From the IMG/VR virus record IMGVR_UViG_2529292834_000017: a stretch of DNA of 14,968 nucleotides; one strand, given 5' to 3'. The notes beneath the pieces are model-generated. The model searched no databases. It was not told the origin of the DNA and saw nothing but the letters and a program-made list of their open reading frames with translations. This document shows, one piece after another, positions 1 through 14,968 of this stretch. This DNA is from a virus. Its lineage: Duplodnaviria > Heunggongvirae > Uroviricota > Caudoviricetes. The position numbers and the translations under genes were made by a program. How positions within the stretch are numbered: position 1 is the first letter of the stretch; the number at the start of each line of letters is the position of its first letter.

Positions 1-1269
1 ATGCCAAAACTCACAGATATGCAGATCCGCGCATGGATAAAGGCGGGAGACAGATTTGATGGCAAGGCAGACGGCAACGGCCTTTATATTTGCTACCCCA
101 AAAACTACACAGTCCCGTTCTGGCGATTCCGATATAAGCTCGCAGGAAAACAGCGGGCTATGGTTATCGGCTCTTACTCCGAACTGTCACTATCAAAAGC
201 CAGAGAAACAGCAAAAGAGCTGTCAGCCAGAGTTGCTCTTGGCTATGACGTAGCAGCAGAAAAACAGGAACGAAAAGCTGAAGCACTGGCAAAAATGGAG
301 GCTGAGAAAAACGCCATGCGCGTTTCAGATCTGGCCGCCGAATACTTCGAGCGACAGATACTTCCGAGATGGAAACATCCCGATATCCTTCGCCGGAGAA
401 TTGATAAGGATATTAACCCCTGCATTGGGCATATGAAGGTAGAGGACGTTAAGCCACGTCACATTGACGACATGTTAAAAGGTATCGTTGACCGAGGAGC
501 ACCAACGATAGCAACAGATGTATTACGCTGGACACGCCGTATCTTTGACTATGGGATAAAACGCCACGCTCTGGAGATAAACCCTTGTTCAGCGTTTGAA
601 GTATCTGATGCTGGTGGTAAAGAGGTTTCCCGCGACCGTTGGCTAACTCGCGATGAGCTTATCAGGCTATTCGAGGCTATGCGCACCGCAAAAGGATTCA
701 GCCGCCAGAACGAACTGACATTTAAGCTATTGCTGGCACTATGCGTTCGTAAGATGGAGTTATGCGCCGCACGATGGGAAGAGTTTGATTTAGATGGTGC
801 GGTATGGCATTTGCCGGAAGAACGCAGCAAAAACGGAGACCCTATTGATATACCTCTACCTTCCCCAGCCGTTGAATGGTTGAGAGAGCTACACACCTTT
901 TCATGTAATAGCGCATGGGTGCTTCCGGCCAGGAAGATGCAAAACAGAATGATCCCACATATTCAGGAAAGCACTTTACCCGTAGCACTGGCTAAGGTTC
1001 GCGCCGAAATGCCGGATGTGCCTAATTTCACGATTCACGACTTCCGACGCACCGCACGTACTCATTTAGCAGCATTGGGTGTTGATCCTGTCGTGGCGGA
1101 ACGATGCCTCAATCATCGCATTAAGGGCGTAGAGGGGATTTATAACCGTCATCAGTATTTTGATGAGCGTAAAGCAGCACTGGCACAGTGGGCAGATCTG
1201 CTGGTGGCACTGGAAAGCGGGAAAGACTACAACGTAACGCCATTCGATAAAGCCCGGAGGCAAATGTGA
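1..1269 (+). CDS. int: Site-specific tyrosine recombinase, P4-type integrase
   Basis: 422-aa ORF starting at base 1. N-terminus (LTDMQIRAW...GNGLYICYPKN...WRFRYKLAGKQRAMVIGSYSELSLSKARE) fits the arm-binding domain pattern of P4-family integrases. C-terminal region carries the recombinase signature: Arg in LLLALCVRKMEL, HDFRRTA (H-x-x-R), LNH, and GIYNRHQY containing the catalytic Tyr. Family assignment from remembered hallmarks, not a database search. Confidence 0.93.
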   Translation: MPKLTDMQIRAWIKAGDRFDGKADGNGLYICYPKNYTVPFWRFRYKLAGKQRAMVIGSYSELSLSKARETAKELSARVALGYDVAAEKQERKAEALAKMEAEKNAMRVSDLAAEYFERQILPRWKHPDILRRRIDKDINPCIGHMKVEDVKPRHIDDMLKGIVDRGAPTIATDVLRWTRRIFDYGIKRHALEINPCSAFEVSDAGGKEVSRDRWLTRDELIRLFEAMRTAKGFSRQNELTFKLLLALCVRKMELCAARWEEFDLDGAVWHLPEERSKNGDPIDIPLPSPAVEWLRELHTFSCNSAWVLPARKMQNRMIPHIQESTLPVALAKVRAEMPDVPNFTIHDFRRTARTHLAALGVDPVVAERCLNHRIKGVEGIYNRHQYFDERKAALAQWADLLVALESGKDYNVTPFDKARRQM

Positions 1270-1916
1270 ACAACATCTTGAGAAAATCGCCAATCGAACG
1301 GCTTTGTTCATCTGTATCGATTACCCCTCATGAAATGGCTGTGGCCTTGGCTGGCCTAAACCCATCTATGCGCATTAGCGATGTGCCTGAGGAAAATTTC
1401 GAATATGTCGATTTTGTCAGAACTCATCTTGCCAGAGCTATCAAGGTGTACAGAGGTGAAAAAACTAGTAAAGATGAGCCTTGCCATGCCCTTGATATTT
1501 TCTTAGCTTCTTACCCATTTATTGACACAAATACACCAGAAATAATTGTTCAGAAAATATCAGAAGCGATTGATGATTTGCGTGGCACCAAGGGCTGGGA
1601 AGAAAAAGCCCGAAACCTTGGAGGACTCCAGTTAGTAAACTACATCAAAGAAACCAACCGCAGCGGACGTGGGCAGCATAGAAAGCAGGATGAGGAAAAC
1701 GGGACAATGAAAATGATGGGGTTGATAGTACATCTGCTGATAAAAAAATCAGGCTCATCTTCCTACATCCAAAATGGGAAACCTAATCGCACAGCTATAT
1801 ACCGTGACATAGAAACCTTAATCAAGGATGAAGGGATATCCCATAAAGGAATAGCAAAAGCCACATTCCTAGAAAAAATCTCACGGGCTTTATTAGCTGT
1901 CCACGATCTCGACTAA
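1266..1916 (+). CDS. Hypothetical protein, translationally coupled to int (unknown function)
   Basis: 216-aa ORF using GTG at 1266, which overlaps the int stop codon (TGA 1267-1269) and is preceded by GGAGG at 1255-1259. First internal ATG is at 1335 (193 aa) but has no SD. Codon usage is noticeably more AT-rich than int. No motif I can recognise. Confidence 0.55.
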   Translation: MNNILRKSPIERLCSSVSITPHEMAVALAGLNPSMRISDVPEENFEYVDFVRTHLARAIKVYRGEKTSKDEPCHALDIFLASYPFIDTNTPEIIVQKISEAIDDLRGTKGWEEKARNLGGLQLVNYIKETNRSGRGQHRKQDEENGTMKMMGLIVHLLIKKSGSSSYIQNGKPNRTAIYRDIETLIKDEGISHKGIAKATFLEKISRALLAVHDLD

Positions 1917-2069
1917 TCACTTTTCACGCCCCTCCAAAGCAATGGCGGGGCATTACCTGTTTACCCATCTCCACCAGCATAGATAATTCTATGCCTAGCC
2001 ATTGCTATATCTGTTCGGCTTAGTTCATCTGTAATCACCCCATCTCTAAAAGATACGCCAGCTATCATT

Positions 2070-2109
2070 AGCCATTTTAAGCCATCATGAGCCATCATGA
2101 GCCATTATA
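2070..2109. repeat. Four tandem 10-bp repeats AGCCAT(T/C)(T/A)T(A/G) at exact helical phasing; probable protein-binding array in the int-alpA intergenic region
   Basis: AGCCATTTTA AGCCATCATG AGCCATCATG AGCCATTATA at 2070, 2080, 2090 and 2100, plus an isolated AGCCATT at 1997. Lies in an AT-rich, non-coding 480-bp spacer (1917-2397). Confidence 0.5.
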
Positions 2110-2285
2110 AACCGACTCAACCAATTGAATAATAAAAGATAAAAAGAAATGTAAAAACATGATGAATGACGATGAAAGATATAACTCTTTGATAAAACAA
2201 TGATTTTTTAAACTGGTAACTAATTGAAAATAAAGAAAATAATTATCCCACCTGCATTTGCAATCTTTCAGTGGATCGGTATTTT

Positions 2286-2318
2286 TTCAATAGATTTATA
2301 ATTTCTTTCAATAGATTC
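2286..2318 (+). promoter_or_regulatory. Direct repeat TTCAATAGATT x2 (22 bp apart) overlapping a weak sigma70-like promoter upstream of alpA
   Basis: TTCAATAGATT at 2286-2296 and 2308-2318. Possible -35 TTTCAA (2306-2311) and -10 TAGAAA (2328-2333) with 16-bp spacing, about 65 bp upstream of the alpA ATG. Promoter assignment is inference. Confidence 0.3.
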
Positions 2319-2397
2319 TAGTCTTAATAGAAATACTGTATGGGCAACCACTAAACTTTAAGTAACTTCATGAGCTATCAGAGAGGTTACTAGAGAC

Positions 2398-2616
2398 ATG
2401 ACAGTACACAAGCCAGCATCATCAGCTATCCCAACAACTGGATACATCCGTCGCTTTCGCATGCCGGAATTGCTAGGTGTTTCACTGCCTACTATTGATA
2501 GATGGGTTAAAAATGGCACTCTTCCACGCCCAGTGAAGCTAACAGATAACGTGACTGCGTTTGATGCGGTGGAAATTAATAACTGGCTGGCAGAACGCCG
2601 CGGGAAGGTGGCCTGA
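2398..2616 (+). CDS. alpA: AlpA-family phage transcriptional regulator (HTH, excisionase-like)
   Basis: 72-aa ORF with SD AGAGAGG upstream. Sequence ...YIRRFRMPELLGVSLPTIDRWVKNGTLPRPVKLTDNVTAFDAVEINNWL... matches the AlpA/prophage CP4-57 regulator HTH pattern. Position directly downstream of a P4-type int is typical. Confidence 0.88.
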   Translation: MTVHKPASSAIPTTGYIRRFRMPELLGVSLPTIDRWVKNGTLPRPVKLTDNVTAFDAVEINNWLAERRGKVA

Positions 2617-3047
2617 TGGAAAAGAAAAACCGCCCATTACAGGCGGCTAATTCAGATATTCGCGTATCTGATATTACGCCCCTTACAAAATCCCTTCAAG
2701 CACCAAAGCGCACACCGAAAAAGCATCGTGCCCGAGTCTATATGCTGCGTACTGGTATAGAGGGATGGACAGAAAATGACATTCTTCGCTACTGCCGTCT
2801 GTCTTCTGGTCGTAACTATGCAACAGAGTTAGAACGCCAGCTTGGAATCACTCTGGAGCGTATCGACGAAAAGAATCCTGATGGTATCGGAACACACCTT
2901 CGCTACCGTTTCTCCTGCCGTGGTGATGTTCTGAAAGTGATCACTCATGTTAACCATCTTGCGAACATAAATGATCACAACGGACTTTCTCAGCAGGAAA
3001 TTGCCGACATTCTGAAACTCTACCCGGACGCGTTTAACGCCGCCTAA
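2616..3047 (+). CDS. Hypothetical protein with basic N-terminus, coupled to alpA
   Basis: 143-aa ORF. Its ATG overlaps the alpA stop (TGATG) and is preceded by GGAAGGTGG. N-terminal basic stretch KRTPKKHRARVYMLRTG. No recognisable catalytic motif. Confidence 0.7.
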   Translation: MEKKNRPLQAANSDIRVSDITPLTKSLQAPKRTPKKHRARVYMLRTGIEGWTENDILRYCRLSSGRNYATELERQLGITLERIDEKNPDGIGTHLRYRFSCRGDVLKVITHVNHLANINDHNGLSQQEIADILKLYPDAFNAA

Positions 3048-3059
3048 CGGAGACTAAAA

Positions 3060-3893
3060 ATGAACATCGAAAAAAGCAGATTAATTTCTGAGGCCGCCCC
3101 TCATCTGAACGCCTCTCTGGGCACAATTAACGGTAATGAATTTGCCGCAATTGTCCCGGTTATTTCTGGTCATATAGGCGGGCGTGAAACCAATATTGTT
3201 AGCGCAAAAGCGTTACACAAAGCGTTGGGCGTGGGAAAAGACTTCTCTACATGGATCACTGATCGCATCTCTGAATATGACTTCACCATTGGGCACGATT
3301 ACTCAGTCCATAAAACAATTTCCCCAAATTTGGGGAAAAGCCCGAATGACGCGGCTTACAGCAAGATTAAGCAGTCTGGCAGACCCGGCAAAGACTATCT
3401 GTTAAGTGTCGGAATGGCGAAAGAACTGGCAATGATCGAACGCAATGATCAGGGTCGCGCTATCCGCCGTTATTTCATCCAGTGCGAGAAAGAATTACAG
3501 CGTAGCGTGCCTGAAATCGCCGCCCGCTATCGTCGCCAGCTAAAAGCCCGTATCAGTGCCGCAAACAACTTCAAGCCAATGTGCGATGCGCTGAATATGG
3601 CCCGTGCCGAGATGGGGAAAACGACGCAGCAACACCACTACACAAACGAGAGCAATATGATTTCTCGTATCGTTCTTGGTGGGCTAACTGCTAAGCAGTG
3701 GGCGCGGATAAATGGCTATTCTGGCGAACCTCGCGACCATATGAACGCAGAACAGCTTGAGCACCTCTCATATCTCGAAAGCACCAATATCACGTTAATT
3801 GATATGGGCATGGAATATGAGCAGCGCAAAGGAGAACTCACCCGCCTGTCGCAACGCTGGCTCGCCAAGCGTCTGGAGGCGGTCCATGTTTAA
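3060..3893 (+). CDS. Phage antirepressor-like protein (AntA/AntB-type N-terminal domain)
   Basis: 277-aa ORF with SD ACGGAG upstream. N-terminal segment IVSAKALHKALGVGKDFSTWITDRISEYDFTIGHDY fits the AntA-type pattern (A..LH..LGV...FS.WI..RI..Y.F.EG.D) as I remember it. Product call is moderate; coding call is good. Confidence 0.75.
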   Translation: MNIEKSRLISEAAPHLNASLGTINGNEFAAIVPVISGHIGGRETNIVSAKALHKALGVGKDFSTWITDRISEYDFTIGHDYSVHKTISPNLGKSPNDAAYSKIKQSGRPGKDYLLSVGMAKELAMIERNDQGRAIRRYFIQCEKELQRSVPEIAARYRRQLKARISAANNFKPMCDALNMARAEMGKTTQQHHYTNESNMISRIVLGGLTAKQWARINGYSGEPRDHMNAEQLEHLSYLESTNITLIDMGMEYEQRKGELTRLSQRWLAKRLEAVHV

Positions 3894-4068
3894 GCCGACA
3901 GGAACACCACAACCTCAAAAACGCTACAAAGATGCCCACGGAGCACTCGTTACTGTCGAAAGCGTGTCTCACAACCGAGTGACGTTTTATCGCGACGGGT
4001 ATCAATCGCCATGCGTACAACCGCTGGCACGTTTCATGAAGGAGTTCGCGGAGGTTAACAAATGCTAA
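3886..4068 (+). CDS. Small hypothetical protein (60 aa), coupled to upstream gene
   Basis: ATG at 3886 overlaps the stop of the upstream gene (ATGTTTAA), the same overlap style as the other junctions in this operon. Protein [60 protein letters not shown]. The ORF track extends to 3799 but that would overlap the upstream gene by 95 nt. Confidence 0.5.
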   Translation: MFKPTGTPQPQKRYKDAHGALVTVESVSHNRVTFYRDGYQSPCVQPLARFMKEFAEVNKC

Positions 4069-5129
4069 CCGCCCAGAAGAAGATATTTTCACTGGCTGGT
4101 ATGTCGCCAAAATCCAGCAATATGACAGCAAAGTCAGACATTAATACAGCAGATACAAGCAAAGTTTATCATTTGCTGGTGGTAGGAGCGGATGCCTTAA
4201 CTATGTCAGAAATTACGGTCGATGGTGTTAGCGTTGAGAAGGTCAGCGGCTATGCCAGAGAATTTCTGGTCGTAGATGGCTTTCTCTGCTCGTGTAGTGA
4301 CTCCACAAAAACCTTCGTCCACGCGCGTGACGTTAACGAAATGAGCGCGATGTACTGTGCTTCTGGTTCTTCCAATAGTGAGTTTTCGGAGTCCATAAAA
4401 AAGAGCTTGCCGTTATGCGGCAACACGGTTTATGGTTATAAGGCACCTCATAAAACGGGTGCCGGGATTGGCGTCCTAAAAATTCTGAAGGCGACATATG
4501 ACGCGCCAAGCGTCTTTTTTTATGTCGTAGGTCTGACTCACCCATTTTTTGGGCGTTGGTGTATAATCCAGCGCCTTTGTCAATCAATGGTGGCTCAGGC
4601 GGGGGCTTCTTCGGAAGCGCCGGTATCCTTCAGAGCCGGTTACGCCAACCCTGTCTGGGCTACCACCAGCGAAATTGGCGTTTCCGGTGGTAGCGTAACC
4701 TGCTATCTGAAGGAGGCTGCCACATGCTGGCTACTACCCCTACCCAAAAAACGCAATTTATCTGGATTATCGCCGCAGTTCGCCGCGATTGCCCGACAAT
4801 TACCGCCAAAATTCATCATATTGCTGCCGAGTCTGAACGCGATGCTCGCCGTTCTCTGGTGCGCGATCACGTCTGCTTTTTTGCTGGTCGTATCCGCATG
4901 GAGGTGGCACATGATTAAAACCTACGATGTGCATATGGATCCCCTCGAACGCACAAGCCAGATCATCACACTGACAGAAGTGATTAACGACATTCTGGTG
5001 AGCAACTCTCCCTCACGAGACGAAAGACTGAAGGCGTTACTCGCGATATTGGATCTCGCCGTTCGTGACGTTCATTTCCTGCTGGAAGGTGGCGAAATGC
5101 CAGTAAAAACGGGGGCAACCAATGAATAA
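4062..5129 (+). CDS. Questionable 355-aa ORF, probably not one gene
   Basis: The first ~145 codons (4062 to ~4500) look protein-like. The ORF then reads through a hairpin+U7 terminator (4500-4521), a perfect TATAAT (4562-4567), a UUCG-tetraloop hairpin and a 9-bp hairpin, and the SD/ATG of a better ORF in another frame (4724). Its last 72 codons coincide with the separate gene 4911-5129. An annotation pipeline could still call it as one hypothetical protein. Confidence 0.3.
4381..4403 (+). promoter_or_regulatory. Copy 1 of conserved promoter-proximal motif AGTTTT-N2-GAGTCCATAAAAAA (putative early-operon promoter element)
   Basis: GAGTCCATAAAAAA at 4389-4402 is identical to 10237-10250 (14/14), with matching AGTTTT upstream in both. 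Followed by a perfect palindrome TTGCCG-N5-CGGCAA (4406-4422) and, about 100 nt downstream, a hairpin terminator. Confidence 0.35.
4500..4521 (+). terminator. Intrinsic terminator-like hairpin in the immunity leader (timm-like)
   Basis: GACGC-GCCAA-GCGTC stem-loop followed by TTTTTTT. Immediately preceded by TCTGAAGG (4484-4491), a seqA-like target complementary to 4628-4635. Confidence 0.45.
4530..4567 (+). promoter_or_regulatory. Sigma70-type promoter with perfect -10 TATAAT (4562-4567), weak -35
   Basis: TGTATAAT at 4560-4567. No good -35 hexamer at 17 bp, so activity is uncertain. Confidence 0.35.
4568..4700 (+). ncRNA. Candidate P4 CI / P1 C4-type antisense immunity RNA region (boundaries approximate)
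   Basis: Non-coding leader with a GCTTC-TTCG-GAAGC tetraloop hairpin (4605-4618) and a 9-bp perfect stem GCTACCACC/GGTGGTAGC (4659-4667 with 4686-4694). TCCTTCAGA at 4627-4635 is perfectly complementary to TCTGAAGGA at 4706-4714, which overlaps the SD (AGGAGG 4711-4716) of the Icd-like gene, and 8/8 complementary to 4484-4491. Family membership would need a covariance-model search. Confidence 0.4.
4724..4918 (+). CDS. Icd/Kil-like small protein (cell-division-inhibitor family of P1 icd / P4 kil position)
   Basis: 64-aa ORF with SD AAGGAGG (4706-4712). Motif [10 protein letters not shown]...[25 protein letters not shown] resembles Icd-like proteins as I remember them. Its stop overlaps the next ATG (ATGATTAA). 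Sits immediately downstream of the antisense-RNA-like leader, as in P1 immI and P4 immunity regions. Confidence 0.55.
   Translation: MLATTPTQKTQFIWIIAAVRRDCPTITAKIHHIAAESERDARRSLVRDHVCFFAGRIRMEVAHD
4911..5129 (+). CDS. Small hypothetical protein (72 aa), translationally coupled
   Basis: ATG at 4911 preceded by GGAGGTG; overlaps the upstream stop and the downstream start (ATGAATAA at 5122). Protein [32 protein letters not shown]... Confidence 0.5.
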   Translation: MIKTYDVHMDPLERTSQIITLTEVINDILVSNSPSRDERLKALLAILDLAVRDVHFLLEGGEMPVKTGATNE

Positions 5130-5316
5130 CTCAATTAATACCCCTCGCCTTACGTCCGCACTTCAATTAATCGAGCAAGCAGCGGCTGTCCTGGTTGCTG
5201 TCAGTCTTTCGGCTGAAGAAATGGACGCTGCTGATGTCGTGGATGCGATTAAAGCGTGCTCATCTTTGGTTAACGATGCCCGTGCAGAGCTGGTAATTCT
5301 TGGTGGTGAAAAATGA
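5122..5316 (+). CDS. Small acidic hypothetical protein (64 aa)
   Basis: SD GGGGGC upstream. Start overlaps the previous stop and the stop overlaps the next start (ATGA at 5313). Acidic, helical-looking sequence. Confidence 0.65.
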   Translation: MNNSINTPRLTSALQLIEQAAAVLVAVSLSAEEMDAADVVDAIKACSSLVNDARAELVILGGEK

Positions 5317-5576
5317 ATATCAACTTAATTTATCGTCATCCGTGTGAGCTGGAAATTGAATCATTGCTGGGGCGCGAAGAGCCATATCCAGACACATTCA
5401 CTCCCGCAGATTGCGCGACTGAACGGCTTACCAGAGCGCGCACAGGTCTGGTTCATGTGATGAATGAGATTATTCCCTCGGTGGGAGGGGAACAGGCGAC
5501 AGTAATCAATAGCTGGCTACAAAAAGTTACCTCCCTGATAGATATCAGTTTAATCGATGTGGAGAGTGCGAAATGA
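5313..5576 (+). CDS. Small hypothetical protein (87 aa)
   Basis: SD GGTGGTGA upstream; ATGA overlaps at both ends (5313 and 5573). Confidence 0.65.
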   Translation: MNINLIYRHPCELEIESLLGREEPYPDTFTPADCATERLTRARTGLVHVMNEIIPSVGGEQATVINSWLQKVTSLIDISLIDVESAK

Positions 5577-5794
5577 CCAACATCCAGCTCATTGAAGCGC
5601 AATGTCGCATCGAACAGGTTCAGACTGTTTTAGGGTTCTGGCTTGAAGGGGCCAGCCCAAGCAACAGAGACAAGTTAATGATTGGCGCGGTTATGTCACT
5701 GCTCAATGGCGTACCAGAAGCTATTCAGGAAGCGGACGAATTGTTGGGCAAATATGAGTTACAGAATCATTCAGGCGAGGCGAAACATGAATAA
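5573..5794 (+). CDS. Small hypothetical protein (73 aa)
   Basis: SD GAGAGTG upstream; the stop overlaps the next gene start (ATGAATAA at 5787). Confidence 0.65.
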   Translation: MTNIQLIEAQCRIEQVQTVLGFWLEGASPSNRDKLMIGAVMSLLNGVPEAIQEADELLGKYELQNHSGEAKHE

Positions 5795-6389
5795 TTTCTT
5801 AACTTTCCATGCAGAAGCAACGCCTGGCGGCGTAAACATCATGTACCGCAGCAACGATGGCATGACAGAACGCGTTGAGGCCGTCTCATATATTGATGCC
5901 GTAAATCGTCTGGATGCCGGGGATTATGACGATAAACCAGATGAAGGTATGTCAATACATCTCGCTATTGCCGATGGCGGCAACCAGGGATATTTCGATT
6001 ACACATCACAGCATAACGTCATTATGTGGAGATGGCTGATCGCAACAGTATTCATGCTGGAAATGAGAGAGGAAAACGGCACCGTCAGCATTATTGATGA
6101 CAGTGGCAATCATTCCGTGGTTTCTGTTTATTCCAATGGCATCGTCGCCATGCCGCTGTATCCAGTAGCAGAGCGCCTCGCTATGGCAAACAACATTGAG
6201 GGCGCAATGATCGAGAAATATGGTGTTGATGTCGGAACAAAGAATGCCATCATTTTTTACAGCAACATGTTCGATGTCGAACAGGGAACACTCACTTCGT
6301 TTGGGCGAGAAGTGCTTGCCGATCTTCACAACAGCTTTATTGCCGAACTAAACGAAAACGGCATCCCAGAAGCACCAGTGACGCACTAA
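5787..6389 (+). CDS. Hypothetical protein (200 aa from ATG 5787)
   Basis: ATG at 5787 with GAGGCG upstream, coupled to the previous gene. The ORF track start at 5682 would overlap the upstream gene in another frame. No recognisable motif. Confidence 0.65.
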   Translation: MNNFLTFHAEATPGGVNIMYRSNDGMTERVEAVSYIDAVNRLDAGDYDDKPDEGMSIHLAIADGGNQGYFDYTSQHNVIMWRWLIATVFMLEMREENGTVSIIDDSGNHSVVSVYSNGIVAMPLYPVAERLAMANNIEGAMIEKYGVDVGTKNAIIFYSNMFDVEQGTLTSFGREVLADLHNSFIAELNENGIPEAPVTH

Positions 6390-6401
6390 ACGGGGGCCAG
6401 A

Positions 6402-8753
6402 ATGCGAAACATTGATCTTATCCGTCAGGTTATCAGTGCGTCTGAAAACAACTGGCCTCATGTGCTGGACTGCCTGAACATAAATGTCCCTGACTCTCCG
6501 CGCCGTCATGCTCCCTGCCCTGCATGTGGGGGCAAAGATCGATTCCGGTTCGATGACAACGGGCGCGGTAGCTTCATCTGTAATCAGTGCGGCGCTGGTG
6601 ATGGGCTGGATTTAATTAAACGCGTAAATAACTGCGACACAACAGAGGCGGCGCTTCTTGCCGCTGATGTTCTGGGTATTGATTACCGGACAACGGAAAC
6701 ACCAGAAGCCACCAGCCAGAAACGGGAACAACTGGAAACCGAGCGCCAGCGACGCGAACAGGAGCGCCTGAAAAGGGCAGAGAAGGACGAACAACAAAGA
6801 CGGGATACGTTTTCCCGTCAGTTTGATGACATGCGCAGAAAGGCTGTAAACGGCAAATCTGATTATCTGGTTGCGAAAGGGGTAGGTGATTTTACATTCC
6901 CTGTGTTGCCCGATGGATCTCTGTTGCTGGCGCTGGTGGATAAATCCGGCGCAGTCACAGCAGCACAGACTATTACCTCACATGGTGAAAAAAGACTCCT
7001 GACAGGTTCAGCAAAGCGAGGGGCATATCACGCCATAAACGCACAGAAACGACCTCACAGCATCATAATTGCTGAGGGGGTGGCTACCGCCCTGTCGTGC
7101 CATTTAATTCGCCCTGACGCAATGACAGTGGCAGCAATCGACGCTGGCAACCTGTTGCCAGTAGCGGAAGTCATGCGCAGAACATATCCACAGGCACAAA
7201 TCATCATTGCCGCAGATAACGATCACCAGCAAGGAAACTCCGAAAGTGGAGGGATCAACACGGGGAAAGATGCCGCAGAGAGGGCCGCTATTTCCGTAGC
7301 TGGCTGGGTGTCTCTGCCACCGACTGACTATAAAGCCGACTGGAACGACTATCACCAACAACACGGGCTGGCGGCAGCCACAGCAGCATTTAAAGATTCG
7401 ATGTACCAGCCACGGGGGAAAGGGGCGCAGGTGAAAAATCACAAACAGTCAGTCGGGGCGCTGAATGAGATCAGTTCTGGCGAGGTGTTAAGCGATGATG
7501 AAATTGCTGTCCTCGAAGAAATCAACCGGACGTTTACGCATGTCACCATCGGCGGGAAACACAAGGTGGTGTCGCTAAAGCCTTCTCAAACCGGCGGTGT
7601 ATCGCACGTTTTCGAGGATTTATCACAATTTCAGCATTATTTTCATCATAAACCGAGAGTCGCCAGAAAGCTGGCGGGATCGGCGTGGCTGTCATGGAGT
7701 GGGAAGAACTACAAGCCAGGAGGCGTAGGATTTTATCCAGTACCAGACAAATGCCCTGACGATGTTTTTAATCTGTATGAGGGGCTGGCACTGGAACCAA
7801 TTGAAGGAGATTGCACGGTATACCTTAATCACCTGTTGCAGGTTGTCTGTGCCGGTAATGAAGAGGCATACCAATATCTTATCCAGTGGATGGCGCACAT
7901 TATCCAAAAGCCTGATGAAAAACCGTCCGTGGCAATCGTGATGAAATCTGTCCCGGGCACAGGGAAAGGCACAACGGTTAAACCGCTGCTGCAAATACTG
8001 GGGCAGTACGCCGCCCACATTAACGGGGCGGGACATATTTCAGGGCGCTTCAATTCAATACTTGCTAACAAGCTACTGGTATTTGCTGACGAAGTGACGA
8101 TCCACAAGCCGTCTGAAGCTGACAGACTTAAAGCGATTATTAGCGAACCGACGTTTAACCTTGAGCGCAAGGGAATTGATGCTGAACCAATGCCGAATTT
8201 TGCCCGGTTGATATTTGCCAGTAACAGCACACAGGTATTACAGGCAGGGATAAGAGAGCGCCGCTATCTCGTGCTTGAGCCATCTCCTGAAAAAGCACAG
8301 AGCCGGGAGTATTTTGATCGGCTGTACAGTTGGCTTAATGATGGCGGTGCCGCAAAGTTGCTTTGGCATCTTAAAGGGGTGGATCTCTCAGGTTTTGACC
8401 CTCAACGAGCGCCACAGACCGATGCCTTACGTGAAGAAATCTTGCTGGGGCTGTCTGGCGTTGAATTGTTTCTTTATGGCGAGCTAATCAATGAACCTCC
8501 GTTTAATGGCGAAGTCCGTTTGTTTGCAAAGGATATGGTTAGTCGATTTGTAGCGTGGTCGCTTGAGCGTGGGGAAAAGCTTAAAGAACCAGCTGCCAGA
8601 TCACTACTGGGTAAATCACTTGCACAAATGGGGCTGGTGAAGCATGGAAGACCAGACCGAGGGAATGGCGTGTTCTACGAACTACCAGAGGTCGGAGTTC
8701 TACAGGCTGCGTTTGCCCGTCTGATCGGTATGGGGGGGTATGATGTTTTTTAA
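6402..8753 (+). CDS. P4 alpha-type bifunctional DNA primase / SF3-like helicase (zinc ribbon + Toprim + D5/P4-family NTPase)
   Basis: 783-aa ORF with SD GGGGGC. N-terminal zinc ribbon CPACGGKDRFRFDDNGRGSFICNQCGAGDGLDLI (CxxC...CxxC), near-diagnostic of P4-alpha-like primases. Toprim-like IIIAEGVATAL and AADNDHQ (DxD). P-loop-like SVPGTGKGTT, Walker B-like LLVFADEV, sensor-like LIFASNS. Size matches P4 alpha (777 aa). Confidence 0.93.
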   Translation: MRNIDLIRQVISASENNWPHVLDCLNINVPDSPRRHAPCPACGGKDRFRFDDNGRGSFICNQCGAGDGLDLIKRVNNCDTTEAALLAADVLGIDYRTTETPEATSQKREQLETERQRREQERLKRAEKDEQQRRDTFSRQFDDMRRKAVNGKSDYLVAKGVGDFTFPVLPDGSLLLALVDKSGAVTAAQTITSHGEKRLLTGSAKRGAYHAINAQKRPHSIIIAEGVATALSCHLIRPDAMTVAAIDAGNLLPVAEVMRRTYPQAQIIIAADNDHQQGNSESGGINTGKDAAERAAISVAGWVSLPPTDYKADWNDYHQQHGLAAATAAFKDSMYQPRGKGAQVKNHKQSVGALNEISSGEVLSDDEIAVLEEINRTFTHVTIGGKHKVVSLKPSQTGGVSHVFEDLSQFQHYFHHKPRVARKLAGSAWLSWSGKNYKPGGVGFYPVPDKCPDDVFNLYEGLALEPIEGDCTVYLNHLLQVVCAGNEEAYQYLIQWMAHIIQKPDEKPSVAIVMKSVPGTGKGTTVKPLLQILGQYAAHINGAGHISGRFNSILANKLLVFADEVTIHKPSEADRLKAIISEPTFNLERKGIDAEPMPNFARLIFASNSTQVLQAGIRERRYLVLEPSPEKAQSREYFDRLYSWLNDGGAAKLLWHLKGVDLSGFDPQRAPQTDALREEILLGLSGVELFLYGELINEPPFNGEVRLFAKDMVSRFVAWSLERGEKLKEPAARSLLGKSLAQMGLVKHGRPDRGNGVFYELPEVGVLQAAFARLIGMGGYDVF

Positions 8754-8782
8754 TATAGTCTTTTTACAAGAAGATCGTTTTT

Positions 8783-8795
8783 ACCTGTACCACCT
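8783..8795 (-). repeat. Single iteron-like copy (reverse complement AGGTGGTACAGGT) 30 bp after the primase stop
   Basis: ACCTGTACCACCT on the + strand matches 13/14 of the GGTGGTACAGGTGG repeat clustered at 9809-9911. Confidence 0.45.
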
Positions 8796-8844
8796 ATACC
8801 ATTAACAAACGCATTTCTTCTGGCTGGCTGAGAGGGAACAACCA

Positions 8845-9075
8845 ATGATGAGCACACCATTTTACAAAGTGCGCCAGTTAGCTTCTTCCTCTGGCTGGCA
8901 GCTACGGTTTGAGGGGCGTTCAGACTGGCTACCCATTGCGGCATGGGCGAATGTTGAAATGTGTATTGACGGCGATACCGTTGAAATCATTATTCCCTGC
9001 GTGGCAAGTCGGGACGGCTGTATAGAGCCAACAGATATGGCAGCAGAAATCAGAGAGGTAAAACATGAACAATAA
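8845..9075 (+). CDS. Hypothetical protein (76 aa)
   Basis: SD GAGAGGGAA before the ATG at 8845. Overlaps the next gene by 11 nt. No recognisable motif. Confidence 0.55.
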   Translation: MMSTPFYKVRQLASSSGWQLRFEGRSDWLPIAAWANVEMCIDGDTVEIIIPCVASRDGCIEPTDMAAEIREVKHEQ

Positions 9076-9802
9076 CTATTGCATACTGCAGGGAATGACC
9101 AGAACGGAGCGCGAAGAATTAAAAAGTTTCGCTACACAGTGCGGGAATGCTGGCGACATCCAAAGTCTGGAACGCACTTTAATTATGATTGCGCACTGGA
9201 TGCGCCAGGGGCAAAGAGTTTCATTTACTGAATATGCCAGCCAGTGGACAGAGGCACAGCGCGAACGGAGCGACGGTAATCACTCAACACCCGAAATGGC
9301 GAAGCAATGGCCTTTCAGTGGTAAACGCTGTATCAGTCCCGGTGGTTCAGATTATTACCCTGCTGGTGTGGGAGATGAGCCATGTTGTGACGAGACTGAA
9401 ATCCGCCACGCAGTGACAGTAATTACCGCTGAATACCCACAATTTAACCTTGACGGACTGGCGCTCCACAACCGGAATGCGGACTGGGAAAACCCGCTTG
9501 ATAACCCGTCATTTATCGTATCGGCGAAAAGCTGCCTGAGATGGATCAGAGACAACGGGATGAGTAATGCCCAGATTGAGAGCTTCCCGCAGGATAACCC
9601 CACATCTGACACGTTGAAGCATGAAGTGGAGCGATATAACCAGATAAACCACCAGCACAGTGATCACCCGCACTATATCCCCAACGGAGCATTTATTGCG
9701 GCGATGGTGGCAAGCGGCTACAAGGTTAAGCCAGCGGGAAGAATGAACGCATTTTTCAATATTTCAAAAAAGGGATTATGTGCTGCTATGGGTAAAAATT
9801 AA
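9065..9802 (+). CDS. Hypothetical protein (245 aa), Cys/His-containing
   Basis: SD GAGAGG before the ATG at 9065. Contains CCDETEIRH and HQHSDHPHY segments. No recognisable family. Confidence 0.65.
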   Translation: MNNNYCILQGMTRTEREELKSFATQCGNAGDIQSLERTLIMIAHWMRQGQRVSFTEYASQWTEAQRERSDGNHSTPEMAKQWPFSGKRCISPGGSDYYPAGVGDEPCCDETEIRHAVTVITAEYPQFNLDGLALHNRNADWENPLDNPSFIVSAKSCLRWIRDNGMSNAQIESFPQDNPTSDTLKHEVERYNQINHQHSDHPHYIPNGAFIAAMVASGYKVKPAGRMNAFFNISKKGLCAAMGKN

Positions 9803-9808
9803 ATAAAT

Positions 9809-9911
9809 GGTACAGGTCTGTACAGGTGGGGAGAGGTCATTTTTACCCACCTGTACCACCTGCAGGCCGCGCCACACAAGGGTTTGTGACATGGTGGTAC
9901 AGGTGGTACAG
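9809..9911. repeat. Iteron cluster: at least 3 copies of GGTGGTACAGGTGG in both orientations, including an 11-bp perfect inverted repeat; candidate replication origin / crr-like site
   Basis: GGTACAGGT at 9809-9817; GTACAGGTGGG at 9820-9830 is perfectly inverted to CCCACCTGTAC at 9846-9856 (15-nt spacer); GGTGGTACAGGTGGTACAG at 9893-9911. Non-coding position downstream of the primase-helicase. The origin role is inference by analogy to P4 alpha binding iterons in ori/crr. Confidence 0.5.
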
Positions 9912-10228
9912 CAAAAACAGCGATTTTCTTTATAAGGTATGTTTTGCTCATCTGGCAGACGGAGGTATTCGCTGCGGTTTGGCACATAGCCCAGAACAGC
10001 AAAGAGTTTTACGAGACTTTTGTAAAATCCAGTGTACAAGGGCGTGACGTTTTTGAAGGTGAGCACTACGAAATTTTCGTAGTTCAAAAAATAGCCTCTG
10101 AGATGTTGTTATGCCTGTTCAGCAAACCATCCGCATAGCTGATCGCGAATCAAATTACCAATGGAGCCAGAAGCAAGGGCAGAACTGGAAAGCGCCTGCC
10201 GTGAAGAGTAATGCGACTCCATAAATAT

Positions 10229-10251
10229 AGTTTTTAGAGTCCATAAAAAAA
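10229..10251 (+). promoter_or_regulatory. Copy 2 of conserved motif AGTTTT-N2-GAGTCCATAAAAAA (putative promoter of the cargo operon)
   Basis: 14/14 identity of 10237-10250 with 4389-4402, plus matching upstream AGTTTT. A degenerate third copy GACTCCATAAA is at 10215-10225. Followed within 30 nt by a strong hairpin terminator. Confidence 0.35.
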
Positions 10252-10276
10252 CTGTCAAAACCTGACATACAGAACG

Positions 10277-10309
10277 ATGCCACCAGCTACTGAACGGTGG
10301 CATTTTTTT
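10277..10309 (+). terminator. Rho-independent terminator / attenuator in the leader of the cargo operon
   Basis: 8-bp stem ATGCCACC / GGTGGCAT (10277-10284 with 10296-10303), 11-nt loop, then a run of 6 T. The ORF-track ATG at 10277 lies inside the stem, so the 100-aa ORF 10277-10579 is an over-extension. Confidence 0.55.
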
Positions 10310-10405
10310 GTGCTATTTGTTTCATATTTTGCAATCACAATGATGAATGTTGCGTTTTATGAAACTATAATGACTGTTGTTTTATACAGTTCTAAGGGGG
10401 GCGTT

Positions 10406-10579
10406 ATGGCTATTTCAGTAAAGCCAGTATTGATAAGTGAGAAGCAAATGGAAGCGATAAAGAAAATTCAGGAGGAGCAGCGTAAAAAATCAGAGGTAGG
10501 AGTTGCGCCAACGATCCACGAAATTGCTCGGGGATTAATGGATAAGGCGCTGGCTTACACTTTAACTGGACGTGGGTAA
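10406..10579 (+). CDS. Small hypothetical protein (57 aa), first gene of the cargo operon
   Basis: Strong SD AAGGGGGG 6 nt before the ATG at 10406. Protein MAISVKPVLISEKQMEAIKKIQEEQRKKSEVGVAPTIHEIARGLMDKALAYTLTGRG, charged and helical-looking. Possible small regulator or partner protein; inference only. Confidence 0.6.
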   Translation: MAISVKPVLISEKQMEAIKKIQEEQRKKSEVGVAPTIHEIARGLMDKALAYTLTGRG

Positions 10580-10583
10580 ATTT

Positions 10584-11927
10584 ATGGCTACGTGGCAACA
10601 GGGTATTAATTCTGGTGGTTTTCTGGCTGGCATCGGTGCGCAAAATGAGAATGCGCCAAAGGCAAGCGACATTAACGCAACGCTTGGTCTGATCCGCGAA
10701 AACAATGAACTGGCTCGCTCAGGTGCAAATAACGTTGCTCTGACAGGTCTTCGTGGTCTGGCTGGAGTTGCTGACATTTATAAGCAGCAGCAACAGCAGG
10801 AACGTAAAGCGGCATTCCAGAAAGGTTATGCAGATGCTTATGCGTCCGGTGACAGGGAGCAGATGCGTAATCTTATTACAGCATTCCCAGAAGAGTTTGA
10901 GGAAGTCCGTAAAGGGATGAGTTATGTCGATGATGCTCAAAGGGATGATTATGGCAATCTGGCGCTCAAAGCACAGGTAGCCTCATCGCTTGGTCAGGGC
11001 GCATTTGGCAGGTTCATGATGGATAATGAGCAGGAGATGCGTCGTTTAGGTATCCCTCCAGAAACTATTGCTGAAATGCAGGTTAATGACCCGCAGGGCT
11101 TCCAGCATTTCGCAGGTAATCTGGCGCTGTTTTCTCTCGGTCATGAGAAGTATTTCGATATCAAAGATCAAATGGAAGGTCGTCGACTTGAGCAAGGGCG
11201 ACTGGATGAAAGTATGCGTCAGGCTGACATGGAGAACGCGAGAGGATGGGCAAATATCCAGAACGCTCAACTAGACAGGGCTCAGCGAGCACAAATTCAC
11301 TCAGATGAGATGGGATTGAAGCTAATGGAGCTGGGGCAAAAAGGTAAGCCGTCAGCAGACTTAATTAAGGGATTAAATTCTGACATTACCAATTTTGGCA
11401 AAAATTATAACTCTGTCAGAGCGGCGGCAAACTCTCTGCAAGCCCTTAGCAAGGTAAATACTGGCGCTGCCCAACTTGGGATTATCTTCAACTACATGAA
11501 ATCTCTTGACCCGCAGTCAGTCGTTCGTGAAGGCGAACAGGTTCAGGTAATGCGGTCTGATGGCATATGGGGACAAATCAAAGGATACATAGACCAGCTT
11601 AATGCTGGAAACGGCCTGTCGCAGGAGGCAAAGGATAACATTGTTAACGCCGCAAAAATCAACGCCAATGCTATGGGGCAGCAGTTTAACCAGCAGGTTG
11701 ACGAGTATCTCGATACATATGGAGAAACTATTCCTCAGGGGCTAAGAAAAAGCCTTGAAAGAAGGAAAGCGAAGCTATTTGACGATGTTTCCGGGCAGCC
11801 TACATCACAGGCTGGCACTGGACAGGCAAAAGCGGCAACCGGAGGAATATCAGAAGGCGCAACGGCAACCAACCCTAAAACTGGTCAGAAAATCATTTAC
11901 AGGAACGGAAAATGGCAGCAAATGTAA
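10584..11927 (+). CDS. Hypothetical coiled-coil-rich protein (~448 aa; 451 aa if GTG 10572 is used) with Gly-rich N-terminus
   Basis: Long ORF with coding-like composition. N-terminal Gly/Ala/Asn-rich segment (GINSGGFLAGIGAQNENAPK), then a Q/E/R-rich probable coiled coil (QADMENARGWANIQNAQLDRAQRAQIH). No Walker, nuclease or other catalytic motif seen. Start ambiguous between GTG 10572 (overlapping the upstream stop) and ATG 10584. Confidence 0.8.
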   Translation: MATWQQGINSGGFLAGIGAQNENAPKASDINATLGLIRENNELARSGANNVALTGLRGLAGVADIYKQQQQQERKAAFQKGYADAYASGDREQMRNLITAFPEEFEEVRKGMSYVDDAQRDDYGNLALKAQVASSLGQGAFGRFMMDNEQEMRRLGIPPETIAEMQVNDPQGFQHFAGNLALFSLGHEKYFDIKDQMEGRRLEQGRLDESMRQADMENARGWANIQNAQLDRAQRAQIHSDEMGLKLMELGQKGKPSADLIKGLNSDITNFGKNYNSVRAAANSLQALSKVNTGAAQLGIIFNYMKSLDPQSVVREGEQVQVMRSDGIWGQIKGYIDQLNAGNGLSQEAKDNIVNAAKINANAMGQQFNQQVDEYLDTYGETIPQGLRKSLERRKAKLFDDVSGQPTSQAGTGQAKAATGGISEGATATNPKTGQKIIYRNGKWQQM

Positions 11928-14029
11928 TCTTACCGGAAGGTTTTGTGCTCGATGAACAACCTGATAACTCACAGTTTCCTGATAGTTCACAGCTTCCTGA
12001 TGGTTTTGTGCTTGATGCCCAACCAGAACAGCAGCAATCACCTTTGGTTTCACCAGAGGAAAATTCCAGACAGGAAAATGTTGTTAATAATGCTAACGGT
12101 TTCGACCGTTTTATGTATGGCGTTCTCAGTGGATTGATGGATGTTGGTAAAGGTGTTGGCCTGTTTCAGGATATGACACCAGAAGAGCAAGCCGCAATTC
12201 AGTCTCTACAGCAGAAGTTAGCGGCAAAACCATCAACCGCACAAGATGTTGGTGAGTTCGTTGGACAAGCAGCGCCATTTGTTAGTGGTGGTGGGATTAT
12301 TTCTCAGGTTCCCAAAGGGGCGGCAAGACTGGCTGCCGCCGCAGGGCTTGGTGCTGGAGAAGGGGCTATTGTAGCCAATGGAACAAATAGCGATGTTGCT
12401 TCCGGCGCTGCTATTGGCGCTGTGGCTGGCCCTGTAGCCGAACTTGCTGGCCCTGCAATTAATAAAATAGCTGGGAAATTAACCAAGAAGAATGTTTCTT
12501 CGATTCCAGATATTGAGGGGATTACTCCTGCCGAAGAGAAAATTCGTAAGTTATCTGCACAAGGCAACCCAAATCTTGCCTCTTCGCTTGAAGGGCTAGA
12601 TCTAAAACCTCAGAAAGAAATTGTTGAGGCTGCAAATAGGCTTCATGTTGATTCAGTTCTTCCTTCTCATTTATCAGGAAATGAGCAATACCAAGCTGTA
12701 GAGCAAGCCCTAAAGTCACGGACAGGATCAGCGTTAAAAGCTCAAGAAGATAAAGCAATAAGCGAATTAGCCTCTAGTGCTGGCAAGATAATCGATGATG
12801 TTGCTGGTGCGCCAGATGCGTTAGCTATGAGCGAAAAATATATTTATCAGATAAATAGTAGAATGGAAGCACTAAAAAACCGTAGTGATCAGTTATATAA
12901 ACGTGTTGATTCCGCTCTATCACCAAGAACAAAAGTCGAAGCAAATAACACAAGCACTATGCTGGAAAAAATCGCTGATGATTTAGGAGGGTGGGATAAT
13001 CTTGACCCAATAGAAAAGCGAGTTTTTACAGCAATAAACCCCGGCCCAGATAGCATCCTAACGTATGCAAATTTAAACAGGCAAAGGCGTTTAGTTGGTG
13101 ATGCCCTAAATAAAAAGCAGGGGCCATACAAAGATGCTGATAAAGAAGCGCTATCAAGACTATATGGAGCTTTAGCTGAAGACCAAAAATCTGTCTTATC
13201 CAATACTGGATACTTGCGAGATTTCGAAGTCGCACAACGCCTTGTAGCTATGAGAAAAAACTTAGAAAGGCAAATGGTAAATCTTCGCGGGAAAACACTT
13301 AATGGGGATATAGCGTATAAAGTAACGAATTCTCTTCAATCTATGGCAAAAGGTGATGCGAGAGGGTTTCGTGAGATTATGCAAAATACTCCATCAAGAA
13401 CATTGCGAAGGGAGCTAGTAGGAACAGCATTAAGAGATATGCTTTCCTCTGGGAAGCGTGGGGCCGACTTTAATCCATCTGGCTTCGCAGATTGGTGGCA
13501 AAACTTGCAACACAGTGGACAGCTAAAGACTTTGGCTGAACATTTGCCAAAAGAAACAATGAGCGGACTATATGATGTATACAAAGTTGCCAGAGCAATA
13601 AAAAATGCTAAAGCGCATGAAATATCTACTGGTAAGCTGAATGAGTTTGTAAACAGATTTAATCGGGTAACAGCTCCATACGAACTAGCAGCAAAACACA
13701 TTCAAAAAATAGGCACGATGGTAGGCGCTCATTTTGGATCGCTTGGAGCCATTGCTGGGGCTGATATTGGAGCAAGATTGGCGAGTAAAGCTCGATTAGC
13801 TGGTGGAGCAGGGGCGGCTGATGCTGCGGATAAATTAATTGCCTCGCCAGCCTTCCAGAGCGCAGTAAAAAATCTACACGGAAAAGCGCCTGGGCACATT
13901 GTTGATTCACGTATCAGGCGCTCCCCTCAATGGAAGAGTTTTTTTAACTCTCTTCCTGAACAGGAAAAACGGACCATCGCCAGACTGGGCATCATTACTT
14001 GGCTATCTAATGATCCAGATAATGACTAG
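11912..14029 (+). CDS. Hypothetical 705-aa protein with N-terminal tandem repeat and Gly/Ala-rich amphipathic segments
   Basis: ATG at 11912 with AGGAA 6 nt upstream; overlaps the end of the upstream gene by 16 nt. N-terminus has a tandem repeat LPEGFVLDEQP / LPDGFVLDAQP. Gly/Ala-rich stretches at residues ~125-180 (AARLAAAAGLGAGEGAIVANG...AIGAVAGPVAELAGPAINKIAGKL) and near the C-terminus (GSLGAIAGADIGARLASKARLAGGAGAADAADKLIASPA). No enzymatic motif recognised. GC content drops sharply after ~12500. Confidence 0.85.
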   Translation: MAANVILPEGFVLDEQPDNSQFPDSSQLPDGFVLDAQPEQQQSPLVSPEENSRQENVVNNANGFDRFMYGVLSGLMDVGKGVGLFQDMTPEEQAAIQSLQQKLAAKPSTAQDVGEFVGQAAPFVSGGGIISQVPKGAARLAAAAGLGAGEGAIVANGTNSDVASGAAIGAVAGPVAELAGPAINKIAGKLTKKNVSSIPDIEGITPAEEKIRKLSAQGNPNLASSLEGLDLKPQKEIVEAANRLHVDSVLPSHLSGNEQYQAVEQALKSRTGSALKAQEDKAISELASSAGKIIDDVAGAPDALAMSEKYIYQINSRMEALKNRSDQLYKRVDSALSPRTKVEANNTSTMLEKIADDLGGWDNLDPIEKRVFTAINPGPDSILTYANLNRQRRLVGDALNKKQGPYKDADKEALSRLYGALAEDQKSVLSNTGYLRDFEVAQRLVAMRKNLERQMVNLRGKTLNGDIAYKVTNSLQSMAKGDARGFREIMQNTPSRTLRRELVGTALRDMLSSGKRGADFNPSGFADWWQNLQHSGQLKTLAEHLPKETMSGLYDVYKVARAIKNAKAHEISTGKLNEFVNRFNRVTAPYELAAKHIQKIGTMVGAHFGSLGAIAGADIGARLASKARLAGGAGAADAADKLIASPAFQSAVKNLHGKAPGHIVDSRIRRSPQWKSFFNSLPEQEKRTIARLGIITWLSNDPDND

Positions 14030-14048
14030 TGAATGGCCACGGATGGCC

Positions 14049-14474
14049 TCAATCTTTATTCTTTGAAATAGAGTCATTGATCTTTTCGAAACACCAATGA
14101 AATCCACAAAAGAGAGCTACACCAATATAACAATACAAAACTATCAACCACCTTTCAGTGTCCGAAGGGTAAAAAACATCAATTACATAAGCAACACCAA
14201 TTGGTATTAATGCTAGTAATAACATCGACACAGGACGTACAAACTTCTGAACTATATCAATTTTATAGAACCACAAGGCGGTATGTTTAATGATATAAGT
14301 AAAGATGGCTGCGCCAATAATGGCAAAAAACACCATCGATAAAGTCGGGTATAACTTTGCGACAATTAAACCCAACAAAATAATTATAACTGCCTGCCCC
14401 CTCACACCAACCCTCCCTTTAGCTTTGTTTAGAATGGCAATCATCATATATCCAAGACATGGCATTTGGTACAT
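14049..14474 (-). CDS. Small integral membrane protein (141 aa, ~4 predicted TM helices), low GC
   Basis: Minus-strand ORF convergent with the 705-aa gene. Hydrophobic stretches VIIILLGLIVAKLYPTLSMVFFAIIGAAIFTYII, VSMLLLALIPIGVAYVIDVF and LIVLYCYIGVALFCGF. Very AT-rich codon usage. No clear SD at any of the candidate starts (14474, 14465, 14447). Confidence 0.65.
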   Translation of the reverse strand: MYQMPCLGYMMIAILNKAKGRVGVRGQAVIIILLGLIVAKLYPTLSMVFFAIIGAAIFTYIIKHTALWFYKIDIVQKFVRPVSMLLLALIPIGVAYVIDVFYPSDTERWLIVLYCYIGVALFCGFHWCFEKINDSISKNKD

Positions 14475-14598
14475 AGCTTGGGTCGGGATTTCAAATCCGC
14501 TCCCCGTTGATGGGGCCGTTACAGTACGCGCATATCCGCTTTATGTGAAACAGGAAGATTTTTCTGATATCACTGCCACAGCAAAACACCAATTTCGT

Positions 14599-14668
14599 GA
14601 CCAGTACGCGCGCGAGGTGTATCAGTTGCAAAATTTTTTGCAGCTGTGTCCGACCAGTACGCACGCGA
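14599..14668. repeat. Two 17-bp direct repeats GACCAGTACGC(G/A)CGCGA flanking a 24-bp AT-centred palindrome
   Basis: GACCAGTACGCGCGCGA at 14599-14615 and GACCAGTACGCACGCGA at 14652-14668 (16/17). Between them CAGTTGCAAAA-TT-TTTTGCAGCTG (14623-14646), 11-bp arms with 1 mismatch. A partial third copy CAGTACGCGCA is at 14522-14532. Confidence 0.5.
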
Positions 14669-14721
14669 TGGCGGGGAGCACCATAAAACTGTTCTCTACA
14701 TAAGACAGAGTGGTGGTGATG

Positions 14722-14968
<247 letters not shown>

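What the first reader, a model, noticed from the sequence alone, without database searches (positions are those of the whole stretch)
1266..1916. Int-coupled unknown ORF with a GTG start and lower GC
A 216-aa ORF begins on the int stop codon with a good SD and is followed by a long AT-rich spacer. Int-adjacent positions in P4-like elements are a known hotspot for accessory or defence genes. The compositional contrast with int suggests separate acquisition.
Basis: inference. Interest (0 to 1): 0.35.

Follow-up and report, generated by a model that had tools for sequence, protein, structure and literature searches.

The report
Integrase-coupled orphan gene with 10-bp repeat array
The ORF is a real gene of unknown function that always sits directly after the integrase of certain E. 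coli phage satellites and is always followed by an array of 10-bp repeats, so it is more likely one half of a DNA-binding control cassette in front of the satellite's master switch alpA than a borrowed defence gene.

Summary
ORF 1266-1916 (216 aa, GTG) overlaps the int stop by 4 nt and has a GGAGG Shine-Dalgarno sequence. Its GC is 0.42 against 0.49 for int. A 481-bp AT-rich spacer follows.

The window is an EcCIMP1-like Gram-negative PICI (phage-inducible chromosomal island) inserted at yicC-dinD in E. coli.

The ORF belongs to a tiny uncharacterised family: 35 representatives among 1.84 billion proteins, phrog_30524, with no Pfam, NCBIfam or PADLOC match. A confident AlphaFold model (pLDDT 90) is all-alpha and has no match in the PDB or in BFVD (predicted viral structures).

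Homologs down to 23-36% identity all lie within 30 nt of an integrase stop and upstream of alpA. This holds in classical PICIs and in a capsid-forming PICI.

In 12 of 12 loci where the homolog is followed directly by its spacer, the spacer carries tandem 10-bp repeats. Their sequence and copy number differ between loci; here the unit is AGCCATCATG x5 at 2060-2110.

A sibling island identical everywhere else, including primase and AlpA, swaps the cassette 1246-2425 for an unrelated gene plus terminator and has no array. So the gene and the array form one exchangeable module. Candidate defence cargo in a relative lies downstream of the homolog.

My best reading, which is inferred and not shown, is an iteron-binding regulator that gates alpA.

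The parts
1..1269 (+). Tyrosine integrase of the PICI, with arm-binding, central and catalytic domains. It lies at the left end, next to yicC.
   Evidence: Pfam Arm-DNA-bind_3 8.9e-20, Phage_int_M, Phage_integrase. Annotated context in E. coli E8.
1256..1260 (+). GGAGG Shine-Dalgarno sequence inside the int 3' end, 5 nt upstream of the GTG start.
   Evidence: Read directly from the sequence. Purine-rich stretches are at the same place in homologous loci.
1266..1916 (+). ORF216. It is an all-alpha protein with two parts: an acidic to neutral N-terminal domain (about residues 1-131), a conserved basic linker (SGRGxHRKxDE, residues 133-143), and a basic C-terminal helical domain (137-212).
   Evidence: phrog_30524, 3e-34; pLDDT 90.1; pI split in all 27 members; purifying selection.
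1246..2425 (.). Exchangeable cassette: the last 8 int codons, ORF216, the spacer with the repeat array, the alpA upstream region and the first 9 alpA codons.
   Evidence: blastn break points against the AH25 and STEC383 islands, which are otherwise 95-99% identical.
1928..1951 (+). Hairpin just after the ORF216 stop. It may be a terminator or stabiliser of the int-ORF216 transcript, but it has no U-tract.
   Evidence: RNA fold -15.1 kcal/mol, z -2.2. Stronger hairpins at the same place in L004 (z -2.6), L005 (z -6.8) and L006 (z -6.1).
1960..1987 (+). Sigma-70-like promoter match (TTTACC-16-GATAAT). It is flanked by an inverted repeat (1938-1953 and 1991-2006) that contains the GCCAT motif.
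   Evidence: Consensus scan only. The number of promoter-like sites in the region does not exceed the shuffled expectation. Inverted repeat I3.
2060..2110 (.). Array of five 10-bp direct repeats, AGC(C/T)ATYWTR. A further isolated AGCCAT lies at 1997.
   Evidence: TRF period 10, 5.1 copies. The related E8 locus has 4 copies. Four of the nine forward-strand AGCCAT copies in the window lie at 2070-2100 and a fifth at 1997. Lag-10 autocorrelation is 31/40 against a shuffled maximum at any lag of 20.6 +/- 1.4.
2114..2260 (.). Very AT-rich tract between the array and the alpA-proximal boxes (about 0.28 GC).
2264..2316 (+). Three copies of a TTTCAATAGAT-like box at about 20-bp spacing. They may be AlpA autoregulation sites.
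   Evidence: D3, D5. Similar TTCAATRGAW boxes lie upstream of alpA in 7 of 9 ORF216-type loci and in none of the four other cassette types. The assignment to AlpA is inference.
2356..2395 (+). alpA leader hairpin (GTAAC...GTTAC) that pairs the alpA Shine-Dalgarno sequence.
   Evidence: RNA fold -14.6 kcal/mol, z -3.6. The same hairpin is present in cassette types A-D.
2398..2616 (+). alpA, the master activator and excision regulator of Gram-negative PICIs.
   Evidence: Pfam Phage_AlpA 6.2e-06. Role taken from PMC6092414 and PMC11773190.

Best explanation
ORF216 is the protein half of a two-part cassette. The DNA half is the 10-bp repeat array 144 bp downstream of its stop codon.

Proposed mechanism (inferred):
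- ORF216 is made together with integrase in the quiescent island by translational coupling.
- Its basic C-terminal domain and GRG-HRK linker bind the helically phased repeats as an oligomer.
- The resulting nucleoprotein block lies between the int operon and the promoter or leader of alpA, the master activator. It gates when alpA, and so excision and replication, switches on.
- In this reading, allelic versions of the cassette, and the unrelated cassettes in sibling islands, would set the induction or immunity specificity of otherwise identical satellites. This parallels phage immunity regions and SaPI Stl variants.

Shown:
- The coupling to int.
- The strict gene-array linkage.
- That the cassette is exchangeable.
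- Independence from the primase, AlpA and integrase sequences.
- The two-domain charge split.

Inferred:
- DNA binding by ORF216.
- The direction of the effect on alpA.
- Any link to the helper phage.
For: 1. Synteny. Every homolog looked at, from 83% down to 23% identity, lies between 4 nt of overlap and about 30 nt of gap from an Arm-DNA-bind_3 integrase stop, and upstream of alpA where alpA lies on the contig. This holds at yicC and at other sites, and in a packaged capsid-forming PICI, vB_KppS-Ant.

2. Array linkage. In 12 of 12 loci where the homolog is followed directly by its spacer, the best autocorrelation lag is exactly 10 bp. Eleven loci score 27-40 matches of 40 against a shuffled maximum of about 20 +/- 1.3; L015 scores only 23/40, inside the shuffle range. 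The array lies about 60-190 bp after the stop.

3. Repeat sequence. The repeats are related between close homologs (window AGCCATCATG; L005 AAGCCGTCAT; L006 AAGTCGTCAT) and unrelated between distant ones (GTCACCTGGA, ACAAAGCACT, GGGTCTCTAA, GTAATACAGT). The 10-bp structure persists throughout.

4. Exclusion of other binders. The STEC383 island is 96.6-99.2% identical outside 1242-2425, has a primase identical at 782 of 783 residues and shares the alpA sequence from codon 10 onward. It has no AGCCAT cluster anywhere. So the array is not the primase origin, an AlpA site or an integrase arm site.

5. Origin elsewhere. Origin-like iterons lie downstream of the primase instead (window 8783-8801; L020 TGTTCACC at 11721-11949).

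6. Charge split. All 27 family members have an acidic or neutral N-terminal domain (pI 5.6-8.9; 5.6-7.9 in 26 of 27) and a basic C-terminal domain (pI 8.8-9.9).

7. Allele shuffling. ORF216 alleles are shuffled relative to int (L012: int 89% identical, ORF 36%) and follow alpA identity more closely, as expected for a regulatory module.

8. Literature. Whether Gram-negative PICIs have a global repressor is described as unclear, and the helper signal that turns on alpA is unidentified (PMC6092414).
Against: - Several spacers hold two or three different 10-bp units. Near-identical cassettes (L006, L024, L026) have amplified different units. This is awkward for a single sequence-specific binder.
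- The array in L015 is not distinguishable from shuffled sequence (23/40).
- The array lies about 290 bp upstream of the alpA start, not over an identified promoter.
- The island already carries a P4-type RNA immunity element, C4 and isrK, so a protein repressor is not strictly needed.
- Sibling cassettes A-D have only a terminator and a spacer of about 110 bp, with no array.
- L016, the most distant homolog, has no array.
- Gene-array linkage could partly reflect common descent of a linked segment.
Confidence: 0.35

Rival explanations
1. ORF216 is an accessory gene, either anti-phage defence or helper interference, that sits in an int-adjacent hotspot. The repeats are incidental intergenic DNA.
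For: - The slot is variable and non-homologous between islands with 98-99% identical int.
- The cassette has lower GC.
- The protein evolves fast, and alleles are shuffled relative to int.
- EcCIMP1 confers unexplained superinfection immunity without any known defence system (PMC11773190).
- Accessory genes sit between int and the regulator in Gram-positive PICIs.
Against: - No PADLOC hit for ORF216, for its cf-PICI homolog, or for slot types A, C and D; type B has only a weak PDC-S31 match at E 0.002.
- The slot held exactly one gene in every island sampled, never none and never several.
- The family keeps its position after integrases that are only 25-27% identical, in two satellite lineages.
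- In L016 the candidate defence gene (PDC-S47, 5.6e-36) lies downstream of the homolog.
- The view does not explain the 12 of 12 association with 10-bp arrays.
Confidence: 0.2
2. ORF216 plus the array and the adjacent AT-rich tract is a replication or maintenance module. It could be a second origin or a crr-like site with its own initiator, or a copy-control or partition (centromere-like) system for the excised circle.
For: - Iterons next to an AT-rich tract, adjacent to the gene, is the classical initiator-origin layout. It also resembles SaPI Rep-ori pairs (established knowledge).
- In L020 one sub-array unit (TGTTCATC) resembles the P4-type iteron TGTTCACC found 4.4-4.6 kb away, downstream of the primase. 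L005 has four GTTCACC-like repeats in its spacer.
- Repeat copy number varies between strains.
Against: - STEC383 and many other islands share the same primase (782 of 783 residues) but lack both the array and ORF216.
- Separate origin-like repeats lie downstream of the primase, which is where PICI origins are reported.
- ORF216 has no similarity to Rep, ParB, ParR or TubR folds.
- Co-expression with int in the integrated state is unusual for an initiator.
Confidence: 0.12
3. ORF216 is an integrase partner: a recombination accessory factor, a directionality factor, or a regulator of int expression or activity.
For: The overlap or near-overlap with the int stop is conserved in all loci, which implies co-translation and fixed stoichiometry. 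The family is only ever found after Arm-DNA-bind_3 integrases.
Against: - ORF216 alleles do not co-diverge with int (89% against 36% in L012).
- The same int, at 99% identity, works with unrelated slot genes that are not translationally coupled to it; the gaps are 18-115 nt.
- The repeats lie about 2 kb from the att core, too far for an arm-type architectural role.
- alpA is the known excision factor.
Confidence: 0.1
4. ORF216 is an RNA-binding protein. It would recognise the repeated 10-nt motifs in the int-ORF216 3' UTR or the alpA leader transcript and control read-through or translation.
For: - The fold is an all-alpha, repeat-like helical one. The best, non-significant, Foldseek matches are armadillo, Puf and Ro proteins.
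- Hairpins flank the spacer at both ends.
Against: - No match is significant.
- L020 has a sub-array that looks like the inverted form of the others, which fits DNA recognition and not RNA.
- No transcript data are available.
Confidence: 0.05

Closest known systems
SaPI Stl / Gram-positive PICI Rpr master repressors
   Same: They are encoded next to int and co-directional with it. They lie between int and the induction module. They are hypervariable between sibling islands that are otherwise similar. Each is followed by the intergenic control region it acts on, and each couples island induction to a helper phage (PMC6092414).
   Different: No sequence or fold similarity was found, and no recognisable HTH. 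Stl is transcribed divergently from the genes it represses, whereas here everything is on one strand. ORF216 has not been shown to bind DNA or to repress. Gram-negative PICIs are currently described as activator-controlled (AlpA) with no known repressor.
P2 Cox / 186 Apl / P4 Vis / lambda Xis type proteins (own knowledge)
   Same: These proteins act by coating arrays of direct repeats phased about one helical turn apart, which is the geometry seen here.
   Different: They are small winged-helix proteins of about 70-90 aa that act at or near att sites and early promoters. ORF216 is a 216-aa all-alpha protein, and its array lies about 2 kb from att. The AlpA/Vis homolog of this island is a separate gene (2398-2616).
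Iteron-origin pairs: P4 alpha with type I iterons (TGTTCACC), SaPI Rep with ori (own knowledge; ori position per PMC10111431)
   Same: A gene with an adjacent short tandem iteron array next to an AT-rich tract. The iteron sequence co-varies with the linked protein.
   Different: The island's primase is shared with islands that lack the array. Origin-like repeats lie downstream of the primase.
P4 psu-int defence hotspot (Rousset et al. 2022, cited) and PICI accessory regions
   Same: An int-adjacent position where unrelated genes replace each other between related satellites.
   Different: There is always exactly one gene and no known defence family. The ORF216 family itself is conserved in position across satellite lineages. 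In L016 the candidate defence genes lie downstream of it.
EcCIMP1_002 of PICI EcCIMP1 (PMC11773190)
   Same: It occupies the same slot between int and the canonical alpA in the best-studied relative of this island. It is also of unknown function, and the alpA control region there is also long (the reporter spanned -449 to +50).
   Different: It is a much smaller protein, about a tenth the size of UvrB and mis-annotated as UvrB. The paper gives no indication that it is related to ORF216; I did not compare the sequences.

Membership tests
phrog_30524 (PHROGs, unknown function) | Full-length match to the family profile | tested here: met
   E 3e-34, 119.5 bits, residues 11-209 on profile positions 14-213 of 220.
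Gram-negative PICI (four-zone organisation, PMC10111431) | int, alpA and primase co-oriented, with int at the left end pointing inward | tested here: met
   int 1-1269, alpA 2398-2616 and primase 6402-8753, all on the + strand.
Gram-negative PICI (four-zone organisation, PMC10111431) | A Bro zone with immunity RNAs, then a replication zone, then a late zone with captured phage late genes | tested here: met
   AntA and Ash; C4 at 79.9 bits and isrK at 60.5 bits; a Toprim/DUF5906 primase; and P22-type Inj_translocase (2.5e-73) with DNA-transfer genes.
Gram-negative PICI | Helper-dependent excision, replication and packaging | not testable with these tools
   Shown only for the relative EcCIMP1 with phage Kapi1. 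A cf-PICI carrying a homolog was sequenced from an induced lysate.
P4-like satellite | The capsid-hijacking genes psu, delta and sid | tested here: not met
   No such Pfam hit in any window ORF scanned.
P4-like satellite | An alpha-type primase-helicase and CI/C4 RNA immunity | tested here: met
   Zn_Ribbon_Prim, Toprim_3 and DUF5906; C4 and isrK RNAs.
Known anti-phage defence systems (PADLOC-DB 2.0) | Match to a defence protein model | tested here: not met
   No family at E <= 0.01 for ORF216 or for its cf-PICI homolog.
Stl/Rpr-like master repressor | A recognisable HTH DNA-binding domain | tested here: inconclusive
   No Pfam, PDB or fold match. A basic C-terminal helical domain is present in all 27 members. 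Only sub-threshold HTH hits were seen in a few members.
Stl/Rpr-like master repressor | Divergent transcription from the genes it represses | tested here: not met
   int, ORF216 and alpA are all on the + strand.
Stl/Rpr-like master repressor | Binds the adjacent control region and is released by a helper-phage protein | not testable with these tools
   The only evidence is the conserved repeat array next to the gene.
Iteron-binding replication initiator | The array is required together with the element's replication proteins | tested here: not met
   The STEC383 island has the same primase (782 of 783 residues) but no array and no ORF216. This is comparative evidence, not functional.

The most novel reading that the evidence does not exclude
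The ORF216 family would be the missing protein regulator of a large subset of Gram-negative PICIs and cf-PICIs. It would be a new-fold protein, co-translated with integrase, that polymerises on helically phased 10-bp iterons upstream of alpA. It would be displaced or remodelled by a helper-phage product, so each cassette allele would define which helper can induce the satellite. That makes it a functional analogue of SaPI Stl that arose independently.
Probability: 0.2. Interest if true: 0.75.

Novelty: new variant of a known kind. Interest (0 to 1): 0.5.

Why it matters
How helper phages switch on alpA in Gram-negative PICIs, and whether these satellites have any protein repressor, are stated open questions (PMC6092414). 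This gene-plus-iteron cassette sits exactly between the integrase operon and alpA. It is exchangeable between otherwise identical islands. It is shared by classical and capsid-forming PICIs.

That gives a concrete and cheap experimental handle: one 216-aa protein, one 480-bp DNA fragment, and natural cassette-swap controls such as STEC383 against the ETEC islands.

It also warns against annotating every int-adjacent unknown gene in a satellite as a defence candidate.

If the cassette turns out to be inert, the result is still useful. It would define a small orphan family with a confidently predicted fold that has no PDB match.

Tried and rejected
Searches that found nothing for ORF216:
- Pfam, NCBIfam, PADLOC and PDB sequence and profile searches.
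- The first AlphaFold run with 11 close homologs was too poor to use (pLDDT 63.5). A 27-sequence alignment gave pLDDT 90.1.

Attempts to link the slot proteins to each other:
- I tested whether the alternative slot proteins share a C-terminal module with ORF216.
- BLASTP found nothing.
- hhalign against the type C family aligned the two C-terminal domains at P = 0.005 (probability 7%). hhalign against the type A/B C-terminus gave P = 0.069.
- This is suggestive but not significant, so I do not claim it.
- A database search with the 80-aa type A C-terminus returned only 3 proteins.

Other searches:
- The genome-contig scan found only 2 species representatives. The A3 alignment was too diverse for pattern searching.
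- Rfam found nothing in the spacer beyond a chance-level CRISPR-DR hit.
- tblastn against the phage collection, at an E limit of 1e-3, matched only vB_KppS-Ant. I did not confirm that P4 is in that collection.

Ideas rejected:
- Integrase arm sites: the array is absent from islands with 99% identical int and lies 2 kb from att.
- AlpA sites: the array is absent from islands that share the alpA sequence from codon 10 onward.
- A pac or cos packaging site: the cassette occurs both in satellites with their own terminase and in satellites with P22-type late genes.

Literature searches found no description of this family or of the arrays.
Full report
**Observation**

The ORF is there as described. 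The ORF listing gives 1266..1916, + strand, 216 aa, GTG start. The sequence reads ...GGAGGCAAATGTGA.... int ends ATG-TGA, with its stop at 1267-1269. The GTG lies at 1266-1268, so the genes overlap by 4 nt. GGAGG lies 5 nt upstream of the GTG.

GC is 0.493 for int, 0.424 for the ORF, 0.345 for the 481-bp spacer (1917-2397) and 0.470 for the window. The contrast is real but modest.

The ORF is a genuine gene. Homologs of 216 aa at 68-83% identity share the whole length. Their first 23 residues are nearly invariant. Non-synonymous differences are 0.11-0.18 while synonymous sites are saturated at about 0.76. All homologs start with ATG at the same position; only the window uses GTG.

**What the element is**

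The window is 99.7-100% identical to an island inserted between yicC and dinD in ETEC and other E. coli.

Gene order is as follows:
- int, ORF216 and alpA
- a PM1773-family gene, antA, a DUF4222 gene and ash
- small ORFs, then a Toprim/DUF5906 primase
- P22-type ejection-protein genes, and a PerC regulator beyond the window

Rfam finds a C4 antisense RNA (79.9 bits) and isrK (60.5 bits) inside the ash ORF. No psu, sid or delta was found.

This is the four-zone Gram-negative PICI layout described in PMC10111431. It fits the 'EcCIMP1-like' elements of Pick et al. (PMC11773190). These keep the antirepressor, Ash and the primase conserved, while int, AlpA and PerC are more variable. So the element is a PICI with some P4-like parts, not a P4-like satellite.

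**The protein**

ORF216 matches nothing in Pfam, NCBIfam, PADLOC or PDB sequences; its only match is phrog_30524, of unknown function, at 3e-34. An exhaustive HMMER profile search of 1.84 billion representatives found only 35 proteins at E <= 1e-3, nearly all of about 206-241 aa.

The family conserves TPE (90-92), LGG (118-120), the loop SGRGxHRKxDE (133-143) and a C-terminal KPxxxxIYxDI...ISxKGIxxSTFxxK segment. All 27 members combine an acidic or neutral N-terminal domain with a basic C-terminal domain of pI 8.8-9.9.

**Genomic behaviour: a slot and a family**

In complete E. coli genomes this integrase family occurs in 554 genomes, and 266 records carry it at >=95% identity. ORF216 occurs in 203 genomes: 114 records at >=99% and 91 at about 70%.

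Islands at the same site whose int is 98-99% identical carry a different gene instead:

| Strain(s) | Slot gene | Cassette type |
|---|---|---|
| AH25, 54 | 316 aa | A |
| FLI21 | 272 aa | A |
| STEC383 | 321 aa | B |
| HNSQ2209, 64.1 | 293 aa | C |
| STN0717-20 | 307 aa | D |

Every island sampled has exactly one same-strand gene between int and alpA.

Similarity to the window breaks at 1241/1245 and resumes at 2426. The exchanged cassette is therefore the last 8 int codons, ORF216, the spacer and the first 9 alpA codons.

The whole STEC383 island is 96.6-99.2% identical to the window outside that cassette. Its primase is identical at 782 of 783 residues.

The ORF216 family also keeps its place. 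Homologs at 23-36% identity again lie immediately after an Arm-DNA-bind_3 integrase. The offset is -4 nt in five loci and -1 to +11 nt in four others; in L027 the listed ORFs leave about 30 nt. Where alpA lies on the contig, the homolog is upstream of it. This holds at yicC in other genera, at a different chromosomal site, and in 'Escherichia phage vB_KppS-Ant', a 16.5-kb capsid-forming PICI recovered from an induced lysate.

ORF216 alleles are shuffled relative to int. In L012, int is 89% identical to the window's but the ORF is only 36% identical. In L006 the figures are 64% and 72%. ORF216 identity follows alpA identity more closely.

In L016 three genes lie between the homolog and alpA: a candidate defence gene (PDC-S47/Abi_alpha, 5.6e-36), an unknown gene and an Mrr-like nuclease gene. 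The homolog stays next to int. This is hard to reconcile with ORF216 itself being hotspot cargo.

The 'AT-rich spacer' is structured. At 2060-2110 there are five 10-bp direct repeats, AGC(C/T)ATYWTR. Strain E8 has four. Four of the nine forward-strand AGCCAT copies in the window lie there, and a fifth is at 1997.

I measured autocorrelation in the spacers downstream of every ORF216-family gene in hand. In 12 of 12 loci where the gene is followed directly by its spacer, the best lag is exactly 10 bp. Eleven loci give 27-40 matches in a 40-nt window, against about 20 +/- 1.3 for the best lag in shuffles. The twelfth, L015, gives only 23, which shuffles also reach.

The repeat unit changes with divergence:
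- AAGCCGTCAT at 83% identity (L005)
- AAGTCGTCAT, AGCGAGTCAT and CCGTGCCAGT at 72% (L006, L024, L026)
- GTCACCTGGA, ACAAAGCACT, CGGTATTGGC, GGGTCTCTAA and GTAATACAGT x6 at 26-36%
- CATTCAACAG x4, CACGTAACGA x4 and TGTTCATCAT x6 in the cf-PICI L020

Cassettes A-D have spacers of only about 110 bp, with an intrinsic terminator and no array.

STEC383 shares the primase, int (98.9%) and the alpA sequence from codon 10 onward with the window, but has no AGCCAT cluster anywhere. The array therefore belongs with ORF216. It is not the primase origin, an AlpA site or an integrase arm site.

Origin-like repeats lie downstream of the primase instead. In the window these are ACCTGTACC/ACCTATACC at 8775-8801. 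In L020 they are P4-type TGTTCACC iterons at 11721-11949.

**Rest of the cassette**

- A hairpin follows the stop codon: 1928-1951, -15.1 kcal/mol, z -2.2. Equivalent hairpins in L004, L005 and L006 are stronger, with z from -2.6 to -6.8.
- A promoter-like match lies at 1960-1987. It rests on consensus only and does not exceed chance.
- The array comes next, followed by a tract of about 0.28 GC.
- Three TTTCAATAGAT-like boxes lie at 2264-2316. Similar boxes recur upstream of alpA in 7 of 9 ORF216-type loci and in none of the other cassette types.
- A hairpin at 2356-2395 pairs the alpA Shine-Dalgarno sequence (z -3.6). It is conserved in all cassette types.

**Interpretation**

The best-supported reading is that ORF216 and the array are the trans and cis halves of one module. 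The module lies between the int operon and alpA, the master activator whose helper-dependent induction is unexplained and for which no repressor is known.

I propose an array-binding regulator that is co-translated with integrase and gates alpA. Cassette alleles would then act like immunity or induction-specificity alleles.

This is inference, and the counter-evidence is substantial:
- No DNA-binding fold was detected.
- Some spacers hold more than one repeat unit.
- Near-identical cassettes have amplified different units.
- The array lies about 290 bp from the alpA start.
- The island already has RNA immunity (C4).

I give this reading about 0.35. The rivals are:

| Rival | Confidence | Main weakness |
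|---|---|---|
| Defence or interference accessory gene | 0.2 | Does not explain the conserved position or the arrays |
| Replication, copy-control or partition module | 0.12 | Weakened by the STEC383 comparison |
| Integrase cofactor | 0.1 | No co-divergence with int; the same int works with other slot genes |
| RNA-binding leader regulator | 0.05 | No significant match and no transcript data |

**Shared module between slot proteins: not shown**

Slot types A, B and D share an N-terminal HTH-like segment of 26-40 residues. Types A and B share a 74-aa C-terminus.

Profile comparison of the ORF216 family with the type C family aligned only the two C-terminal domains, at P = 0.005 and probability 7%. 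Comparison with the type A/B C-terminus gave P = 0.069. The positions are consistent, but the scores are not significant.

**Verdict**

It is not a typical defence-hotspot cargo, and the element is not P4-like in the strict sense.

The finding is more interesting than first scored. It uncovers a conserved gene-plus-iteron cassette of unknown function at the control point of Gram-negative PICIs, and it is readily testable.

Noticed in passing
window 4443-4520 (+) and 4583-4670 (+): isrK (60.5 bits) and a C4 antisense RNA (79.9 bits) lie inside the ORF annotated 'ash family protein' (4062-5129). This is a P4-type CI/seqA RNA immunity unit in a PICI that lacks psu, sid and delta.
   Followed up: partly
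window 10572-11927 and 11912-14029 (+): The satellite's late zone carries homologs of P22-type ejection proteins (Inj_translocase 2.5e-73; a 705-aa protein matching phrog_6704 and the 'DNA transfer protein' phrog_770). This fits a P22-like helper such as Kapi1 and may relate to the unexplained superinfection immunity reported for EcCIMP1.
   Followed up: no
window 2356-2395 (+); L002 8282-8329: A hairpin (GTAAC...GTTAC) pairs the alpA Shine-Dalgarno sequence (-14.6 kcal/mol, z -3.6). It is conserved in all five cassette types, so it may be a translational or protein-binding control element of the master activator.
   Followed up: partly
window 2264-2316: Three TTTCAATAGAT-like boxes at about 20-bp spacing lie upstream of alpA. 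They recur as TTCAATRGAW in 7 of 9 ORF216-type loci and are absent from the short spacers of cassette types A-D. They may be AlpA autoregulation sites.
   Followed up: partly
window 8775-8801; L001 22770-22876: ACCTGTACC/ACCTATACC repeats lie just downstream of the primase, and the window has a 67-bp deletion relative to strain E8. This is the probable island origin. The cf-PICI L020 has P4-type TGTTCACC iterons at the equivalent place (11721-11949).
   Followed up: partly
L002 7273-8223, L003 7356-8321, L008 4355-5236, L011 4376-5299: The alternative int-alpA slot proteins are themselves mosaic. Types A, B and D share an N-terminal HTH-like segment of 26-40 residues. Types A and B share a 74-aa C-terminus (78% identity) around unrelated middles. 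Type C belongs to a wider family of about 290-320 aa found in Enterobacterales and marine gammaproteobacteria. None has a known function.
   Followed up: partly
L016 1963-4895: In the most distant ORF216 homolog's locus, a PDC-S47/Abi_alpha gene (5.6e-36), an unknown gene and an Mrr_cat nuclease gene are inserted between the homolog and alpA. That makes the spacer downstream of the ORF216 family a candidate cargo insertion point.
   Followed up: partly
window 2060-2110 vs L001 16060-16100; L006, L024, L026 spacers: Repeat copy number differs between near-identical cassettes (5 against 4 AGCCAT units). In the Klebsiella-type cassette different 10-bp units are amplified in different contigs (CCGTGCCAGT x4 in L024; AGCGAGTCAT x3-4 in L026). 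This suggests ongoing slippage in steps of one helical turn.
   Followed up: partly
window 11960-12001: An 18-bp tandem repeat (2.3 copies, CCTGATAACTCACAGCTT) lies at the 5' end of the 705-aa DNA-transfer-like gene.
   Followed up: no
window 14049-14474 (-): The only sizeable reverse-strand ORF (141 aa) gives weak, sub-threshold hits to Bax1-I and CBO0543 membrane-protein families. RefSeq annotates it as hypothetical.
   Followed up: no
L005 (contig CACSKA010000004.1): A locus with an 83%-identical ORF216 and a 90%-identical int sits in an assembly labelled Chryseobacterium sp. The label is probably a mislabel or contamination, because the flanking and island genes look enterobacterial.
   Followed up: no

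Follow-up and report, generated by a model that had tools for sequence, protein, structure and literature searches.

The window, that is the whole stretch of 14,968 nt analysed here, begins with the gene of a P4-type tyrosine integrase carrying an arm-binding domain (int, 1–1269, plus strand; Pfam Arm-DNA-bind_3, Phage_int_M and Phage_integrase). The next gene on the same strand, orf216 (1266–1916), has 216 codons, is unannotated and overlaps the int stop codon with its start. It is followed by alpA (2398–2616, plus strand), which encodes a winged-helix regulator or excisionase of the AlpA/Vis family (Pfam Phage_AlpA and HTH_17; phrog_66, "excisionase and transcriptional regulator"). An earlier note had placed two sets of repeats in a spacer directly between int and alpA. 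In fact orf216 intervenes, and the spacer is the 481 bp interval between orf216 and alpA (1917–2397). On the 3' side of alpA lies an operon with AntA, an "Ash" ORF, a primase-helicase and P22-type ejection-protein genes. Rfam located isrK and a C4/P4-CI-type antisense RNA at 4443–4670. P4-like and PICI-like features are thus mixed in the element.

Just 3' of the orf216 stop codon, the spacer begins with a GC-rich, terminator-like hairpin that has no T run (1928–1951, plus strand; −15.1 kcal/mol, z = −2.8). A hairpin of unrelated sequence is found at the matching place after orf216 in other lineages. Apart from a sub-threshold CRISPR-DR10 match, which coincides with this hairpin, Rfam reported nothing in the spacer. 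The spacer contains no conserved ORF: a minus-strand ORF running over the decamer array described below is frame-shifted by an indel and is not conserved, and the array is therefore non-coding.

Genome, viral and metagenome collections, together with contigs that encode Orf216 homologues, supplied the relatives of AlpA and Orf216. The spacer is carried by 111 of 5426 complete E. coli genomes. In L001, the one chromosomal copy inspected, it is found downstream of yicC, and in relatives, which integrate at the yicC 3' end, int adjoins that end. The spacer is also present on a circular record of 12,152 bp, which looks like the excised island. Among other collections, phages gave no match and plasmids only the 12-kb circular form. 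Comparison of the circular form with the chromosomal junctions identified the yicC 3' end as the att core, and in K-12 an unrelated sequence follows the yicC stop codon. The core is flanked on both sides by GTGTACAYA repeats. The att site is upstream of int, at ~330 bp when the island is integrated, and ~2 kb from the decamer array in the circular form.

The AGCCAT decamers reported earlier at exact 10-bp steps were confirmed at 2070, 2080, 2090 and 2100. Their number was correct for the AGCCAT units, but the array really has five members, the first with AGCTAT at 2060. Tandem Repeats Finder delimited an array of period 10 and 5.1 copies (2060–2110, plus strand; consensus AGCCATCATA), so that a degenerate unit AGCTATCATT precedes the four AGCCAT units AGCCATTTTA, AGCCATCATG, AGCCATCATG and AGCCATTATA. 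Three phased AGCCAT units occurred in none of 200 dinucleotide-preserving shuffles of the window. The 10-bp periodicity spans 12 turns (2011–2130), with z values of 5.3, 5.0 and 4.2 at lags 10, 20 and 30, and at most 1.1 at every other lag. Register listing and lag-10 statistics delimit a degenerate upstream part of this tract (2011–2059, plus strand), in which GTTCG (2013) and GTTCA (2023), 10 bp apart, resemble TorI-type sites. Downstream of the array, the composition profile revealed an AT-rich tract of ~26% GC (2111–2265), whose first 20 bp (2111–2130) are still in the 10-bp register.

The second set of repeats lies close to alpA. Two copies of TTCAATAGATT had been reported ~180 bp beyond the array and 22 bp apart. 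The distance held, with 176 bp from the end of the array to the start of the first exact copy; the spacing had to be corrected, the copies at 2286 and 2307 being 21 bp apart from start to start, with a gap of 10 bp. An exact direct repeat of at least 11 nt within 30 bp was seen in 5 of 2000 dinucleotide shuffles of the spacer. These two copies belong to a series of four 12-mer boxes of the form TTTYAATRGAWW, of which they are the second and third; the boxes start at 2266, 2285, 2306 and 2322, i.e. approximately at −132, −113, −92 and −76 from the alpA ATG. All are on the plus strand: Box 1 is TTTCAGTGGATC (2266–2277), Boxes 2 and 3 are both TTTCAATAGATT (2285–2296 and 2306–2317), and Box 4 is TCTTAATAGAAA (2322–2333), lying over the −35 position (TAGAAA, 2328–2333). 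No further box was found elsewhere in the island or at attP.

A −10 hexamer for alpA, TAAACT, was predicted at 2352–2357 (plus strand). In a seven-lineage alignment its TAnnnT positions (2352, 2353 and 2357) are invariant, and so is the G-A of each box. The hexamer is a conserved −10 at a fixed distance from both the boxes and the start codon, as expected of a sigma-70 promoter. The consensus promoter scan missed it because its −35 is poor. From this hexamer, alpA transcription is predicted to begin near 2364. The invariant TAnnnT thus places Box 4 on the −35 of a promoter that is poor at this element. Repressors and class II activators commonly occupy such a position. As judged from this layout, the boxes most likely serve as operator or activator sites through which the access of RNA polymerase is gated. 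Relative to the same −10, the periodic tract lies ~250–340 bp upstream and the array ~240–300 bp upstream. With its five units, the array has the three or more direct repeats, 10–11 bp apart, of an RDF operator, but it does not overlap the promoter or come within ~120 bp of it, as its end is 241 bp away. From that distance it could act only through looping or spreading.

Between the promoter and alpA, a leader hairpin encloses the Shine-Dalgarno sequence (2361–2391, plus strand; −12.5 kcal/mol, z = −3.5). Single-sequence folds gave equivalent hairpins, with compensating changes in the stem, in six other lineages. RNAalifold returned no consensus structure for a MAFFT alignment of the leaders because loop lengths vary. 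The loop holds the 13-mer TCATGAGCTATCA (2368–2380), which is found exactly in the attL/attP arm as well and recurs with 12 of 13 bases in the array. A shared word as long as this was found for 6 of 1000 shuffled spacers. As it lies in a hairpin loop, the leader copy may be an RNA feature rather than a DNA site. Excisionase sites are expected in the att arm. In the attL arm of the island, between the core and the Int arm sites, lies GTTATCATGAGCTATCAT, made of two phased GYTATCAT units. Every lineage has kept this segment, including those in which AlpA identity falls to 56%.

Three kinds of binding protein had been proposed for the repeats, namely AlpA, the integrase and a host nucleoid protein. 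The last two would make the repeats part of the recombination machinery, as integrase arm-type sites or IHF sites. Int does have an arm-binding domain, and each box partly resembles the IHF core (TCAAnnnnTT). However, the arm sites are the GTGTACAYA repeats on either side of the core, at attP and attL; the att site is upstream of int and distant from the array; and neither repeat motif is found at attP. Moreover, both motifs are missing from L004, L005 and L006, whose Int is of the same family (near-identical over the 20 N-terminal residues that were compared). Compared by eye with the textbook IHF consensus WATCAANNNNTTR, the boxes have two mismatches, and the Klebsiella-type boxes (TTTCAATGGAAA) have lost the TT. 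Int sites are thus excluded for both repeat sets, and we regard arm-type or IHF sites as extremely improbable. AlpA fares differently for the two sets. It is a candidate for the decamers, with their RDF-like layout and the related motif in attL, but not for the boxes, which follow orf216.

Indeed, four boxes with start-to-start spacings of 19, 21 and 16 bp are present in every locus with an orf216 homologue (lineages L008, L046–48, L034, L051, L050/52 and L015/16). Their conservation reaches down to 37% identity of Orf216 and 56% identity of AlpA in Rouxiella. Conversely, orf216 was always co-inherited with the repeat-bearing spacer. In loci that encode an AlpA 86–93% identical and an Int of the same family, with another gene between int and alpA, the spacers are short and both sets of repeats are missing; where Int is near-identical, the AlpA identity is 90–93%. 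Since loci with a different slot gene lack the boxes, the boxes travel with orf216 and not with AlpA or Int.

The decamers are conserved in another manner. A lag-10 periodic tract is found in every lineage but Rouxiella, roughly 190–505 bp upstream of alpA. The strict 10-bp phase is kept at the matching position in at least six diverged lineages while the sequence of the unit drifts strongly: it is AAGCCATCAT in E. coli, AAGCCGTCAT and AAGTCGTTAT in L008, AAGTCGTCAT in the Klebsiella type and GGTCATTAAA in Buttiauxella. The units are nevertheless homologous between lineages, with the consensus AAGYCRTYAT. Every array-bearing lineage also has a YRGWYCRY or GTTCG-type site ~376–402 bp upstream of alpA (GTTCA in L008), and one Klebsiella-type allele (L046) has four GTTCG-type sites at exact 10-bp steps, three of them CAGTCCGT and one CAGTTCGC. 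The array does not clearly co-vary with AlpA. L050, whose AlpA is only 56% identical, is a counter-example, as it keeps homologous TCGTTAT-type units.

Copy number is polymorphic. The window has five units, against four in every other E. coli, viral or metagenome copy read or listed; its extra unit is one AGCCATCATG, and each of the E. coli matches listed is ~10 bp shorter than the window. Klebsiella-type spacers differ among themselves, with CCGTGCCAGY present two or four times and CATAGCGAGT once or three times. As the unit is one helical turn, slippage keeps the flanking sites on one face of the helix, which explains why the polymorphism is tolerated. The array is non-coding and far upstream of the core promoter, so that it does not have the properties of a phase-variable contingency locus.

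These variations raise the question whether the boxes alone are functional, the tract being a slippage-prone minisatellite that serves at most as a spacer or as H-NS-silenced DNA. Apart from the variable copy number and the strong drift of the unit between lineages, such a view is favoured by the Rouxiella loci, where orf216 and the boxes are present and the periodic tract is absent, and by one strain with an IS66 insertion just upstream of the array. On the other hand, phase and position persist in at least six diverged lineages despite the changed sequence, the core AAGYCRTYAT is common to the units, and the GTTCG-type site is kept ~380 bp upstream of alpA. A neutral minisatellite would not be expected to hold phase and position across genera, and we consider this explanation unlikely. 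The earlier description of the region as an organised control region was borne out, in that the two sets of repeats hold their positions from genus to genus and the boxes keep their spacing and abut the promoter with the invariant −10.

Little could be learned about Orf216 from homology. Profile searches against Pfam, NCBIfam and PDB gave no match, its sole family match is phrog_30524, of unassigned function, and a Foldseek search of PDB with an AF2 model (pLDDT 66) found no matching fold. No recognisable DNA-binding domain was found in the protein. A putative helix-turn-helix at its N-terminus is not the same in E. coli and Rouxiella, whose boxes are nearly alike. Orf216 is the leading candidate for the protein that binds the boxes, although we hold this assignment to be doubtful. 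Sister islands have other genes in the int–alpA slot, with an N-terminal helix-turn-helix-like segment common among themselves, and have their own short repeats spaced by 20–21 bp, or palindromes, upstream of alpA. This pattern weakly suggests that the slot genes and the alpA-proximal repeats are interchangeable regulator-operator modules. A bolder version, which we think improbable, would have the slot filled by interchangeable element-specific regulators (Orf216 here, and in sister islands unrelated proteins whose N-termini are helix-turn-helix-like), each accompanied by short repeats of its own at the alpA promoter. Orf216 would then act at the boxes as the missing repressor or sensor of Gram-negative PICI-type satellites, and through the tract the excisionase of a helper phage would be read as the induction signal.

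Tandem repeats next to AT-rich DNA also call for a comparison with replication origins. The decamers would then be iterons for the primase-helicase and the AT-rich tract would melt, as in the P4 ori upstream of vis. The spacer does combine iteron-like tandem repeats with ~230 bp of 26–33% GC, P4 has its annotated rep_origin (9086–9809), with three tandem decamers, at the corresponding place upstream of vis, and the GTTCAC repeats of L008 resemble the P4 type 1 iterons. However, the repeats are not inherited with a cognate initiator. The island of ETEC H10407 (L053, of the EcCIMP1 type) has a primase-helicase gene with 99.9% DNA identity and similarly annotated neighbours, but its int/alpA module is another one and a tract of this kind is absent throughout. 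The AlpA sequence and PalpA primer of EcCIMP1 agree with the L053 element, and EcCIMP1 is known to be mobilised by its helper (PMC11773190). In turn, the spacers of the window and of the 12-kb circle (L002) are identical save for one unit, whereas the C-terminal halves of their helicases are unrelated (DUF5906 and DUF927, respectively). The primase of the window and P4 alpha have only the N-terminal primase domain in common, TGTTCACC is not enriched in the window, and the P4 type 2 decamers fit the cox-box consensus and not the type 1 iteron. PICI origins were reported immediately 3' of pri-rep, as two iteron sets flanking AT-rich DNA (PMC6092414). The spacer is ~4 kb upstream of the primase gene, and it is immediately 3' of that gene that ACCTATACC repeats are found (8783–8801), L053 having two sets there. 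As ETEC H10407 has the same replicon without the repeats, a cognate origin is excluded and the repeats are very probably not a replication origin; we give an origin in the spacer very little probability.

A role in packaging was considered as well, in which the decamers would mimic the pac site of a P22-like helper and recruit its small terminase. The island carries P22-type ejection-protein genes, and some PICIs are packaged through helper pac or cos sites that they carry (PMC6092414). P22 pac (GAAGATTTATCTGAAGTCGTTA) ends in AAGTCGTTA, which is found twice in the L008 array and from which the window unit AAGCCATCA differs by three transitions. Yet the window matches only 6 of these 9 bases, the 9-mer of the 22-bp pac being present only in L008, and no two such units stand in phase in the Kapi1 genome, terS included. 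When IMG/VR was scanned for AGCCATCATGAGCCAT, 25 matches were obtained, about the number expected by chance on a rough estimate, three of which were identified as this island. Finally, EcCIMP1 is packaged although the tract is missing from the EcCIMP1-type element. A pac-like function is therefore highly unlikely.

The best explanation of the locus is that it is the upstream control region of alpA in a satellite island that resembles EcCIMP1 and combines PICI and P4 features. That the region functions in the control of alpA is likely. By comparison with related islands, alpA would be the expected switch-on gene of a phage-parasitising island.

As to the proteins that bind and the direction of their effect on transcription, we infer the following scheme. 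The alpA gene would be driven by a weak promoter gated by the four module-specific boxes. The tract has the layout used by small winged-helix RDFs such as Xis, Cox, Apl, TorI and Vis. These proteins occupy their sites cooperatively, with one monomer for each helical turn, bending or wrapping the DNA. AlpA, by self-activation, and/or the excisionase of an induced helper phage, as the inducing signal, could polymerise on the tract. Bending, or spreading across the flexible AT-rich DNA, might then relieve silencing or repression at the boxes, alpA would be turned on, and the island would enter its excision-replication cycle. The central element of this scheme, that the decamers are a phased landing pad for an RDF-type protein (AlpA and/or the helper Xis), appears to us plausible but slightly short of an even chance. 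AlpA autoregulation cannot in general depend on the tract, since loci with almost identical AlpA lack it.

The spacer bears on how Gram-negative phage-inducible islands sense a helper phage, a field in which the global repressor of the Gram-negative PICIs was called "unclear" (PMC6092414). It offers conserved targets that can be mutated, namely the four boxes at the −35, the excisionase-type phased array and the linked gene orf216, together with a natural pair of alleles of four and five units. If the P4/Cox logic applies, the induction signal would be excisionase cross-talk, as already seen for EcCIMP1 and Kapi1; otherwise, the architecture of the alpA promoter has been mapped for a widespread family. 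In either case, the idea that such repeats mark an origin is corrected. No description of these elements was found in the literature searched. Phased RDF-type repeats upstream of the promoter of a satellite master regulator are of a kind known from P4; what is new is the sequence of the repeats, their arrangement in two tiers and their connection with a variable gene slot.

Among known systems, AlpA was shown to be the master switch in EcCICFT073 and EcCIMP1 (PMC6092414, PMC11773190), and it is by analogy only that it is taken as the master switch of this island. Both share with it the order int, then alpA, then operon. With the EcCIMP1-type island of ETEC H10407 the likeness goes further, the rest of the island being near-identical where compared (99.9% at the DNA level in the primase region). 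In contrast, the module made of int, the intervening gene and alpA is replaced there: AlpA is 32% identical, the promoter region is different, the adjoining gene is divergent, and both sets of repeats are missing from a short spacer. The supplementary primers and the AlpA sequence show that the published EcCIMP1 PalpA reporter (−449 to +50) carries the L053-type promoter and not this spacer, and those reporter data serve here as analogy only. The published PalpA experiments used promoter sequences other than this spacer.

The position of orf216 recalls Stl of the staphylococcal SaPIs, a variable, element-specific regulator gene adjoining int. The master lytic promoter is controlled through the cognate sites of Stl, which is itself a target of helper proteins. 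However, Stl is divergently transcribed and a proven repressor, whereas orf216 is co-directional with int, and the two have no homology.

For the tract, RDF operators in general consist of direct repeats one helix turn apart, at which binding is cooperative and is accompanied by bending and spreading (PMC7498355). The TorI sites at KplE1 attL have GTTCG, GATCG or GTCCG cores with a 10-bp period (PMC2951348), and Apl of 186 and TorI of KplE1 both use 3–7 degenerate repeats, spaced by 10–11 bp, at att and at a promoter (PMC7498355, PMC2951348). The tract of the island similarly contains phased GTTCG/GTCCG-type cores, and a related phased motif is found in its attL arm. The resemblance to TorI sites is thin, as it concerns a degenerate core of 5–8 nt, whose CG is missing from the AGCCAT units. 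Also, the Apl and TorI sites overlap or abut promoters that are repressed, whereas the tract is distal and activation would be expected.

The closest known analogue is the cox-box array of P4. There too, tandem direct repeats of 10 bp, one turn apart, lie upstream of the promoter driving vis, a gene of the AlpA family. The P4 "ori type 2 repeats" are three exactly tandem decamers (9176–9205) upstream of vis/orf88, which read TTAAAGTCA, TTAAAGCCA and TTAAAGCAA on the other strand. Two of the three match the cox box TTAAA(G/C)NC(A/C) exactly, and a search of P4 attP for type 2-like decamers, as possible Vis sites, found none above chance. P2 Cox binds upstream of P4 PLL, at boxes 10–11 bp apart, and derepresses P4 (PMC3936717). 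The two systems differ in the sequence of the repeats, which are unrelated (TTAAAGNCA versus AGCCATCAT), and in their arrangement: P4 has three units at about −90 to −120, against five units here, within a 12-turn tract and ~240–300 bp from the −10. Nothing in P4 corresponds to the four promoter-proximal boxes; it uses a delta/Ogr site at −55 instead. Binding of the helper Cox is documented in P4, whereas in the island binding of an RDF is predicted from the sequence.

The leader of alpA is predicted by folding to form a hairpin on the plus strand (window 2361-2391) that encloses the Shine-Dalgarno sequence. In six other lineages a hairpin was found at the same position, with stem changes that compensate one another (CGTAAC/GTTACG, AGTAAC/GTTACT and CATAAC/GTTATG), and the leader in the diverged Rouxiella lineage, of unrelated sequence, folds too. 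The loop, AGCTATCA, is kept in all cases where AlpA is at least 83% identical. These features suggest that alpA is under translational control.

A second, GC-rich hairpin, also found by folding, lies on the plus strand directly 3' of the orf216 stop codon (1928-1951) and lacks a T run. Other lineages have a hairpin after orf216 as well, in sequences unrelated to this one. The sub-threshold match to the Rfam family CRISPR-DR10, on the minus strand, is due to this GC-rich hairpin. The product of the preceding gene (orf216, 1266-1916) is covered by no database family. Two of its segments are invariant: RSGRGQHRK (residues 132-140), carried by a loop of low model confidence that is probably disordered, and the N-terminal KSPIERLC.SVSITP.EMA.ALAGL.P, which looks like a helix-turn-helix.

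The spacer itself is interrupted in E. coli strain 500010 by an IS66-family element (ISCro1-like), inserted at the equivalent of window position ~2044, that is, between the GTTCG part of the 10-bp-periodic tract and the AGCCAT array. A similar spacer, together with a 90% identical AlpA, was found in an island on a 429-kb contig labelled Chryseobacterium sp. (CACSKA010000004.1); because this island is of enterobacterial type, the assembly appears to be mislabelled or contaminated.

A 12,152 bp record deposited as a plasmid (NZ_CP148430.1, whole record) appears to be this island after excision and circularisation. Read from this record, together with the E. coli chromosomal copy near yicC (L001, 3900-4122), attP consists of a core corresponding to the yicC 3' end, with GTGTACAYA arm repeats on either side, and the island brings a replacement terminator for yicC. 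The window and circular islands are near-identical apart from the replication gene (window 6402-8753, circular record 3758-6514). There, the N-terminal primase halves share 85% identity over 350 aa and the C-terminal helicase halves are unrelated (DUF5906 versus DUF927), which, on sequence comparison, looks like a domain swap within the gene.

Directly 3' of the primase-helicase gene are ACCTATACC repeats (window 8754-8844, TRF 8783-8801; 10384-10487 in the ETEC H10407 element), a region that is likely a PICI-type origin. ETEC H10407 has two sets of these repeats, ~55 bp apart, versus one in the window, where the intergenic region is also shorter; the origin may be partly deleted in the window. 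ETEC H10407 also shares an 18-bp tandem repeat, CCTGATAACTCACAGCTT, present in 2.3 copies on the plus strand of the window (11960-12001) at the start of the gene for a 705-aa DNA-transfer protein.

Two Rfam families are matched above gathering score on the plus strand: isrK at 4443-4520 (60.5 bits) and C4 antisense RNA at 4583-4670 (79.9 bits). Both matches are contained in an 'Ash' ORF (4062-5129), a region annotated in relatives as an 'ash family protein' gene. This ORF call may be partly spurious. The CI immunity RNA of phage P4 is a member of the C4 family, and the island may carry a P4-style RNA immunity system. In P4 itself, three tandem decamers (9176-9205) are labelled 'ori type 2 repeats' in the RefSeq record, which does not mention Cox sites there. 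These decamers lie where the sequence matches the P2 cox-box consensus, and they probably serve as sites for Cox and not as iterons of an origin.

Follow-up and report, generated by a model that had tools for sequence, protein, structure and literature searches.

A long reading frame laid over an antisense-RNA immunity switch in a PICI-like island is probably the counterpart of P4 eta

How can a single reading frame stay open through a promoter, a terminator, structured RNAs and a gene in another frame, and what would such a frame be for? Here we address this question for ORF355 (4062..5129, plus strand), which has an ATG start, 355 codons and zero in-frame stops, both in the ORF listing and on reading of the sequence, and which lies in a window of 14,968 nt (the whole stretch of DNA that was analysed) from a Caudoviricetes virus record, IMGVR_UViG_2529292834_000017. 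An earlier note on this DNA had described the frame as open through a terminator, promoter-like sequence and structured RNA and past the start of a better-supported gene at 4724, and had expected automated annotation to report one 355-aa protein. All of these elements can be located, and the expected annotation exists: on identical DNA in NZ_LR883050, RefSeq carries a 355-aa 'ash family protein' (WP_001419054.1), and on identical DNA in NZ_CP013190 it carries a pseudogene, 'ash family protein, missing C-terminus', together with an Icd-like protein. We propose that ORF355 is this E. coli island's translated counterpart of P4 eta and that its main job is probably the passage of ribosomes over an RNA switch, not the making of a useful protein.

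As the note held, ORF355 is composite, its frame running across a terminator, structured RNA and an out-of-frame gene. The first of the elements that it overlies is an immunity promoter, an analogue of P4 PLE located inside the ORF on the plus strand (4407..4436), with a -35 box TTGCCG at 4407-4412, a gap of 18 nt, and a -10 box TATGGT at 4431-4436, 7 nt 5' of the IsrK 5' end. Positions 4407-4442 are invariant across 13 related loci, the pattern CTTGC-17/18-TAT(A/G)GT is kept in 99 distinct sequences with a variable spacer between the boxes, and the annotated -10 of P4 stands at an equal distance from the P4 isrK match. The promoter that the note placed within the frame was probably a different one, the TATAAT hexamer between IsrK and C4 (4562..4567, plus strand); this hexamer is present in just 21 of 105 distinct spacers and is deleted in loci L007 and L096, and we rejected it as the main promoter for its lack of conservation.

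Downstream of the promoter lies an IsrK/seqA-like RNA (4443..4520, plus strand; Rfam RF01394, 60.5 bits against a gathering score of 50), whose 3' end is, according to a terminator scan, a terminator-like hairpin (4500-4514) followed by a run of seven T (4515-4521), so that the RNA carries its own intrinsic terminator. It is followed by a C4/CI-type antisense immunity RNA (4583..4670, plus strand; Rfam RF01695, 79.9 bits, gathering score 45). IsrK corresponds to seqA and C4 to CI (Barquist 2013, PMC3632133). C4 has the specificity loop b' (4626-4634) and the segment a' (4636-4651), and complementarity to C4 marks two decoy or target sites in IsrK, a1 (4465-4474) and b1 (4484-4491), and two more in the icd leader (4675..4716, plus strand; inverted repeats I4 and I8), a2 (4675-4687) and b2 (4706-4714), the last of which overlaps the icd Shine-Dalgarno sequence AGGAGG (4711-4716). 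C4 is in this way complementary both to the downstream ribosome-binding-site region and to the upstream element (inverted repeats I4, I7 and I8).

These pairings co-vary. Triple compensatory changes in the C4 loop and its targets are found in alleles A' and B and in locus L007, with b1 changing along with the loop, and a total of 42 C4 loop variants co-vary with their own targets. Perfect complementarity extends over 8.7 nt for the icd leader and 7.5 nt for IsrK when a loop is set against its own targets, compared with 4.9 and 4.8 nt for foreign loops. The order IsrK, C4, target gene is found at the same spacing in 40 of 40 relatives scanned.

The target gene itself (4724..4918, plus strand; 64 aa) is annotated in RefSeq and matches NCBIfam NF033153 (71.6 bits, cut-off 25), and its product aligns to P4 Eta/Kil at the latter's C-terminus; judged by the profile, it is a putative Icd/Kil-like cell-division inhibitor. 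Its frame is +2 relative to the start of the long ORF, (4724-4062) mod 3 being 2, and the long ORF accordingly crosses icd in the icd +1 frame. ORF355 is thus not nested with icd, in the sense of a long frame in phase with kil/icd and ending with it, and runs on to 5129. Its stop is supplied by a second small gene (4911..5129, plus strand; 72 aa), whose ATG overlaps the icd stop (ATGATTAA) and which has its own Shine-Dalgarno sequence, GGAGGTGG, at 4900-4907. The last 72 codons of ORF355 are a separate gene that happens to share the long frame: homologues occur in 26 loci, in two of which the gene stands alone because the icd stop also closes the long ORF. AF2 moreover predicts this region better than any other part of ORF355, with helices at pLDDT 63-76.

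At its other end, ORF355 begins on the stop of a DUF4222 gene (3886..4068, plus strand; Pfam DUF4222, 87 bits, with a RefSeq annotation), the TAA at 4066-4068 overlapping the start codon in ATGCTAA. The start site (4050..4064, plus strand) combines a Shine-Dalgarno sequence, GGAGG at 4050-4054, with the ATG at 4062-4064, 7 nt downstream, and the context GGAGGT-N-ATG(A) is common to 50 related loci despite their differing heads. At the level of sequence, the start of ORF355 thus appears translationally coupled to DUF4222. It belongs to a series of tightly linked ORFs with overlapping starts and stops that extends from 2398 to 8753, takes in the primase, a replication gene downstream of icd (6402-8753), and has ORF355 as its sole bridge over 4068-4724.

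A frame of this kind might have no meaning at all. The earlier note favoured an upstream gene that had lost its stop or been frameshifted into a pseudogene, or else a non-coding head. A degenerate or chance ORF might be open only since GC-rich structured RNA is poor in stops; the 355-aa 'protein', like the Pfam Ash family, would then be a translation of non-coding DNA. Indeed, the Phage_ASH match (PF10554; aa 124-232, nt 4431-4757; 117.2 bits, cut-off 26) coincides exactly with IsrK, the spacer and C4, and the best-conserved residues of Ash fall on the C4 a' segment, the C4 3' stem and the a2 site. The head of the ORF has neither distant homologues nor a codon-position bias in its substitutions, ORF ends in the protein databases vary from 152 to 355 aa without a conserved alternative end, and PGAP flags one copy as a pseudogene. 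Yet ORF355 shows none of what would mark a pseudogene, neither a copy-specific break nor intact orthologues with a fixed end, and loci sampled without regard to the ORF still have the frame open. In a sample chosen by Icd similarity only (131 distinct sequences; the Icd alignment was split into two narrower alignments for the contig scan), one frame is open for at least 300 nt upstream of icd in 127 and broken in 4; relative to icd, this frame is in phase (nested) in 80, +1 in 47 and +2 in none. The spacers between IsrK and C4, although strongly diverged (median pairwise identity 57%), are stop-free in this frame alone in all 106 distinct cases, against about 50% for the other frames (50 and 57 of 106) and 41% for shuffled sequences. 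Changes of length behave likewise, since 10 of the 11 non-modal classes of IsrK-to-C4 spacing depart from the mode by a multiple of 3 (P = 1.3e-4), and no stop interrupts the icd +1 frame in 46 of 46 loci of the +1 type, against 52 of 84 of the nested type (Fisher P = 7e-8); these P-values overstate independence because the sampled loci are phylogenetically related. For the 93 substitutions that separate allele B from allele A, simulation gave P = 0.074 for the appearance of no stop, a value that carries little weight by itself.

Loci found through the head alone agree with the Icd-selected sample. The frame is open in 14 of 14, across an RNA region that occurs as four strongly divergent alleles; one encodes 342 aa (a 39-nt in-frame length difference) and two have ORFs of 283 and 288 aa that are shifted into the icd frame. 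The remaining 11 encode 355 aa. Together these 14 largely amount to the uninterrupted orthologues of about 355 aa that the note had itself named as evidence against its reading. This reading frame is kept by selection, in the open state and in phase. Openness is not absolute, and some of the broken versions may be assembly errors, and it is the frame rather than the protein that appears to be conserved across genera. The absence of stops specific to one frame already largely refutes chance and degeneracy, which we regard as very improbable; a strong Shine-Dalgarno/ATG/stop-overlap start kept in front of different heads, and the reported experimental translation of P4 eta, speak against them as well. 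The view of Pfam Ash as a spurious translation of RNA, and of ORF355 as an annotation artefact, was dropped on the frame-conservation tests and the P4 eta precedent.

The note had also pointed to homopolymer runs, at which a sequencing or assembly error (A5 at 4477-4481 or T7 at 4515-4521) could have erased the stop of a gene of about 155 aa. The T7 run is indeed a hotspot for frameshifts: among the frame-shifted versions on record, the 155-aa forms end just past it, in ...SVFFMS and a stop, as a one-base change in the T-run would produce (other versions measure 152-218 aa). The frame seen in the window is very unlikely to be such an error, however, since at least 11 complete E. coli chromosomes are 100% identical to it over 1601 nt, and the in-frame state is found in every head-selected locus and is the rule across genera. 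A 155-aa product would moreover stop past the terminator T-run, an odd site for a real gene end, and an artefact is the least credible of the explanations that we considered.

If the frame is real, it may be asked whether the protein matters. The note judged the first ~145 codons to be real protein, and this is only partly right. Codons 116-153 overlie the IsrK promoter and IsrK RNA, and the head proper (codons 1-115; 4062..4406, plus strand) is, by homologue search, substitution pattern and AF2 model, lineage-restricted and weakly constrained. Searches among 5.8 and 1.84 billion proteins returned relatives of at least 77% identity only and no distant homologues, and the head matches neither a Pfam nor a PHROG family. 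Its substitutions (14-30 per 345 nt) are spread evenly across codon positions, dN/dS is barely lower in frame (0.4-0.6) than off-frame (0.5-1), and AF2 gave no confident fold (pLDDT 30-49 in the head and below 50 in the head and Ash part together) though the alignment held 35 sequences. Yet 115 codons far exceed what mere ribosome loading would need, the P4 eta start lying about 75 nt before the isrK match, and together with the slightly lower in-frame dN/dS and the short motifs shared by otherwise different heads (below), this means that the product may have some function. Other uses of this DNA were tried and rejected: a minus-strand gene beneath the head (the minus frames have 3-6 stops and a dN/dS that is no lower), iterons or an origin (repeats are only short, in two or three copies), and a stretch of 14 nt, 4172-4185, that is complementary to the C4 3' end but is not kept among alleles.

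It is conceivable that ORF355 encodes a trans-acting, multi-part protein, such as a 'Bro-network' or Eta-type regulator or an antirepressor-associated factor acting, for example, on a helper phage, with the RNA genes merely embedded in it. The frame is conserved, as such a protein would require, and Phage_ASH is among the Bro-network domains (Mageeney 2023, PMC10111431). Otherwise different heads share recurring motifs, K..SLAGLM at the N-terminus and EF.ESIKKGL at the C-terminus; the head dN/dS is somewhat below 1; fast, elevated divergence would suit an arms-race protein; and in locus L107 a DUF4222 domain is fused to the long-ORF product. Nevertheless, the head has no homologue below ~77% identity among 1.84 billion representatives, neither the head nor the Ash part folds confidently in the model, and the RNA elements dictate the Ash residues. 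The long products of the two frame types, furthermore, have unrelated C-termini, made up of Kil in the nested type and of off-frame icd plus various downstream genes in the +1 type, from which Kil residues are wholly absent; this is hard to square with a conserved protein function. There is also a precedent in Gifsy-1 of Salmonella, where orf45 is translated and overlaps a C4-like RNA and where the nucleotides are conserved and the amino acids are not (Hershko-Shalev et al. 2016, PMC4825925). A trans-acting protein is, on this evidence, unlikely, though less so than chance.

We therefore return to ORF355 as a counterpart of P4 eta, in which translation would be the active principle and the product dispensable. 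By analogy with P4, P1 and Gifsy-1, the sole active promoter in the quiescent state would be the internal one at 4407-4436. The quiescent transcript would start at about 4443, 3' of the ORF start codon, and the long frame would be untranslatable because the transcript begins downstream of its start. The IsrK terminator would end most transcripts, and those that read through would be processed to C4 RNA, whose a' and b' segments would pair with a2 and b2 over the icd ribosome-binding site and also with a1 and b1 in IsrK. This pairing would block translation of icd and leave the RNA untranslated, and transcription would therefore end before the replication genes. In the induced state, we infer, transcription enters from upstream via the alpA-antA-DUF4222 chain and ORF355 is translated: ribosomes leaving DUF4222 would move by coupling into the ATG at 4062, cross the terminator, C4 and the target sites, traverse icd in the +1 frame and enter the next gene. 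Ribosomes would in this way read through, so that translation of the operon would be continuous from 2398 to 8753 and would override immunity-specific termination. Suppression of immunity termination by translation of ORF355 may be expected by analogy with P4. Perhaps the long frame is even a purely cis-acting 'ribosome conduit', of which the start, the phase and the absence of stops alone are selected, the amino acids being free or dictated by the RNA; we put forward this stricter version tentatively, at a little under an even chance.

An eta-type layout matters beyond this island. Over this region, annotations of 180-355 aa read 'ash family protein', 'transcriptional repressor' or 'Icd-like' in thousands of enterobacterial genomes; the layout accounts for their inconsistency, including pseudogene calls on the same DNA, and recovers what annotation misses, namely the two RNAs IsrK and C4, the short Icd gene and its 72-aa neighbour. 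It extends the P4 design of translating through the immunity switch to PICI-like islands, adds a second common architecture in which the frame crosses icd out of phase (47 of 131), catalogues at least 42 immunity specificities, and offers a compact natural system for translation-dependent override of antisense-RNA-controlled termination. If the conduit is true, PF10554, PHROG 6928 and the 'ash' and 'transcriptional repressor' labels would denote a family kept for RNA and translational reasons, and the +1 class would be a solution not described before, with a translated frame that covers icd completely and maintains the coupling of transcription to translation across the zone of termination. 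The Ash family itself reportedly goes back to a putative ash/cI ORF described by Lin in 1984.

Several known systems share parts of this arrangement. In P1 and P7, the immI region (RF01695 and RF03163) likewise yields a C4 RNA processed from an operon leader, with heteroimmunity through specificity variants; two C4 segments pair with an upstream pair of sites and with a pair over the icd ribosome-binding site, and P1/P7 icd, like the island's Icd-like gene, opens the repressed operon. In P1 the antirepressor is encoded downstream of icd, whereas the island's AntA lies upstream, and we know of no long ORF spanning c4 that has been described for P1. EcCIMP1-type phage-inducible chromosomal islands of E. 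coli resemble this one in gene content, with an integrase, AlpA, an antirepressor, an 'Ash family protein', a primase and P22-like DNA-transfer proteins; in the paper on EcCIMP1 the Ash family protein is a conserved CDS like any other, and an RNA immunity module is not mentioned (PMC11773190).

The isrK-orf45-anrP region of Gifsy-1 comes closer in its RNA. There, IsrK is transcribed from a promoter of its own and has a leaky terminator; processing of the RNA that reads through gives the C4-like STnc1160, which orf45 overlaps, and translation of orf45 drives the next gene by coupling (PMC4825925). Unlike ORF355, orf45 is short (45 codons), starts 3' of IsrK and is coupled to the antirepressor, and IsrK serves as an activator in trans; a long, upstream-coupled frame across the promoter is not described for Gifsy-1.

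The closest likeness is to P4 itself, where we found an open frame of 199 codons (1380-1979) that begins with an ATGA on the vis stop, covers isrK (1455-1532) and C4 (1640-1727) and ends with Kil. Forti and colleagues in 1999 and Sabbattini and colleagues in 1995 reportedly described this as the nested genes eta (ORF199) and kil, along with the PLE promoter, seqA and CI RNA. The two frames share a profile, PHROG 6928, which covers P4 Eta in full length and matches ORF355 at aa 106-232 (104.6 bits). In both, the ORF begins on the stop of the upstream gene and holds the immunity promoter, IsrK/seqA with its terminator hairpin, and C4/CI; the Kil/Icd gene comes next, its ribosome-binding site being the target of CI/C4, and an alpha-type primase lies downstream. 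As summarised from Forti (1999) by Mageeney (2023, PMC10111431), the constitutive promoter of P4 lies within eta; translation of eta, which is coupled to the alpA homologue before it, occurs only on transcription from the upstream late promoter, and it prevents termination. The systems differ in their upstream partner (DUF4222 after the AntA antirepressor in the island, vis/alpA in P4), in the head (~115 codons against ~25) and in kind, the island being PICI-like and not a P4-type satellite. Finally, the long frame of P4 is in phase with kil and ends there, whereas that of the island lies in +1 over all 64 icd codons and ends with the next gene.

ORF355, the plus-strand frame 4062-5129, begins with an ATG and runs for 355 codons free of internal stops; the earlier note had described it accurately, as an open frame extending over a terminator, structured RNA and an out-of-frame gene at 4724. 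Embedded in it are an isrK RNA (4443-4520; Rfam, 60.5 bits), a terminator-like hairpin followed by T7 (hairpin 4500-4514; terminator scan), a C4 antisense RNA (4583-4670; Rfam, 79.9 bits) and, in another frame, icd (4724-4918; NCBIfam Icd-like model, 71.6 bits, cut-off 25). Judged from its sequence, the segment formed by the last 72 codons (4911-5129) is a separate gene, in phase with ORF355 by chance, since it has its own Shine-Dalgarno (GGAGGTGG, 4900-4907), an ATG overlapping the icd stop (ATGATTAA) and stand-alone homologues where the long frame ends at icd. Its 72-aa product has no match in Pfam and PHROG searches and is predicted by AlphaFold2 to be helical. As the note had forecast, automated annotation reported one 355-aa protein: a first RefSeq version of identical DNA holds a 355-aa 'ash family protein' (WP_001419054.1). 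A second (NZ_CP013190) holds an 'ash family protein' pseudogene and a separate Icd-like protein, leaving 4911-5129 without annotation. Correcting such annotation is the clearest practical value of our result.

A pseudogene or lost stop, which the note had considered as one origin of the frame, and a homopolymer sequencing error, for which it had proposed a check, are contradicted by comparison with related loci. Window positions 3800-5400 are 100% identical to at least 11 complete E. coli chromosomes, with something similar present in 1,220 of 5,426 genomes, and the in-frame state is the rule among relatives. Indeed, 14 IMG/VR loci found with the head alone (codons 1-115, 4062-4406), and thus unbiased for downstream sequence, carry four RNA-region alleles that differ at up to 36 of 88 C4 positions, yet, starting from the head ATG, 11 of them encode 355 aa and one encodes 342 aa (39 nt shorter, frame kept). 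In the other two (283 and 288 aa), a 2-nt difference or a 10-nt insertion puts the ORF into the icd frame. The insertion lies within icd (L013/L166, IMGVR_UViG_2529292726_000025), giving a 288-aa product with an Icd C-terminus and truncating icd as read from its own ATG; a 146-aa 'Icd-like' protein (P0046) has the same junction.

Frame-specific tests likewise oppose a chance ORF or pseudogene. We collected 155 further loci from GTDB genomes and IMG/VR by Icd/Kil similarity only, yielding 131 distinct upstream sequences. In 127 of these, one frame stays open over the 300 nt or more that lead up to the icd ATG, in phase with icd in 80, in the +1 arrangement of the window in 47 and in the +2 phase in none, while the remaining frames close within 15-243 nt. 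Both isrK and C4 were found in all 40 loci scanned with Rfam. In 83 distinct sequences, 140 nt separate the IsrK start from the C4 start; further spacing classes are 98, 101, 125, 128, 131, 137, 139, 143, 146, 176 (P4) and 185 nt, ten of which depart from 140 by a multiple of three (P = 1.3e-4, an optimistic value because the loci share ancestry). The 139-nt class comprises four sequences, three with a broken frame (L031, L080, L157) and one open (L074); the fourth broken frame among the 131 (L030) has modal spacing. The spacer from the IsrK terminator to C4 is conserved least of all (median pairwise identity 57%). In the ORF355 frame all 106 distinct spacers are stop-free, whereas 56 and 49 of them contain a stop in the other two frames; only 41% of shuffled spacers are open. 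Furthermore, the icd +1 frame is stop-free in 46/46 distinct sequences of the +1 type versus 52/84 of the type in which the long frame is in phase with icd (Fisher P = 7e-8, again optimistic for related loci). Taken together, these sequence data show selection acting on the frame itself: despite the relatedness of the loci, the signal is confined to one frame and recurs in tests of several independent kinds. At a separate locus (L107, 814-1692), a DUF4222 domain, head, Ash part and Icd are fused in frame in one 292-aa ORF, which shows that the read-through ORF is able to fuse with its upstream partner.

The Pfam family Phage_ASH covers residues 124-232 of ORF355 (4431-4757), a span coinciding exactly with IsrK RNA, spacer, C4 RNA and icd leader. 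The family originated from a putative 137-aa 'ash'/'cI' ORF of phage P4 (X02534, X51522, NC_001609), whose immunity factor is the CI RNA (PMC3632133). Head-sharing proteins vary in length (152, 155, 162, 167, 179, 210-218 and 355 aa), their frames parting beyond roughly residue 118-135; a one-base change in the T-run gives a form that ends ...SVFFMS*. For these reasons we had early on entertained spurious translation of non-coding DNA, a hypothesis dropped after the Ash search, the P4 eta precedent and the frame tests. That search returned more than 300 proteins, most of them 179-188 aa, from many Enterobacterales genera, the Ash part mostly being joined in frame to an Icd-like C-terminus. The 'transcriptional repressor' label on P4p10 (NC_001609) and PHROGs 6928 and 1743 goes back to the old assignment of cI to the 137-aa ORF; given that the P4 immunity factor is an RNA, it has probably spread in error to Eta and Icd-like proteins.

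The RNA elements themselves form a putative immunity switch. A promoter of consensus CTTGC-17/18-TAT(A/G)GT ends 7 nt before the IsrK 5' end (in the window, TTGCCG at 4407-4412 and TATGGT at 4431-4436, plus strand); its boxes are kept in 99 distinct sequences while the inter-box spacer varies, and 4407-4442 is invariant among 13 close relatives. A hairpin at 4407-4423 (TTGCCGTTATGCGGCAA) overlaps the -35 box and, followed on the minus strand by GCTCTTTTTT, resembles a terminator for leftward transcription; it may be incidental, as the promoter spacer is not conserved in other lineages. The C4 loop (4626-4634, TCCTTCAGA) is complementary both to 4706-4714, overlapping the icd Shine-Dalgarno, and to IsrK 4484-4491; C4 4636-4648 is complementary to 4675-4687, and C4 4642-4651 to IsrK 4465-4474. 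The loop co-varies between alleles with its sites in IsrK and the icd leader (TCCTTCAGA with TCTGAAGG becoming TCCATTCGA with TCGAATGG, and so on), with 42 loop types among 119 distinct loci and complementarity of 8.7 nt to the own leader and 7.5 nt to the own IsrK, versus 4.8-4.9 nt for foreign loops. Among islands otherwise 97-99% identical (L003-L016), the stretch 4443-4723 occurs as four alleles of IsrK 3' half, spacer, C4 and icd leader. Immunity specificity thus appears to be exchanged as a cassette, since these alleles diverge while the flanking icd is nearly identical. The RNA 4443-4730 folds at -125.7 kcal/mol, far more stable than shuffled controls (z = -5.8); in the predicted minimum-free-energy fold of the full read-through transcript, the C4 stem gives way to pairings with downstream sequence, consistent with alternative cis and trans structures. 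An in-frame AUG at the very 5' end of C4 (4587-4589, M176 of ORF355) is invariant across the Ash alignment and belongs to the Rfam C4 consensus (AUGG); on promoter-proximal transcripts it may act as an internal start, in the manner of the starts of Gifsy-1 orf45.

Although very probably translated, the head shows weak protein-level constraint. Among near-identical islands, no coding stretch has diverged more (4-9% versus about 1.4% for AntA); its substitutions are even across codon positions, and its dN/dS is 0.4-0.6, compared with 0.0-0.4 in AntA and DUF4222 and with 0.5-1 or more when the head is read in its five other frames. Searches of a 5.8-billion-protein index and an exhaustive HMMER pass over 1.84 billion representatives found no relatives below 77% identity, and Pfam and PHROG searches found no match. 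In an AlphaFold2 model built on a 35-sequence alignment, pLDDT is 30-49 over the head and 31-53 over the Ash part, exceeding 60 only in the 4911-5129 gene and one hydrophobic helix. A head acting in trans as a protein is a less likely alternative, weakened by this lack of both distant homologues and a predicted fold, and by the two frame classes, which yield long products with unrelated C-termini. Heads elsewhere differ in length and sequence while keeping a strong Shine-Dalgarno and ATG start on the upstream stop codon; the window and six other loci (L109, L110, L111, L114, L135, L153) share an N-terminal K..SLAG(L)M and an EF.ESIKKGL directly before the IsrK promoter. Several of these heads have repeated (F)ETSTRE-like stretches. 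The shared motifs and repeats may reflect DNA-level repeats (binding sites) or a peptide feature. Separately, 14 nt of the head (4172-4185, TTTGCTGGTGGTAG), with further imperfect copies at 4263 and 4681, are 93% complementary to the C4 3' end (4660-4673), probably by chance, as the match varies among close alleles.

We propose that in the quiescent island the internal promoter alone would be active; its transcript would start downstream of the ATG at 4062, leaving the long frame unreadable, and would end at the IsrK terminator, or further downstream once C4 pairs over the icd ribosome-binding site, and the primase operon would remain off. With upstream transcription on, ribosomes would be handed from gene to gene between 2398 and 8753 where stops overlap the next start (3893/3886, 4068/4062, 5129/5122, 5316/5313 and others). 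In this chain ORF355 is the only bridge over the 655 nt that separate DUF4222 from icd. By being translated it would unfold the terminator, disrupt the C4-target pairings and exclude Rho from the RNA. The layout, the co-variation of RNA and target sites and the selection on the frame are results of our comparisons; the causal role of translation we infer by analogy with P4, as relayed by a secondary source (PMC10111431), and with Gifsy-1 orf45 (PMC4825925), the two precedents.

The integrative island adjoins yicC and encodes an integrase, an AlpA-type HTH protein, an AntA/AntB antirepressor (3060-3893), DUF4222 (3886-4068), ORF355, several small ORFs and a primase (Zn-ribbon/Toprim/DUF5906, 6402-8753), the same gene set as EcCIMP1-like PICIs (PMC11773190). 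A protein resembling the P22 injectosome DNA/protein translocase (10572-11927; Pfam Inj_translocase, 247 bits) and a 705-aa ORF with no match in a Pfam search (11912-14029) are uncommon cargo in a satellite; this region corresponds to the 'DNA transfer' genes of EcCIMP1. The pairing scheme of C4 with IsrK and the icd leader follows the logic of P1 c4, in which recognition segments a' and b' pair with a1/b1 and a2/b2. In P4, according to Forti et al. 1999 as summarised by Mageeney et al. 2023 (PMC10111431), the constitutive promoter, seqA and CI all lie within eta, Kil is a truncated in-frame form of it, and eta is translated only from the upstream late promoter, its translation preventing immunity termination. 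The P4 sequence bears this out: a 199-codon open frame (1380-1979 of our P4 locus), its ATGA start sitting on the vis stop, holds isrK (1455-1532) and C4 (1640-1727) and ends in Kil sequence, with the annotated -10 at the same position relative to the isrK match as in the window. Whereas PHROG 6928 covers P4 Eta end to end, it is split in the window between ORF355 (profile 31-148) and Icd (138-194). The eta/kil-CI-seqA design is already familiar from P4, and earlier work (PMC3632133, PMC10111431) has pointed out IsrK-C4 homologues in P4-like prophages and PICIs; new, as far as the literature we found shows, are the quantitative evidence across genera for selection on the frame itself, the common +1 type of frame, which covers icd in full and fuses with the gene after it, and the long, fast-evolving head in PICI-like islands.

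Follow-up and report, generated by a model that had tools for sequence, protein, structure and literature searches.

A probable standard copy of the P4/P1 small-RNA immunity switch in an Escherichia coli satellite-phage island

The window analysed here, meaning the whole stretch of 14,968 nt, is part of an E. coli satellite-phage island. Its integrase and primase ORFs are intact, and of 5426 complete E. coli genomes, 421 carry the full segment. A tRNA was looked for at the island border and none was there. The features of interest (Table 1) are a leader with two regulatory RNAs, an Icd/Kil-like gene, and then ORFs that overlap or are tightly packed from 4724 to 8753, of which the small ones between icd and the primase have no family matches. 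The 355-aa ORF overlaps the stop of a DUF4222 gene (4068) at one end and, at the other, the beginning of the ORF that follows (5122), and it begins upstream of the predicted constitutive promoter internal to it; the same arrangement, abutting the upstream gene and spanning the cassette, is repeated in loci L124 to L127. In RefSeq the stretch is labelled 'ash family protein', no RNA gene is annotated, and the overlapping CDS is marked as a pseudogene in the identical FORC_031 copy.

Table 1 Features of the immunity cassette and its surroundings (positions in the window).
Feature	Position	Strand	Description
AntA gene	3060-3893		5' of the cassette
Eta-like read-through ORF, 355 aa	4062..5129	+	Annotated 'ash family protein'; spans the whole cassette
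PLE-like constitutive promoter (predicted)	4407..4436	+	-35 TTGCCG 4407-4412, 18-nt spacer, -10 TATGGT 4431-4436
IsrK/P4-seqA-like leader RNA	4443..4520	+	Two 5' hairpins, single-stranded linker, intrinsic terminator; carries both upstream target boxes
Upstream junction-box target TTGGCGT	4468..4474	+	In the loop of isrK hairpin 2; complementary to 4642-4648
Upstream loop-box target TCTGAAGG	4484..4491	+	seqA-type; complementary to 4627-4634
Intrinsic terminator of the short IsrK-like RNA	4500..4520	+	GACGC-GCCAA-GCGTC then T7; from terminator scan; nearly identical in P4
Perfect TATAAT	4562..4567	+	19 nt 5' of the C4 AUGG start
C4/P4-CI-type antisense RNA	4583..4670	+	17-bp closing stem, UUCG-tetraloop hairpin, hairpin with 12-nt specificity loop, single-stranded junction, ACCACCA 3' tail
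Loop box TCCTTCAGA	4626..4634	+	Specificity determinant, seqB/b'-type
Junction box ACGCCAA	4642..4648	+	Second specificity determinant, a'-type; in the C4 junction
9-bp hairpin	4659..4694	+	4659-4667 pairs with 4686-4694; loop holds the downstream TTGGCGT box
Downstream junction-box target TTGGCGT	4675-4681	+	Complementary to 4642-4648
Downstream loop-box target TCTGAAGGA	4706..4714	+	Overlaps the GGAGG Shine-Dalgarno sequence of icd; seqC/b2-type
Icd/Kil-like gene, 64 aa (putative)	4724..4918	+	First translated gene after the cassette
Primase-helicase (Zn-ribbon, Toprim, DUF5906)	6402..8753	+	Distal gene of an operon predicted to be gated by the cassette

A preliminary description of this DNA had placed a P4/P1-type antisense-RNA immunity leader upstream of an Icd/Kil-like gene and had proposed a covariance-model search with the Rfam C4 family as a check. 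This search was positive: the C4 antisense RNA model (RF01695), a family that includes P4 CI and P1/P7 C4, matched 4583-4670 over its full length (model positions 1-87) with 79.9 bits against a gathering threshold of 45. The isrK model (RF01394) matched 4443-4520 with 60.5 bits (gathering threshold 50), and P4 seqA scored 60.8 bits on the same model. The experimentally defined seqA/CI region of P4 yields the same two Rfam matches at the same spacing, and the order and spacing of parts in the P4 immunity region (PLE, seqA, CI RNA, seqC, kil/eta) are those of the window, with a mean column identity of 77% between the aligned sequences. The immunity leader was thus supported, and the individual parts that had been listed, namely the seqA-like element, the terminator, the TATAAT, the UUCG hairpin and the 9-bp hairpin, all exist in the region. 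In P4-like prophages, IsrK and C4 correspond to seqA and CI (PMC3632133). The Rfam model of P1-type upstream targets (c4-a1b1, RF03163) gave no match at E <= 1 on 4300-5000; on this model P4 itself reached 44.1 bits, under the threshold of 46.7.

The PLE-like promoter aligns with the TTGCCT...TATAGT of P4 just 5' of seqA, and both of its hexamers are kept in 12 of 12 clade members around a spacer that varies. Transcription of the leader would start at about 4443. A second promoter may lie at the perfect TATAAT, which would serve as an extra source of C4; despite divergence of the spacer, it is kept in seven of nine near relatives as well as in L124 and L125, and it is missing in P4, L126 and L127. 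Its function is uncertain because a good -35 element is lacking. A sigma-70 scan with its own criteria reported neither the PLE-like promoter nor the TATAAT, so both promoter calls rest on conservation and on the alignment with P4. Hairpin 1 of the isrK match shows compensatory changes within the clade.

The C4 fold has a minimum free energy (MFE) of -46.4 kcal/mol (z = -4.8), and compensatory changes were found at 13 of its 22 pairs among 62 sequences. Its first inner hairpin is the UUCG-tetraloop hairpin at 4605-4618, and it carries an acceptor-like stem and the ACCACCA tail (4662-4668). The CI and C4 RNAs are processed by RNase P (PMC5499578). The C4 closing stem has a competitor in the 9-bp hairpin, which shows compensatory changes in comparison with P4 and with L016 and L066 and whose role would be to display the downstream TTGGCGT box in its loop.

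The preliminary description had noted a 9-nt element exactly complementary to the Shine-Dalgarno region of the Icd-like gene (4706-4714) and to the element before the terminator (4484-4491). Both complementarities hold; the element itself lies at 4626-4634 and not at 4627-4635. Its downstream target ends 9 nt short of the ATG at 4724, and in UCUGAAGGAGG the box continues into the icd Shine-Dalgarno sequence, with the ATG 9 nt past the box. The octamer TCTGAAGG or its complement occurs only three times in the window, against 0.41 occurrences expected, and always within this 230-nt stretch, and the match between loop box and targets exceeds chance. A second complementary box had been missed: ACGCCAA at 4642-4648 matches TTGGCGT at 4468-4474 and at 4675-4681.

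Both boxes co-vary with their targets among 61 loop types from viral contigs, P4, and syntenic E. coli and Klebsiella islands. For the 61 distinct loops from viral contigs, the complement found in the locus's own downstream flank averages 7.74 nt versus 4.85 nt in non-cognate flanks, and that in its own upstream flank 6.80 versus 4.88. In the cross-locus control on 3660 non-cognate pairs, a loop complement of at least 9 nt turned up in the downstream flank of 8 pairs and one of at least 8 nt in the upstream flank of 28. The offset of the downstream target is fixed, at +45 to +59, and in 49 of the 50 loci of the family the co-varying target stops 2-13 nt 5' of an ATG. Upstream, all clade members show covariation of the loop-box target with the loop. 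For the junction box, four variants occur in P4 and the syntenic islands; each finds its match at both target sites, and the upstream target stays at a fixed position. Duplex energies are -24.2 kcal/mol for cognate and -13.7 kcal/mol for non-cognate pairs.

The same parts occur in the isrK-orf45(STnc1160)-anrP region of the Salmonella prophage Gifsy-1, where a C4-like processed RNA, overlapped by a translated ORF, comes after an IsrK-type RNA and its terminator (PMC4825925). STnc1160 is processed there from the isrK read-through transcript, and the demonstrated role is activation by the short IsrK in trans; binding to Hfq and activation of the read-through mRNA in trans were shown for Gifsy-1 alone (PMC4825925). 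The window might hold an activator circuit of this type and not an immunity repressor, with a read-through leader that is silent until a short IsrK-like RNA opens it in trans and turns the downstream genes on. The isrK match and the strong terminator do predict a short RNA holding both target boxes. In the MFE structure of the leader, 4706-4713 pairs with 4627-4634, so that the loop box occupies the Shine-Dalgarno region in cis like the silent 'structure A' of Gifsy-1 (PMC4825925), and the competition between the 9-bp hairpin and the C4 closing stem suggests alternative conformers. The setting, however, is that of P4: a Kil/Icd-like first gene and then a primase operon, in place of the antirepressor and Q of a lambdoid phage, and the cassette sequence is nearest to P4. 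We consider the activator circuit unlikely, while noting that it has all its parts in common with a repressor, that the two are not mutually exclusive, and that IsrK could simply titrate C4.

The ORF behind the cassette encodes, as had been proposed, a putative Icd-like cell division inhibitor homologous to P4 Kil, an assignment supported by a match to the NCBIfam model phage_ICD_like (NF033153; 71.6 bits, cutoff 25) and by 42% identity to P4 Kil (E = 7e-10). It carries a coding signature, with a pN/pS of 0.28 and 41 of its 64 third positions variable. The immI region of P1 and P7 (C4 RNA, icd, ant1/2) resembles the window in having an RNA of the same Rfam family, boxes of the a'/b' type with targets on both sides, a downstream target that covers the icd ribosome-binding site, and an Icd-like first gene. 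It differs in its upstream target, which in the window is of the isrK/seqA type and does not match c4-a1b1, and in its ant gene, since none is coupled downstream of icd in the window. The suggestion of a rearranged immI-like trio is therefore weak: an AntA gene does lie nearby, but not in the P1-style order c4-icd-ant. It lies upstream of the cassette, so coupling of C4 to icd cannot control it, and it is part of the variable 'Bro zone' of such islands.

The annotated product of the stretch raises a different possibility, that a genuine 355-aa protein of the Ash family is encoded here, whose conserved domain explains the conservation and makes the RNA-model matches secondary. The ORF is open from 4062 to 5129, Pfam Phage_ASH (PF10554) matches aa 124-232, or nt 4431-4757, with 117.2 bits against a gathering threshold of 26, and 'ash family protein' entries number in the hundreds in the protein database. 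However, the Pfam match falls on the two RNA genes. We applied Nei-Gojobori pN/pS in three frames, counts of variable sites per codon position and a simulation of stop placement. Over 4431-4723 the Ash frame gave a pN/pS of 0.88, against 0.28 in the adjoining icd, with 39, 42 and 37 variable sites at the three codon positions; in syntenic loci pN/pS in this frame was 0.84-1.03. Without amino-acid constraint or a third-position bias, the ORF was rejected as a constrained protein. Across the family, loop lengths of 8, 9, 10, 11, 12 and 15 nt occur and stops interrupt the Ash frame at 35 of 61 loci, and the 'ash family' members in the database range from 206 to 538 aa, many of them 'partial' or fused to unrelated upstream genes. 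In favour of the protein, open forward frames are enriched (35 of 61 loci against about 13 expected); a mononucleotide-shuffle null for frame openness was judged inadequate, because a conserved core sequence is common to the loci, and was replaced by a frame-resolved analysis. Overall, a genuine Ash protein is very improbable.

The family name can be traced to a P4 ORF of the 1980s labelled 'put. ash gene / cI gene product'. Immunity was later credited to the CI RNA; Forti et al. 1995 reportedly made this assignment. "Ash protein" annotations appear largely to translate RNA genes.

What keeps the frame open is only partly explained. Over the cassette it contains no stop in nine relatives selected by pattern, and under random placement of the observed substitutions the chance of remaining stop-free was 0.08-0.41 per lineage, for six lineages that are not independent. 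Part of this stop-avoidance signal could stem from the constraint that RNA structure puts on the sites able to change. In P4, ribosomes translate ORF eta through seqA-CI-seqC, and this belongs to the eta/kil mechanism (PMC10111431), so that translation of the 355-aa ORF across the region, which the preliminary description would have taken as a refutation, does not speak against an immunity leader. Since the Ash frame lacks amino-acid constraint yet is free of stops, as fits P4 eta, which overrides immunity when translated from an upstream promoter, the ORF is best read as eta-like and would do the same. The P4 ORF map shows a 214-aa ORF, of 197 codons when counted from M18, and a kil of 65 aa in the same frame. 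In the window the frames differ (position mod 3 is 2 for icd and 0 for the 355-aa ORF), owing to a 2-nt difference from P4 between the Shine-Dalgarno sequence and the gene; icd is not nested in-frame, and the 'nested genes' arrangement of P4 is thus not reproduced. More broadly, the Ash ORF, and with it much of Phage_ASH and the 'ash family protein' entries, might not be a protein domain at all but a frame kept open solely to let ribosomes from an upstream operon pass through the IsrK/C4 cassette and cancel immunity. Such a sequence-independent device of translation as anti-immunity would be generalised from P4 eta to PICI islands, and would here be uncoupled from kil/icd by the frame shift and joined by a TATAAT promoter dedicated to C4. 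We put this forward tentatively, at somewhat below even odds.

The comparison with P4 extends beyond the RNAs. The two share a nearly identical terminator and conserved promoter hexamers, their antisense logic uses two boxes with targets upstream and downstream, a Kil homolog comes first, a long ORF spanning the cassette abuts the upstream gene, and a primase operon follows. Among the differences, the interval from terminator to CI is 42 nt longer in P4, which is also without the TATAAT found before C4 in the window. The eta-like ORF of the window is out of frame with icd/kil, extends to 5129, and comes after AntA and DUF4222 instead of directly after an AlpA homolog; no psu, delta or sid genes were identified in the window. 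Both specificity boxes differ from those of P4, and hetero-immunity is therefore predicted. Gifsy-1 differs in being a lambdoid prophage whose downstream gene encodes an antirepressor and not icd with a primase operon. The Gram-negative PICIs with their 'Bro zone' share int, alpA, Bro-network genes (AntA, Phage_ASH), primase/DUF5906 and captured late genes, and have C4 and isrK matches inside the Phage_ASH ORF (PMC10111431). We found no substantive difference from these islands, of which the window appears to be one. That study treats Phage_ASH as a protein domain (PMC10111431), whereas our tests detected no coding constraint in it.

The pseudogene label in RefSeq would also suit an inactive relic in a decaying island, with inherited complementarities that are no longer used. 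Against this, every part of the cassette is intact, as are the integrase and primase ORFs, and the full segment recurs in the genomes counted above. Moreover, sister islands with the same backbone carry different specificity boxes that are internally matched, which requires continuing selection on pairing. We give the relic hardly any credence. Homology, RNA structure, covariation of two boxes, overlap of a target with the Shine-Dalgarno sequence, and a coding signature present in icd and absent from the Ash frame were each observed for the cassette. Taken together, we assign a probability of about 0.85 to the reading that 4407-4918 is a P4-type immunity cassette in an integrated satellite (PICI/P4-like) island.

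From the homologies to P4, P1 and Gifsy-1 we infer how the promoters are used, how the RNA is processed and repression exerted, and what the eta-like ORF does. The constitutive PLE-like promoter would start the leader RNA, and the terminator would halt most transcripts to give a short IsrK/seqA-like RNA. Read-through transcripts would carry the C4/CI-like RNA, with the TATAAT at 4562 as a possible extra source, and processing, which in P4 and P1 is by RNase P, would yield a stable RNA of about 80 nt. Its exposed boxes, CCUUCAGA in the hairpin loop and ACGCCAA in the junction, would pair downstream with UUGGCGU (4675-4681) and UCUGAAGGA (4706-4714), and upstream, in the IsrK leader, with 4468-4474 and 4484-4491. 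The downstream pairing would mask the Shine-Dalgarno sequence of the Icd/Kil-like gene and block its translation, and the operon ending in the primase would then be silenced by polarity or premature termination. With the operon silent, the island would be quiescent and immune to any further copy of its own specificity type. On transcripts from the upstream promoter of an AlpA-AntA-DUF4222 operon, ribosomes would translate the Ash ORF across the cassette, melting the RNA structures and overriding immunity, whatever the sequence of the peptide.

The cassette belongs to a known type, as IsrK/C4 cassettes in P4-like prophages and Gram-negative PICIs have already been published (PMC3632133, PMC10111431); it is a real but ordinary copy of the switch and raises no new question. 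Its main value lies in annotation, in that the functional units of the stretch are two known regulatory RNAs and a putative Icd/Kil-like toxin gene. The cassette behaves as a swappable module with more than 60 specificity types, in which two boxes co-evolve with four target sites, and the dataset of specificity types could help to predict cross-immunity between satellites and prophages.

The preliminary description read 4381-4918 as a P4/P1-type antisense-RNA immunity leader before an Icd/Kil-like gene and proposed a covariance-model search, which returned the Rfam C4 family (RF01695) at 4583-4670 with 79.9 bits (gathering threshold 45). Rfam isrK (RF01394; gathering threshold 50) matched 4443-4520 with 60.5 bits. 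The C4-like RNA had a predicted folding energy of -46.4 kcal/mol (z = -4.8), and compensatory changes were found at 13 of the 22 pairs of this fold among 62 sequences. The P4 immunity region matched the same two models in the same geometry (C4, 74.9 bits; isrK, 60.8 bits), and its alignment with the window ran through the promoter, seqA, the terminator, CI, seqC, the SD and the first gene. In the window this gene is a 64-aa ORF (4724-4918) that is Icd-like (NCBIfam, 71.6 bits) and 42% identical to P4 Kil. IsrK and C4 have been equated with seqA and CI of P4-like prophages (PMC3632133), and the IsrK paper describes IsrK as a structural homolog of P4 SeqA, with a processed RNA, STnc1160, downstream of IsrK (PMC4825925). 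Every testable feature of the C4 family, the isrK family and the Icd-like proteins was found at this locus, supporting the proposed reading; earlier publications already describe cassettes of this type from P4-like prophages and GN-PICIs. PHROGs (families 1743 and 6928) labels the Icd/Kil-like protein 'transcriptional repressor', the phrog_6928 alignment covering positions 138-194 of 202. The same label persists for the P4 'cI gene product' ORF in RefSeq NC_001609, and the PHROGs label looks like a mis-annotation propagated from that old ORF. P1-like phages and many Stx-converting phages (records including RCS47, JL22 and D6) matched the query in its isrK part alone (4431-4526), mostly beneath CDSs annotated as antirepressor or Rha, and the isrK-like leader may circulate apart from the C4 type of the window.

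The segment 4381-4918 is 100% identical to a chromosomal island of E. coli FORC_031 that adjoins yicC/rph, and it was found in full in 421 of 5426 complete E. coli genomes. The gene layout matches that of Gram-negative PICI and P4-like satellites (PMC10111431). The AntA gene had been counted as part of an immI-like trio, a view that was not upheld: unlike P1 immI, the locus has no ant gene downstream of icd. The P22-type ejection genes are unusual cargo beside a P4-type immunity and primase module in a satellite-like island. One carries an Inj_translocase domain (246.8 bits), the other encodes a 705-aa DNA-transfer-like protein (phrog_6704), and both may belong to the 'captured late genes' known from PICIs.

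Gene order in the window
Feature	Position	Strand
Integrase	1-1269	+
AlpA-type HTH	2398-2616	+
Hypothetical gene	between AlpA-type HTH and AntA genes	+
AntA antirepressor	3060-3893	+
DUF4222	3886-4068	+
355-aa ORF	4062-5129	+
Several small ORFs	between 355-aa ORF and primase	+
Primase, Zn-ribbon/Toprim/DUF5906	6402-8753	+
P22-type ejection proteins	10572-14029	+

All the elements originally listed at 4381-4918 are present, the sole error being the placement of TCCTTCAGA at 4627-4635; this loop box of the C4 hairpin lies one base earlier, at 4626-4634. Three copies of TCTGAAGG, counting its complement, were found across the 14,968 nt of the window where 0.41 would be expected, and each of them falls inside 4484-4713. 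A second complementary box had been overlooked: ACGCCAA, in the single-stranded junction of the C4-like RNA (4642-4648), complements TTGGCGT at 4468-4474 and at 4675-4681. Since this junction box also has a target on each side, the predicted pairing is bipartite both upstream and downstream, resembling the a'/b' layout of P1 C4. Pairing of 4659-4667 with 4686-4694 forms the 9-bp hairpin, which rivals the C4 closing stem and carries the downstream TTGGCGT as part of its loop; compensatory changes in this hairpin are seen relative to P4 and to two related loci, L016 and L066. TATAAT (4562-4567) is kept in most near relatives and missing from P4 and two syntenic islands, L126 and L127.

Support for functional pairing came from viral contigs, in which a scan with the conserved C4 core, the loop left free, yielded 120 loci and 62 different loops. 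In a set of 61 representatives, the longest perfect loop complement averaged 7.74 nt in a locus's own downstream flank versus 4.85 nt in those of other loci, and 6.80 versus 4.88 nt upstream. The downstream target lay at an offset of +45 to +59 in nearly all loci, mostly ran into GGAG, and was followed 2-13 nt later by ATG in 49 of the 50 loci with a match of at least 7 nt. Loop, upstream and downstream boxes co-changed in every lineage of the window's clade. Four forms of the junction box (ACGCCAA, CUGCGAA, GUCCUAA and UUCUCAC) were seen in P4 and four syntenic islands, each with the matching complement at two target positions that stayed constant. Predicted duplex energies for cognate versus non-cognate pairs were -24.2 versus -13.7 kcal/mol at the downstream target and -21.6 versus -12.8 kcal/mol at the isrK target. 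In L016, L066 and three syntenic islands (L124, L126 and L127), the isrK/seqA target of the loop box (4484-4491 in the window) carries a G where the downstream copy has an A, turning an A-U pair into G-U (e.g., GUUGUCGG versus GUUAUCGG); in those lineages the upstream site is therefore systematically weaker than the downstream one.

Pfam Phage_ASH matches residues 124-232 of the 355-aa ORF, corresponding to the isrK-C4-target stretch (4431-4757). The RefSeq label of the ORF is 'ash family protein', with the identical copy in FORC_031 marked as a pseudogene; the name was traced to early records of P4 that list a 'put. ash gene (aa 1-137)' and a 'cI gene product'. As a mosaic module, the cassette aligns gap-free with its relatives over ~4431-4918 at 70-95% identity, between unrelated flanks. 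A coding signature is clear in the icd frame (pN/pS 0.28; variable third positions 41/64 versus 14 and 15 elsewhere). No such signature was found in the Ash frame over 4431-4723, either by pN/pS (0.88) or by variable sites per codon position (39/42/37). The RNA parts of syntenic loci gave pN/pS of 0.84-1.03, these loci having come from a protein search, so that their open frames are ascertained. Nine pattern-selected relatives had 0 stops in the Ash frame and 26 and 48 in the other two; with the observed substitutions placed at random, the chance of zero stops was 0.08-0.41 per lineage. The C4 closing stem has at its 5' base an AUG (4587-4589; -22 from the CTTCGG core) that is conserved (Rfam consensus AuGG) and is in frame with Ash/eta in the window, P4 and many further loci; by position it may match the start of translated Gifsy-1 orf45. 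Some 'ash family' ORFs in the protein database (P0006, P0010 and P0045) are in-frame fusions with AntA (PF08346) or PF03354 domains, so the open frame merges with whichever gene is upstream.

P4 has an ORF of the same kind (214 aa; 197 codons from the third clustered Met), which adjoins the AlpA-like ORF88 and has Kil in frame at its end. In P4, a constitutive promoter lies within eta, CI/seqA interactions bring transcript termination, and Kil is a truncated Eta (PMC10111431). From this ORF and the P4 mechanism we infer, by analogy, that the 355-aa ORF is eta-like. In the window, unlike P4, the gene is not nested in frame with it, because a 2-nt difference from P4 between SD and gene puts icd out of frame.

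In the mechanism we propose, the PLE-like promoter (4407-4436), whose hexamers are conserved in the clade, would make a short IsrK/seqA-like RNA, and read-through would yield the C4/CI-like RNA. At the icd/kil-like gene the two boxes of C4 would mask the SD, silencing the operon ending in primase; translation of the eta-like ORF on upstream transcripts would override the silencing. Translation across this region had been held to speak against an RNA leader, an objection that does not stand where it forms part of the mechanism. The leader MFE structure pairs 4627-4634 with 4706-4713 in cis, resembling the silent Gifsy-1 conformer, and for this reason we keep in view a model in which short IsrK may serve as activator or sponge. 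At the PLE-like promoter, a perfect inverted repeat (TTGCCG-TTATG-CGGCAA, 4407-4423), also scored as a minus-strand terminator, overlaps the -35. It occurs in the window and L033 types only, is absent from other clade members, and could be an operator or chance.

More widely, 'Ash family protein' annotations appear to translate an RNA cassette, its frame apparently kept open for read-through, without protein-level constraint.

Follow-up and report, generated by a model that had tools for sequence, protein, structure and literature searches.

The window analysed here is a stretch of viral DNA of 14,968 nucleotides (IMGVR_UViG_2529292834_000017) in which five small genes, g1 to g5, lie between an icd-like gene and a primase-helicase gene (Table 1). 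The operon runs from an Ash/eta-like ORF with embedded isrK and C4/CI RNAs through the kil/icd-like gene (icd), g1, g2, g3, g4 and g5 to the primase. Each gene from g1 to g5 begins 4 or 8 nt ahead of the stop codon of the preceding gene. Read directly from the sequence, the overlaps are ATGATTAA at the icd stop and g1 start (4911-4918), ATGAATAA at both g1/g2 (5122-5129) and g4/g5 (5787-5794), and ATGA at g2/g3 (5313-5316) and g3/g4 (5573-5576). The Shine-Dalgarno sequence of each chain gene (GGAGG, GAGG, GGAG, GGTGG or GGGGG) lies within the preceding gene, 7-12 nt 5' of the start. At the last junction, from the g5 end at 6389 to the primase start at 6402, the genes do not overlap and are separated by 12 nt. 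A sequence-only reading of this DNA had described the five overlapping genes, which are real; its statement that every junction from 4724 to 5794 is an ATGA or ATG-N2-TAA overlap is correct for the junctions from 4911 to 5794 and fails at 4724: the icd start there is internal to the long ORF 4062-5129, so this junction is of another kind.

Table 1. Features of the operon and of the flanking zones, with positions counted from the first nucleotide of the window
Feature	Position	Strand	Description
AntA/AntB-type antirepressor	3060..3893	+	Pfam AntA E 1.2e-21; PHROG anti-repressor Ant families, E down to 5e-39
DUF4222 gene	3886..4068	+	Pfam DUF4222 E 6e-25; stop overlaps start of the Ash/eta-like ORF (ATGCTAA)
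Ash/eta-like ORF	4062..5129	+	355 codons, spans the RNA leader; residues 124-232 match Pfam Phage_ASH, E 5.9e-34
isrK-type leader RNA	4443..4520	+	Rfam RF01394, 60.5 bits
C4/CI-type antisense immunity RNA	4583..4670	+	Rfam RF01695, 79.9 bits, E 1e-14
Immunity RNA loop target	4706..4716	+	UCUGAAGGA; overlaps the icd Shine-Dalgarno AAGGAGG
icd-like gene	4724..4918	+	First translated gene past the leader; P4 Kil-equivalent; NCBIfam NF033153 E 3.9e-20
g1	4911..5129	+	72 aa, acidic, pI 4.8; lineage-restricted orphan at the exact P4 eps position
g2	5122..5316	+	64 aa, acidic, pI 4.2; lineage-restricted orphan; earlier 'epsilon-like' candidate
g3	5313..5576	+	87 aa, acidic; narrow enterobacterial family; predicted three-helix protein
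g4	5573..5794	+	73 aa, acidic; phrog_20558 E 2.9e-9
g5	5787..6389	+	200 aa, net charge -19; phrog_1515 E 3.6e-47
Primase-helicase	6402..8753	+	Zn ribbon, Toprim and DUF5906 (Pfam); last gene of the operon
Late zone, captured P22-like injectosome (ejection) genes	10572..14029	+	Pfam Inj_translocase E 2.5e-73; phrog_917, phrog_6704, phrog_770

The RNA immunity leader and the coupled operon

The Ash/eta-like ORF is in frame with g1 and out of frame with icd, and it is open in all six relatives at 92-98% identity despite the leader being 34% variable. Within the isrK element, an 8-mer search located an upstream, seqA-like target copy (TCTGAAGG, 4484-4491), and a terminator scan predicted an intrinsic terminator at 4500-4514 plus a T run. 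The second hairpin loop of the C4/CI RNA (4625-4635, AUCCUUCAGAG) is complementary to the icd ribosome site (4706-4714) and to the isrK copy (4484-4491); the 8-mer TCTGAAGG has two occurrences and no more, at 4484 and 4706 on the plus strand, and its complement lies at 4627-4634. The pairing of loop and target co-varies across nine immunity types (the window, L003/L014, L004, L005, L007/L010, L009, L011, L013 and P4), with a complement of 8-10 nt abutting GGAGGCTGCC-N2-3-ATG of icd each time. The leader has the C4/CI antisense-RNA immunity architecture, with the loop complementary to the ribosome site of icd, the first gene past it, and to an upstream copy of that site. The icd-like protein, a cell-division inhibitor by type, is 41% identical to the C-terminal part of the P4 'cI ORF'. 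The Rfam scores of both RNAs confirm that the chain stands behind a P4/P1-type RNA immunity leader, and the strict translational coupling proposed earlier agrees with the junctions, which appear to be built for it.

In the presence of the immunity RNA, icd translation would be blocked and transcription would terminate as in P4 and P1, and no downstream product, primase included, would be made. The chain would be switched on when the island is derepressed, or when it is transcribed from the upstream alpA/antA operon with ribosomes moving through the eta-like ORF. Ribosomes would then proceed down the chain by termination-reinitiation, and the five proteins would be co-produced with Kil/Icd and the primase. 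Translational coupling, Rho-dependent polarity and eta-like translation would hold for this locus by the precedent of P4 and P1; the eta/kil mechanism is described in PMC10111431.

Chain proteins and slot variability

All five chain proteins are acidic (pI 4.2-4.8, charge -5 to -19), and all are annotated only as hypothetical. Among 5.8 billion proteins g1 and g2 have no diverged relatives, only close ones (at least 94% identity), and g3 has 24 representatives among 1.84 billion. The predicted model of g3 (pLDDT 85) consists of three helices with a long antiparallel hairpin, and fold searches with it returned no match below E 0.2. The g4 family is found in related islands and is duplicated in some. 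The distributions of g1, g2 and g3 are narrow and about half of their substitutions are non-synonymous. With lower confidence, g1 to g4 look like exchangeable small acidic proteins, accessory early genes that bind a partner in satellite, phage or host conflict, and they are probably neither core life-cycle functions nor homologues of P4 Eps. In annotations, absurd names are sometimes given to relatives of g3 and of a cassette next to it.

The fifth gene is distributed more broadly, in most related islands and in temperate phages (471 clusters), and its model is of low confidence (pLDDT 51). Full-length homologues at 31-38% identity lie in the early-left operons of phiP27 and Klebsiella phage KPP5665-2, where a homologue of the 65-aa cassette of island 0H18 is likewise found. 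We infer, again with lower confidence, that g5 is a broadly distributed phage early-operon protein.

The slot between icd and the primase is a variable cassette array that holds one to six genes in relatives. Its content is icd-g3-g4-g5 in L004, icd-g3-(new 66 aa)-g5 in L005 and L007, and icd-61aa-g4like-g4like-81aa-69aa-g5 in L006 (Cedecea). In 0H18, ET979 and SCU-308 the icd gene is followed by genes of 65-49-73-208 aa, 104-87-208 aa and 59-87-208 aa, respectively, and YPE12 has a 68-aa chimera only, g5 being absent. Variable families between epsilon and alpha are also reported in P4-like elements (PMC8628076). Islands of this type are common. Of 5426 complete E. coli genomes, 485 (about 9%) have this exact chain in full at 80% coverage or more. 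The carriers include ETEC and O111 strains.

A unifying model, to which we assign a probability of about 0.5, is that the early operon of a P4-related satellite of the Gram-negative PICI type is under immunity control and that the five genes are its distal, protein-coding end, an RNA-gated, coupled, accessory cassette array. The defined frame of RNA immunity switch, kil/icd, coupled chain and primase allows a set of orphans to be treated as one testable unit. Depending on what they prove to do, the cassettes may be a source of new proteins for helper hijacking, for phage sensing or exclusion, or for counter-defence.

Possible alternative functions of the chain

The late zone of the window is 88% identical in nucleotide sequence to phage Kapi1, and E. 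coli MP1, the host of this P22-like phage, carries the chain. All four intact islands with g1/g2 (window/FORC_031, Nord122, MOD1-EC7003 and MP1) bear P22-like head-completion or ejection genes, compared with none of the six islands without g1/g2 (0H18, SCU-308, 30COLEC, L004, L005 and L007; Fisher exact p = 1/210, uncorrected for shared ancestry), and the four differ from one another in integrase, att site and primase C-terminus. A search of FORC_031 for an att repeat was negative. This association suggests that g1 and g2 may be more helper-specific than generic accessory genes. It also offers a specific candidate for the helper, the Kapi1-like phages of E. coli MP1. Since the late zone indicates phages of the P22 type, the earlier remark that the helper phage cannot be read from the sequence was unduly pessimistic. 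A tentative extension is that g1-g2 and the linked g3-g5 alleles make up an unrecognised satellite early-protein family specific for P22-like helpers. Such a set, with its stereotyped Shine-Dalgarno/ATGA joints, would be swapped as a whole and would travel with captured injectosome genes, its acidic proteins (of which the g3 model is helical) binding helper or invader proteins to hijack the helper or to trigger Kil/Icd arrest. In that case an RNA immunity switch would gate the slot, which would act as a programmable 'sensor/effector' array.

A prophage locus of E. coli ECOR61 brings in a second possibility, that the chain and Icd/Kil form an abortive-infection or superinfection-exclusion device in which the small proteins sense an invading phage protein or relay its presence, and cell arrest is brought about by the Icd-like protein. 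The ECOR61 locus comprises six genes, among them one for an Icd-like protein, small genes linked to it and one for a DNA primase, and it causes growth arrest on expression of the T7-group accessory gene orf24, an effect abolished without the Icd-like gene and reported as phage-triggered cell death (bioRxiv 10.1101/2023.04.06.535777, Silas et al.). Transposon insertions that suppressed the effect hit the Icd-like gene and also the pair of small overlapping genes that follows it, of 186 and 192 nt, and the small genes too would be needed for the phenotype (bioRxiv 10.1101/2023.04.06.535777); the insertions cannot separate the genes, because transposon insertions in a coupled operon are polar. 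Compared through published coordinates only, the architecture is alike, with an Icd-like gene, two overlapping genes of about 60 aa and a primase in one block and an overlap of 8 nt between icd and the next gene in ECOR61 as well. An arms race would also fit the high cassette turnover and the large non-synonymous share. However, the ECOR61 small genes encode 61 and 63 aa as against 72 and 64 aa for g1 and g2, the ECOR61 Icd-like protein has an N-terminal extension (in-frame eta) that the window protein lacks, and PADLOC models matched nothing in the chain except for two weak CARF-model matches to g2 (E ~0.008). We consider an exclusion function doubtful.

The sequence-only reading had taken the chain for a helper-manipulation module and singled out g2 as an epsilon-like antirepressor. 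According to this proposal g2 (or g1) would bind and inactivate a helper prophage repressor as P4 epsilon does. In its favour, the 8-nt overlap of g1 with the icd stop is the same as that of eps with the kil/eta stop in P4, the leader predicts chain expression only after satellite derepression, and g1/g2 co-vary with P22-like late genes, including in the host of Kapi1. The comparison with P4 Eps was negative: BLASTP of g2 gave no alignment at E<=100, none of g1-g5 matched the Eps families phrog_10016 and phrog_3688 at E<=0.1, and hhalign of g1, g2, the g3 family and the g4 family against Eps returned P values of 0.26-0.92. P4 Eps (95 aa, pI 9.25, charge +3) is basic and g1-g5 are opposite in charge, and acidity does not set g2 apart, as it is shared by the whole chain. 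The exact eps position is occupied by g1 and not by g2, and the Eps-like assignment of g2 is not supported. Further points against the proposal are that the g3-g5 families also occur in islands without P22-like late genes, that g5 is found in autonomous temperate phages, which have no helper, that slot content differs between close relatives and that the AntA/AntB gene, the only recognisable antirepressor of the island, already lies upstream of the leader in all these islands. L006 of Cedecea is a possible counter-example to the association, having no g1/g2 yet a homologue of the small gene preceding the ejection genes. Gram-negative PICIs are, moreover, described as induced by the helper and not as inducing it (PMC10111431). 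An epsilon-like module is thus unlikely; since P22-like genes are found in g1/g2 islands and not in the others, some helper-linked role for g1 and g2 is conceivable.

Replication was considered as another function. The C-terminal 55 or so residues of g5 are weakly similar to P4 ORF106 (Cnr)/DUF5375, with E or P values of 0.001-0.03 in five separate tests, all sub-threshold. The g5 of the window gave E 0.027 against phrog_5991 and its relatives E 0.0012, the family gave E 0.009 by phmmer and hhalign P values of 0.01 and 0.004 over these same residues, and a precomputed PF17345 match exists for two family members, P0053 and P0055; the window g5 itself had no Pfam match, PF17345 included, at E<=0.1. 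The tail may therefore be related to ORF106 (Cnr), the regulator preceding alpha. On this basis the chain, or at least g5, could be replication accessory machinery, a Cnr-like regulator and partners tuning the adjacent primase-helicase or origin, and indeed the primase of the islands is always directly preceded by g5 or by a 113-aa gene; in 90% of P4-like elements the cnr family has its place between epsilon and alpha (PMC8628076). However, the same chain, at 95-98% identity, is joined to primases with differing C-terminal domains (DUF5906 or DUF927) and occurs with or without extra 113- and 123-aa genes, a recombination joint falls exactly at the g5 stop, the g5 homologues of phiP27 and KPP5665-2 do not adjoin a primase, and YPE12 is without g5, all of which make a replication role quite improbable.

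The coding status of the chain was assessed on six loci at 92-98% identity, among which there are no indels between 4010 and 6389, by counting synonymous and non-synonymous changes in the annotated frame and in the two other frames. The largest synonymous share is always in the annotated frame: 5:5 versus 0:10 and 1:9 for g1, 4:3 versus 1:6 and 2:5 for g2, 6:9 versus 4:12 and 3:14 for g3, 3:0 versus 0:3 and 0:3 for g4, and 30:36 versus 13:58 and 6:62 for g5. In Enterobacter, tblastn detected g3 at 53% (E 2e-31), g4 at 43% (4e-15) and g5 at 60% (6e-83) amino-acid identity, and Kosakonia and Cedecea each have g5 and one of g3 (54%) or a g4-like gene (44-48%). Judged by these comparisons, the five are real genes; the coding evidence is thinner for g1 and g2 because they have only close relatives. 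That some ORFs are not independent genes, above all g1, which could be a chance ORF or the tail of a frame-shifted Ash/eta-like ORF given that it shares the frame of ORF 4062-5129 (PGAP name 'ash family protein'), has no diverged homologues and is unannotated in most RefSeq records, is very improbable in view of its canonical cassette joint GGAGGTGGCAC-ATG, the same as that of other cassettes after icd, the confinement of its synonymous enrichment to its own frame and its annotation by newer PGAP in AH19B041.

Relation to known satellites and phages

The early-left (PL-type) operons of the temperate phages phiP27 and KPP5665-2 resemble the slot in that their homologues of g5 and of one island cassette lie in the interval from the repressor to xis/int, within series of small genes that overlap; unlike the window, they have no RNA immunity leader, icd or adjacent primase. 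In the immI region of P1/P7 (c4 RNA, icd, ant), an icd-like gene likewise has its ribosome site paired by the loop of a C4-family RNA, and in P1 the genes downstream of icd are translationally coupled to it. The coupled gene of P1 is, however, the antirepressor Ant, whereas no Ant-like protein is encoded downstream of icd in the window and the AntA/AntB gene is upstream of the leader.

The left (PLE/PLL) operon of P4, with the order eta/kil, CI RNA, eps, orf151, orf106 (cnr) and alpha, follows the same logic, and the earlier statement that the equivalent P4 position holds epsilon and orf151 describes a real synteny. Both have a long Ash/eta ORF containing isrK/seqA and the CI/C4 RNA, then a Kil/Icd-like gene, small genes with 8-nt overlaps and a primase. 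The window has integrase domains, an AlpA protein (Phage_AlpA, E 6e-6), an Ash domain (Phage_ASH, E 6e-34) and a primase whose N-terminal 335 aa, with Zn ribbon and Toprim, are 33% identical to alpha (E 9e-41). P4 differs in having three genes in the chain and not five; the window has no eps or orf151 homologue among g1-g5, its eta-like ORF and kil/icd are in different frames, and its primase ends in DUF5906. The core set of P4-like satellites is int, alpA, an eps marker, alpha, sid, delta and psu (PMC8628076); psu, sid and delta are absent from the window, the ORFs 3' of the primase having no Pfam, PHROG or NCBIfam match to them and consisting of d1, d2 and the P22-like ejection genes.

The available part of PMC10111431 sets out a plan for Gram-negative PICIs of integration, Bro (immunity RNAs and eta), replication and late zones. 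Small genes between the immunity RNA and the primase are not described in that part, and the captured late genes of the window are of P22 injectosome type and not capsid genes. The likeness extends to int and alpA, to AntA, DUF4222 and Ash/eta with C4 and isrK, to a primase with DUF5906 and to captured late genes, and the window follows the same ordered, unidirectional four-zone plan.

Gene chain and RNA leader

The five small genes between the Icd-like gene (icd) and the primase, here g1 to g5, and their overlapping junctions are as the sequence-only reading had described them (table). A Shine-Dalgarno-like G-rich run precedes every start, within the 3' end of the preceding gene, and 12 nt separate g5 from the primase. 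Among six loci of 92–98% identity, the region 4010–6389 has zero indels, and synonymous changes are enriched solely in the reading frames of these ORFs. Together with diverged homologues of g3, g4 and g5 in Enterobacter (43–60% amino-acid identity) and of subsets of them in Kosakonia and Cedecea, these data show that the ORFs are coding. Of 5426 complete E. coli genomes, 485 have the full chain, and about 1100 related loci were located in E. coli. In RefSeq, four of the five genes usually appear as hypothetical proteins, and the annotation of g1 is confined to a recent record.

Features of the island, its RNA leader and the gene chain
Feature	Coordinates	Strand	Remark
Tyrosine integrase	1–1269		First gene of the window
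Gene without assigned function	1266–1916	+
AlpA-type regulator	2398–2616	+
143-aa gene	2616–3047	+
AntA/AntB antirepressor	3060–3893	+
DUF4222 gene	3886–4068	+
Ash/eta-like ORF	4062–5129		355 codons
isrK	4443–4520		Rfam, 60.5 bits
C4 loop complement within isrK	4484–4491		UCUGAAGG
C4/CI antisense RNA	4583–4670		Rfam, 79.9 bits
Second C4 hairpin loop	4625–4635		AUCCUUCAGAG
C4 loop complement at icd	4706–4714		UCUGAAGGA
Icd-like gene (icd)	4724–4918	+	After RNA leader
g1	4911–5129	+
g2	5122–5316	+
g3	5313–5576	+
g4	5573–5794	+
g5	5787–6389	+
icd/g1 junction	4911–4918		ATGATTAA
g1/g2 junction	5122–5129		ATGAATAA
g2/g3 junction	5313–5316		ATGA
g3/g4 junction	5573–5576		ATGA
g4/g5 junction	5787–5794		ATGAATAA
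Primase-helicase	6402–8753	+	After g1–g5
Two genes without assigned function	8845–9802	+
P22-type injectosome genes	10572–14029	+	Late zone
Predicted membrane protein, 141 aa	14049–14474	–	Directly after ejection genes

Over the 2.1 kb tested, the window matches the FORC_031 (ETEC) chromosome with 100% identity; there the island adjoins yicC, and no flanking att direct repeats of at least 12 nt were found. The AntA/AntB gene overlaps the DUF4222 gene by 8 nt, and the DUF4222 stop overlaps the start of the Ash/eta-like ORF (ATGCTAA), which places the apparent start of the coupling chain well before the leader. An AT-rich gap (1916–2398, GC 0.34) separates alpA from the integration genes. The Rfam int-alpA RNA (RF02996) stands just upstream of the alpA-like gene in the related island loci L003 and L005–L007; the window has no match to it at the Rfam gathering threshold. 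The likeness of the 141-aa membrane protein to Bax1-I is sub-threshold (E 4.4e-5, 23.8 bits, cut-off 34.1).

The second hairpin loop of the C4 RNA is complementary to a site overlapping the icd Shine-Dalgarno AAGGAGG and to one within isrK, the target 8-mer having no further copy anywhere in the window. We extracted the leader elements from eleven related loci and P4 and found nine different loop sequences ("immunity types"), the known P4 seqB/seqC pair being one of the nine loop/target types. In all cases an 8–10 nt complement of the loop abuts GGAGGCTGCC-N2-3-ATG of the icd-like gene; as a rule, isrK has a copy too. This co-variation of loop and target is strong comparative evidence that the C4-type RNA controls the ribosome site of icd, the first gene of the chain. 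Among islands that are 92–98% identical, the leader is the most variable stretch, with 34% variable sites.

The Ash/eta-like ORF contains a Pfam Phage_ASH domain (E 5.9e-34) and corresponds to P4 eta. It is open in six of six close relatives, and the 34% of leader positions that differ among these six vary without codon bias. According to PMC10111431, eta is coupled to the gene upstream, its translation lets late transcripts pass the immunity terminator, and Kil is a shortened Eta read in the same frame. In P4 and in six to seven relatives (L004, L005, L007, L009–L011), the long ORF and the Icd-like part share a reading frame. The window lineage lacks 1 nt just before the icd ATG (GCC-AC-ATG versus GCC-NNN-ATG, junction 4717–4726), so the long ORF reads through icd in a different frame and stops where g1 does, being in frame with g1. 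This arrangement allows two forms of g1, a 72-aa protein and the end of a 355-aa protein, and both may be made. In most relatives the +1 frame over icd meets a stop at codon 14; it is open in the window, L010 and P4, and in P4 it runs into eps.

Cassette slot and protein families

A cassette array occupies the slot between icd and the primase (table). In the window and in L003–L019 the joints are stereotyped, GAGG-N6-7-ATGA, so that the last codons of each cassette read Glu-x-x-Ala/Lys while also forming the ribosome site for the next gene. Recombination may take place at the joints or at internal similarities. In-frame deletion chimeras occur: the related protein P0152 is a g1-g2 fusion, and the YPE12 chimera joins a 59-aa cassette to g3 (L018 3203–3409). 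The 65-aa cassette of 0H18 has a homologue (E 2e-16) in the KPP5665-2 operon that holds a g5 homologue. Between g5 and the primase, many islands carry a 113-aa gene (phrog_37628) and sometimes a 123-aa one (L003 7614–8319; L012–L014, L020, L021); the two are weakly alike (BLASTP E 0.001, hhalign P 0.0025), and the window has neither. The primase C-terminus also varies among chain-sharing islands, with DUF5906 in the window and DUF927 elsewhere. Two clearly spurious names are propagating in RefSeq: "ubiquinol-cytochrome C reductase" for the 104-aa cassette protein and "nicotinic acetylcholine receptor subunit beta" for the 87-aa g3-family protein (both within L010 1701–2275 and L019 1876–2450).

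Content of the slot after icd in related islands
Island	Genes after icd
L004	g3, g4, g5
L005, L007	g3, new 66-aa gene, g5, with or without 113-aa gene
L006	61 aa, two g4-like genes, 81 aa, 69 aa, g5, 116 aa
0H18	65, 49, 73, 208, 113 aa
ET979	104, 87, 208, 113 aa
SCU-308	59, 87, 208 aa
30COLEC	59, 104, 87, 208, 113 aa
YPE12	one 68-aa in-frame chimera and 113-aa gene; without g5

The sequence-only reading had equated this slot with that of epsilon in P4, and P4 does hold eps, orf151 and orf106 between kil/eta and alpha. The further proposal, that the small acidic g2 is an epsilon-like antirepressor, is not supported. BLASTP gave no match of g2 to P4 Eps or of g5 to P4 orf151, none of g1–g5 matches phrog_10016/3688, to which Eps belongs, and hhalign of g1, g2, the g3 family and the g4 family against Eps returned P 0.26–0.92. 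Acidity does not single out g2 as Eps-like: all five proteins are acidic (pI 4.8, 4.2, 4.7, 4.7 and 4.35 for g1 to g5; net charge –5 to –19), whereas Eps is basic (pI 9.25). The helper-module interpretation finds partial support: its regulatory and positional parts stand, and a helper link may exist.

Searches of Pfam, NCBIfam, PADLOC and PDB sequences returned nothing meaningful for g1–g5, with no PDB match for g5 or g2. We judged two CARF3 matches of g2 among the PADLOC models (E ~0.008, 14 bits) to be noise. The match of g3 to a designed Kelch-repeat protein (7ong_A, E 4e-7) is a probable repeat artefact, with zero stretches passing alone, and that to a 1196-aa repeat protein in the exhaustive search probably reflects repeats in the target. 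For g1 and g2 no diverged relatives were found in 5.8 billion proteins; the apparently divergent homologues (P0148, P0151, P0156, P0164, P0166, P0168, P0173) are really frameshifted or fused calls. The g3 family has 24 representatives in 1.84 billion proteins, and the confident model of g3 (pLDDT 85) combines a short helix with a long antiparallel hairpin of helices, for which Foldseek against PDB and BFVD returned nothing more informative than generic helical hairpins (E 0.55 for the DksA coiled coil and 0.21 for an uncharacterised podovirus protein). A tblastn search of 50,697 phage records gave no match to g4. We dropped as not significant the idea that a single two-helix unit gave rise, by duplication and divergence, to g1, g2, g4 and the C-terminal half of g3: BLASTP cross-matches were weak (g2 versus L006_6568, E 0.004; g2 versus a g4-family member, E 0.03), and the best hhalign P was 0.003–0.004 among 36 comparisons.

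The g5 family (phrog_1515) comprises 471 clusters, all named "hypothetical". Full-length homologues of 31–38% identity occur in autonomous temperate phages (phiP27, Stx phages, Klebsiella prophage-derived phages, phi467), and in the two inspected, phiP27 and KPP5665-2, the gene belongs to the early-left operon, with the repressor on one side and xis/int on the other. From 29 sequences, AlphaFold gave a poor model of g5 (pLDDT 51). Over their C-terminal ~55 residues, family members show recurrent but weak similarity to P4 ORF106/DUF5375, which we take to be cnr, a copy-number regulator acting on alpha. A position between epsilon and alpha has been described for cnr (PMC8628076).

Helper link and alternative roles

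One alternative to an accessory role, itself unlikely, is that the chain and Icd/Kil form an abortive-infection or superinfection-exclusion (cell-death) device. The ECOR61 locus is of the same build, with an Icd-like gene, two overlapping ~60-aa genes, further genes and a primase, a likeness of architecture; it arrests growth upon expression of a T7-group accessory gene, and suppressor insertions fall in the Icd-like gene and the next two genes (bioRxiv 10.1101/2023.04.06.535777).

Another proposal, also unlikely in our estimate, is that the chain is a helper-manipulation module in which g2 (or g1) acts like P4 epsilon. What speaks most for a helper-linked role of some kind is the tie of g1/g2 to P22-like late genes. 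All four intact islands with g1/g2 have P22-like genes downstream (gp14-like head gene; gp7-, gp20- and gp16-like ejection genes), and in the six islands without g1/g2 this place is taken by an SSB gene, an activator gene (PerC-type or other), or nothing but genes of no known function. The four islands differ in other respects: integrases are only 29% identical, att sites are yicC versus tRNA-Thr, primase C-termini are unlike, and the gp20-like (ej20) ejection proteins are only 25–57% identical. The tie is confounded by shared ancestry, and the Cedecea locus L006 is a possible counter-example.

The window late zone (10277–14029) contains an Inj_translocase domain (E 2.5e-73) and is 88% identical in nucleotides to phage Kapi1. 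These P22-type genes look like captured helper late genes, and the co-occurrence with g1/g2 and the identity to Kapi1 point to P22-like phages such as Kapi1 as the likely helper. The AntA/AntB antirepressor is the obvious candidate to act on a helper repressor. The same chain is found in E. coli MP1, the host of Kapi1. The gp16-like gene of FORC_031 is interrupted by IS3 and group II intron insertions. In relatives, the late zone (L003 11825–14378, L020 14912–19678, L022 14203–17954) also has a gp14-like head gene and a gp7-like ejection gene.

Unlikely too is that the chain, or at least g5, is replication accessory machinery, since a recombination joint falls at the g5 stop and the phage homologues of g5 occur without a primase.

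A proposed immunity-gated early operon

In the immI system of P1, blocked translation causes termination, and the downstream genes stay silent. By analogy with P1 and with P4, as the latter is presented in PMC10111431, blocked translation in the window would likewise cause termination and silence everything downstream. The likeliest model is that in the resting island the immunity RNA would keep the whole block, from icd through the primase, silent. Derepression, or transcription from the alpA/antA side with ribosomes traversing the eta-like ORF, would switch the block on, and the five proteins would then be produced in fixed proportion with Kil/Icd and the primase. Within this frame, g1–g4 would be exchangeable early accessory proteins binding some partner in the satellite–phage–host conflict, and g5 an early protein general to phages, perhaps ending in a Cnr-like tail. 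We give this frame as a whole roughly an even chance (about 0.5), and any specific target much less.

Variable genes between epsilon and alpha have already been noted in P4-like elements (PMC8628076); that slot, the regulatory frame and the PICI plan are known, and the five proteins themselves are uncharacterised. We offer the array organisation, the loop/target co-variation, the shifted frame of the eta-like ORF and the association with P22-type late genes as useful leads and do not claim them as established novelties. The layout of the window fits the plan of Gram-negative PICIs set out in PMC10111431, in which four zones follow one another: integration, then a Bro zone where the immunity RNAs and eta lie, then replication, and finally a late zone whose late genes were captured from a helper. 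With satellite P4 the window shares the logic of the early operon, while lacking sid, delta and psu, and the regulatory frame of its chain is that of the P4 left operon and of P1 immI.

Follow-up and report, generated by a model that had tools for sequence, protein, structure and literature searches.

A probable iteron-type replication origin, split by two genes and partly deleted, downstream of the primase-helicase gene in a PICI-type satellite island of Escherichia coli

Background

Replication origins of Gram-negative PICIs have been reported immediately 3' of pri-rep, and the pri-ori segment of one of these islands, EcCICFT073, was tested by its authors and was functional (Fillol-Salom et al. 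2018, PMC6092414; cited here and below for its passages on these points). EcCICFT073 and EcCIRM13514 both have the two-site layout (sites A and B) described below; the iteron of the former is GGTAGACAG, and that of the latter is identical to that of P4, TGTTCACC. In the P4 record, the type-1 repeats of ori are arranged as 3(-), 1(+) and 2(-), and crr is located directly after the alpha gene. When the P4 ori was read in the orientation of alpha, it aligned block for block with site A of the relatives of the island studied here.

Results and discussion

The island and its primase-helicase

The stretch of DNA analysed (14,968 nt in length; hereafter the window) is, judging from its sequence, from an E. 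coli PICI-type phage satellite. The island genes encode an integrase, an AlpA-like HTH protein, AntA, Ash and a primase-helicase, all in the rightward direction (ORF map, Pfam/PHROGs), and the gene order is that of PICIs (int, alpA-like and pri-rep in one direction, and then the candidate ori). A near-identical island is present between yicC and dinD in E. coli 99-3165 (L001), which is the site listed for EcCIRM13514 (PMC6092414); the window itself does not contain the island junctions. The integrase of the window was 89% identical to that of EcCIRM13514. The att core listed for EcCIRM13514 (GAGCAGATTCAA) was absent from the window, and neither cos nor terS was identified in it.

The primase-helicase gene (6402-8753, + strand) encodes a protein of 783 aa with a Zn-ribbon, a Toprim primase domain, a DUF5906 SF3-type helicase and a C-terminal domain (Pfam matches: PF08273, PF13362 and PF19263). 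The N-terminal 335 aa showed 33% identity to P4 alpha (E = 9e-41), and the helicase region matched NrS-1-type primase-helicase structures (6k9c/6k9e). No similarity between the helicase/C-terminal half and P4 alpha was detected past residue 337 with BLASTP or hhalign, and TIGR01613 ("P4 family primase C-term"), with a cutoff of 108.7, scored only 20 bits; the DUF5906 helicase is assigned to an SF3 subfamily other than that of P4 alpha. The C-terminal domain was modelled as a winged-helix fold, and this predicted domain (approximately residues 700-783; 8499-8750, + strand) may be the part that recognises the iterons. PDB 1KA8, the origin-binding winged helix of P4 alpha, gave no sequence match and was not among the top structural matches listed. 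By analogy, the 783-aa protein is proposed to be the initiator, which would bind the iterons through its C-terminal domain. For the homologue search, the C-terminal 143 aa alone gave only fragments, and a 443-aa query was used. Among phage and plasmid records, none had a protein identity of 60% or more to the helicase/C-terminal half; distant relatives of that half include small plasmids of which the primase-helicase is the only large gene.

Repeat units in the window

The core GTACAGGT was found in five copies (0.13 expected; five or more in 0 of 200 shuffles of the 15-kb window), at 8783(-), 9810(+), 9820(+), 9849(-) and 9897(+), that is, confined to 8783-8801 and 9808-9912, with the rest of the window free of copies. 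The 14-mer on which the original prediction was based, GGTGGTACAGGTGG, had exact copies at 9847-9860 (-) and 9893-9906 (+) and a copy with two mismatches at 8781-8794 (-); with up to three mismatches allowed, there were eight matches (0.60 expected), a number reached by 0 of 200 shuffles. This 14-mer was resolved into two tandem, overlapping 9-bp units, and the repeating unit is TGGTACAGG / CCTGTACCA, in which Y is tolerated at position 5. The window has seven such units in total, in both orientations, in two clusters and nowhere else in the 15 kb.

The upstream cluster (site A remnant, 8783-8801, - strand) consists of two tandem units, CCTGTACCA at 8784-8792 and CCTATACCA at 8793-8801. The original prediction had placed one copy 30 bp after the primase stop; the position was correct (stop at 8753, the first unit starting 30 bp on), and the number has to be raised from one to two. 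The predicted cluster of three or more copies about 1 kb further on was also found. This cluster, site B, is approximately 1.05 kb further, directly past the stop of orf245 (9802), and has five units: the inner pair (9808-9826, + strand) of B1 (TGGTACAGG, 9808-9816) and the degenerate B2 (cTGTACAGG, 9818-9826); the inverted unit B3 (CCTGTACCA, 9850-9858, - strand); and, after a 36-bp GC-rich spacer (9859-9894, 36% A+T) with the conserved box CAGGCCGCGCC, the outer pair (9895-9912, + strand) of B4 (TGGTACAGG, 9895-9903) and B5 (TGGTACAGc, 9904-9912), which repeat in tandem every 9 bp. The perfect inverted repeat of 11 bp noticed originally is indeed present (9820-9830 / 9846-9856), formed by B2 with B3, and there is another perfect one of 14 bp (9847-9860 / 9893-9906). 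An imperfect inverted repeat of 23 nt (8779-8801 versus 9895-9917, 87% complementary) shows that the outer pairs of A and B are mirrored. A scan for promoters and terminators found no promoter-like or terminator-like motif over either site; the reading of the 11-bp hairpin as a terminator was rejected, the hairpin being without a T-tract.

Two genes lie between the sites: orf76 (8845-9075, + strand), encoding a small protein that is acidic by residue count, and orf245 (9065-9802, + strand; 245 aa), of which the start overlaps the end of orf76. The orf76 product had no match in Pfam, PHROGs or NCBIfam, and the orf245 product no significant family match in the same databases. Homologues of orf76 follow site A in L001-L003 and L027-L034 and are absent from L035-L037, L039 and L042, which have the same iterons; orf245 is present in L001, L002 and L027-L032 and absent from L003, L033-L037, L039 and L042. 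Either product as the iteron binder was rejected, since neither has a family match and both are missing in five iteron-bearing loci.

Module architecture across relatives

In relatives from at least 12 genera, the units are arranged in two modules, each about 105 bp long and a mirror image of the other (B is the reverse complement of A), with the general form [two tandem units]-[35-37 bp spacer]-[one inverted unit]-[10-20 bp]-[two or three units]. Site B of the window fits this form (units at 9808 and 9818, at 9850, and at 9895 and 9904; 36-bp spacer). The unit blocks are conserved within diverged intergenic DNA in Escherichia, Buttiauxella, Pantoea, Raoultella, Enterobacter and Salmonella, and further in Xenorhabdus, Sodalis, Citrobacter, Yersinia and Photobacterium. 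The layout and spacing of site A were equal in L001-L003, L030-L036 and L042, with near-invariant units and diverged spacers, and site B was collinear in the window, L001, L002, L030, L032, L034-L037, L039 and L042. The spacer was 35-37 bp in 22 of the 23 modules measured (the exception being site B of L036, with 26 bp), and the site A spacer had an A+T content of 58-83% in 10 of 12 loci of relatives. The CAGGCCGCGCC box in the B spacer is common to the window, L002, L030, L036, L042 and EcCICFT073, the last of which has another iteron. A pattern scan of IMG/VR for the module was discarded, as about half of its 37 matches were due to chance and one was a collagen-repeat ORF.

The iterons are directly 3' of the primase-helicase gene, at the same position, in 12 relatives. 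That they bracket two genes, as originally predicted, holds for the lineage of the window and not in general: the genes between the modules vary by lineage (none, orf73, or orf76 with orf245), and A directly adjoins B, without an intervening gene, in many relatives, including six loci (L026, L035, L036, L037, L042 and L080). Only A was found in L003, L031 and L033, only B in L039, and no recognisable iterons in L040; on sequence evidence, the two-module arrangement is not obligatory. In L039 the module has been kept 3.3 kb away, past unrelated defence cargo, and the L037 and L039 proteins, which are without the Zn-ribbon/Toprim part, still have iterons.

Partial deletion of site A in this copy

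Relative to all relatives examined, site A of the window appears to be what an 85-bp deletion has left. This would have occurred between direct 19-bp repeats, the 19-mer at 8783-8801 being the junction, with the loss of the AT-rich spacer and four of the six units, among them the inverted one and two others. The full six-unit site A (2+1+3) is present in L001, three IMG/VR copies, L002, L003, L030-L036 and L042; that of L037 is a shorter form. In the search of 130 complete E. coli genomes, the full site A was present in every top match listed (286-bp span for the 201-bp query). Because module A has been cut short and the spacer of module B is GC-rich, there is no obvious unwinding element inside either module of the window. 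With four of the six units and the AT-rich spacer of module A lost, this copy may replicate poorly, or from module B alone. The 85-bp deletion suggests that the island copy may be replication-impaired, with consequences for whether it can still be mobilised.

Iteron type and the helicase/C-terminal module

The comparison of iterons across relatives with divergent primase C-termini, which had been suggested together with the original prediction, was performed, and the iteron followed the helicase/C-terminal module. GGTACAG was found downstream of DUF5906-type proteins of which the C-terminal domain is 35-100% identical to that of the window. Proteins with an N-terminal identity of up to 87% and another C-terminal half had the iterons TGAACCAAC, TGAGACAAC, ACGGGTTA, ATCCCTAC or CCGGTCAC, all of which begin approximately 25 bp past the primase stop, and the islands with a P4-type C-terminal half of Pri-Rep had TGTTCACC. 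Gradual drift of the iteron with C-terminal identity was rejected because GGTACAG stayed constant from 100% down to 35%. There was one discrete switch: P0082, of the same DUF5906 family, has TGGGTTAGA instead of GGTACAG at 39% C-terminal identity, and P0022 keeps GGTACAG at 37%. With at least nine iteron types among the loci compared, the aligned sequences indicate that the iteron type follows the helicase/C-terminal module and is independent of the N-terminal primase domain, the island backbone and the two bracketed genes. Physical linkage of the adjacent iterons and helicase module could be a partial source of this co-occurrence. The repeat had also been noted to differ from the P4 octamer, with a distinct specificity expected; the sequences are in line with this (TGGTACAGG versus TGTTCACC, with C-terminal halves that have no similarity). 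A literature text search for the iteron string, the scope of which did not extend to the PICI iteron list in Fig. 2a of PMC6092414, found nothing.

The origin and other explanations of the repeats

The repeats, their clustering and conservation, the geometry of the modules, and the tracking of the helicase/C-terminal module by the iteron are direct observations. We consider, with a probability of roughly 0.8, that these repeats serve as iterons in a replication origin belonging to the island, and that its own primase-helicase binds them. The candidate origin put forward originally is supported by the conserved blocks, from the position 3' of pri-rep, and from a layout equal to that of the tested EcCICFT073 origin. 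It is most likely an origin of a known kind with another repeat sequence, which in the window is split by two genes and partly deleted.

The units might instead be the operators of a regulator (the AlpA-like HTH protein, Ash/AntA, orf76 or an autoregulating primase-helicase) that controls orf76-orf245 and the downstream operon. The orf76 start is approximately 45 bp downstream of site A, and the next block of genes comes after site B; operators typically contain inverted repeats, and autoregulation is frequent among origin-binding initiators. However, no sigma-70-like promoter was found over either site, and the units are present whether they are followed by SSB, by capsid or defence genes, or by no gene at all. 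The acidic orf76 is missing in five loci with iterons, AlpA, Ash and AntA are also encoded in islands with quite different iterons, and at least 11 units in the same fixed 2+1+3 mirror layout as the P4 ori are not operator-like; we regard operators as unlikely.

Still less probable are two further explanations. If the inverted clusters were the ends of a mobile or invertible orf76-orf245 cassette (recombination sites or terminal inverted repeats), the 23-nt inverted repeat around both genes and the variation of the gene content between the clusters by lineage would be accounted for, but the clusters are adjacent without genes in the six loci named above, and no recombinase is encoded between them. 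The orientation of orf76/orf245 is constant in all loci, the top E. coli matches listed are collinear with the window and on a single strand, and no inversion was seen, the sole rearrangement being the deletion between direct 19-bp repeats. That the units are a packaging signal (pac/cos-adjacent sites for the small terminase of a helper phage) seems just as remote. PICIs are described as carrying helper cos or pac sites (PMC6092414), and short repeats are possible as terminase-binding sites; however, the units track the helicase/C-terminal module and not the packaging genes, in P4 the equal layout carries the annotation ori/crr, with cos as a separate feature, and the cos of EcCICFT073 is described apart from its ori (PMC6092414).

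Proposed mechanism and implications

For the origin, binding, melting, the loading of the helicase and the part played by module B are proposed by analogy. The C-terminal winged helix of the 783-aa protein would bind the units as P4 alpha does, and protomers on units of opposite orientation at both sides of the spacer would melt it, the A spacer being AT-rich in most relatives. The SF3-type helicase would then load as a ring, the Toprim domain would prime, and the host polymerase would carry out bidirectional theta replication after induction and excision of the island. Module B may load a second helicase, or may be a crr-like cis-acting enhancer that acts via protein-mediated looping.

More speculatively, and with clear reservation, P4 ori/crr, the contiguous A+B of PICIs and the version split by 1 kb could all be one ancestral bipartite origin, of which the mirror 2+1+3 modules with the 36-bp spacer were kept across helicase/C-terminal modules without detectable sequence similarity (P4-alpha, DUF5906 and possibly VapE-like) and at least nine iteron specificities, with looping by the initiator tolerating inserted genes. 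If so, the long-unexplained cis requirement for P4 crr would be explained, and the GC box of the B spacer would be a common host-factor site or priming signal.

The origin reading assigns a function to conserved non-coding repeats of a common family of E. coli satellite islands and offers an annotation rule for satellite origins, namely a mirror module of the 2+1+3 form just past the end of the primase-helicase gene. The natural initiator/iteron pairs (TGGTACAGG, TGGGTTAGA, TGTTCACC, GGTAGACAG, TGAACCAAC and others) could be used to study how the winged helices of SF3 primase-helicases read DNA, and the compatibility of co-resident satellites.

Comparison with known systems

The island resembles the Gram-negative PICIs in its backbone and in the mirror A+B layout (Fillol-Salom et al. 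2018, PMC6092414). Unlike in EcCICFT073 and EcCIRM13514, the Pri-Rep module of the window is of the DUF5906 type and not of the P4-alpha type, the iteron differs, and A and B are parted by two genes, with A partly deleted. With the Gram-positive origins, as far as the account in PMC6092414 and general knowledge go, it shares a location just past the 3' end of the initiator gene, a pair of iteron sets around a putative melting region (AT-rich at site A of most relatives), and a probable match in specificity between initiator and iteron. Neither the sequence of the initiator nor the length and sequence of the iterons is related, and those origins belong to Gram-positive hosts.

Like P4 alpha, the 783-aa protein combines a Zn-ribbon/Toprim primase, an SF3 helicase and a C-terminal DNA-binding domain (predicted here), although only the N-terminal primase domain is similar to alpha, and the iteron differs, as noted above. 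Site A of the relatives follows the P4 ori in having two units, a spacer of about 35 bp that is AT-rich in most of them, one inverted unit and three units, and, as in P4, a second iteron region is oppositely oriented and one region lies directly after the initiator gene. In P4 it is crr (two B-type 120-bp repeats) that follows alpha, with ori 4.5 kb away, whereas in the island studied here it is the A-type module that comes after the gene, with B located 1 kb further on. The P4-like arrangement originally proposed is retained for the module geometry and the second, opposite set, but the contiguous origin of PICIs is a closer analogue than the 4.5-kb separation of P4; the split arrangement ties the PICI origin to the P4 ori/crr puzzle.

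The iteron plasmids (RK2, F and pPS10) likewise have an initiator with a winged-helix domain (predicted here for the island protein) on repeated sites, and a second iteron set that may act in copy control. Their iterons are direct repeats of 17-22 bp, whereas those of the island are 9-bp units that occur in both orientations, in a mirror arrangement of fixed geometry, and, unlike in the plasmids, the initiator of the island is itself the helicase and primase.

Repeat units downstream of the primase-helicase gene

Exact copies of the 14-mer GGTGGTACAGGTGG lie at 9847-9860 (-) and 9893-9906 (+), and a copy with two mismatches lies at 8781-8794 (-); at three or fewer mismatches, 8 matches were observed in the window against 0.60 expected. 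Its 8-mer core GTACAGGT occurs five times (8783-, 9810+, 9820+, 9849-, 9897+) and nowhere else in the 15-kb window; the expected count was 0.13 and five copies were attained by no shuffle, which bears out the clustered repeat family of the original prediction. By reading the sequence, the iteron unit was assigned as 9 bp (TGGTACAGG; CCTGTACCA on the opposite strand), and the 14-mer as two overlapping tandem units. Because the ORF map places the primase-helicase gene at 6402-8753, orf76 at 8845-9075 and orf245 at 9065-9802 (all +), the first copy does lie 30 bp after the primase stop (site A) and the cluster about 1 kb further on, after orf245 (site B), as had been claimed. The perfect 11-bp inverted repeat is likewise present (9820-9830/9846-9856), together with a perfect 14-bp one (9847-9860/9893-9906).

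Module architecture among relatives

Loci with genes for relatives of the primase-helicase were fetched and compared. Clusters of the 7-bp core GGTACAG were found downstream of the gene wherever the helicase/C-terminal half was of the window type. The layout of site A is almost fixed: relative to the first unit, '-' units stand at 0 and +9, a '+' unit at +54, and three '-' units at about +74, +85 and +95. It was found in Escherichia, Buttiauxella, Pantoea, Raoultella, Enterobacter, Salmonella, Xenorhabdus and Sodalis, and in a P4-like Citrobacter satellite and two uncultured contigs; a capsid-encoding Yersinia island has a shortened version. In site B this module appears as its reverse complement (two or three '+' units, one '-' unit, the spacer, two '+' units). 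Of the 23 modules measured, 22 have a long spacer of 35-37 bp; only site B of the Citrobacter locus L036 departs from this (26 bp).

The two sites are adjacent in Sodalis L035, Citrobacter L036, Yersinia L037 and L042, parted by one small gene in Xenorhabdus L034, and parted by orf76 and orf245 in the window, L001, L002, L030 and L032; site A stands alone in L003, L031 and L033, and site B alone in Photobacterium L039, 3.3 kb downstream past defence cargo. The predicted bracketing of two genes thus holds in the window and fails as a general arrangement; since the arrangement varies among lineages, it is a lineage-specific split of a normally contiguous putative structure. In L039 (Photobacterium sp. 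DA100, 5341-8725), genes for a DNA methylase, a HEPN protein and a GmrSD-like nuclease lie between the helicase gene and the module; a defence-gene hotspot has apparently inserted there, parting initiator and origin.

A GC-rich box, CAGGCCGCGCC, is conserved in the spacer of site B (window 9862-9885), and ATTACTGG often comes directly after it. This box is also present in the site B spacers of L036, L042, L030 and L002, and in EcCICFT073 (L080, about 7190-7225) despite different iterons and initiator type; the AT-rich B spacers of Xenorhabdus, Sodalis, Photobacterium and EcCIRM13514 lack it. A shared host factor may act at the box, or the box may serve as a priming signal.

Apparent deletion in module A of this copy

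Every top match listed among 130 complete E. coli genomes carrying the region is 85 bp longer than the query at site A, as are three IMG/VR copies; the deleted form was found in none of these. In L001 (E. coli 99-3165, 9084-9187), site A reads ACCTGTACCACCTATACCA, a 35-bp AT-rich spacer, GTGGTACAGGT, 9 bp, ACCTATACCA, g and ACCTGTACCACCTATACCA. The window has a single 19-mer ACCTGTACCACCTATACCA (8783-8801) and lacks the AT-rich spacer along with four of the six units. This 19-mer is what would be left by recombination between the two direct copies. The missing stretch may reflect a true deletion that inactivates the origin, or the assembly may have collapsed here. With no AT-rich spacer left in A and a GC-rich one in B (36% A+T), the window copy of the origin may be impaired. 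Decay of the opposite kind was observed in several E. coli genomes (L001 8275-9054 and other strains), in which the primase-helicase is cut to a 259-aa C-terminal fragment and full module A is kept, whereas in the window the gene is intact and the origin is the damaged part.

Association of the iteron with the helicase module

Among proteins of the DUF5906 type, those whose C-terminal domain is 35-100% identical to that of the window protein have the core GGTACAG, and P0082 (39% identical) has TGGGTTAGA in an unchanged 2+1+3 layout. The 918-aa type, with an N-terminal domain up to 87% identical to that of the window, has TGAACCAAC, TGAGACAAC, ACGGGTTA, ATCCCTAC or CCGGTCAC, beginning about 25 bp after the stop; the P4-alpha type has TGTTCACC or GGTAGACAG. 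Spacing patterns can be identical with different iterons (L012 and L008). At five loci with GGTACAG, orf76 and orf245 were not found, and the L037 and L039 proteins are without the primase part, the iterons still being there. On these comparisons, the helicase/C-terminal module is thus the sole constant partner of the iteron. Physical linkage contributes to the association, because the two are adjacent. The unit columns of alignment A2 are invariant or nearly so and the spacers divergent; this, and the module kept at a distance in L039, point to selection acting on the units as such.

The primase-helicase is mosaic, with a breakpoint near residue 340 (about nt 7420): in other species its N-terminal Zn-ribbon/Toprim domain, at up to 87% identity, is joined to an unrelated 918-aa-type C-terminal half, and its helicase/C-terminal half is paired elsewhere with different N-termini or stands without one (555-aa and 446-aa proteins). 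Clusters of the GGTACAG type with the same pair-45 bp-inverted unit geometry were also observed directly downstream of VapE-like (PF05272) helicase genes in IMG/VR contigs (L047 7717-7889, L051 8287-8500, L055 2569-2848, L068 2728-3007). The C-termini of these proteins have no sequence similarity to the window protein, and the clusters could be due to convergence or to a DNA-binding domain that is very remotely homologous.

Island setting

The gene order, all on the + strand, is tyrosine integrase, AlpA-like HTH protein, AntA, Ash, primase-helicase (Zn-ribbon, Toprim, DUF5906), orf76, orf245 and P22-type ejection-protein homologues. A near-identical island lies between yicC and dinD in E. coli 99-3165, the site to which the supplement of Fillol-Salom et al. 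(2018, PMC6092414) assigns the PICI EcCIRM13514; the two integrases (window and EcCIRM13514) are 89% identical. The cargo of this PICI-like island at 10572-14029, two homologues of P22-type ejection/DNA-transfer proteins (an Inj_translocase of 451 aa and a 705-aa 'DNA transfer protein', phrog_6704/phrog_770), is unusual for a satellite; the matching part is truncated in E. coli 99-3165. Between site B and the next ORFs, 10053-10154 is 75-95% identical to Klebsiella and Shewanella phage segments whose annotation is hypothetical protein or anti-repressor. The window is enriched in the motif TCTGGCTGGC (9 matches at one or no mismatch, 1.09 expected; for example 8819-8828, 8890-8899 and 10622-10631). 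In several relatives the motif also lies 15-25 bp ahead of whichever gene comes first after the origin (L002 7507, L030 6420, L042 6684). Many further copies lie inside conserved coding sequence, and coding bias may be the source of part of the enrichment.

Interpretation and comparison with known origins

The repeats are probably an iteron origin of the P4/PICI type that has a specificity of its own (probability about 0.8). The conserved geometry, the place 3' of the initiator gene and the layout match with P4 and EcCICFT073 all favor the candidate origin originally proposed. That the units are operators of a transcription regulator is improbable: no promoter motif was found in a scan at the sites, and the units are independent of both the downstream gene and the backbone regulators. 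Ends of a cassette or an invertible segment are less probable still, given that the modules occur adjacent with nothing between them and that neither a recombinase nor inverted variants were seen; a packaging site is equally remote, as the units follow the initiator and the cos sites of P4 and EcCICFT073 are separate.

P4 alpha serves as the model for the initiation steps, and by analogy with it we infer the path from an iteron origin of this type to replication. The predicted winged-helix domain would bind the units, protomers on opposed units flanking the 36-bp spacer would open it, the SF3 helicase ring would then load, the Toprim domain would prime, and bidirectional replication would follow. 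The mirror-image second module would load a second helicase or act in a crr-like manner via looping. The C-terminal domain gave moderate scores with a winged-helix model and has no sequence similarity to 1KA8, the solved P4 alpha C-terminal fragment; the predicted fold is consistent with DNA binding.

In the GenBank record of P4, the type-1 repeats TGTTCACC of ori lie at 9310, 9320 and 9331 (-), 9353 (+), and 9396 and 9406 (-), and crr, which follows the alpha gene directly, consists of two 120-bp repeats that contain this octamer. In alpha orientation, ori reads CTGTTCACC t CTGTTCACC, a 34-bp AT-rich spacer, GGTGAACA, 13 bp and three CTGTTCACC, and aligns block for block with site A; the crr repeats are in the opposite orientation, that is, B-type. 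The proposed analogy with P4 is thereby supported, and so is the distinct specificity, with a GGTACAG unit here against TGTTCACC in P4. The window protein shares with P4 alpha only the N-terminal primase domain (33%). Both EcCIRM13514, whose Pri-Rep is 49% identical to P4 alpha residues 301-771, and EcCICFT073, whose helicase is 41% identical to that of P4 alpha, have the A and B mirror layout, with P4's own octamer and GGTAGACAG as iterons, respectively. A passage of Fillol-Salom et al. (2018, PMC6092414) places the origin of Gram-negative PICIs immediately 3' of the initiator gene, and plasmid maintenance driven by the EcCICFT073 pri-ori segment was shown there. The putative origin belongs to a known kind, not a new one; modestly new are the separation of its two modules by 1 kb, the deletion seen in the window copy, and a module geometry kept across helicase modules without detectable mutual sequence similarity.

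Follow-up and report, generated by a model that had tools for sequence, protein, structure and literature searches.

What does a phage satellite gain by carrying the same short sequence twice, ahead of two different operons? The question is raised by a piece of viral DNA of 14,968 nucleotides, analysed here as a whole and referred to as the window, in which the 22-base motif AGTTTTnnGAGTCCATAAAAAA is present as two copies (Table 1) that agree at 20/22 positions. Within the motif lies an exact 14-mer, GAGTCCATAAAAAA, at 4389-4402 and 10237-10250, on the plus strand in both places. What the original prediction states about the sequence itself is borne out. It regarded chance recurrence of a 14-mer as very unlikely, and this was overstated, given that 40% of first-order Markov shuffles of the window contain an exact 14-mer direct repeat (mean 0.81 pairs). 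A 22-mer repeat with two or fewer mismatches appears in 2% of such shuffles and is thus unusual. The significance of the motif is based on comparative data from relatives and not on the odds within the window. Each copy was also said to be promoter-proximal and followed by a leader terminator, so that both operons would share one attenuation or antitermination programme; a hairpin is indeed found 3' of each copy, at 4500-4521 (the isrK terminator) and at 10277-10309 (a stem plus T7).

In E. coli the window forms an integrative island, flanked by yicC and dinD. Its gene order is integrase, AlpA-type HTH protein, AntA antirepressor, DUF4222 protein, 'ash family' ORF, small ORFs, P4-type primase, two uncharacterised genes, a 57-aa ORF, and homologues of gp20 and gp16. 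It is an EcCIMP1-type phage-inducible island (PICI). In EcCIMP1 the order is as in the window (int, AlpA-type HTH, AntA, DUF4222, 'ash', primase, ejection-protein homologues and PerC; Pick, Stadel and Raivio, ISME J 2025), and the regulatory and replication modules of the two islands are near-identical. However, the window island lies at yicC-dinD and EcCIMP1 at thrW-proA, and the window differs further in its DUF5906 primase and its shorter ejection module. EcCIMP1 is a satellite PICI that is induced and transduced by the P22-like phage Kapi1, possesses no terminase genes, and is packaged by a mechanism stated to be unknown (PMC11773190). Transfer by Kapi1 was very low, and the authors suggested that other helpers are used (PMC11773190). 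In the window, no terminase genes were detected by Pfam/PHROGs in the scanned ORFs, nor are any present in the PGAP annotation of the whole island.

Table 1. Features of the window that bear on the repeated motif, in order of position.
Feature	Position	Strand	Details
Inverted 107-bp fragment of P22/Louie-type terS	4210..4316	-	terS nt 268-374, about 85% identity
P22-pac-equivalent 22-mer GAAGGTTTTTGTGGAGTCACTA	4295..4316	-	Inside the inverted terS fragment
Motif copy 1 AGTTTTCGGAGTCCATAAAAAA	4381..4402	+	Equals CUS-3-type terS codons 48-55; candidate pac mimic
P4 P_LE-type sigma-70 promoter	4407..4436	+	TTGCCG (4407-4412), 18-nt spacer, TATGGT (4431-4436)
isrK-type leader RNA and intrinsic terminator	4443..4520	+	Rfam RF01394, 60.5 bits (gathering score 50)
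C4 / P4-CI-type antisense immunity RNA	4583..4670	+	Rfam RF01695, 79.9 bits (gathering score 45)
Degenerate motif-like units GAGTTTTACGAGACTTTTGTAAAA, GAAGGTGAG...AATTTTCGTAGTTCAAAAAATA	10004..10093	+	
Partial motif copy GACTCCATAAAT	10215..10226	+	22 bp 5' of copy-2 core
Motif copy 2 AGTTTTTAGAGTCCATAAAAAA	10229..10250	+	Non-coding; between origin iterons and the terminator preceding the ejection-gene operon
Intrinsic terminator	10277..10309	+	ATGCCACC, 11-nt loop, GGTGGCAT, T7
Putative ejection-operon promoter -10, TATAAT	10366-10371	+	Conserved in L112 and L211 despite divergent surroundings
Operator-like inverted repeat ACTGT-N8-ACAGT	10373-10390	+	Conserved in L112 and L211
'Cargo' operon	10406..14029	+	Three ORFs
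57-aa ORF	10406-10579	+	First ORF of 'cargo' operon
P22 gp20-type ejection protein	10584-11927	+	'Cargo' operon
gp16-type protein	11912-14029	+	'Cargo' operon

The origin of the motif is revealed by phage genes. Viral contigs were scanned for the exact pattern AGTWTTNNGAGTCCATAAAAAA, which gave at least 120 loci, most of them inside a 146-aa ORF (...NKWKLDYP(K/E)FSESIKKGK...) upstream of TerL and a P22-type portal. At 99-100% identity, its product is CUS-3 TerS, the small terminase of P22-like phages of this type (phrog_309), and the 22-mer is identical to nt 143-164 of CUS-3-type terS (codons 48-55). Copies lying in a repeated coding sequence had been named beforehand as a finding that would speak against a regulatory motif, and in a sense this is what was found, because most motif copies sit in phage terS genes.

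As a pattern scan is biased by design, terS genes were collected by protein pattern instead and reduced to 53 representatives with <80% amino-acid identity. Conservation of third codon positions along these genes is 0.3-0.6, and near-invariant third positions are confined to the motif codons (0.85-1.00 at codons 49 and 51-53), with values of 0.87, 0.85, 1.00, 0.96 and 0.73 at codons 49 and 51-54. Codon choice at the motif is equally restricted when the same residue's codons elsewhere in the same terS genes are taken as background: serine is TCC in 37/37 cases (background 10%), alanine GCC in 15/15 (23%), isoleucine ATA in 25/27 (21%), leucine CTA or TTA in 21/21 (24%), and glutamate GAG in 32/32 (51%). 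At the control peptide IFWLKN, which is equally conserved in TerS, synonymous sites vary freely. The near-invariant third positions thus mark a constrained nucleic-acid site in terS, and the data indicate that the terS family contains a short nucleotide-level element, TTT-nnn-SAG-KCC-nTA-AAA, of which the window motif is a perfect copy. The CUS-3-type form within terS is TTT-nnn-GAG-TCC-ATA-AAA-AAG, and the core G-nCC-nTA-AAA is kept across terS genes from contigs of very different composition, in a family that includes Vibrio and Acinetobacter phages. A full-text literature search for the 14-mer returned no match.

The motif is probably a mimic of a helper pac site, a few bases of helper-phage sequence that would serve the satellite in cis as a packaging signal. 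The closest precedent is the pac site of P22, GAAGATTTATCTGAAGTCGTTA, annotated at NC_002371 4-25 inside gene 3, the gene for the small terminase; at 22 bp it is likewise a short recognition sequence embedded in terS. The motif falls in the equivalent coding segment, ...E(D/F)x(S/D)E..., of a TerS type other than that of P22 (CUS-3-type, phrog_309), and its sequence is not that of P22 pac. The position of P22 pac inside terS, together with the nucleotide constraint in CUS-3-type terS, makes the motif most likely the pac of that TerS type, to which TerS would bind to start headful packaging. During lytic growth of a P22-like helper, TerS and TerL would recognise the motif sites on replicated island DNA and package the island, which, having no terminase of its own, would borrow cis sites copied from the terS genes of potential helpers. 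We infer that the terS element is pac, that TerS binds the satellite copies and that packaging starts there, from synonymous-site constraint and satellite mimicry. The core is conserved across a more diverse set of terS genes than the usual view of pac sites would allow, and this breadth makes another function of terS at the nucleic-acid level possible.

Units resembling P22 pac adjoin the motif in satellites. In the window, the minus-strand alignment of 4316-4210 to Louie terS begins exactly at the P22-pac-equivalent base. A consensus for P22 pseudo-pac sites has been published (PMC10996546), and the AAGG... 17-mer of GAAGGTTTTTGTGGAGTCACTA differs from it by one mismatch. Relatives L003 and L211 carry a direct P22-pac-like sequence, GAAGATTT(T/A)TTAGGGGTCGTTACGCGAG, 12 nt upstream of the motif. 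When a 70-nt L003 segment was compared with the phage database, nt 11-41 matched P22-type terS (individually weak, E = 7) and nt 43-69 matched CUS-3 terS (E = 4e-3); these were the only two terS types found. The pseudo-pac consensus with at most one mismatch occurs within 150 nt upstream of the motif in 16/48 unique contexts, three of them exact, relative to a background of 0.02 per 150 nt. In other lineages, units such as GAGTTTCGGGACAAGTACGCGCGA match the Sf6/Kapi1-type terS codons for EDFRDKYA at 19/24 nt. Representative genomes from nine Enterobacterales genera have tandem arrays of such pac-like units ahead of the motif, which in all of them is the final array unit before the -35. One feature that runs against a simple pac reading is the orientation of the P22-type fragment, which in the lineage of the window points the opposite way to the motif.

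Sequence around copy 2 also resembles the motif. The partial copy GACTCCATAAAT has the form GACACCATAAA in relatives and is conserved in L101, L112, L118, L212 and L214. Further upstream, the unit GAAGGTGAG...AATTTTCGTAGTTCAAAAAATA is 77% identical to copy 1, and the degenerate units there are possibly a decayed array.

In the first alternative the motif would belong to promoters, as an UP element or as a site for a satellite or helper regulator, and would place both operons under one control, with the hairpins acting as leader attenuators. For copy 1, the claim of a promoter-proximal position with a leader terminator was confirmed. This copy abuts the P_LE-type promoter of a P4-type P_LE/IsrK/C4 immunity leader; it spans -62 to -41 relative to the isrK 5' end and finishes 4 nt upstream of the -35 hexamer TTGCCG. 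The promoter is homologous to P4 P_LE, with TTGCCG-18-TATGGT in the window matching TTGCCT-18-TATAGT in P4 (-10 as annotated in X02534) in position and spacing relative to isrK. Downstream, both the isrK and C4 matches exceed their gathering scores, and the terminator of isrK, with its stem at 4500-4514 and a T-run to 4521, qualifies as a true leader terminator, which speaks for this alternative. The P4 P_LE/CI RNA leader and the Salmonella IsrK locus resemble the window in hexamers and spacing, and P4 has the same order of isrK-type leader with terminator followed by the C4/CI RNA. However, P4 lacks GAGTCCAT upstream of P_LE, unlike the window, so that P_LE exists without the motif.

The proximal subsite of UP elements has the consensus AAAAAARNR, which is matched by AAAAAAGAG in copy 1. 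The A-tract of this copy overlaps the UP-like region of the P_LE-type promoter and fits the expectation that an UP element is A/T-rich at -38 to -59, but it is common to promoters without the motif; the motif's GAGTCC is not rich in A/T, and no promoter is found at this distance from copy 2. The coincidence of the A-tract of copy 1 with that of P_LE is read as a fusion point and not as the function of the motif.

Comparison of satellites separates the motif from the promoter. Promoters were anchored on the -10/isrK start, a choice unbiased for the motif, and this gave 47 unique P_LE-type regions with conserved hexamers and a variable spacer. The motif is present in 28/47, and in 27/28 of these motif-bearing (class I) promoters GAGTCCAT is intact, with variation in the spacer, the two 'nn' bases and the upstream flank. 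The remaining 19/47 lack GAGTCCAT but share ACAAAAAGGGCTTGC, in which the A-tract, GGGC and -35 are kept; hence these parts belong to the promoter, AGTTTTnnGAGTCCAT is an add-on, and the promoter can do without the motif's specific part. Conversely, no P_LE-type promoter stands downstream of the motif at L112:9843 or in L210, and in L211 the copy-2 module of inverted repeat, terminator, promoter and small ORF occurs without the motif. The motif is therefore a separable module, tied to neither promoter nor terminator. Copy 2 is kept in the diverged relative L112 though both flanks differ, and in L210 the motif is the exact junction between an upstream flank of copy-1 type and a downstream flank of copy-2 type, which shows recombination between motif copies.

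Copy 2 is preceded directly by a TAG stop in the terS frame and is hence non-coding. It is not promoter-proximal as proposed, with no sigma-70-like promoter hexamers in the 26 nt between copy 2 and the hairpin (10251-10276). The hairpin itself has a 9-bp GC-rich stem and T7 (dG -17.3 kcal/mol, z = -4.7), and L112 retains an equivalent GCCACC/GGTGGC stem with a different loop. It had been taken as a leader before the first gene of the operon that follows, but the conserved TATAAT of that operon lies downstream of the hairpin, which would most simply terminate the replication operon. The genes of the operon are not arbitrary cargo either, being homologues of the P22-type ejection proteins gp20 and gp16 (Pfam Inj_translocase 2.5e-73; PHROGs 917 and 6704/770; PGAP annotation agrees), with 75% and 41% amino-acid identity to Kapi1_057 and Kapi1_058, respectively. 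As L211 possesses this module without the motif, the motif is not an obligatory part of an attenuator at copy 2. A shared attenuation or antitermination programme for the two operons is thus unsupported, given that the copy-2 hairpin is upstream of the -10 and the motif is separable from promoter and terminator alike. Promoter association of this kind would also leave unexplained the identity to a constrained terS segment and the linkage to P22-pac-like units, and we consider it unlikely as the function of the motif.

The spacing between the motif and the -35 is exactly 4 nt in every P_LE-linked lineage (28 unique sequences). A pure packaging site would have no need of such invariance, which keeps alive a variant with TerS as a sensed or titrated factor and, more weakly, a promoter element. 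One doubtful extension of pac mimicry is that the motif is a universal pac core of the phrog_309 TerS family, which occurs in many phage groups, that arrays in EcCIMP1-type satellites hold one unit per TerS type of P22-like phages, and that helper TerS also flips the immunity switch. As the last array unit is fused to the immunity promoter at its -35, TerS binding would also flip this switch; arrays would let a satellite ride whichever helper arrives, and one site would serve as both packaging signal and helper sensor.

A further alternative, which appears distinctly unlikely, is that the motif binds helper TerS mainly as a sensor that alters the immunity promoter or as a decoy that titrates TerS. 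TerS bound at -62 to -41 would tie derepression of the satellite to helper late expression. All the evidence for terS mimicry applies equally here, and the fixed juxtaposition with the -35 across lineages is otherwise unexplained. However, motif copies without a promoter exist, and EcCIMP1 did not lower Kapi1 titres (PMC11773190), although this is weak evidence because the TerS of Kapi1 is of a different type.

Two readings without TerS binding are less likely. It is quite improbable that the copies are relics or recombination joints of satellite-phage exchange with no cis function. The motif sits at module boundaries, with flanks changing at its 5' edge, and the hybrid L210 changes flanks at the motif itself, as expected of a joint; yet a non-coding relic should decay, and GAGTCCAT is kept in 27/28 lineages while its neighbours vary, the motif-bearing lineages spanning at least nine Enterobacterales genera. 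Furthermore, different satellites assemble ordered arrays of several terS-type units. An RNA-level element, namely a site for an sRNA or RNase or a ribosome-pausing signal in terS mRNA and at the 3' end of satellite operons, is very improbable: both copies are on the transcribed strand, downstream of plus-strand operons and upstream of terminators, and ATA, CTA and TTA are rare codons, with the slippery heptamer A-AAA-AAG inside ATA-AAA-AAG, but many family members are not slippery after the conserved core, on which ground a -1 frameshift was rejected as well, the constraint spans only about six codons, the accompanying units (P22 pac) are established as sites in DNA, and no complementary partner with two or fewer mismatches occurs in the window, IsrK and C4 showing by eye only trivial A/U complementarity to the motif, so that sRNA pairing with either was rejected.

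Several other candidates were tried and discarded. Minus-strand terminators (hairpin, T-run and ATGGACTC) fold no better than shuffles (z -0.4 and -0.9), and the hairpin at copy 1 is not kept in L003. Minus-strand mini-ORFs beginning MDSEN or MDSKN have no ribosome-binding site and no similarity beyond five codons. By eye, the motif fits neither the Ogr/Delta-type TGT-N12-ACA nor the IHF consensus. Repeats of attL/attR or target-duplication type around a 5.8-kb insert were rejected on the grounds that the segment holds core replication genes and that relatives are single-copy.

Packaging by means of a borrowed site has precedents among satellites. Helper packaging sites are carried by P4 (P2 cos), cos-type E. 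coli PICIs (with Rpp), SaPIbov5 (phage cos) and PLE (a pac site). These elements are already known to possess less than a full packaging machinery and to be packaged by terminase through a cis site, as would be the case for the island if the motif is a pac mimic. In contrast to those satellites, the sites here are of pac type, derive from within terS, and are organised in arrays that represent as many as three of the TerS specificities of P22-like phages; in the window itself the two motif copies are dispersed. No redirecting protein (Rpp, TerS_S) is evident here. In the searchable literature, the specific site is new, as are its origin within terS with extreme synonymous constraint over a large TerS family, and the way in which it is arrayed together with units for further TerS types in an E. 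coli island family that is common and had lacked an account of its packaging.

If the pac reading is correct, a pac mimic derived from terS would provide a concrete packaging mechanism for EcCIMP1-type islands, and the unit types on an island would predict its helper range. The one helper tested, Kapi1, illustrates this. Its TerS is Sf6-type and lacks the motif, which also discounts Kapi1 as the source of the motif, and an Sf6-type unit is absent from both the window and EcCIMP1; together these fit the poor transfer by Kapi1. The extreme synonymous constraint also singles out a candidate pac sequence in a large TerS family without a mapped site, and terS segments copied by satellites suggest a general route to finding pac sites.

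EcCIMP1 carries both motif copies, and its published description mentions neither the motif nor a packaging site (PMC11773190). Its copy 2 has one mismatch, a T-to-A change in the conserved ATA, a point against the pac reading. EcCIMP1-type islands are common and carry virulence regulators (PerC) and superinfection immunity, and the copy-2 block, taken alone, was found in about 500 of the 5,426 complete genomes of E. coli.

Evidence that copies of the 22-nucleotide motif recombine, or travel as a cassette, comes from a hybrid junction in L210. Upstream, the flank of this junction is of the copy-1 type and includes the inverted terS fragment, downstream it is of the copy-2 type, with the join at the motif, and the junction lies behind replication genes that belong to another satellite. 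In other satellite loci (L027, L010, L268 and L271-L277), GAGTTTCGnGACMAGTACGCGCGA units are found 5' of the motif; judged by sequence, these units are mimics of the Sf6/Kapi1-type terS segment encoding EDFRDKYA. In their respective terS genes, the P22 pac site, the Sf6-type segment and the CUS-3 motif each fall in an ...E(D/F)x(S/D)(E/D)... coding stretch, which hints that pac occupies one common position in the P22, Sf6 and CUS-3 TerS types. Phage vB_EcoP-720R6 provides a natural means of asking whether the C of TCC matters, as its terS (L209 16151) reads GAGTCTATAAAA, with TCT where TCC is otherwise invariant.

The third motif-like sequence, in antA, is followed by a palindrome and is also kept in the related island L003 (strain EC21Z-137) and in EcCIMP1. 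It is probably a coincidence, given that the site is coding and that, by our own estimate, ~0.07 matches to the 12-mer core at ≤1 mismatch are expected by chance.

Features of the window and of other satellites
Feature	Location	Strand	Remarks
Motif-like CAGTCCATAAAACA, 2 mismatches	window 3304-3317	+	within antA, coding
'ash family protein' ORF, 355 aa	window 4062-5129	+	PGAP name
GGTACAGGT(GG) iteron clusters, direct and inverted	window 9808-9920 and 8779-8801		past primase region
57-aa first ORF and upstream -10/inverted repeat	window 10366-10579	+	
Ejection-protein regions	window 10406-14029; L212 8216-13052; L214 (EcCIMP1) 12598-17944	+ (window)	
141-aa predicted membrane protein	window 14049-14474	-	directly after gp16 homologue, convergent
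Hybrid junction	L210 8001-8066		E. coli RMDEC465

The satellite encodes close homologues of the ejection proteins of its helpers. The gp20-type protein of the window shares 75% identity with Kapi1_057 (85-89% nucleotide identity over two stretches), and the gp16-type protein 41% with its Kapi1 counterpart. In E. coli 042 and EcCIMP1, the interval from the small ORF to the ejection-protein gene additionally contains a DUF2824 gene and one more gene, which may be gp14- and gp7-like. These homologues might be the basis of the reported superinfection immunity of EcCIMP1, or might serve as the satellite's own injection proteins. A candidate role in superinfection exclusion is also proposed for the gene of the 141-aa predicted membrane protein, whose product has a weak, below-threshold Pfam match to Bax1-I; the sieA gene of P22 lies at about the same position.

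The 57-aa product begins MAISVKPVLISEKQMEAIKKIQEE and looks like a ribbon-helix-helix protein, with zero matches across the libraries searched. Its ORF is preceded by a conserved inverted repeat, ACTGT-N8-ACAGT, right behind the -10, which suggests that the ejection operon is autorepressed rather than controlled by antitermination.

The pac-like region, the P_LE-type promoter, isrK and C4 all fall inside the span of the 'ash' ORF. Residues 124-232 (nt ~4431-4757), which match Phage_ASH in Pfam, are essentially a translation of the isrK and C4 RNA genes. The ORF starts 7 nt past the preceding gene, overlaps the following gene, and its frame is open over 250-355 codons in all satellite lineages examined. 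Either the ORF is an annotation artefact, or there is selection for translation across the leader, for example to override termination of transcription arriving from upstream.

Between int and the HTH gene, L003 carries an Rfam int-alpA RNA (5941-6007, 62 bits); the window has a 216-aa ORF in that place and no Rfam match to this RNA at E up to 1. The iteron clusters are probably the replication origin of the island and a second cis site, as in the ori/crr arrangement of P4. At the equivalent place in the satellite L211, the iteron is another one, TAGGGAT.

Follow-up and report, generated by a model that had tools for sequence, protein, structure and literature searches.

A P22-type ejection-protein module in an EcCIMP1-like phage-inducible chromosomal island of Escherichia coli

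Satellites are known to act on the capsid size of their helper or on packaging specificity, or to supply capsids or tails, while we know of no satellite strategy that acts on the step of DNA entry. In phage P22, the ejection proteins build the channel through which phage DNA enters the cell, gp20 forming the periplasm-spanning tube of this DNA conduit and gp16 its inner-membrane part. The closest described element to the one studied here is EcCIMP1, a phage-inducible chromosomal island (PICI) of E. coli MP1 that is mobilised by phage Kapi1 (Pick, Stadel and Raivio 2025, PMC11773190), and for which experiments showed excision, circularisation and transduction with this helper only. The same study proposed a packaging role for its 'DNA transfer' genes (PMC11773190). 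A precedent for the control of such genes is operon I of the SaPIs, given as LexA-controlled (Ubeda 2007, as it appears in the reference list of PMC6092414).

The window, by which we mean the whole stretch of 14,968 nucleotides analysed, represents an E. coli island of ~16 kb that lies between yicC and dinD. An earlier reading of this DNA by eye, called here the original prediction, put forward a three-gene operon at positions 10406 to 14029 as the best candidate for an undescribed system, such as anti-phage cargo. We find that the operon is the E-protein (ejection-protein) module of an EcCIMP1-like PICI, that is, it codes for proteins of a familiar kind whose presence on a satellite is unexplained. 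Its large proteins are homologues of P22-type ejection proteins, and the published map of EcCIMP1 already shows such genes, labelled 'DNA transfer', so that the system cannot be called undescribed. What is new here is the conservation of the small 57-aa gene and its promoter, the differing conduit cassettes found behind this gene, and their counts in E. coli.

Relation to satellites and P22-like phages

It was correctly predicted that the operon follows the replication module of a satellite-like element. Of the two kinds named, P4-like or PICI, the element is an EcCIMP1-like PICI. Strictly speaking it is no P4-like satellite, as Pfam scans of all ORFs of the window gave no match to psu, sid or delta. 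It has the characters of Gram-negative PICIs, namely an integrase, an AlpA regulator and a primase/replication module with origin, all in one orientation; its ~16 kb fall within the about 15-20 kb of such islands, and no capsid, terminase or lysis gene was found among the scanned ORFs of the island. With P4-like satellites it has in common the integrase, AlpA, an Ash-family protein and a P4-alpha-type Zn-ribbon/Toprim primase; however, the window implies a P22-like podovirus as helper, not P2.

The core proteins of the window island are 89-100% identical to those of EcCIMP1. Identity is 85-100% over the set made up of a 143-aa protein, AntA, several small proteins, the N-terminus of the primase and the small ORF heading the cassette. 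Both islands also have the same promoter and a PerC gene downstream. The two islands differ in their integrase and attachment site (tRNA-Thr for EcCIMP1, yicC/dinD for the window island) and in the C-terminal domain of the primase, which is DUF927 in the former and DUF5906 in the latter. They also differ in the cassette: EcCIMP1 has four genes, gp14-gp7-gp20 and a 906-aa lytic-transglycosylase gp16, whereas the window has two, a gp20 and gp16 pair of the Kapi1/Sf101 kind, and the corresponding proteins are only 22-25% identical.

Like SaPI operon I, the operon of the window lies downstream of a replication module, has a LexA box in front and codes for homologues or modifiers of helper virion components. 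SaPI operon I, however, targets the size of the capsid and the packaging of DNA (TerS, CpmA/B), whereas the window operon codes for DNA-delivery proteins, and its LexA box is a candidate one. P22-like phages (Lederbergvirus: P22, Kapi1, E212, Sf101, Sf6) have homologous gene 20 and gene 16 proteins, with the same gene order, 16-nt overlap and intragenic mosaicism as the window pair, and P22 has the convergent sieA after gene 16, where the window has a convergent membrane-protein gene. Yet the window pair does not sit in a phage. Portal, coat, gp4/10/26, gp14 and gp7 are missing upstream, and the pair is preceded by the primase, iterons, the small island gene and the LexA-box promoter, whereas P22-like phages have a Q-antiterminated late operon.

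The operon and its proteins

The features of the window are the following:

9808-9912, no strand: cluster of GGTACAGG(T) iterons, direct and inverted, downstream of the primase module
10279-10309, plus strand: intrinsic terminator, GCCACC...GGTGGC stem and T7 (hairpin 10279-10301, T-run 10303-10309)
10329-10353, plus strand: TTGCAAT-N13-(A/G)TTGC, a conserved dyad that spans the -35 region and may bind a regulator
10366-10371, plus strand: -10 hexamer TATAAT, invariant in 21 related loci of seven genera
10374-10389, plus strand: candidate LexA (SOS) box CTGT-N8-ACAG, between the -10 and the ribosome-binding site
10406-10579, plus strand: small gene (57 aa) heading the cassette slot
10584-11927, plus strand: gp20-type ejection protein gene (ATG at 10584; 447 aa; mosaic)
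11912-14029, plus strand: gp16-position ejection protein gene (705 aa; mosaic), for the inner-membrane part of the conduit
14049-14474, minus strand: membrane-protein gene (131/141 aa; four hydrophobic segments) at the sieA position of P22; its product is a candidate exclusion protein

ORF calls gave the three co-oriented, tightly packed ORFs of 57, ~450 and 705 aa that had been described. The ribosome-binding site of the 57-aa ORF is AAGGGGGG, at 10394-10401. An alternative GTG start at 10572 would lengthen protein 2 to 451 aa, and the 447-aa and 705-aa ORFs overlap by 16 nt (11912-11927), as they do in Kapi1. Both large genes are intact and belong to a mosaic gene pool common with P22-like phages.

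By eye the two large proteins indeed have no recognisable motifs, but the profile searches suggested by the original prediction identify them at once, both matching virion ejection proteins. Judged by homology, protein 2 belongs with the ejection proteins of the P22 gp20 type. Its residues 12-219 match Pfam PF16928 (Inj_translocase) with E=2.5e-73 and 246.8 bits, the cut-off (gathering score) being 29.7 bits, and it matches phrog_917 with E=4e-132. It is 75% identical in amino acids to Kapi1 gp20, and residues 1-50 are 96-98% identical to Kapi1 and P22; nucleotide identity with Kapi1 is ~90% over the matching DNA segments, beginning exactly at the gp20 start codon. Protein 3, by the same kind of evidence, is a gp16-position ejection protein, matching phrog_6704 over its full length (E=1.4e-174) and phrog_770, a 'DNA transfer protein' (E=1.2e-50). 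A Pfam-A scan of protein 3 gave no PF26808 match at E<=0.1, and its global identity with P22 gp16 is only 21%. Full-length homologues lie directly after gp20 in Kapi1, E212 and EC.P3, and a C-terminal homologue with 59% identity is also found after gp20 in Sf101. Residues 1-150 are 78-100% identical to Kapi1. Among 5426 E. coli genomes, the C-terminal allele turned up only in the island lineage of the window (87 genomes, all at >=99%). The tandem N-terminal repeat noticed earlier (PEGFVLD at residue 8, PDGFVLD at residue 29) and the Gly/Ala-rich stretches (residues ~101-200 and 601-650) are both present.

These matches bear out what had been offered as a second thought, a membrane-active pilot or ejection function. 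The headline of an undescribed system or anti-phage cargo is not supported. Confident homology to virion proteins of ordinary structural modules, on which it was said to fall, is essentially what we find: it is full-length for protein 3, and for protein 2 it covers the N-terminal domain with 75% overall identity to Kapi1 gp20, the homologues lying in the 14-7-20-16 structural module of P22-like phages.

The 57-aa protein is 87% identical to the 53-aa ORF of EcCIMP1, and its homologues are found in Enterobacterales only, with dN/dS values of 0.03-0.21 for the gene. AF2 predicts an extended N-terminus followed by two helices (pLDDT 75). This topology is the sole feature compatible with ribbon-helix-helix (RHH) proteins, and an RHH-like regulator is only a guess. 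A Pfam search gave no match to ribbon-helix-helix regulators, hhalign against P22 Arc and Mnt gave a probability <1%, and Foldseek and PDB profile searches were empty.

Promoter region and cassette slot

The promoter proposed for the operon exists and is strongly conserved, TATAAT being present in 21/21 related loci; owing to its poor -35, it escaped a consensus promoter scan. The candidate LexA box overlies the expected transcription start and is the sole CTGT-N8-ACAG of the window, where 0.17 are expected. It agrees with the 20-mer consensus at 14/20 positions, and that of Serratia nevei at 17/20. Canonical spacing is kept in Escherichia, Leclercia (L009), Serratia nevei and Erwinia. Relatives in Klebsiella, Raoultella, S. 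silvae and LR-33 have a degenerate form of the box, spaced by N9. In the dyad, the TTGCAAT arm is invariant in a 7-locus alignment and takes variant forms in several loci of the fuller set, the second arm in the window being GTTGC. Promoter and 57-aa gene are conserved together across Enterobacterales, with the invariant TATAAT, CTGT-N8-ACAG and the upstream dyad.

The 'leader terminator' of the original prediction is a real hairpin (-20 kcal/mol with its T-run, z=-5.4) whose position is kept in E. coli and Leclercia islands, but it lies ~60 nt upstream of the -10, and therefore ends the upstream unit and does not belong to the operon leader. The upstream iterons are present as five GGTACAGG-type copies at 9809-9912, the window having 16 such matches against 6.5 expected, and the cluster is the presumed replication origin of the island.

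The 57-aa gene, and with it this island family, is carried by ~9% of complete E. coli genomes (501/5426), and a survey of co-occurrence, as had been proposed, found P22-type E-protein genes directly after it in 471 of the 501. Across seven genera, the slot behind it holds at least six different conduit-type cassettes, made of gp20+gp16, gp14-7-20-16, other podovirus internal proteins or a tape-measure protein, the last being full-length (1050 aa) in Erwinia. From island to island, dN/dS is 0.07-0.24. Together with the E. coli counts and the range of cassettes, this value speaks for selection and not for decay. A few copies of the module are interrupted by IS1 or IS3. Nearly all islands with the 57-aa gene in E. 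coli keep ejection-protein genes under apparent SOS control. The single match to the module region in the source genome is the island copy itself, and therefore any P22-like prophage whose ejection genes are similar enough to be detected is absent from it. Between EcCIMP1 and its proven helper Kapi1, gp14 is 83% and gp7 57% identical, but gp20 and gp16 are 25% identical each, a pattern that counts in favour of the role proposed below.

Possible roles of the module

The reading that we favour, with a probability of roughly 60%, is that ejection proteins made under SOS induction enter helper-built capsids and alter the delivery of satellite DNA, loading and delivery being the steps that we infer. 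LexA would hold the operon off, and DNA damage would induce a P22-like helper prophage and the operon alike, as helper capsids assemble. The helper-like N-terminal parts would take the island gp20 and gp16 into helper-built procapsids, and on infection the pair would be ejected, gp20 as a periplasmic tube and gp16 as an inner-membrane portal for the packaged DNA. Mutations that escape SieA lie towards the C-termini of gp20 and gp16 and not in gp7 (PMC10883804). These regions would be the target of this prophage exclusion protein, and a satellite that brings an allele pair of its own could therefore change the delivery specificity of the particle; the likeliest use would be to enter cells, helper lysogens included, that block helper-type injection. 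The convergent membrane-protein gene at the sieA position is probably of the exclusion type and captured in one block with the ejection genes. Sf6 genes 16 and 20 function in P22 only if swapped together (PMC10883804), and this pair is exactly the two-gene unit of the window.

Some points speak against this reading. Transduction of EcCIMP1 by Kapi1 is very inefficient, with about 5e3 particles/ml (PMC11773190), so that efficient transfer is no obvious effect of the module. The cassette of the window lacks gp7 and gp14 and would depend on compatible helper copies. Virion entry of the island E-proteins is deduced from their homology, and the signal of purifying selection could partly predate capture, having arisen in phages. 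A Kapi1-like prophage is found in only 2/21 EcCIMP1-carrying strains (PMC11773190), and the single module match in the source genome, the degenerate LexA boxes of some relatives and the IS-interrupted copies also weigh against it.

Should these proteins indeed ride in helper particles, this would account for the entry of a satellite into cells where its helper already resides and is excluded, and the islands would offer natural gp20/gp16 allele pairs, as a library, for studies of SieA-type exclusion and podovirus DNA delivery. More tentatively, a widespread enterobacterial satellite family may have, behind the conserved small gene and its promoter, an SOS-controlled 'conduit slot' for interchangeable delivery sets matched to the helper tail. 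Such a set, be it the P22-type gp20/gp16 pair, internal proteins of other podoviruses or the tape-measure protein of a siphovirus, would be loaded into helper-built particles, which would then bypass exclusion of the SieA or Ltp/gp15 type or use different envelope factors. If true, such a slot would amount to molecular piracy of a new kind, at DNA entry and not at capsid size or packaging.

We think it unlikely that the module serves to curb helper spread, island gp20 and gp16 being co-incorporated so that mismatched pairs poison the virion conduit of the helper. Mismatched P22/Sf6 gp16-gp20 combinations are non-functional (PMC10883804), satellites commonly code for interfering homologues of helper structural proteins (PMC11773190), and the island alleles differ strongly from those of the helper. 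However, induced Kapi1 titres are unchanged by EcCIMP1 (PMC11773190), and interference alone leaves the kept full-length co-adapted pairs, the complete 14-7-20-16 sets and the complete tape-measure protein unaccounted for.

Just as doubtful is a host-protective superinfection exclusion, in which the convergent membrane protein, possibly with basal E-proteins, would block the DNA of incoming P22-like phages. EcCIMP1 adds to the superinfection immunity of Kapi1 lysogens and carries no known defence system (PMC11773190), an immunity that exclusion would explain. The 141-aa ORF lies at the sieA position, with the geometry of P22 gene 16/sieA, and its relatives (41-47% identity) are likewise convergent after gene 16 in true P22-like prophages; a sister island has a true SieA. 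The product agrees with SieA only in genomic position and membrane character and is not a SieA homologue, having no BLAST similarity to P22 SieA and no cytoplasmic motif FxRYPxEAxxFNK of SieA types A-C (motif from PMC10883804). Exclusion would account for the convergent gene, but it leaves unexplained why a LexA box should control two large virion proteins that are made in the cytoplasm. Since the E-proteins lack signal peptides, a passage from the cell interior to the periplasm is unlikely.

That a P22-like prophage fragment recombined into the island and stayed as a functionless passenger is improbable. Mosaic genes with phage-identical segments, IS insertions in some copies and the absence of gp7 and gp14 from the window would fit such a relic, but the 447- and 705-aa ORFs are intact and precisely fused to a conserved small gene and promoter, different intact cassettes fill the same slot in seven genera, the E-protein genes are kept in 471/501 E. 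coli elements, and dN/dS is 0.07-0.24. A new anti-phage defence system, the reading first preferred, is very improbable: the accessory position on a satellite and the unexplained immunity phenotype of EcCIMP1 (PMC11773190) would suit it, but the PADLOC-DB protein models matched none of the seven proteins tested (0 families), and both large proteins are homologous to virion proteins of ordinary phage structural modules.

Local annotation is also corrected by these comparisons. RefSeq starts the small gene of the source genome at 10277, giving 100 aa, and uses the 57-aa start in sister islands; the latter is the better one, because the 10277 start sits within the terminator, upstream of the conserved promoter. 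The 'hypothetical' 705-aa protein can be given an ejection function. Finally, sieA-like genes occur outside prophages too, and the SieA carried by one sister island is of a true type-B-like form.

The island and its relation to EcCIMP1

The window comes from the E. coli chromosome, where it belongs to an island of approximately 16 kb, with yicC on one side and dinD on the other; identity between the core proteins of this island and those of EcCIMP1 is 89-100%. EcCIMP1, a PICI found in E. coli MP1, becomes excised, circularises and undergoes transduction only if phage Kapi1, its helper, is present (Pick et al. 2025, PMC11773190). In that report 'DNA transfer' genes are drawn downstream of the primase and it is suggested that they might act in packaging; superinfection immunity was partly EcCIMP1-dependent, which was left unexplained, and Kapi1 titres were unchanged. 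Other than PMC11773190, the literature searched contained no link between satellites and ejection proteins. A P4-like satellite in the strict sense was rejected for this island, since the window lacks psu, sid and delta.

The genes from the integrase through the three-gene operon form a single long series sharing one orientation, and the original prediction had placed the three ORFs of the operon correctly.

Gene layout of the window
1-1269, orientation as operon: integrase
1266-1916: ORF of 216 aa without Pfam, NCBIfam or PADLOC match, overlapping the integrase stop by 4 nt
2398-2616, orientation as operon: AlpA-type HTH protein
3060-3893, orientation as operon: AntA/B antirepressor
4062-5129, orientation as operon: Ash-family protein
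6402-8753, orientation as operon: Zn-ribbon/Toprim/DUF5906 primase
8845-9075, after the primase: ORF of 76 aa without Pfam, NCBIfam or PADLOC match
9065-9802: ORF of 245 aa without Pfam, NCBIfam or PADLOC match, weak PHROG match only (E=7e-4)
Between the 245-aa ORF and the operon: 600-bp spacer with clustered GGTACAGG iterons
10406-10579, + strand: small ORF of 57 aa with a strong ribosome-binding site
10584-11927, + strand: ORF of 447 aa (protein 2)
11912-14029, + strand: ORF of 705 aa (protein 3), overlapping the 447-aa ORF by 16 nt
14049-14474, - strand: convergent membrane-protein ORF, 19 nt beyond the 705-aa ORF

Two more GGTACAGG-type iterons lie at 8784-8800 on the minus strand, just past the primase stop and approximately 1 kb from the main cluster. 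The primase itself (6402-8753) is 85% identical to that of EcCIMP1 (L004, 13422-16178) over residues 1-351, beyond which the C-terminal helicase-type domains are unrelated (DUF5906 in the window versus DUF927 in EcCIMP1). The two islands, in other respects nearly identical, thus differ by a domain swap inside their replication gene.

Phage counterparts of the two large proteins

The operon had been put forward as the best candidate for an undescribed system, a reading that fails because its two large proteins are homologous to virion proteins of the structural modules of ordinary prophages, the kind of homology named beforehand as refuting it. Protein 2 matches the Pfam family Inj_translocase ('DNA/protein translocase of phage P22 injectosome', gp20) at 246.8 bits (E=2.5e-73) and phrog_917 at 4e-132, while protein 3 is matched along its entire length by phrog_6704 (1.4e-174) and also by phrog_770, 'DNA transfer protein' (1.2e-50). 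The DNA of Kapi1, a P22-like phage, is approximately 90% identical to the window from the exact gp20 start codon to a point ~470 nt inside gene 3, and full-length homologues of the gene 3 protein are located behind gp20 in Kapi1, E212, EC.P3 and S.Kent 1-2-1. The C-terminal 500 residues of protein 3 are approximately 59% identical to the protein of Sf101, another P22-like phage. The Inj_translocase and PHROG matches, with the Kapi1 homology, bear out the side suggestion that these are pilot/ejection proteins. P22 has the gene order 14-7-20-16 and, 22 nt further downstream, sieA in convergent orientation, which is the geometry of the window too. Neither protein had a match in sequence searches of solved structures or among the PADLOC models.

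Both proteins are classic mosaics. In gp20 of the window, identity to P22 and Kapi1 is 96-98% over residues 1-50; residues 51-200 match a sister island at 96-100% versus Kapi1 at only 24-58%, and over residues 201-447 identity to Kapi1 is 77-100% (92-100% within the stretch 201-400). Protein 3 is Kapi1-like over residues 1-150 (78-100%) and Sf101-like over residues 201-705 (48-74%). Between EcCIMP1 and Kapi1, the satellite and helper proven to work together, identity is 83% in gp14 and 57% in gp7, but only 25% in each of gp20 and gp16.

The small gene, its promoter and the slot behind it

The small gene belongs to the island rather than to a phage. Its 57-aa protein is 87% identical to the 53-aa ORF heading the EcCIMP1 module, has homologues confined to Enterobacterales, and is under purifying selection (dN/dS 0.03-0.21). 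Pfam, PHROG, NCBIfam and PADLOC searches with this protein were all empty, Foldseek against the PDB returned only noise (E=8), as did a PDB profile search, and hhalign against P22 Arc and Mnt gave a probability below 1%. Because no fold family was assignable, an RHH repressor was dropped as a claim and is here a guess. Since the query is so short, a contig scan with it yielded just 4 loci; the diversity of contexts was taken from a separate search for encoding contigs. The RefSeq ORF WP_014639841.1 (window 10277-10579, 100 aa) has a start that falls within the terminator hairpin and lies upstream of the conserved promoter. In sister islands the annotation uses the 57-aa start, which agrees with the promoter and the ribosome-binding site.

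The promoter of the small gene is conserved in Escherichia, Leclercia, Serratia, Klebsiella, Raoultella and Erwinia, but the flanking sequence is not.

Elements of the operon promoter
10366-10371, + strand: -10 TATAAT, invariant across related loci
Over a poor -35, + strand: dyad TTGCAAT-N13-ATTGC, conserved across genera, with the second arm GTTGC in the window
10374-10389, + strand: putative LexA box CTGT-N8-ACAG, directly after the -10 and the sole such site in the window

The match to the LexA consensus is 14/20 in the window and 17/20 in Serratia nevei, and some relatives from Klebsiella, Raoultella and LR-33 have a box with degenerate spacing. An exact search of the window for TTGCAAT-N(8-16)-ATTGC gave 0 matches, the second arm at the operon promoter being GTTGC, and a generic sigma-70 scan detected no promoter; the operon promoter was recognised solely via its conservation across genera. 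Inspection upstream of the terminator for a mimic of a Q-antiterminated late promoter revealed no convincing -10. The hairpin and T-run at 10279-10309 precede the operon promoter, and are not the leader terminator they had been taken for.

The cargo behind the small gene varies, yet it keeps to one theme.

Cassettes in the slot directly behind the small gene and promoter
gp20 and gp16, two allele types: the window; islands L013-L015; Serratia nevei and S. marcescens
gp14-gp7-gp20 with a lytic-transglycosylase gp16: EcCIMP1, CV839-06, Leclercia
Three large proteins (podovirus internal or virion), one bearing an SLT domain: E. coli LR-33 (L007)
SLT protein (tape-measure-like N-terminus, judged by eye) with Dit: Klebsiella
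Full-length 1050-aa tape-measure protein with a 108-aa protein: Erwinia persicina (L023/L024), 9177-12665, preceded by the same small gene and promoter with LexA box
Truncated tape-measure protein: Serratia silvae (L011)
Exception, 223-aa HEAGH-motif (metallopeptidase-like) protein, followed directly by PerC: E. coli E7 island (L005), 9258-9929
Exception, 605-aa protein of no known kind: Raoultella

The tape-measure cassette of E. persicina implies a siphovirus helper. In LR-33, the three large internal-virion-protein genes are directly followed by a gene (L007, 16535-16918) with the annotation Rap1a/Tai-family immunity protein, whose product might neutralise the peptidoglycan-degrading activity of the SLT-domain cargo.

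Among 5426 complete E. coli genomes, 501 carry the small gene, which is followed by gp20 in 214, by gp14 in 257 and by the peptidase-like gene in 26; the gp20 and gp14 counts therefore mean that approximately 94% of the islands retain P22-type ejection genes in the slot. Island-to-island dN/dS is 0.07-0.24 for all cassette genes and 0.07-0.08 between E. coli and Leclercia islands (at dS 1.0-2.1), a signal of which part may stem from earlier time in phages. A few copies of the module in E. coli genomes are interrupted by IS1 (H1-H4, H121-H122) or IS3 (H150), or are truncated (H149). The other ~80 copies of the window module are intact and at least 99% identical, from human, pig, cattle, poultry and bat hosts. 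Neither the proteins nor the element is of a new kind; what the literature searched does not contain is a slot, conserved and apparently under SOS control, for exchangeable DNA-conduit proteins, carried by satellites of a family that occurs in ~9% of E. coli genomes.

Possible role in DNA delivery and the convergent gene

The proteins gp7, gp20 and gp16 exit the virion and form a trans-envelope DNA conduit, and injection can be prevented by SieA, a protein of the inner membrane (Leavitt et al., mBio 2024, PMC10883804). According to the same authors, SieA-escape mutations are found in gp20 and gp16, within their C-terminal regions, and none in gp7; gp16 and gp20 enter the virion independently of each other; Sf6 genes 16 and 20 function in P22 only if moved as a pair; and siphovirus exclusion proteins analogous to SieA are escaped via tape-measure changes. 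The two-gene unit of the window is exactly the gp20/gp16 pair that must move together between Sf6 and P22, and the tape-measure cassettes of its relatives fit the same exclusion-escape logic.

Homology, operon structure, conservation and the LexA-box motif are established by the sequence. As the most likely reading, we infer a timing of expression, an incorporation into virions and a benefit to the satellite as follows. SOS would derepress the operon as a P22-like helper becomes induced, and the co-adapted island gp20/gp16 pair would enter helper-built capsids via its helper-like N-termini. The particles would gain an altered delivery specificity, most plausibly entering cells that exclude helper-type injection. 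Among the rival readings, a role in host-protective exclusion suits the convergent gene, but suits the two large proteins less well. Interference with the helper through mixed, incompatible conduits is weakened by the unchanged Kapi1 titres. The pattern of conservation contradicts an inert relic, and the homology contradicts a new defence system.

The convergent 131/141-aa ORF next to the proposed delivery genes encodes four hydrophobic segments and is an orphan of narrow distribution. Its relatives (41-47% identity) lie in convergent orientation directly behind gene 16 of true P22-like prophages, one adjoining gp4-10-26-14-7-20-16 and another an Arc/Ant immI region, and are present in sister islands too. 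A tblastn search of the phage collection with the 141-aa ORF gave no match, and weak matches to Bax1-I and CBO0543 were below cut-off and disregarded. Identity as a SieA homologue was rejected because the SieA motif is missing. The E. coli Z1323CEC0009 PICI (L013, 12855-13469) encodes a 204-aa SieA homologue, convergent to the gp16-type gene, with the RYPGEA motif, a type-B-like N-terminal extension and 29% identity to P22 SieA; sieA-like genes have been reported only from P22-like prophages (Leavitt et al., PMC10883804).

The convergent genes of the window (14049-14474) and of the sister islands L014 (12897-13334) and L015 (12898-13338) have their first ~29 codons in common (MIAILNxAKGRVGV...). 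Past this point their bodies are unrelated, with four hydrophobic segments in the window and 145 aa without a predicted membrane segment in L014/L015, a pattern that points to an exchange of cassettes behind a constant 5' end.

What the first reader, a model, noticed from the sequence alone, without database searches (positions are those of the whole stretch)
11927..12030. Tandem N-terminal peptide repeat (LPEGFVLDEQP / LPDGFVLDAQP) in the 705-aa protein
Two near-identical 11-residue units about 20 residues apart at the very N-terminus. They are encoded by near-identical DNA (GGTTTTGTGCTCGATGAACAACC / GGTTTTGTGCTTGATGCCCAACC), which implies a recent duplication or selection. Short N-terminal repeats of this kind are often docking epitopes for a partner or receptor.
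Basis: seen in the sequence. Interest (0 to 1): 0.45.

Follow-up and report, generated by a model that had tools for sequence, protein, structure and literature searches.

The report
Paired docking motifs linking phage ejection proteins
The N-terminal repeat is real and old, and it appears to be a two-copy plug on a phage DNA-injection protein that fits a conserved hairpin at the tail end of the protein encoded just upstream, which gives a testable explanation of how two parts of the phage DNA-delivery channel join.

Summary
LPEGFVLD (11930-11953) and LPDGFVLD (11993-12016) open a 705-aa P22-gp16-type ejection protein. An 18-nt tandem duplication lies between them.

The two units are not a recent duplication. 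Codon identity is at chance level. The doublet heads 87 of 104 N-terminal matches among 50%-identity cluster representatives from many otherwise unrelated proteins.

The main result is a second motif. The upstream gp20-type protein ends in EGATATNPKTGQKIIYRNGKWQQM (11853-11924).
- Selecting loci by the head alone finds this tail in 42 of 45 unique junctions.
- Selecting by the tail alone finds a two-copy head in 61 of 67.
- Seven tail types and seven head types never cross-pair among 114 typed junctions.
- In another set of phages, including cultured Pan3, the polarity is reversed: the upstream protein ends in ...PPGFVLD and the downstream one starts with the hairpin, usually twice.

Published genetics show that gp16 and gp20 must be matched.

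I infer that the repeat is a bivalent docking peptide for the gp20 tail, possibly setting a 2:1 (12:6) stoichiometry. No co-fold or binding test could be run.

The genes sit on an integrase/primase island found in about 10% of E. coli genomes.

The parts
11912..14029 (+). 705-aa gp16-type ('DNA transfer') ejection protein. Residues 1-63 are predicted disordered, 106-204 disordered and Gly/Ala-rich, and 230-705 form a confident all-alpha body.
   Evidence: PHROG 6704 at E 1.4e-174 and PHROG 770 'DNA transfer protein' at 1.2e-50. Homologues sit downstream of gp20 in P22-like phages. AlphaFold2 model.
11930..11962 (+). GFxLD motif copy 1 (LPEGFVLDEQP; core LPEGFVLD at 11930-11953).
   Evidence: Conserved as copy 1 of an N-terminal doublet in homologues and in 104 representatives.
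11960..12001 (+). 18-nt tandem duplication (PDNSQF/PDSSQL) that lengthens the spacer between the two motif copies from the usual spacing of about 15 residues to 21.
   Evidence: TRF finds period 18, 2.3 copies, 87% matches. Kapi1, E212 and IMG/VR relatives have one PDNSQ unit. Spacing ranges from 12 to 28 residues across representatives.
11993..12025 (+). GFxLD motif copy 2 (LPDGFVLDAQP).
11853..11927 (+). C-terminal 'W-hairpin' tail of the upstream gp20-type protein, EGATATNPKTGQKIIYRNGKWQQM plus the stop codon. This is the proposed partner of the repeat.
   Evidence: It co-occurs with the GFxLD doublet in 42 of 45 head-selected junctions and 61 of 67 tail-selected junctions. There are no cross-type junctions. 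The reversed polarity is seen in other phages.
10584..11927 (+). gp20-type ejection protein, 447 aa from the ATG at 10584 (the mechanical ORF list starts at the GTG at 10572).
   Evidence: Pfam Inj_translocase at 2.5e-73. 54% identity to P22 gp20 over residues 1-212. DNA homology to P22-like phages begins exactly at 10583/10584.
11912..11927 (+). 16-nt gene overlap. The ATG of the 705-aa ORF is made from the last base of the Lys codon plus the TG of the tail's invariant Trp codon (TGG at 11913-11915). This geometry suggests translational coupling.
   Evidence: Sequence read directly. The same 16-nt overlap occurs in unrelated metagenomic phages L159 and L160. Other junctions overlap by 1, 10, 19 or 22 nt.

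Best explanation
The tandem repeat is a bivalent short linear docking motif, two copies of LPxGFxLD on a flexible N-terminal leader. It belongs to the gp16-type ejection protein, which forms the inner-membrane part of the P22-type DNA-delivery channel.

Each copy is proposed to bind the conserved C-terminal hairpin (EGxTATNPxTGxxxxxxxGxW) of the gp20-type protein, which forms the periplasmic tube and is encoded immediately upstream. The pair would act as a plug and socket that joins tube to membrane channel and makes gp20 and gp16 a matched set.

One hairpin per gp20 and two plugs per gp16 would fit the reported 12 gp20 : about 6 gp16. The overlapping genes probably couple their translation.

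What is shown: the motifs, their conservation, their strict pairing in both polarities, and the predicted disorder of the leader. What is inferred: direct binding, the stoichiometry and the timing.
For: 1. Across 80 IMG/VR loci found through gp20, every gp20 tail type goes with one gp16 head type. The pattern extends to Xenorhabdus, Erwinia, Symbiopectobacterium, APSE-1 and a Vibrio phage. A table of 7 tail types by 7 head types over 341 unique adjacent ORF pairs has no cross-type junction among 114 typed junctions.
2. Loci selected by the head alone: 42 of 45 unique junctions have the hairpin at the end of the upstream ORF (37 by a strict pattern, 5 as obvious variants).
3. Loci selected by the tail alone: of 67 junctions with a C-terminal hairpin and a readable downstream ORF, 61 have two GF motifs, 2 have three and 4 have one by the strict pattern.
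4. The pairing holds in metagenomic phages whose proteins have no Pfam hit, and with gene overlaps of 1, 10, 16, 19 and 22 nt.
5. Reversed polarity: in 21 of 23 loci with a readable upstream ORF, a protein that starts with the hairpin, usually two in tandem, follows a protein ending in ...PPGFVLD. The background rate of such ORF ends is 33 of 4862. Cultured cyanophage Pan3 shows the same arrangement between two proteins annotated as ejection proteins.
6. A natural hybrid, P0106/L155, took a different head together with the matching tail. Its leftover internal copy has drifted to PPNGFALD.
7. Published genetics: P22 carrying Sf6 gene 16 alone or gene 20 alone is dead, while P22 carrying both is viable (PMC10883804). 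P22 and Sf6 have different junction types.
8. A preprint reports a gp20 dodecamer and about six gp16, and says the gp20 C-terminal 36 residues reposition in AlphaFold3 models when gp16 residues 1-205 are added (10.64898/2026.09.03.749273).
9. In the AlphaFold2 model, residues 1-63 have pLDDT below 50 and are coil.
10. Tails with W-Q go with LP[ED]GF heads (21 vs 5) and tails with W-V with LPPGF heads (15 vs 2); Fisher p = 1e-5, without correction for phylogeny.
Against: - No direct binding or co-folding test could be run. The structure tool predicts single chains only, and no natural fusion of the two motifs exists in the data.
- The two motifs are encoded next to each other, so part of the co-occurrence is plain linkage.
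- Copy number is not always two. Of 104 N-terminal heads, 12 have three copies, 3 have one, 1 has four and 1 has seven. That weakens a strict 12:6 reading.
- Some head types, such as the P22 type, are not obvious doublets.
- Three near-C-terminal hairpins (L282, L283, L329) and two N-terminal ones (L318, L330) lack a GF partner next to them. In four of these the neighbouring ORF looks, by eye only, like a cell-wall peptidase; this was not tested against any profile. In L173 the hairpin lies 206 residues before the stop codon.
- Neither motif occurs in any solved structure.
- The SieA-escape mutations that link gp16 and gp20 in P22 lie elsewhere, in the C-terminal regions of both proteins.
Confidence: 0.62

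Rival explanations
1. Both motifs bind a common third component, for example the portal barrel, another ejection protein, peptidoglycan or a host inner-membrane protein. They co-occur because both proteins must be brought to the same place, not because they touch each other.
For: Co-occurrence data cannot separate direct binding from a shared partner. A few hairpins lie next to an ORF with no GF motif, so the hairpin may have other partners.
Against: Swapping which protein carries which motif, with one GF type opposite one hairpin type in both polarities, is what a complementary pair predicts. Fine-scale co-variation between tail and head variants exists. Head types vary within one host species, and the same type spans very different hosts, which argues against a host partner.
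Confidence: 0.15
2. The N-terminal repeat is an encapsidation signal, like the T4 capsid-targeting sequence. It would bring the protein into procapsids through scaffold, portal or coat protein.
For: It is a short N-terminal peptide on an internal virion protein and is predicted disordered. How P22 ejection proteins enter procapsids is unknown.
Against: Sf6 gp16, which has a different head type, is still incorporated into P22 virions made with P22 gp20 and P22 capsid proteins. Those virions are non-infectious, so head type does not govern incorporation, and the defect appears after assembly (PMC10883804). The head co-varies with the gp20 tail. Co-variation with capsid genes was not examined.
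Confidence: 0.1
3. The pairing is hitch-hiking. The two motifs are 75 nt apart across an overlapping gene junction and are inherited together. The overlap constrains part of the sequence: Trp-Gln in the tail and Met-Ala in the head are the same bases.
For: The head's ATG is embedded in the tail's Trp codon at most junctions. Adjacent segments are rarely separated by recombination.
Against: Mosaic breakpoints occur within about 25 codons on both sides of the junction, yet none falls between tail and head. Both motifs are conserved at the amino-acid level well beyond the overlap, in lineages where the rest of both proteins is unrecognisable. The pairing persists with 1-nt overlaps and in the opposite polarity.
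Confidence: 0.06
4. The repeat results from a recent slippage duplication and has no specific function.
For: The two units are 81% identical over 32 nt, and a true 18-nt tandem duplication lies between them.
Against: Codon identity is at chance level. The doublet is present in 87 of 104 N-terminal matches among 50%-identity cluster representatives.
Confidence: 0.02

Closest known systems
P22 gp20-gp16 functional pair (Leavitt et al., mBio 2024, PMC10883804; Yu et al., 2026 preprint, 10.64898/2026.09.03.749273)
   Same: The two window genes are the positional and profile homologues of genes 20 and 16. In P22, gp20 forms a dodecameric periplasmic tube whose C-terminal plinth is proposed to template a gp16 inner-membrane channel. 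The two proteins must come from the same phage type to work.
   Different: Those papers do not name a tail or head motif as the compatibility determinant. P22 itself uses a different junction type (...SKSGIQFTVE with MKVTANGKTFTFPDG). The 705-aa protein is not detectably similar to P22 gp16 by BLASTP.
T7 ejectosome gp14/gp15/gp16 (review PMC8954989)
   Same: Three consecutive internal proteins build an outer-membrane pore, a periplasmic tunnel and an inner-membrane complex. The domain organisation is mosaic.
   Different: No sequence similarity was found here. The review does not describe terminal docking peptides shared between consecutive proteins.
T4 capsid-targeting sequence on internal proteins (from my own knowledge, not checked against a paper here)
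   Same: A short N-terminal peptide on a protein that is packaged in the head and injected.
   Different: The T4 sequence acts in procapsid targeting and is cleaved by the prohead protease. Here the motif is doubled, pairs with a motif on the neighbouring protein, and published data put the gp16/gp20 mismatch defect after assembly.
IHF/HU beta-arm (the ...RNPKTGE... segment)
   Same: There is a local match of 9-13 residues to the start of the hairpin motif. It hints at a beta-hairpin conformation.
   Different: E-values are 0.015 to 1 against the PDB sequences. This is not homology, and DNA binding is not implied.
P4-like satellites and PICIs (integrase-AlpA-primase islands)
   Same: The window carries a tyrosine integrase, an AlpA-type HTH, AntA, Ash and a P4-alpha-like primase, in an E. 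coli chromosomal island.
   Different: No sid/psu/delta-type or other capsid or packaging-redirection genes were detected. The only virion genes are ejection proteins of a P22-like podophage.

Membership tests
P22-type gp16 'DNA transfer' ejection protein | Significant match to the family profiles | tested here: met
   phrog_6704 at E 1.4e-174 over residues 1-701; phrog_770 'DNA transfer protein' at 1.2e-50 over residues 113-654.
P22-type gp16 'DNA transfer' ejection protein | Encoded immediately downstream of gene 20 in the order 14-7-20-16 of a P22-like virion module | tested here: met
   Close relatives sit in that position in Kapi1, SEN22, E212, L097 and L098. In the window gp20 is directly upstream, but genes 14 and 7 are absent.
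P22-type gp16 'DNA transfer' ejection protein | Pairwise similarity to P22 gp16 itself | tested here: not met
   Best BLASTP E-value is 0.49. This is expected, because published gp16 types are only 22-26% identical to each other. Membership rests on profile matches and synteny.
P22-type gp16 'DNA transfer' ejection protein | Packaged in the virion, ejected, and forms the inner-membrane channel | not testable with these tools
   Needs virion proteomics and infection assays.
P22 gp20 (Pfam PF16928, Inj_translocase) | Pfam match above the gathering threshold, and similarity to P22 gp20 | tested here: met
   246.8 bits against a cut-off of 29.7. 54% identity over residues 1-212, E 2e-73. The C-terminal half is divergent.
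W-hairpin / GFxLD connector module (defined here) | Two or more LPxGFxLD motifs within about 60 residues of the N-terminus | tested here: met
   Residues 7-14 and 28-35.
W-hairpin / GFxLD connector module (defined here) | The upstream adjacent protein ends in TATNPxTGx7GxW | tested here: met
   gp20 ends in EGATATNPKTGQKIIYRNGKWQQM.
W-hairpin / GFxLD connector module (defined here) | Physical binding between the two motifs | not testable with these tools
   Only single-chain prediction is offered, and no natural fusion was found.
T4-like capsid-targeting sequence | Required for incorporation into procapsids and removed by the prohead protease | not tested
   There is indirect evidence against. 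Sf6 gp16 is incorporated into P22 particles whatever the gp20 type (PMC10883804).
WW domain (split between the two proteins) | A head-plus-tail chimera matches the Pfam WW profile | tested here: not met
   No WW hit at E <= 10 for three chimeras. The resemblance of LPxGF to the LPxGW of WW domains came from memory only.
P4-like satellite / PICI | Integrase, AlpA-type regulator and primase-replicase in a chromosomal island | tested here: met
P4-like satellite / PICI | Genes that redirect the helper phage's capsid size or packaging (sid/psu/delta, cpm, ppi, rpp, small terminase) | tested here: not met
   No such Pfam or PHROG hit on any ORF scanned.
P4-like satellite / PICI | Induction and packaging by a helper phage | not testable with these tools
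   Needs experiments.
Known anti-phage defence system | Match to a PADLOC model | tested here: not met
   No hits for eight island proteins.

The most novel reading that the evidence does not exclude
The W-hairpin and the GFxLD motif form a general, interchangeable plug-and-socket that joins the second and third ejection proteins of many short-tailed phages. It can sit in either polarity. The downstream protein always carries two copies, so each of its subunits clamps two subunits of the upstream protein, which would explain a 12:6 symmetry step. It would also be the main determinant of gp20/gp16 compatibility. E. coli integrase-primase islands then carry a matched gp20+gp16 pair precisely because only matched pairs work, which would let the island fit its own DNA-delivery channel onto a helper phage's particles.
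Probability: 0.3. Interest if true: 0.8.

Novelty: new variant of a known kind. Interest (0 to 1): 0.66.

Why it matters
How the periplasmic tube (gp20) hands over to the inner-membrane channel (gp16) is an open question in P22-type infection. So is the reason the two proteins must be co-adapted.

A conserved pair of terminal peptides offers a concrete answer. The peptides are short enough to synthesise. They swap as a unit in nature and occur in both polarities across many phage lineages. The idea can be tested with peptide binding, co-folding and tail/head swaps in P22, Sf6 or Kapi1.

The result also gives annotators a way to recognise the second and third ejection proteins in metagenomic podophages, where nothing else is recognisable.

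Finally, it suggests why a widespread family of E. coli islands carries exactly genes 20 and 16.

Tried and rejected
- Recent duplication or gene conversion of the GFVLD units: rejected. Codon identity is 5 of 9 against 3.1 +/- 1.4 expected, and the doublet is ancient.
- Split WW domain (head as strand 1, tail as strands 2-3): Pfam WW does not hit head+tail chimeras, so I dropped it.
- Homology of the hairpin to the IHF/HU arm: only 9-13 residues match, with E 0.015 to 1. I keep it only as a hint of beta structure.
- Solved structures: profiles of head and tail give no significant hit. The whole protein gives none by sequence or by fold (Foldseek against the PDB, best E 0.65).
- Natural single-chain fusions of the two motifs, to allow single-chain folding: none in any fetched protein or locus.
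- Function of other head-bearing proteins: Pfam and PHROGs say almost nothing for seven representatives.
- gp7 in the island: absent. The 100-aa ORF at 10277-10579 is unrelated to gp7.
- SieA: the membrane protein at 14049-14474 is not similar to P22 SieA. It has only a sub-threshold Bax1-I hit.
- Defence system: no PADLOC hits.
- Literature: a search for the motif strings found nothing relevant. A search for satellites carrying ejection proteins found nothing.
Full report
**Observation.** The + strand ORF 11912-14029 encodes a 705-aa protein that starts MAANVILPEGFVLDEQPDNSQFPDSSQLPDGFVLDAQPEQQQ.
- The two 11-residue units lie at 11930-11962 and 11993-12025.
- The repeat finder gives a 32-nt direct repeat at 81% identity, 63 nt apart.
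- Between the units, Tandem Repeats Finder reports an 18-nt tandem duplication (11960-12001, 2.3 copies, 87% matches).

The DNA similarity carries no extra information beyond the protein. Of nine positions with the same residue, five use the same codon, against 3.1 +/- 1.4 expected from the window's own codon usage.

**What the protein is.** The upstream ORF (ATG at 10584, ending at 11927) matches Pfam Inj_translocase, the P22 gp20 family, at E 2.5e-73. It is 54% identical to P22 gp20 over its first 212 residues.

The 705-aa protein matches PHROG 6704 (1.4e-174) and PHROG 770 'DNA transfer protein' (1.2e-50). It has no significant BLASTP match to P22 gp16 itself. That agrees with the published 22-26% identity between gp16 types.

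Close relatives sit directly after gene 20 in P22-like phages, in the order 14-7-20-16: Kapi1, SEN22, E212 and contigs L097 and L098.

AlphaFold2 with a 63-sequence alignment gives three regions:
- a coil with pLDDT below 50 for residues 1-63;
- a second disordered, Gly/Ala-rich stretch at 106-204;
- a confident all-alpha body from about residue 230 to 705.

No solved structure resembles the protein by sequence or by fold.

**The repeat in homologues.** Among 120 homologues, the first 30-60 residues form a replaceable module with at least seven forms. The main ones are:
- the LPxGFVLD doublet;
- MKVTANGKTFTFPDG (the P22 type);
- MAKAWKDVIASPQYQ (the Sf6 type);
- MAGPWEKYQ...GPWTKYQ;
- M..DREQLMTALRNADAAGDT.

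Wherever the GFVLD form occurs there are two copies, about 15 residues apart. Only the window's variant and one relative found in a complete P22-like phage contig (P0002/L098) have the extra six-residue spacer unit.

A profile of the head was searched against 1.84 billion cluster representatives and found 254 proteins at E <= 1e-3. Of the best 150, 104 carry the motif at the extreme N-terminus of proteins of 40 to 3200 residues that mostly have no Pfam or PHROG annotation.
- Copy number is two in 87, three in 12, one in 3, four in 1 and seven in 1.
- Spacing ranges from 12 to 28 residues, with a mode of 15-16.

The duplication is therefore old and maintained by selection. The window's 21-residue spacing lies within the tolerated range.

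**The partner motif.** In 80 IMG/VR loci recovered through gp20, the last residues of gp20 predict the gp16 head without exception:
- ...NPKTGQK[IL]IYRNGQWQPM goes with the GFVLD doublet;
- ...SKSGIQFTVE goes with MKVTANGKTF;
- ...SSLWGD goes with MAKAWKDV.

The flanks differ on both sides of this junction, so recombination has reshuffled everything around it.

The rule holds in Xenorhabdus, Erwinia and Symbiopectobacterium genomes, in APSE-1 and in a Vibrio phage. A table of seven tail types against seven head types over 341 unique adjacent ORF pairs has 114 typed junctions and no cross-type pair. The few pattern mismatches are spelling variants.

A natural hybrid, P0106/L155, replaced the first GFVLD copy with another head and carries that head's tail on gp20. 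Its leftover internal copy has drifted to PPNGFALD.

**Independent selection of loci.** I scanned IMG/VR with a DNA pattern for the N-terminal doublet alone. Of 45 unique junctions:
- 37 have N-P-x-[TS]-G-x(5-8)-G-x-W at the end of the upstream ORF;
- 5 more have obvious variants;
- 1 is a frameshift artefact;
- 2 lack an adjacent tail.

I then scanned with a pattern for the hairpin alone. Seventy-two unique sites lie within 32 residues of a stop codon, and 67 of them have a readable downstream ORF. Of those 67, 61 begin with two GF motifs, 2 with three and 4 with one by a strict pattern, and most of the four have a degenerate second copy.

Two metagenomic phages whose proteins have no detectable family show the same tail, the same head and the same 16-nt overlap as the window.

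In most junctions the head's ATG is built from the tail's invariant Trp codon. The pairing also occurs with overlaps of 1, 10, 19 and 22 nt. It is therefore not a by-product of overlapping coding.

**Reversed polarity.** The hairpin scan also returned 52 sites where the hairpin is not C-terminal. In 33 unique loci it sits at the extreme N-terminus of a protein of roughly 300 to 2100 residues, usually as two tandem hairpins such as MALETATNPETGERVALVNGQWRPITQSATNKEGVKAYLVDDKW.

In 21 of the 23 such loci with an upstream ORF of at least 90 residues, that upstream protein ends in a single GFxLD-type motif, for example ...PPLPPGFELD...PPPPPGFVLD or ...PPSGFVPDKK. Only 33 of 4862 ORF ends in these loci have such an ending.

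The cultured cyanophage Pan3 shows this arrangement between two proteins that its authors annotated as ejection proteins. Pan3_12 ends in ...APAPPPGFVMDN, and Pan3_13 begins MQEGATATNPQTGERVVLRGGQWVP.

The same two motifs therefore face each other across the junction of the second and third ejection proteins in either orientation. In both orientations the downstream protein usually carries two copies and the upstream protein one.

**Link to experiments.**
- Leavitt and colleagues replaced P22 ejection genes with those of Sf6. Gene 16 alone or gene 20 alone gave dead particles that still contained Sf6 gp16, whereas both together gave viable phage. They concluded that gp16 and gp20 must interact (PMC10883804).
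- P22 and Sf6 have different junction types. This fits my reading but does not isolate the termini.
- Yu and colleagues report a dodecameric gp20 tube ending in a plinth, about six gp16 forming the inner-membrane part, and a flexible gp20 C-terminal segment (residues 436-471). In their AlphaFold3 models that segment changes position when gp16 residues 1-205 are included.

**Mechanism proposed.** The repeat is a bivalent docking peptide on a disordered leader. Each LPxGFxLD unit binds one gp20 C-terminal hairpin. The pair ties the membrane channel to the periplasmic tube and makes genes 20 and 16 a matched set.

Two plugs per gp16 and one socket per gp20 would fit 12:6. The gene overlap probably couples their synthesis.

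The co-occurrence, the conservation, the polarity swap and the predicted disorder are shown. Direct contact, stoichiometry and timing are inferred. I put the direct-docking reading at about 0.6 and the 2:1 reading at about 0.3.

Points against:
- no binding or co-folding test was possible;
- no natural fusion of the two motifs exists in the data;
- copy number is sometimes 1, 3, 4 or 7;
- the P22-type head is not an obvious doublet;
- five hairpins lack a GF partner next to them, and in four of these the neighbouring ORF looks by eye like a cell-wall peptidase, which I did not test against a profile;
- the tail/head sub-type co-variation (Fisher p = 1e-5) is not corrected for phylogeny.

**Rivals.**
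- A shared third partner cannot be excluded, but it predicts neither the polarity swap nor the fine co-variation.
- An encapsidation signal is unlikely, because Sf6 gp16 is packaged into P22 particles whatever the gp20 type.
- Pure hitch-hiking is unlikely, given breakpoints close on both sides of the junction, conservation in otherwise unrecognisable proteins, and both polarities.
- Recent slippage is excluded for the GFVLD units.

**Context.** The window is an E. coli chromosomal island between yicC and dinD. It carries an integrase, an AlpA-type HTH, AntA, DUF4222, Ash and a P4-alpha-like primase, followed by genes 20 and 16. No tRNA gene lies in the window.
- Homology to P22-like phages begins exactly at the gene 20 start codon (10584) and ends at 13961. 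There is no gene 7.
- Sixty-four complete genomes carry at least 80% of the window at about 99.9% identity.
- The island-specific segment upstream of gene 20 occurs in 522 of 5426 genomes.
- Sister islands with the same backbone carry a different matched pair, the ...SSLWGD / MAKAWKDV type. In O26 strain RM10386 they also carry gp14- and gp7-like genes.
- None of the island proteins tested matches a known defence model. No capsid or packaging-redirection genes were found.

I found no paper describing such islands or the motif pair in the library searched.

**Verdict.** The finding is real. The motif pair appears to be an undescribed, widespread connector within a known machine, so I class it as a new variant of a known kind.

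Noticed in passing
window 1-14731; L002, L058-L060, L337, L338: The window is an integrase-AlpA-AntA-Ash-primase island whose only virion genes are P22-type ejection genes. Its island-specific segment (9803-10583) occurs in 522 of 5426 complete E. coli genomes. It is found at two or more integration sites (yicC/dinD and tRNA-Thr near proA). Sister islands carry a different gp20/gp16 allele, and one (O26 RM10386) also has gp14- and gp7-like genes. It may be a satellite of P22-like phages that supplies its own injection proteins. I found no paper on this.
   Followed up: partly
window 10583-13961: DNA homology to P22-like phages starts exactly at the gene 20 start codon and stops about 70 nt before the end of the 705-aa ORF. 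This looks like a precise two-gene cassette with no gene 7. The 705-aa protein is itself mosaic: its first ~157 residues are ~90% identical in DNA to Kapi1, and the rest is closest to proteins of Pluralibacter, Klebsiella and Serratia.
   Followed up: partly
homologues P0007-P0018, P0055-P0075; L122-L125: Other N-terminal head types are also doublets of a short motif: GPWEKYQ...GPWTKYQ, APWENYQ...APWLKYK (with gp20 tail ...GGDPSDKNNWSK) and SWEERRKQF...SWEEKRKQF (with tail ...YYKLKRGGK). Two copies on the downstream protein may therefore be a general rule.
   Followed up: partly
L244-L336 (IMG/VR), L340 (phage Pan3, 4142-7826): The hairpin motif occurs as one or two tandem copies at the N-terminus of proteins of roughly 300 to 2100 residues whose upstream neighbour ends in a single ...PPGFVLD. 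This is the reverse of the window's arrangement.
   Followed up: yes
L282, L283, L329, L330, L318: A few hairpin motifs have no GFxLD motif on the neighbouring protein. In four of these loci the adjacent ORF looks by eye like a cell-wall peptidase (for example ...EGDHVHMEPKG). I did not test this against any profile.
   Followed up: no
window 14049-14474 (-): A 141-aa multi-pass membrane protein lies immediately downstream of the gp16-type gene on the opposite strand. This is the position of sieA in P22. It is not similar to P22 SieA (BLASTP E = 2) and has only a sub-threshold Bax1-I hit (23.8 bits against a cut-off of 34.1). Sister islands have unrelated membrane proteins in the same place.
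   Followed up: partly
window 14732-14968: The last ~237 nt are the end of an IS100 (IS21-family) element next to istB in other genomes. Matches of the island in other E. coli genomes stop at 14731.
   Followed up: yes
P0003, P0004, P0043: Some E. coli records hold fusion ORFs that look like deletion derivatives of the island: the integrase Arm domain or the gp20 N-terminus joined to the C-terminal part of the 705-aa protein.
   Followed up: no
55 unique tail/head pairs compiled from the fetched loci (listed, counted): Within the module, tails reading G-x-W-Q go with heads reading LP[ED]GF (21 vs 5). Tails reading G-x-W-V go with LPPGF (15 vs 2). Fisher p = 1e-5, with no control for phylogeny.
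   Followed up: partly
L265, L272, L297, L317: Another head, M..V.LPDGT.v.fP.GTs.eeI (related to the P22-type head), follows small proteins of about 200 residues that begin with the hairpin motif. This suggests a wider set of terminal connector peptides among internal virion proteins.
   Followed up: no
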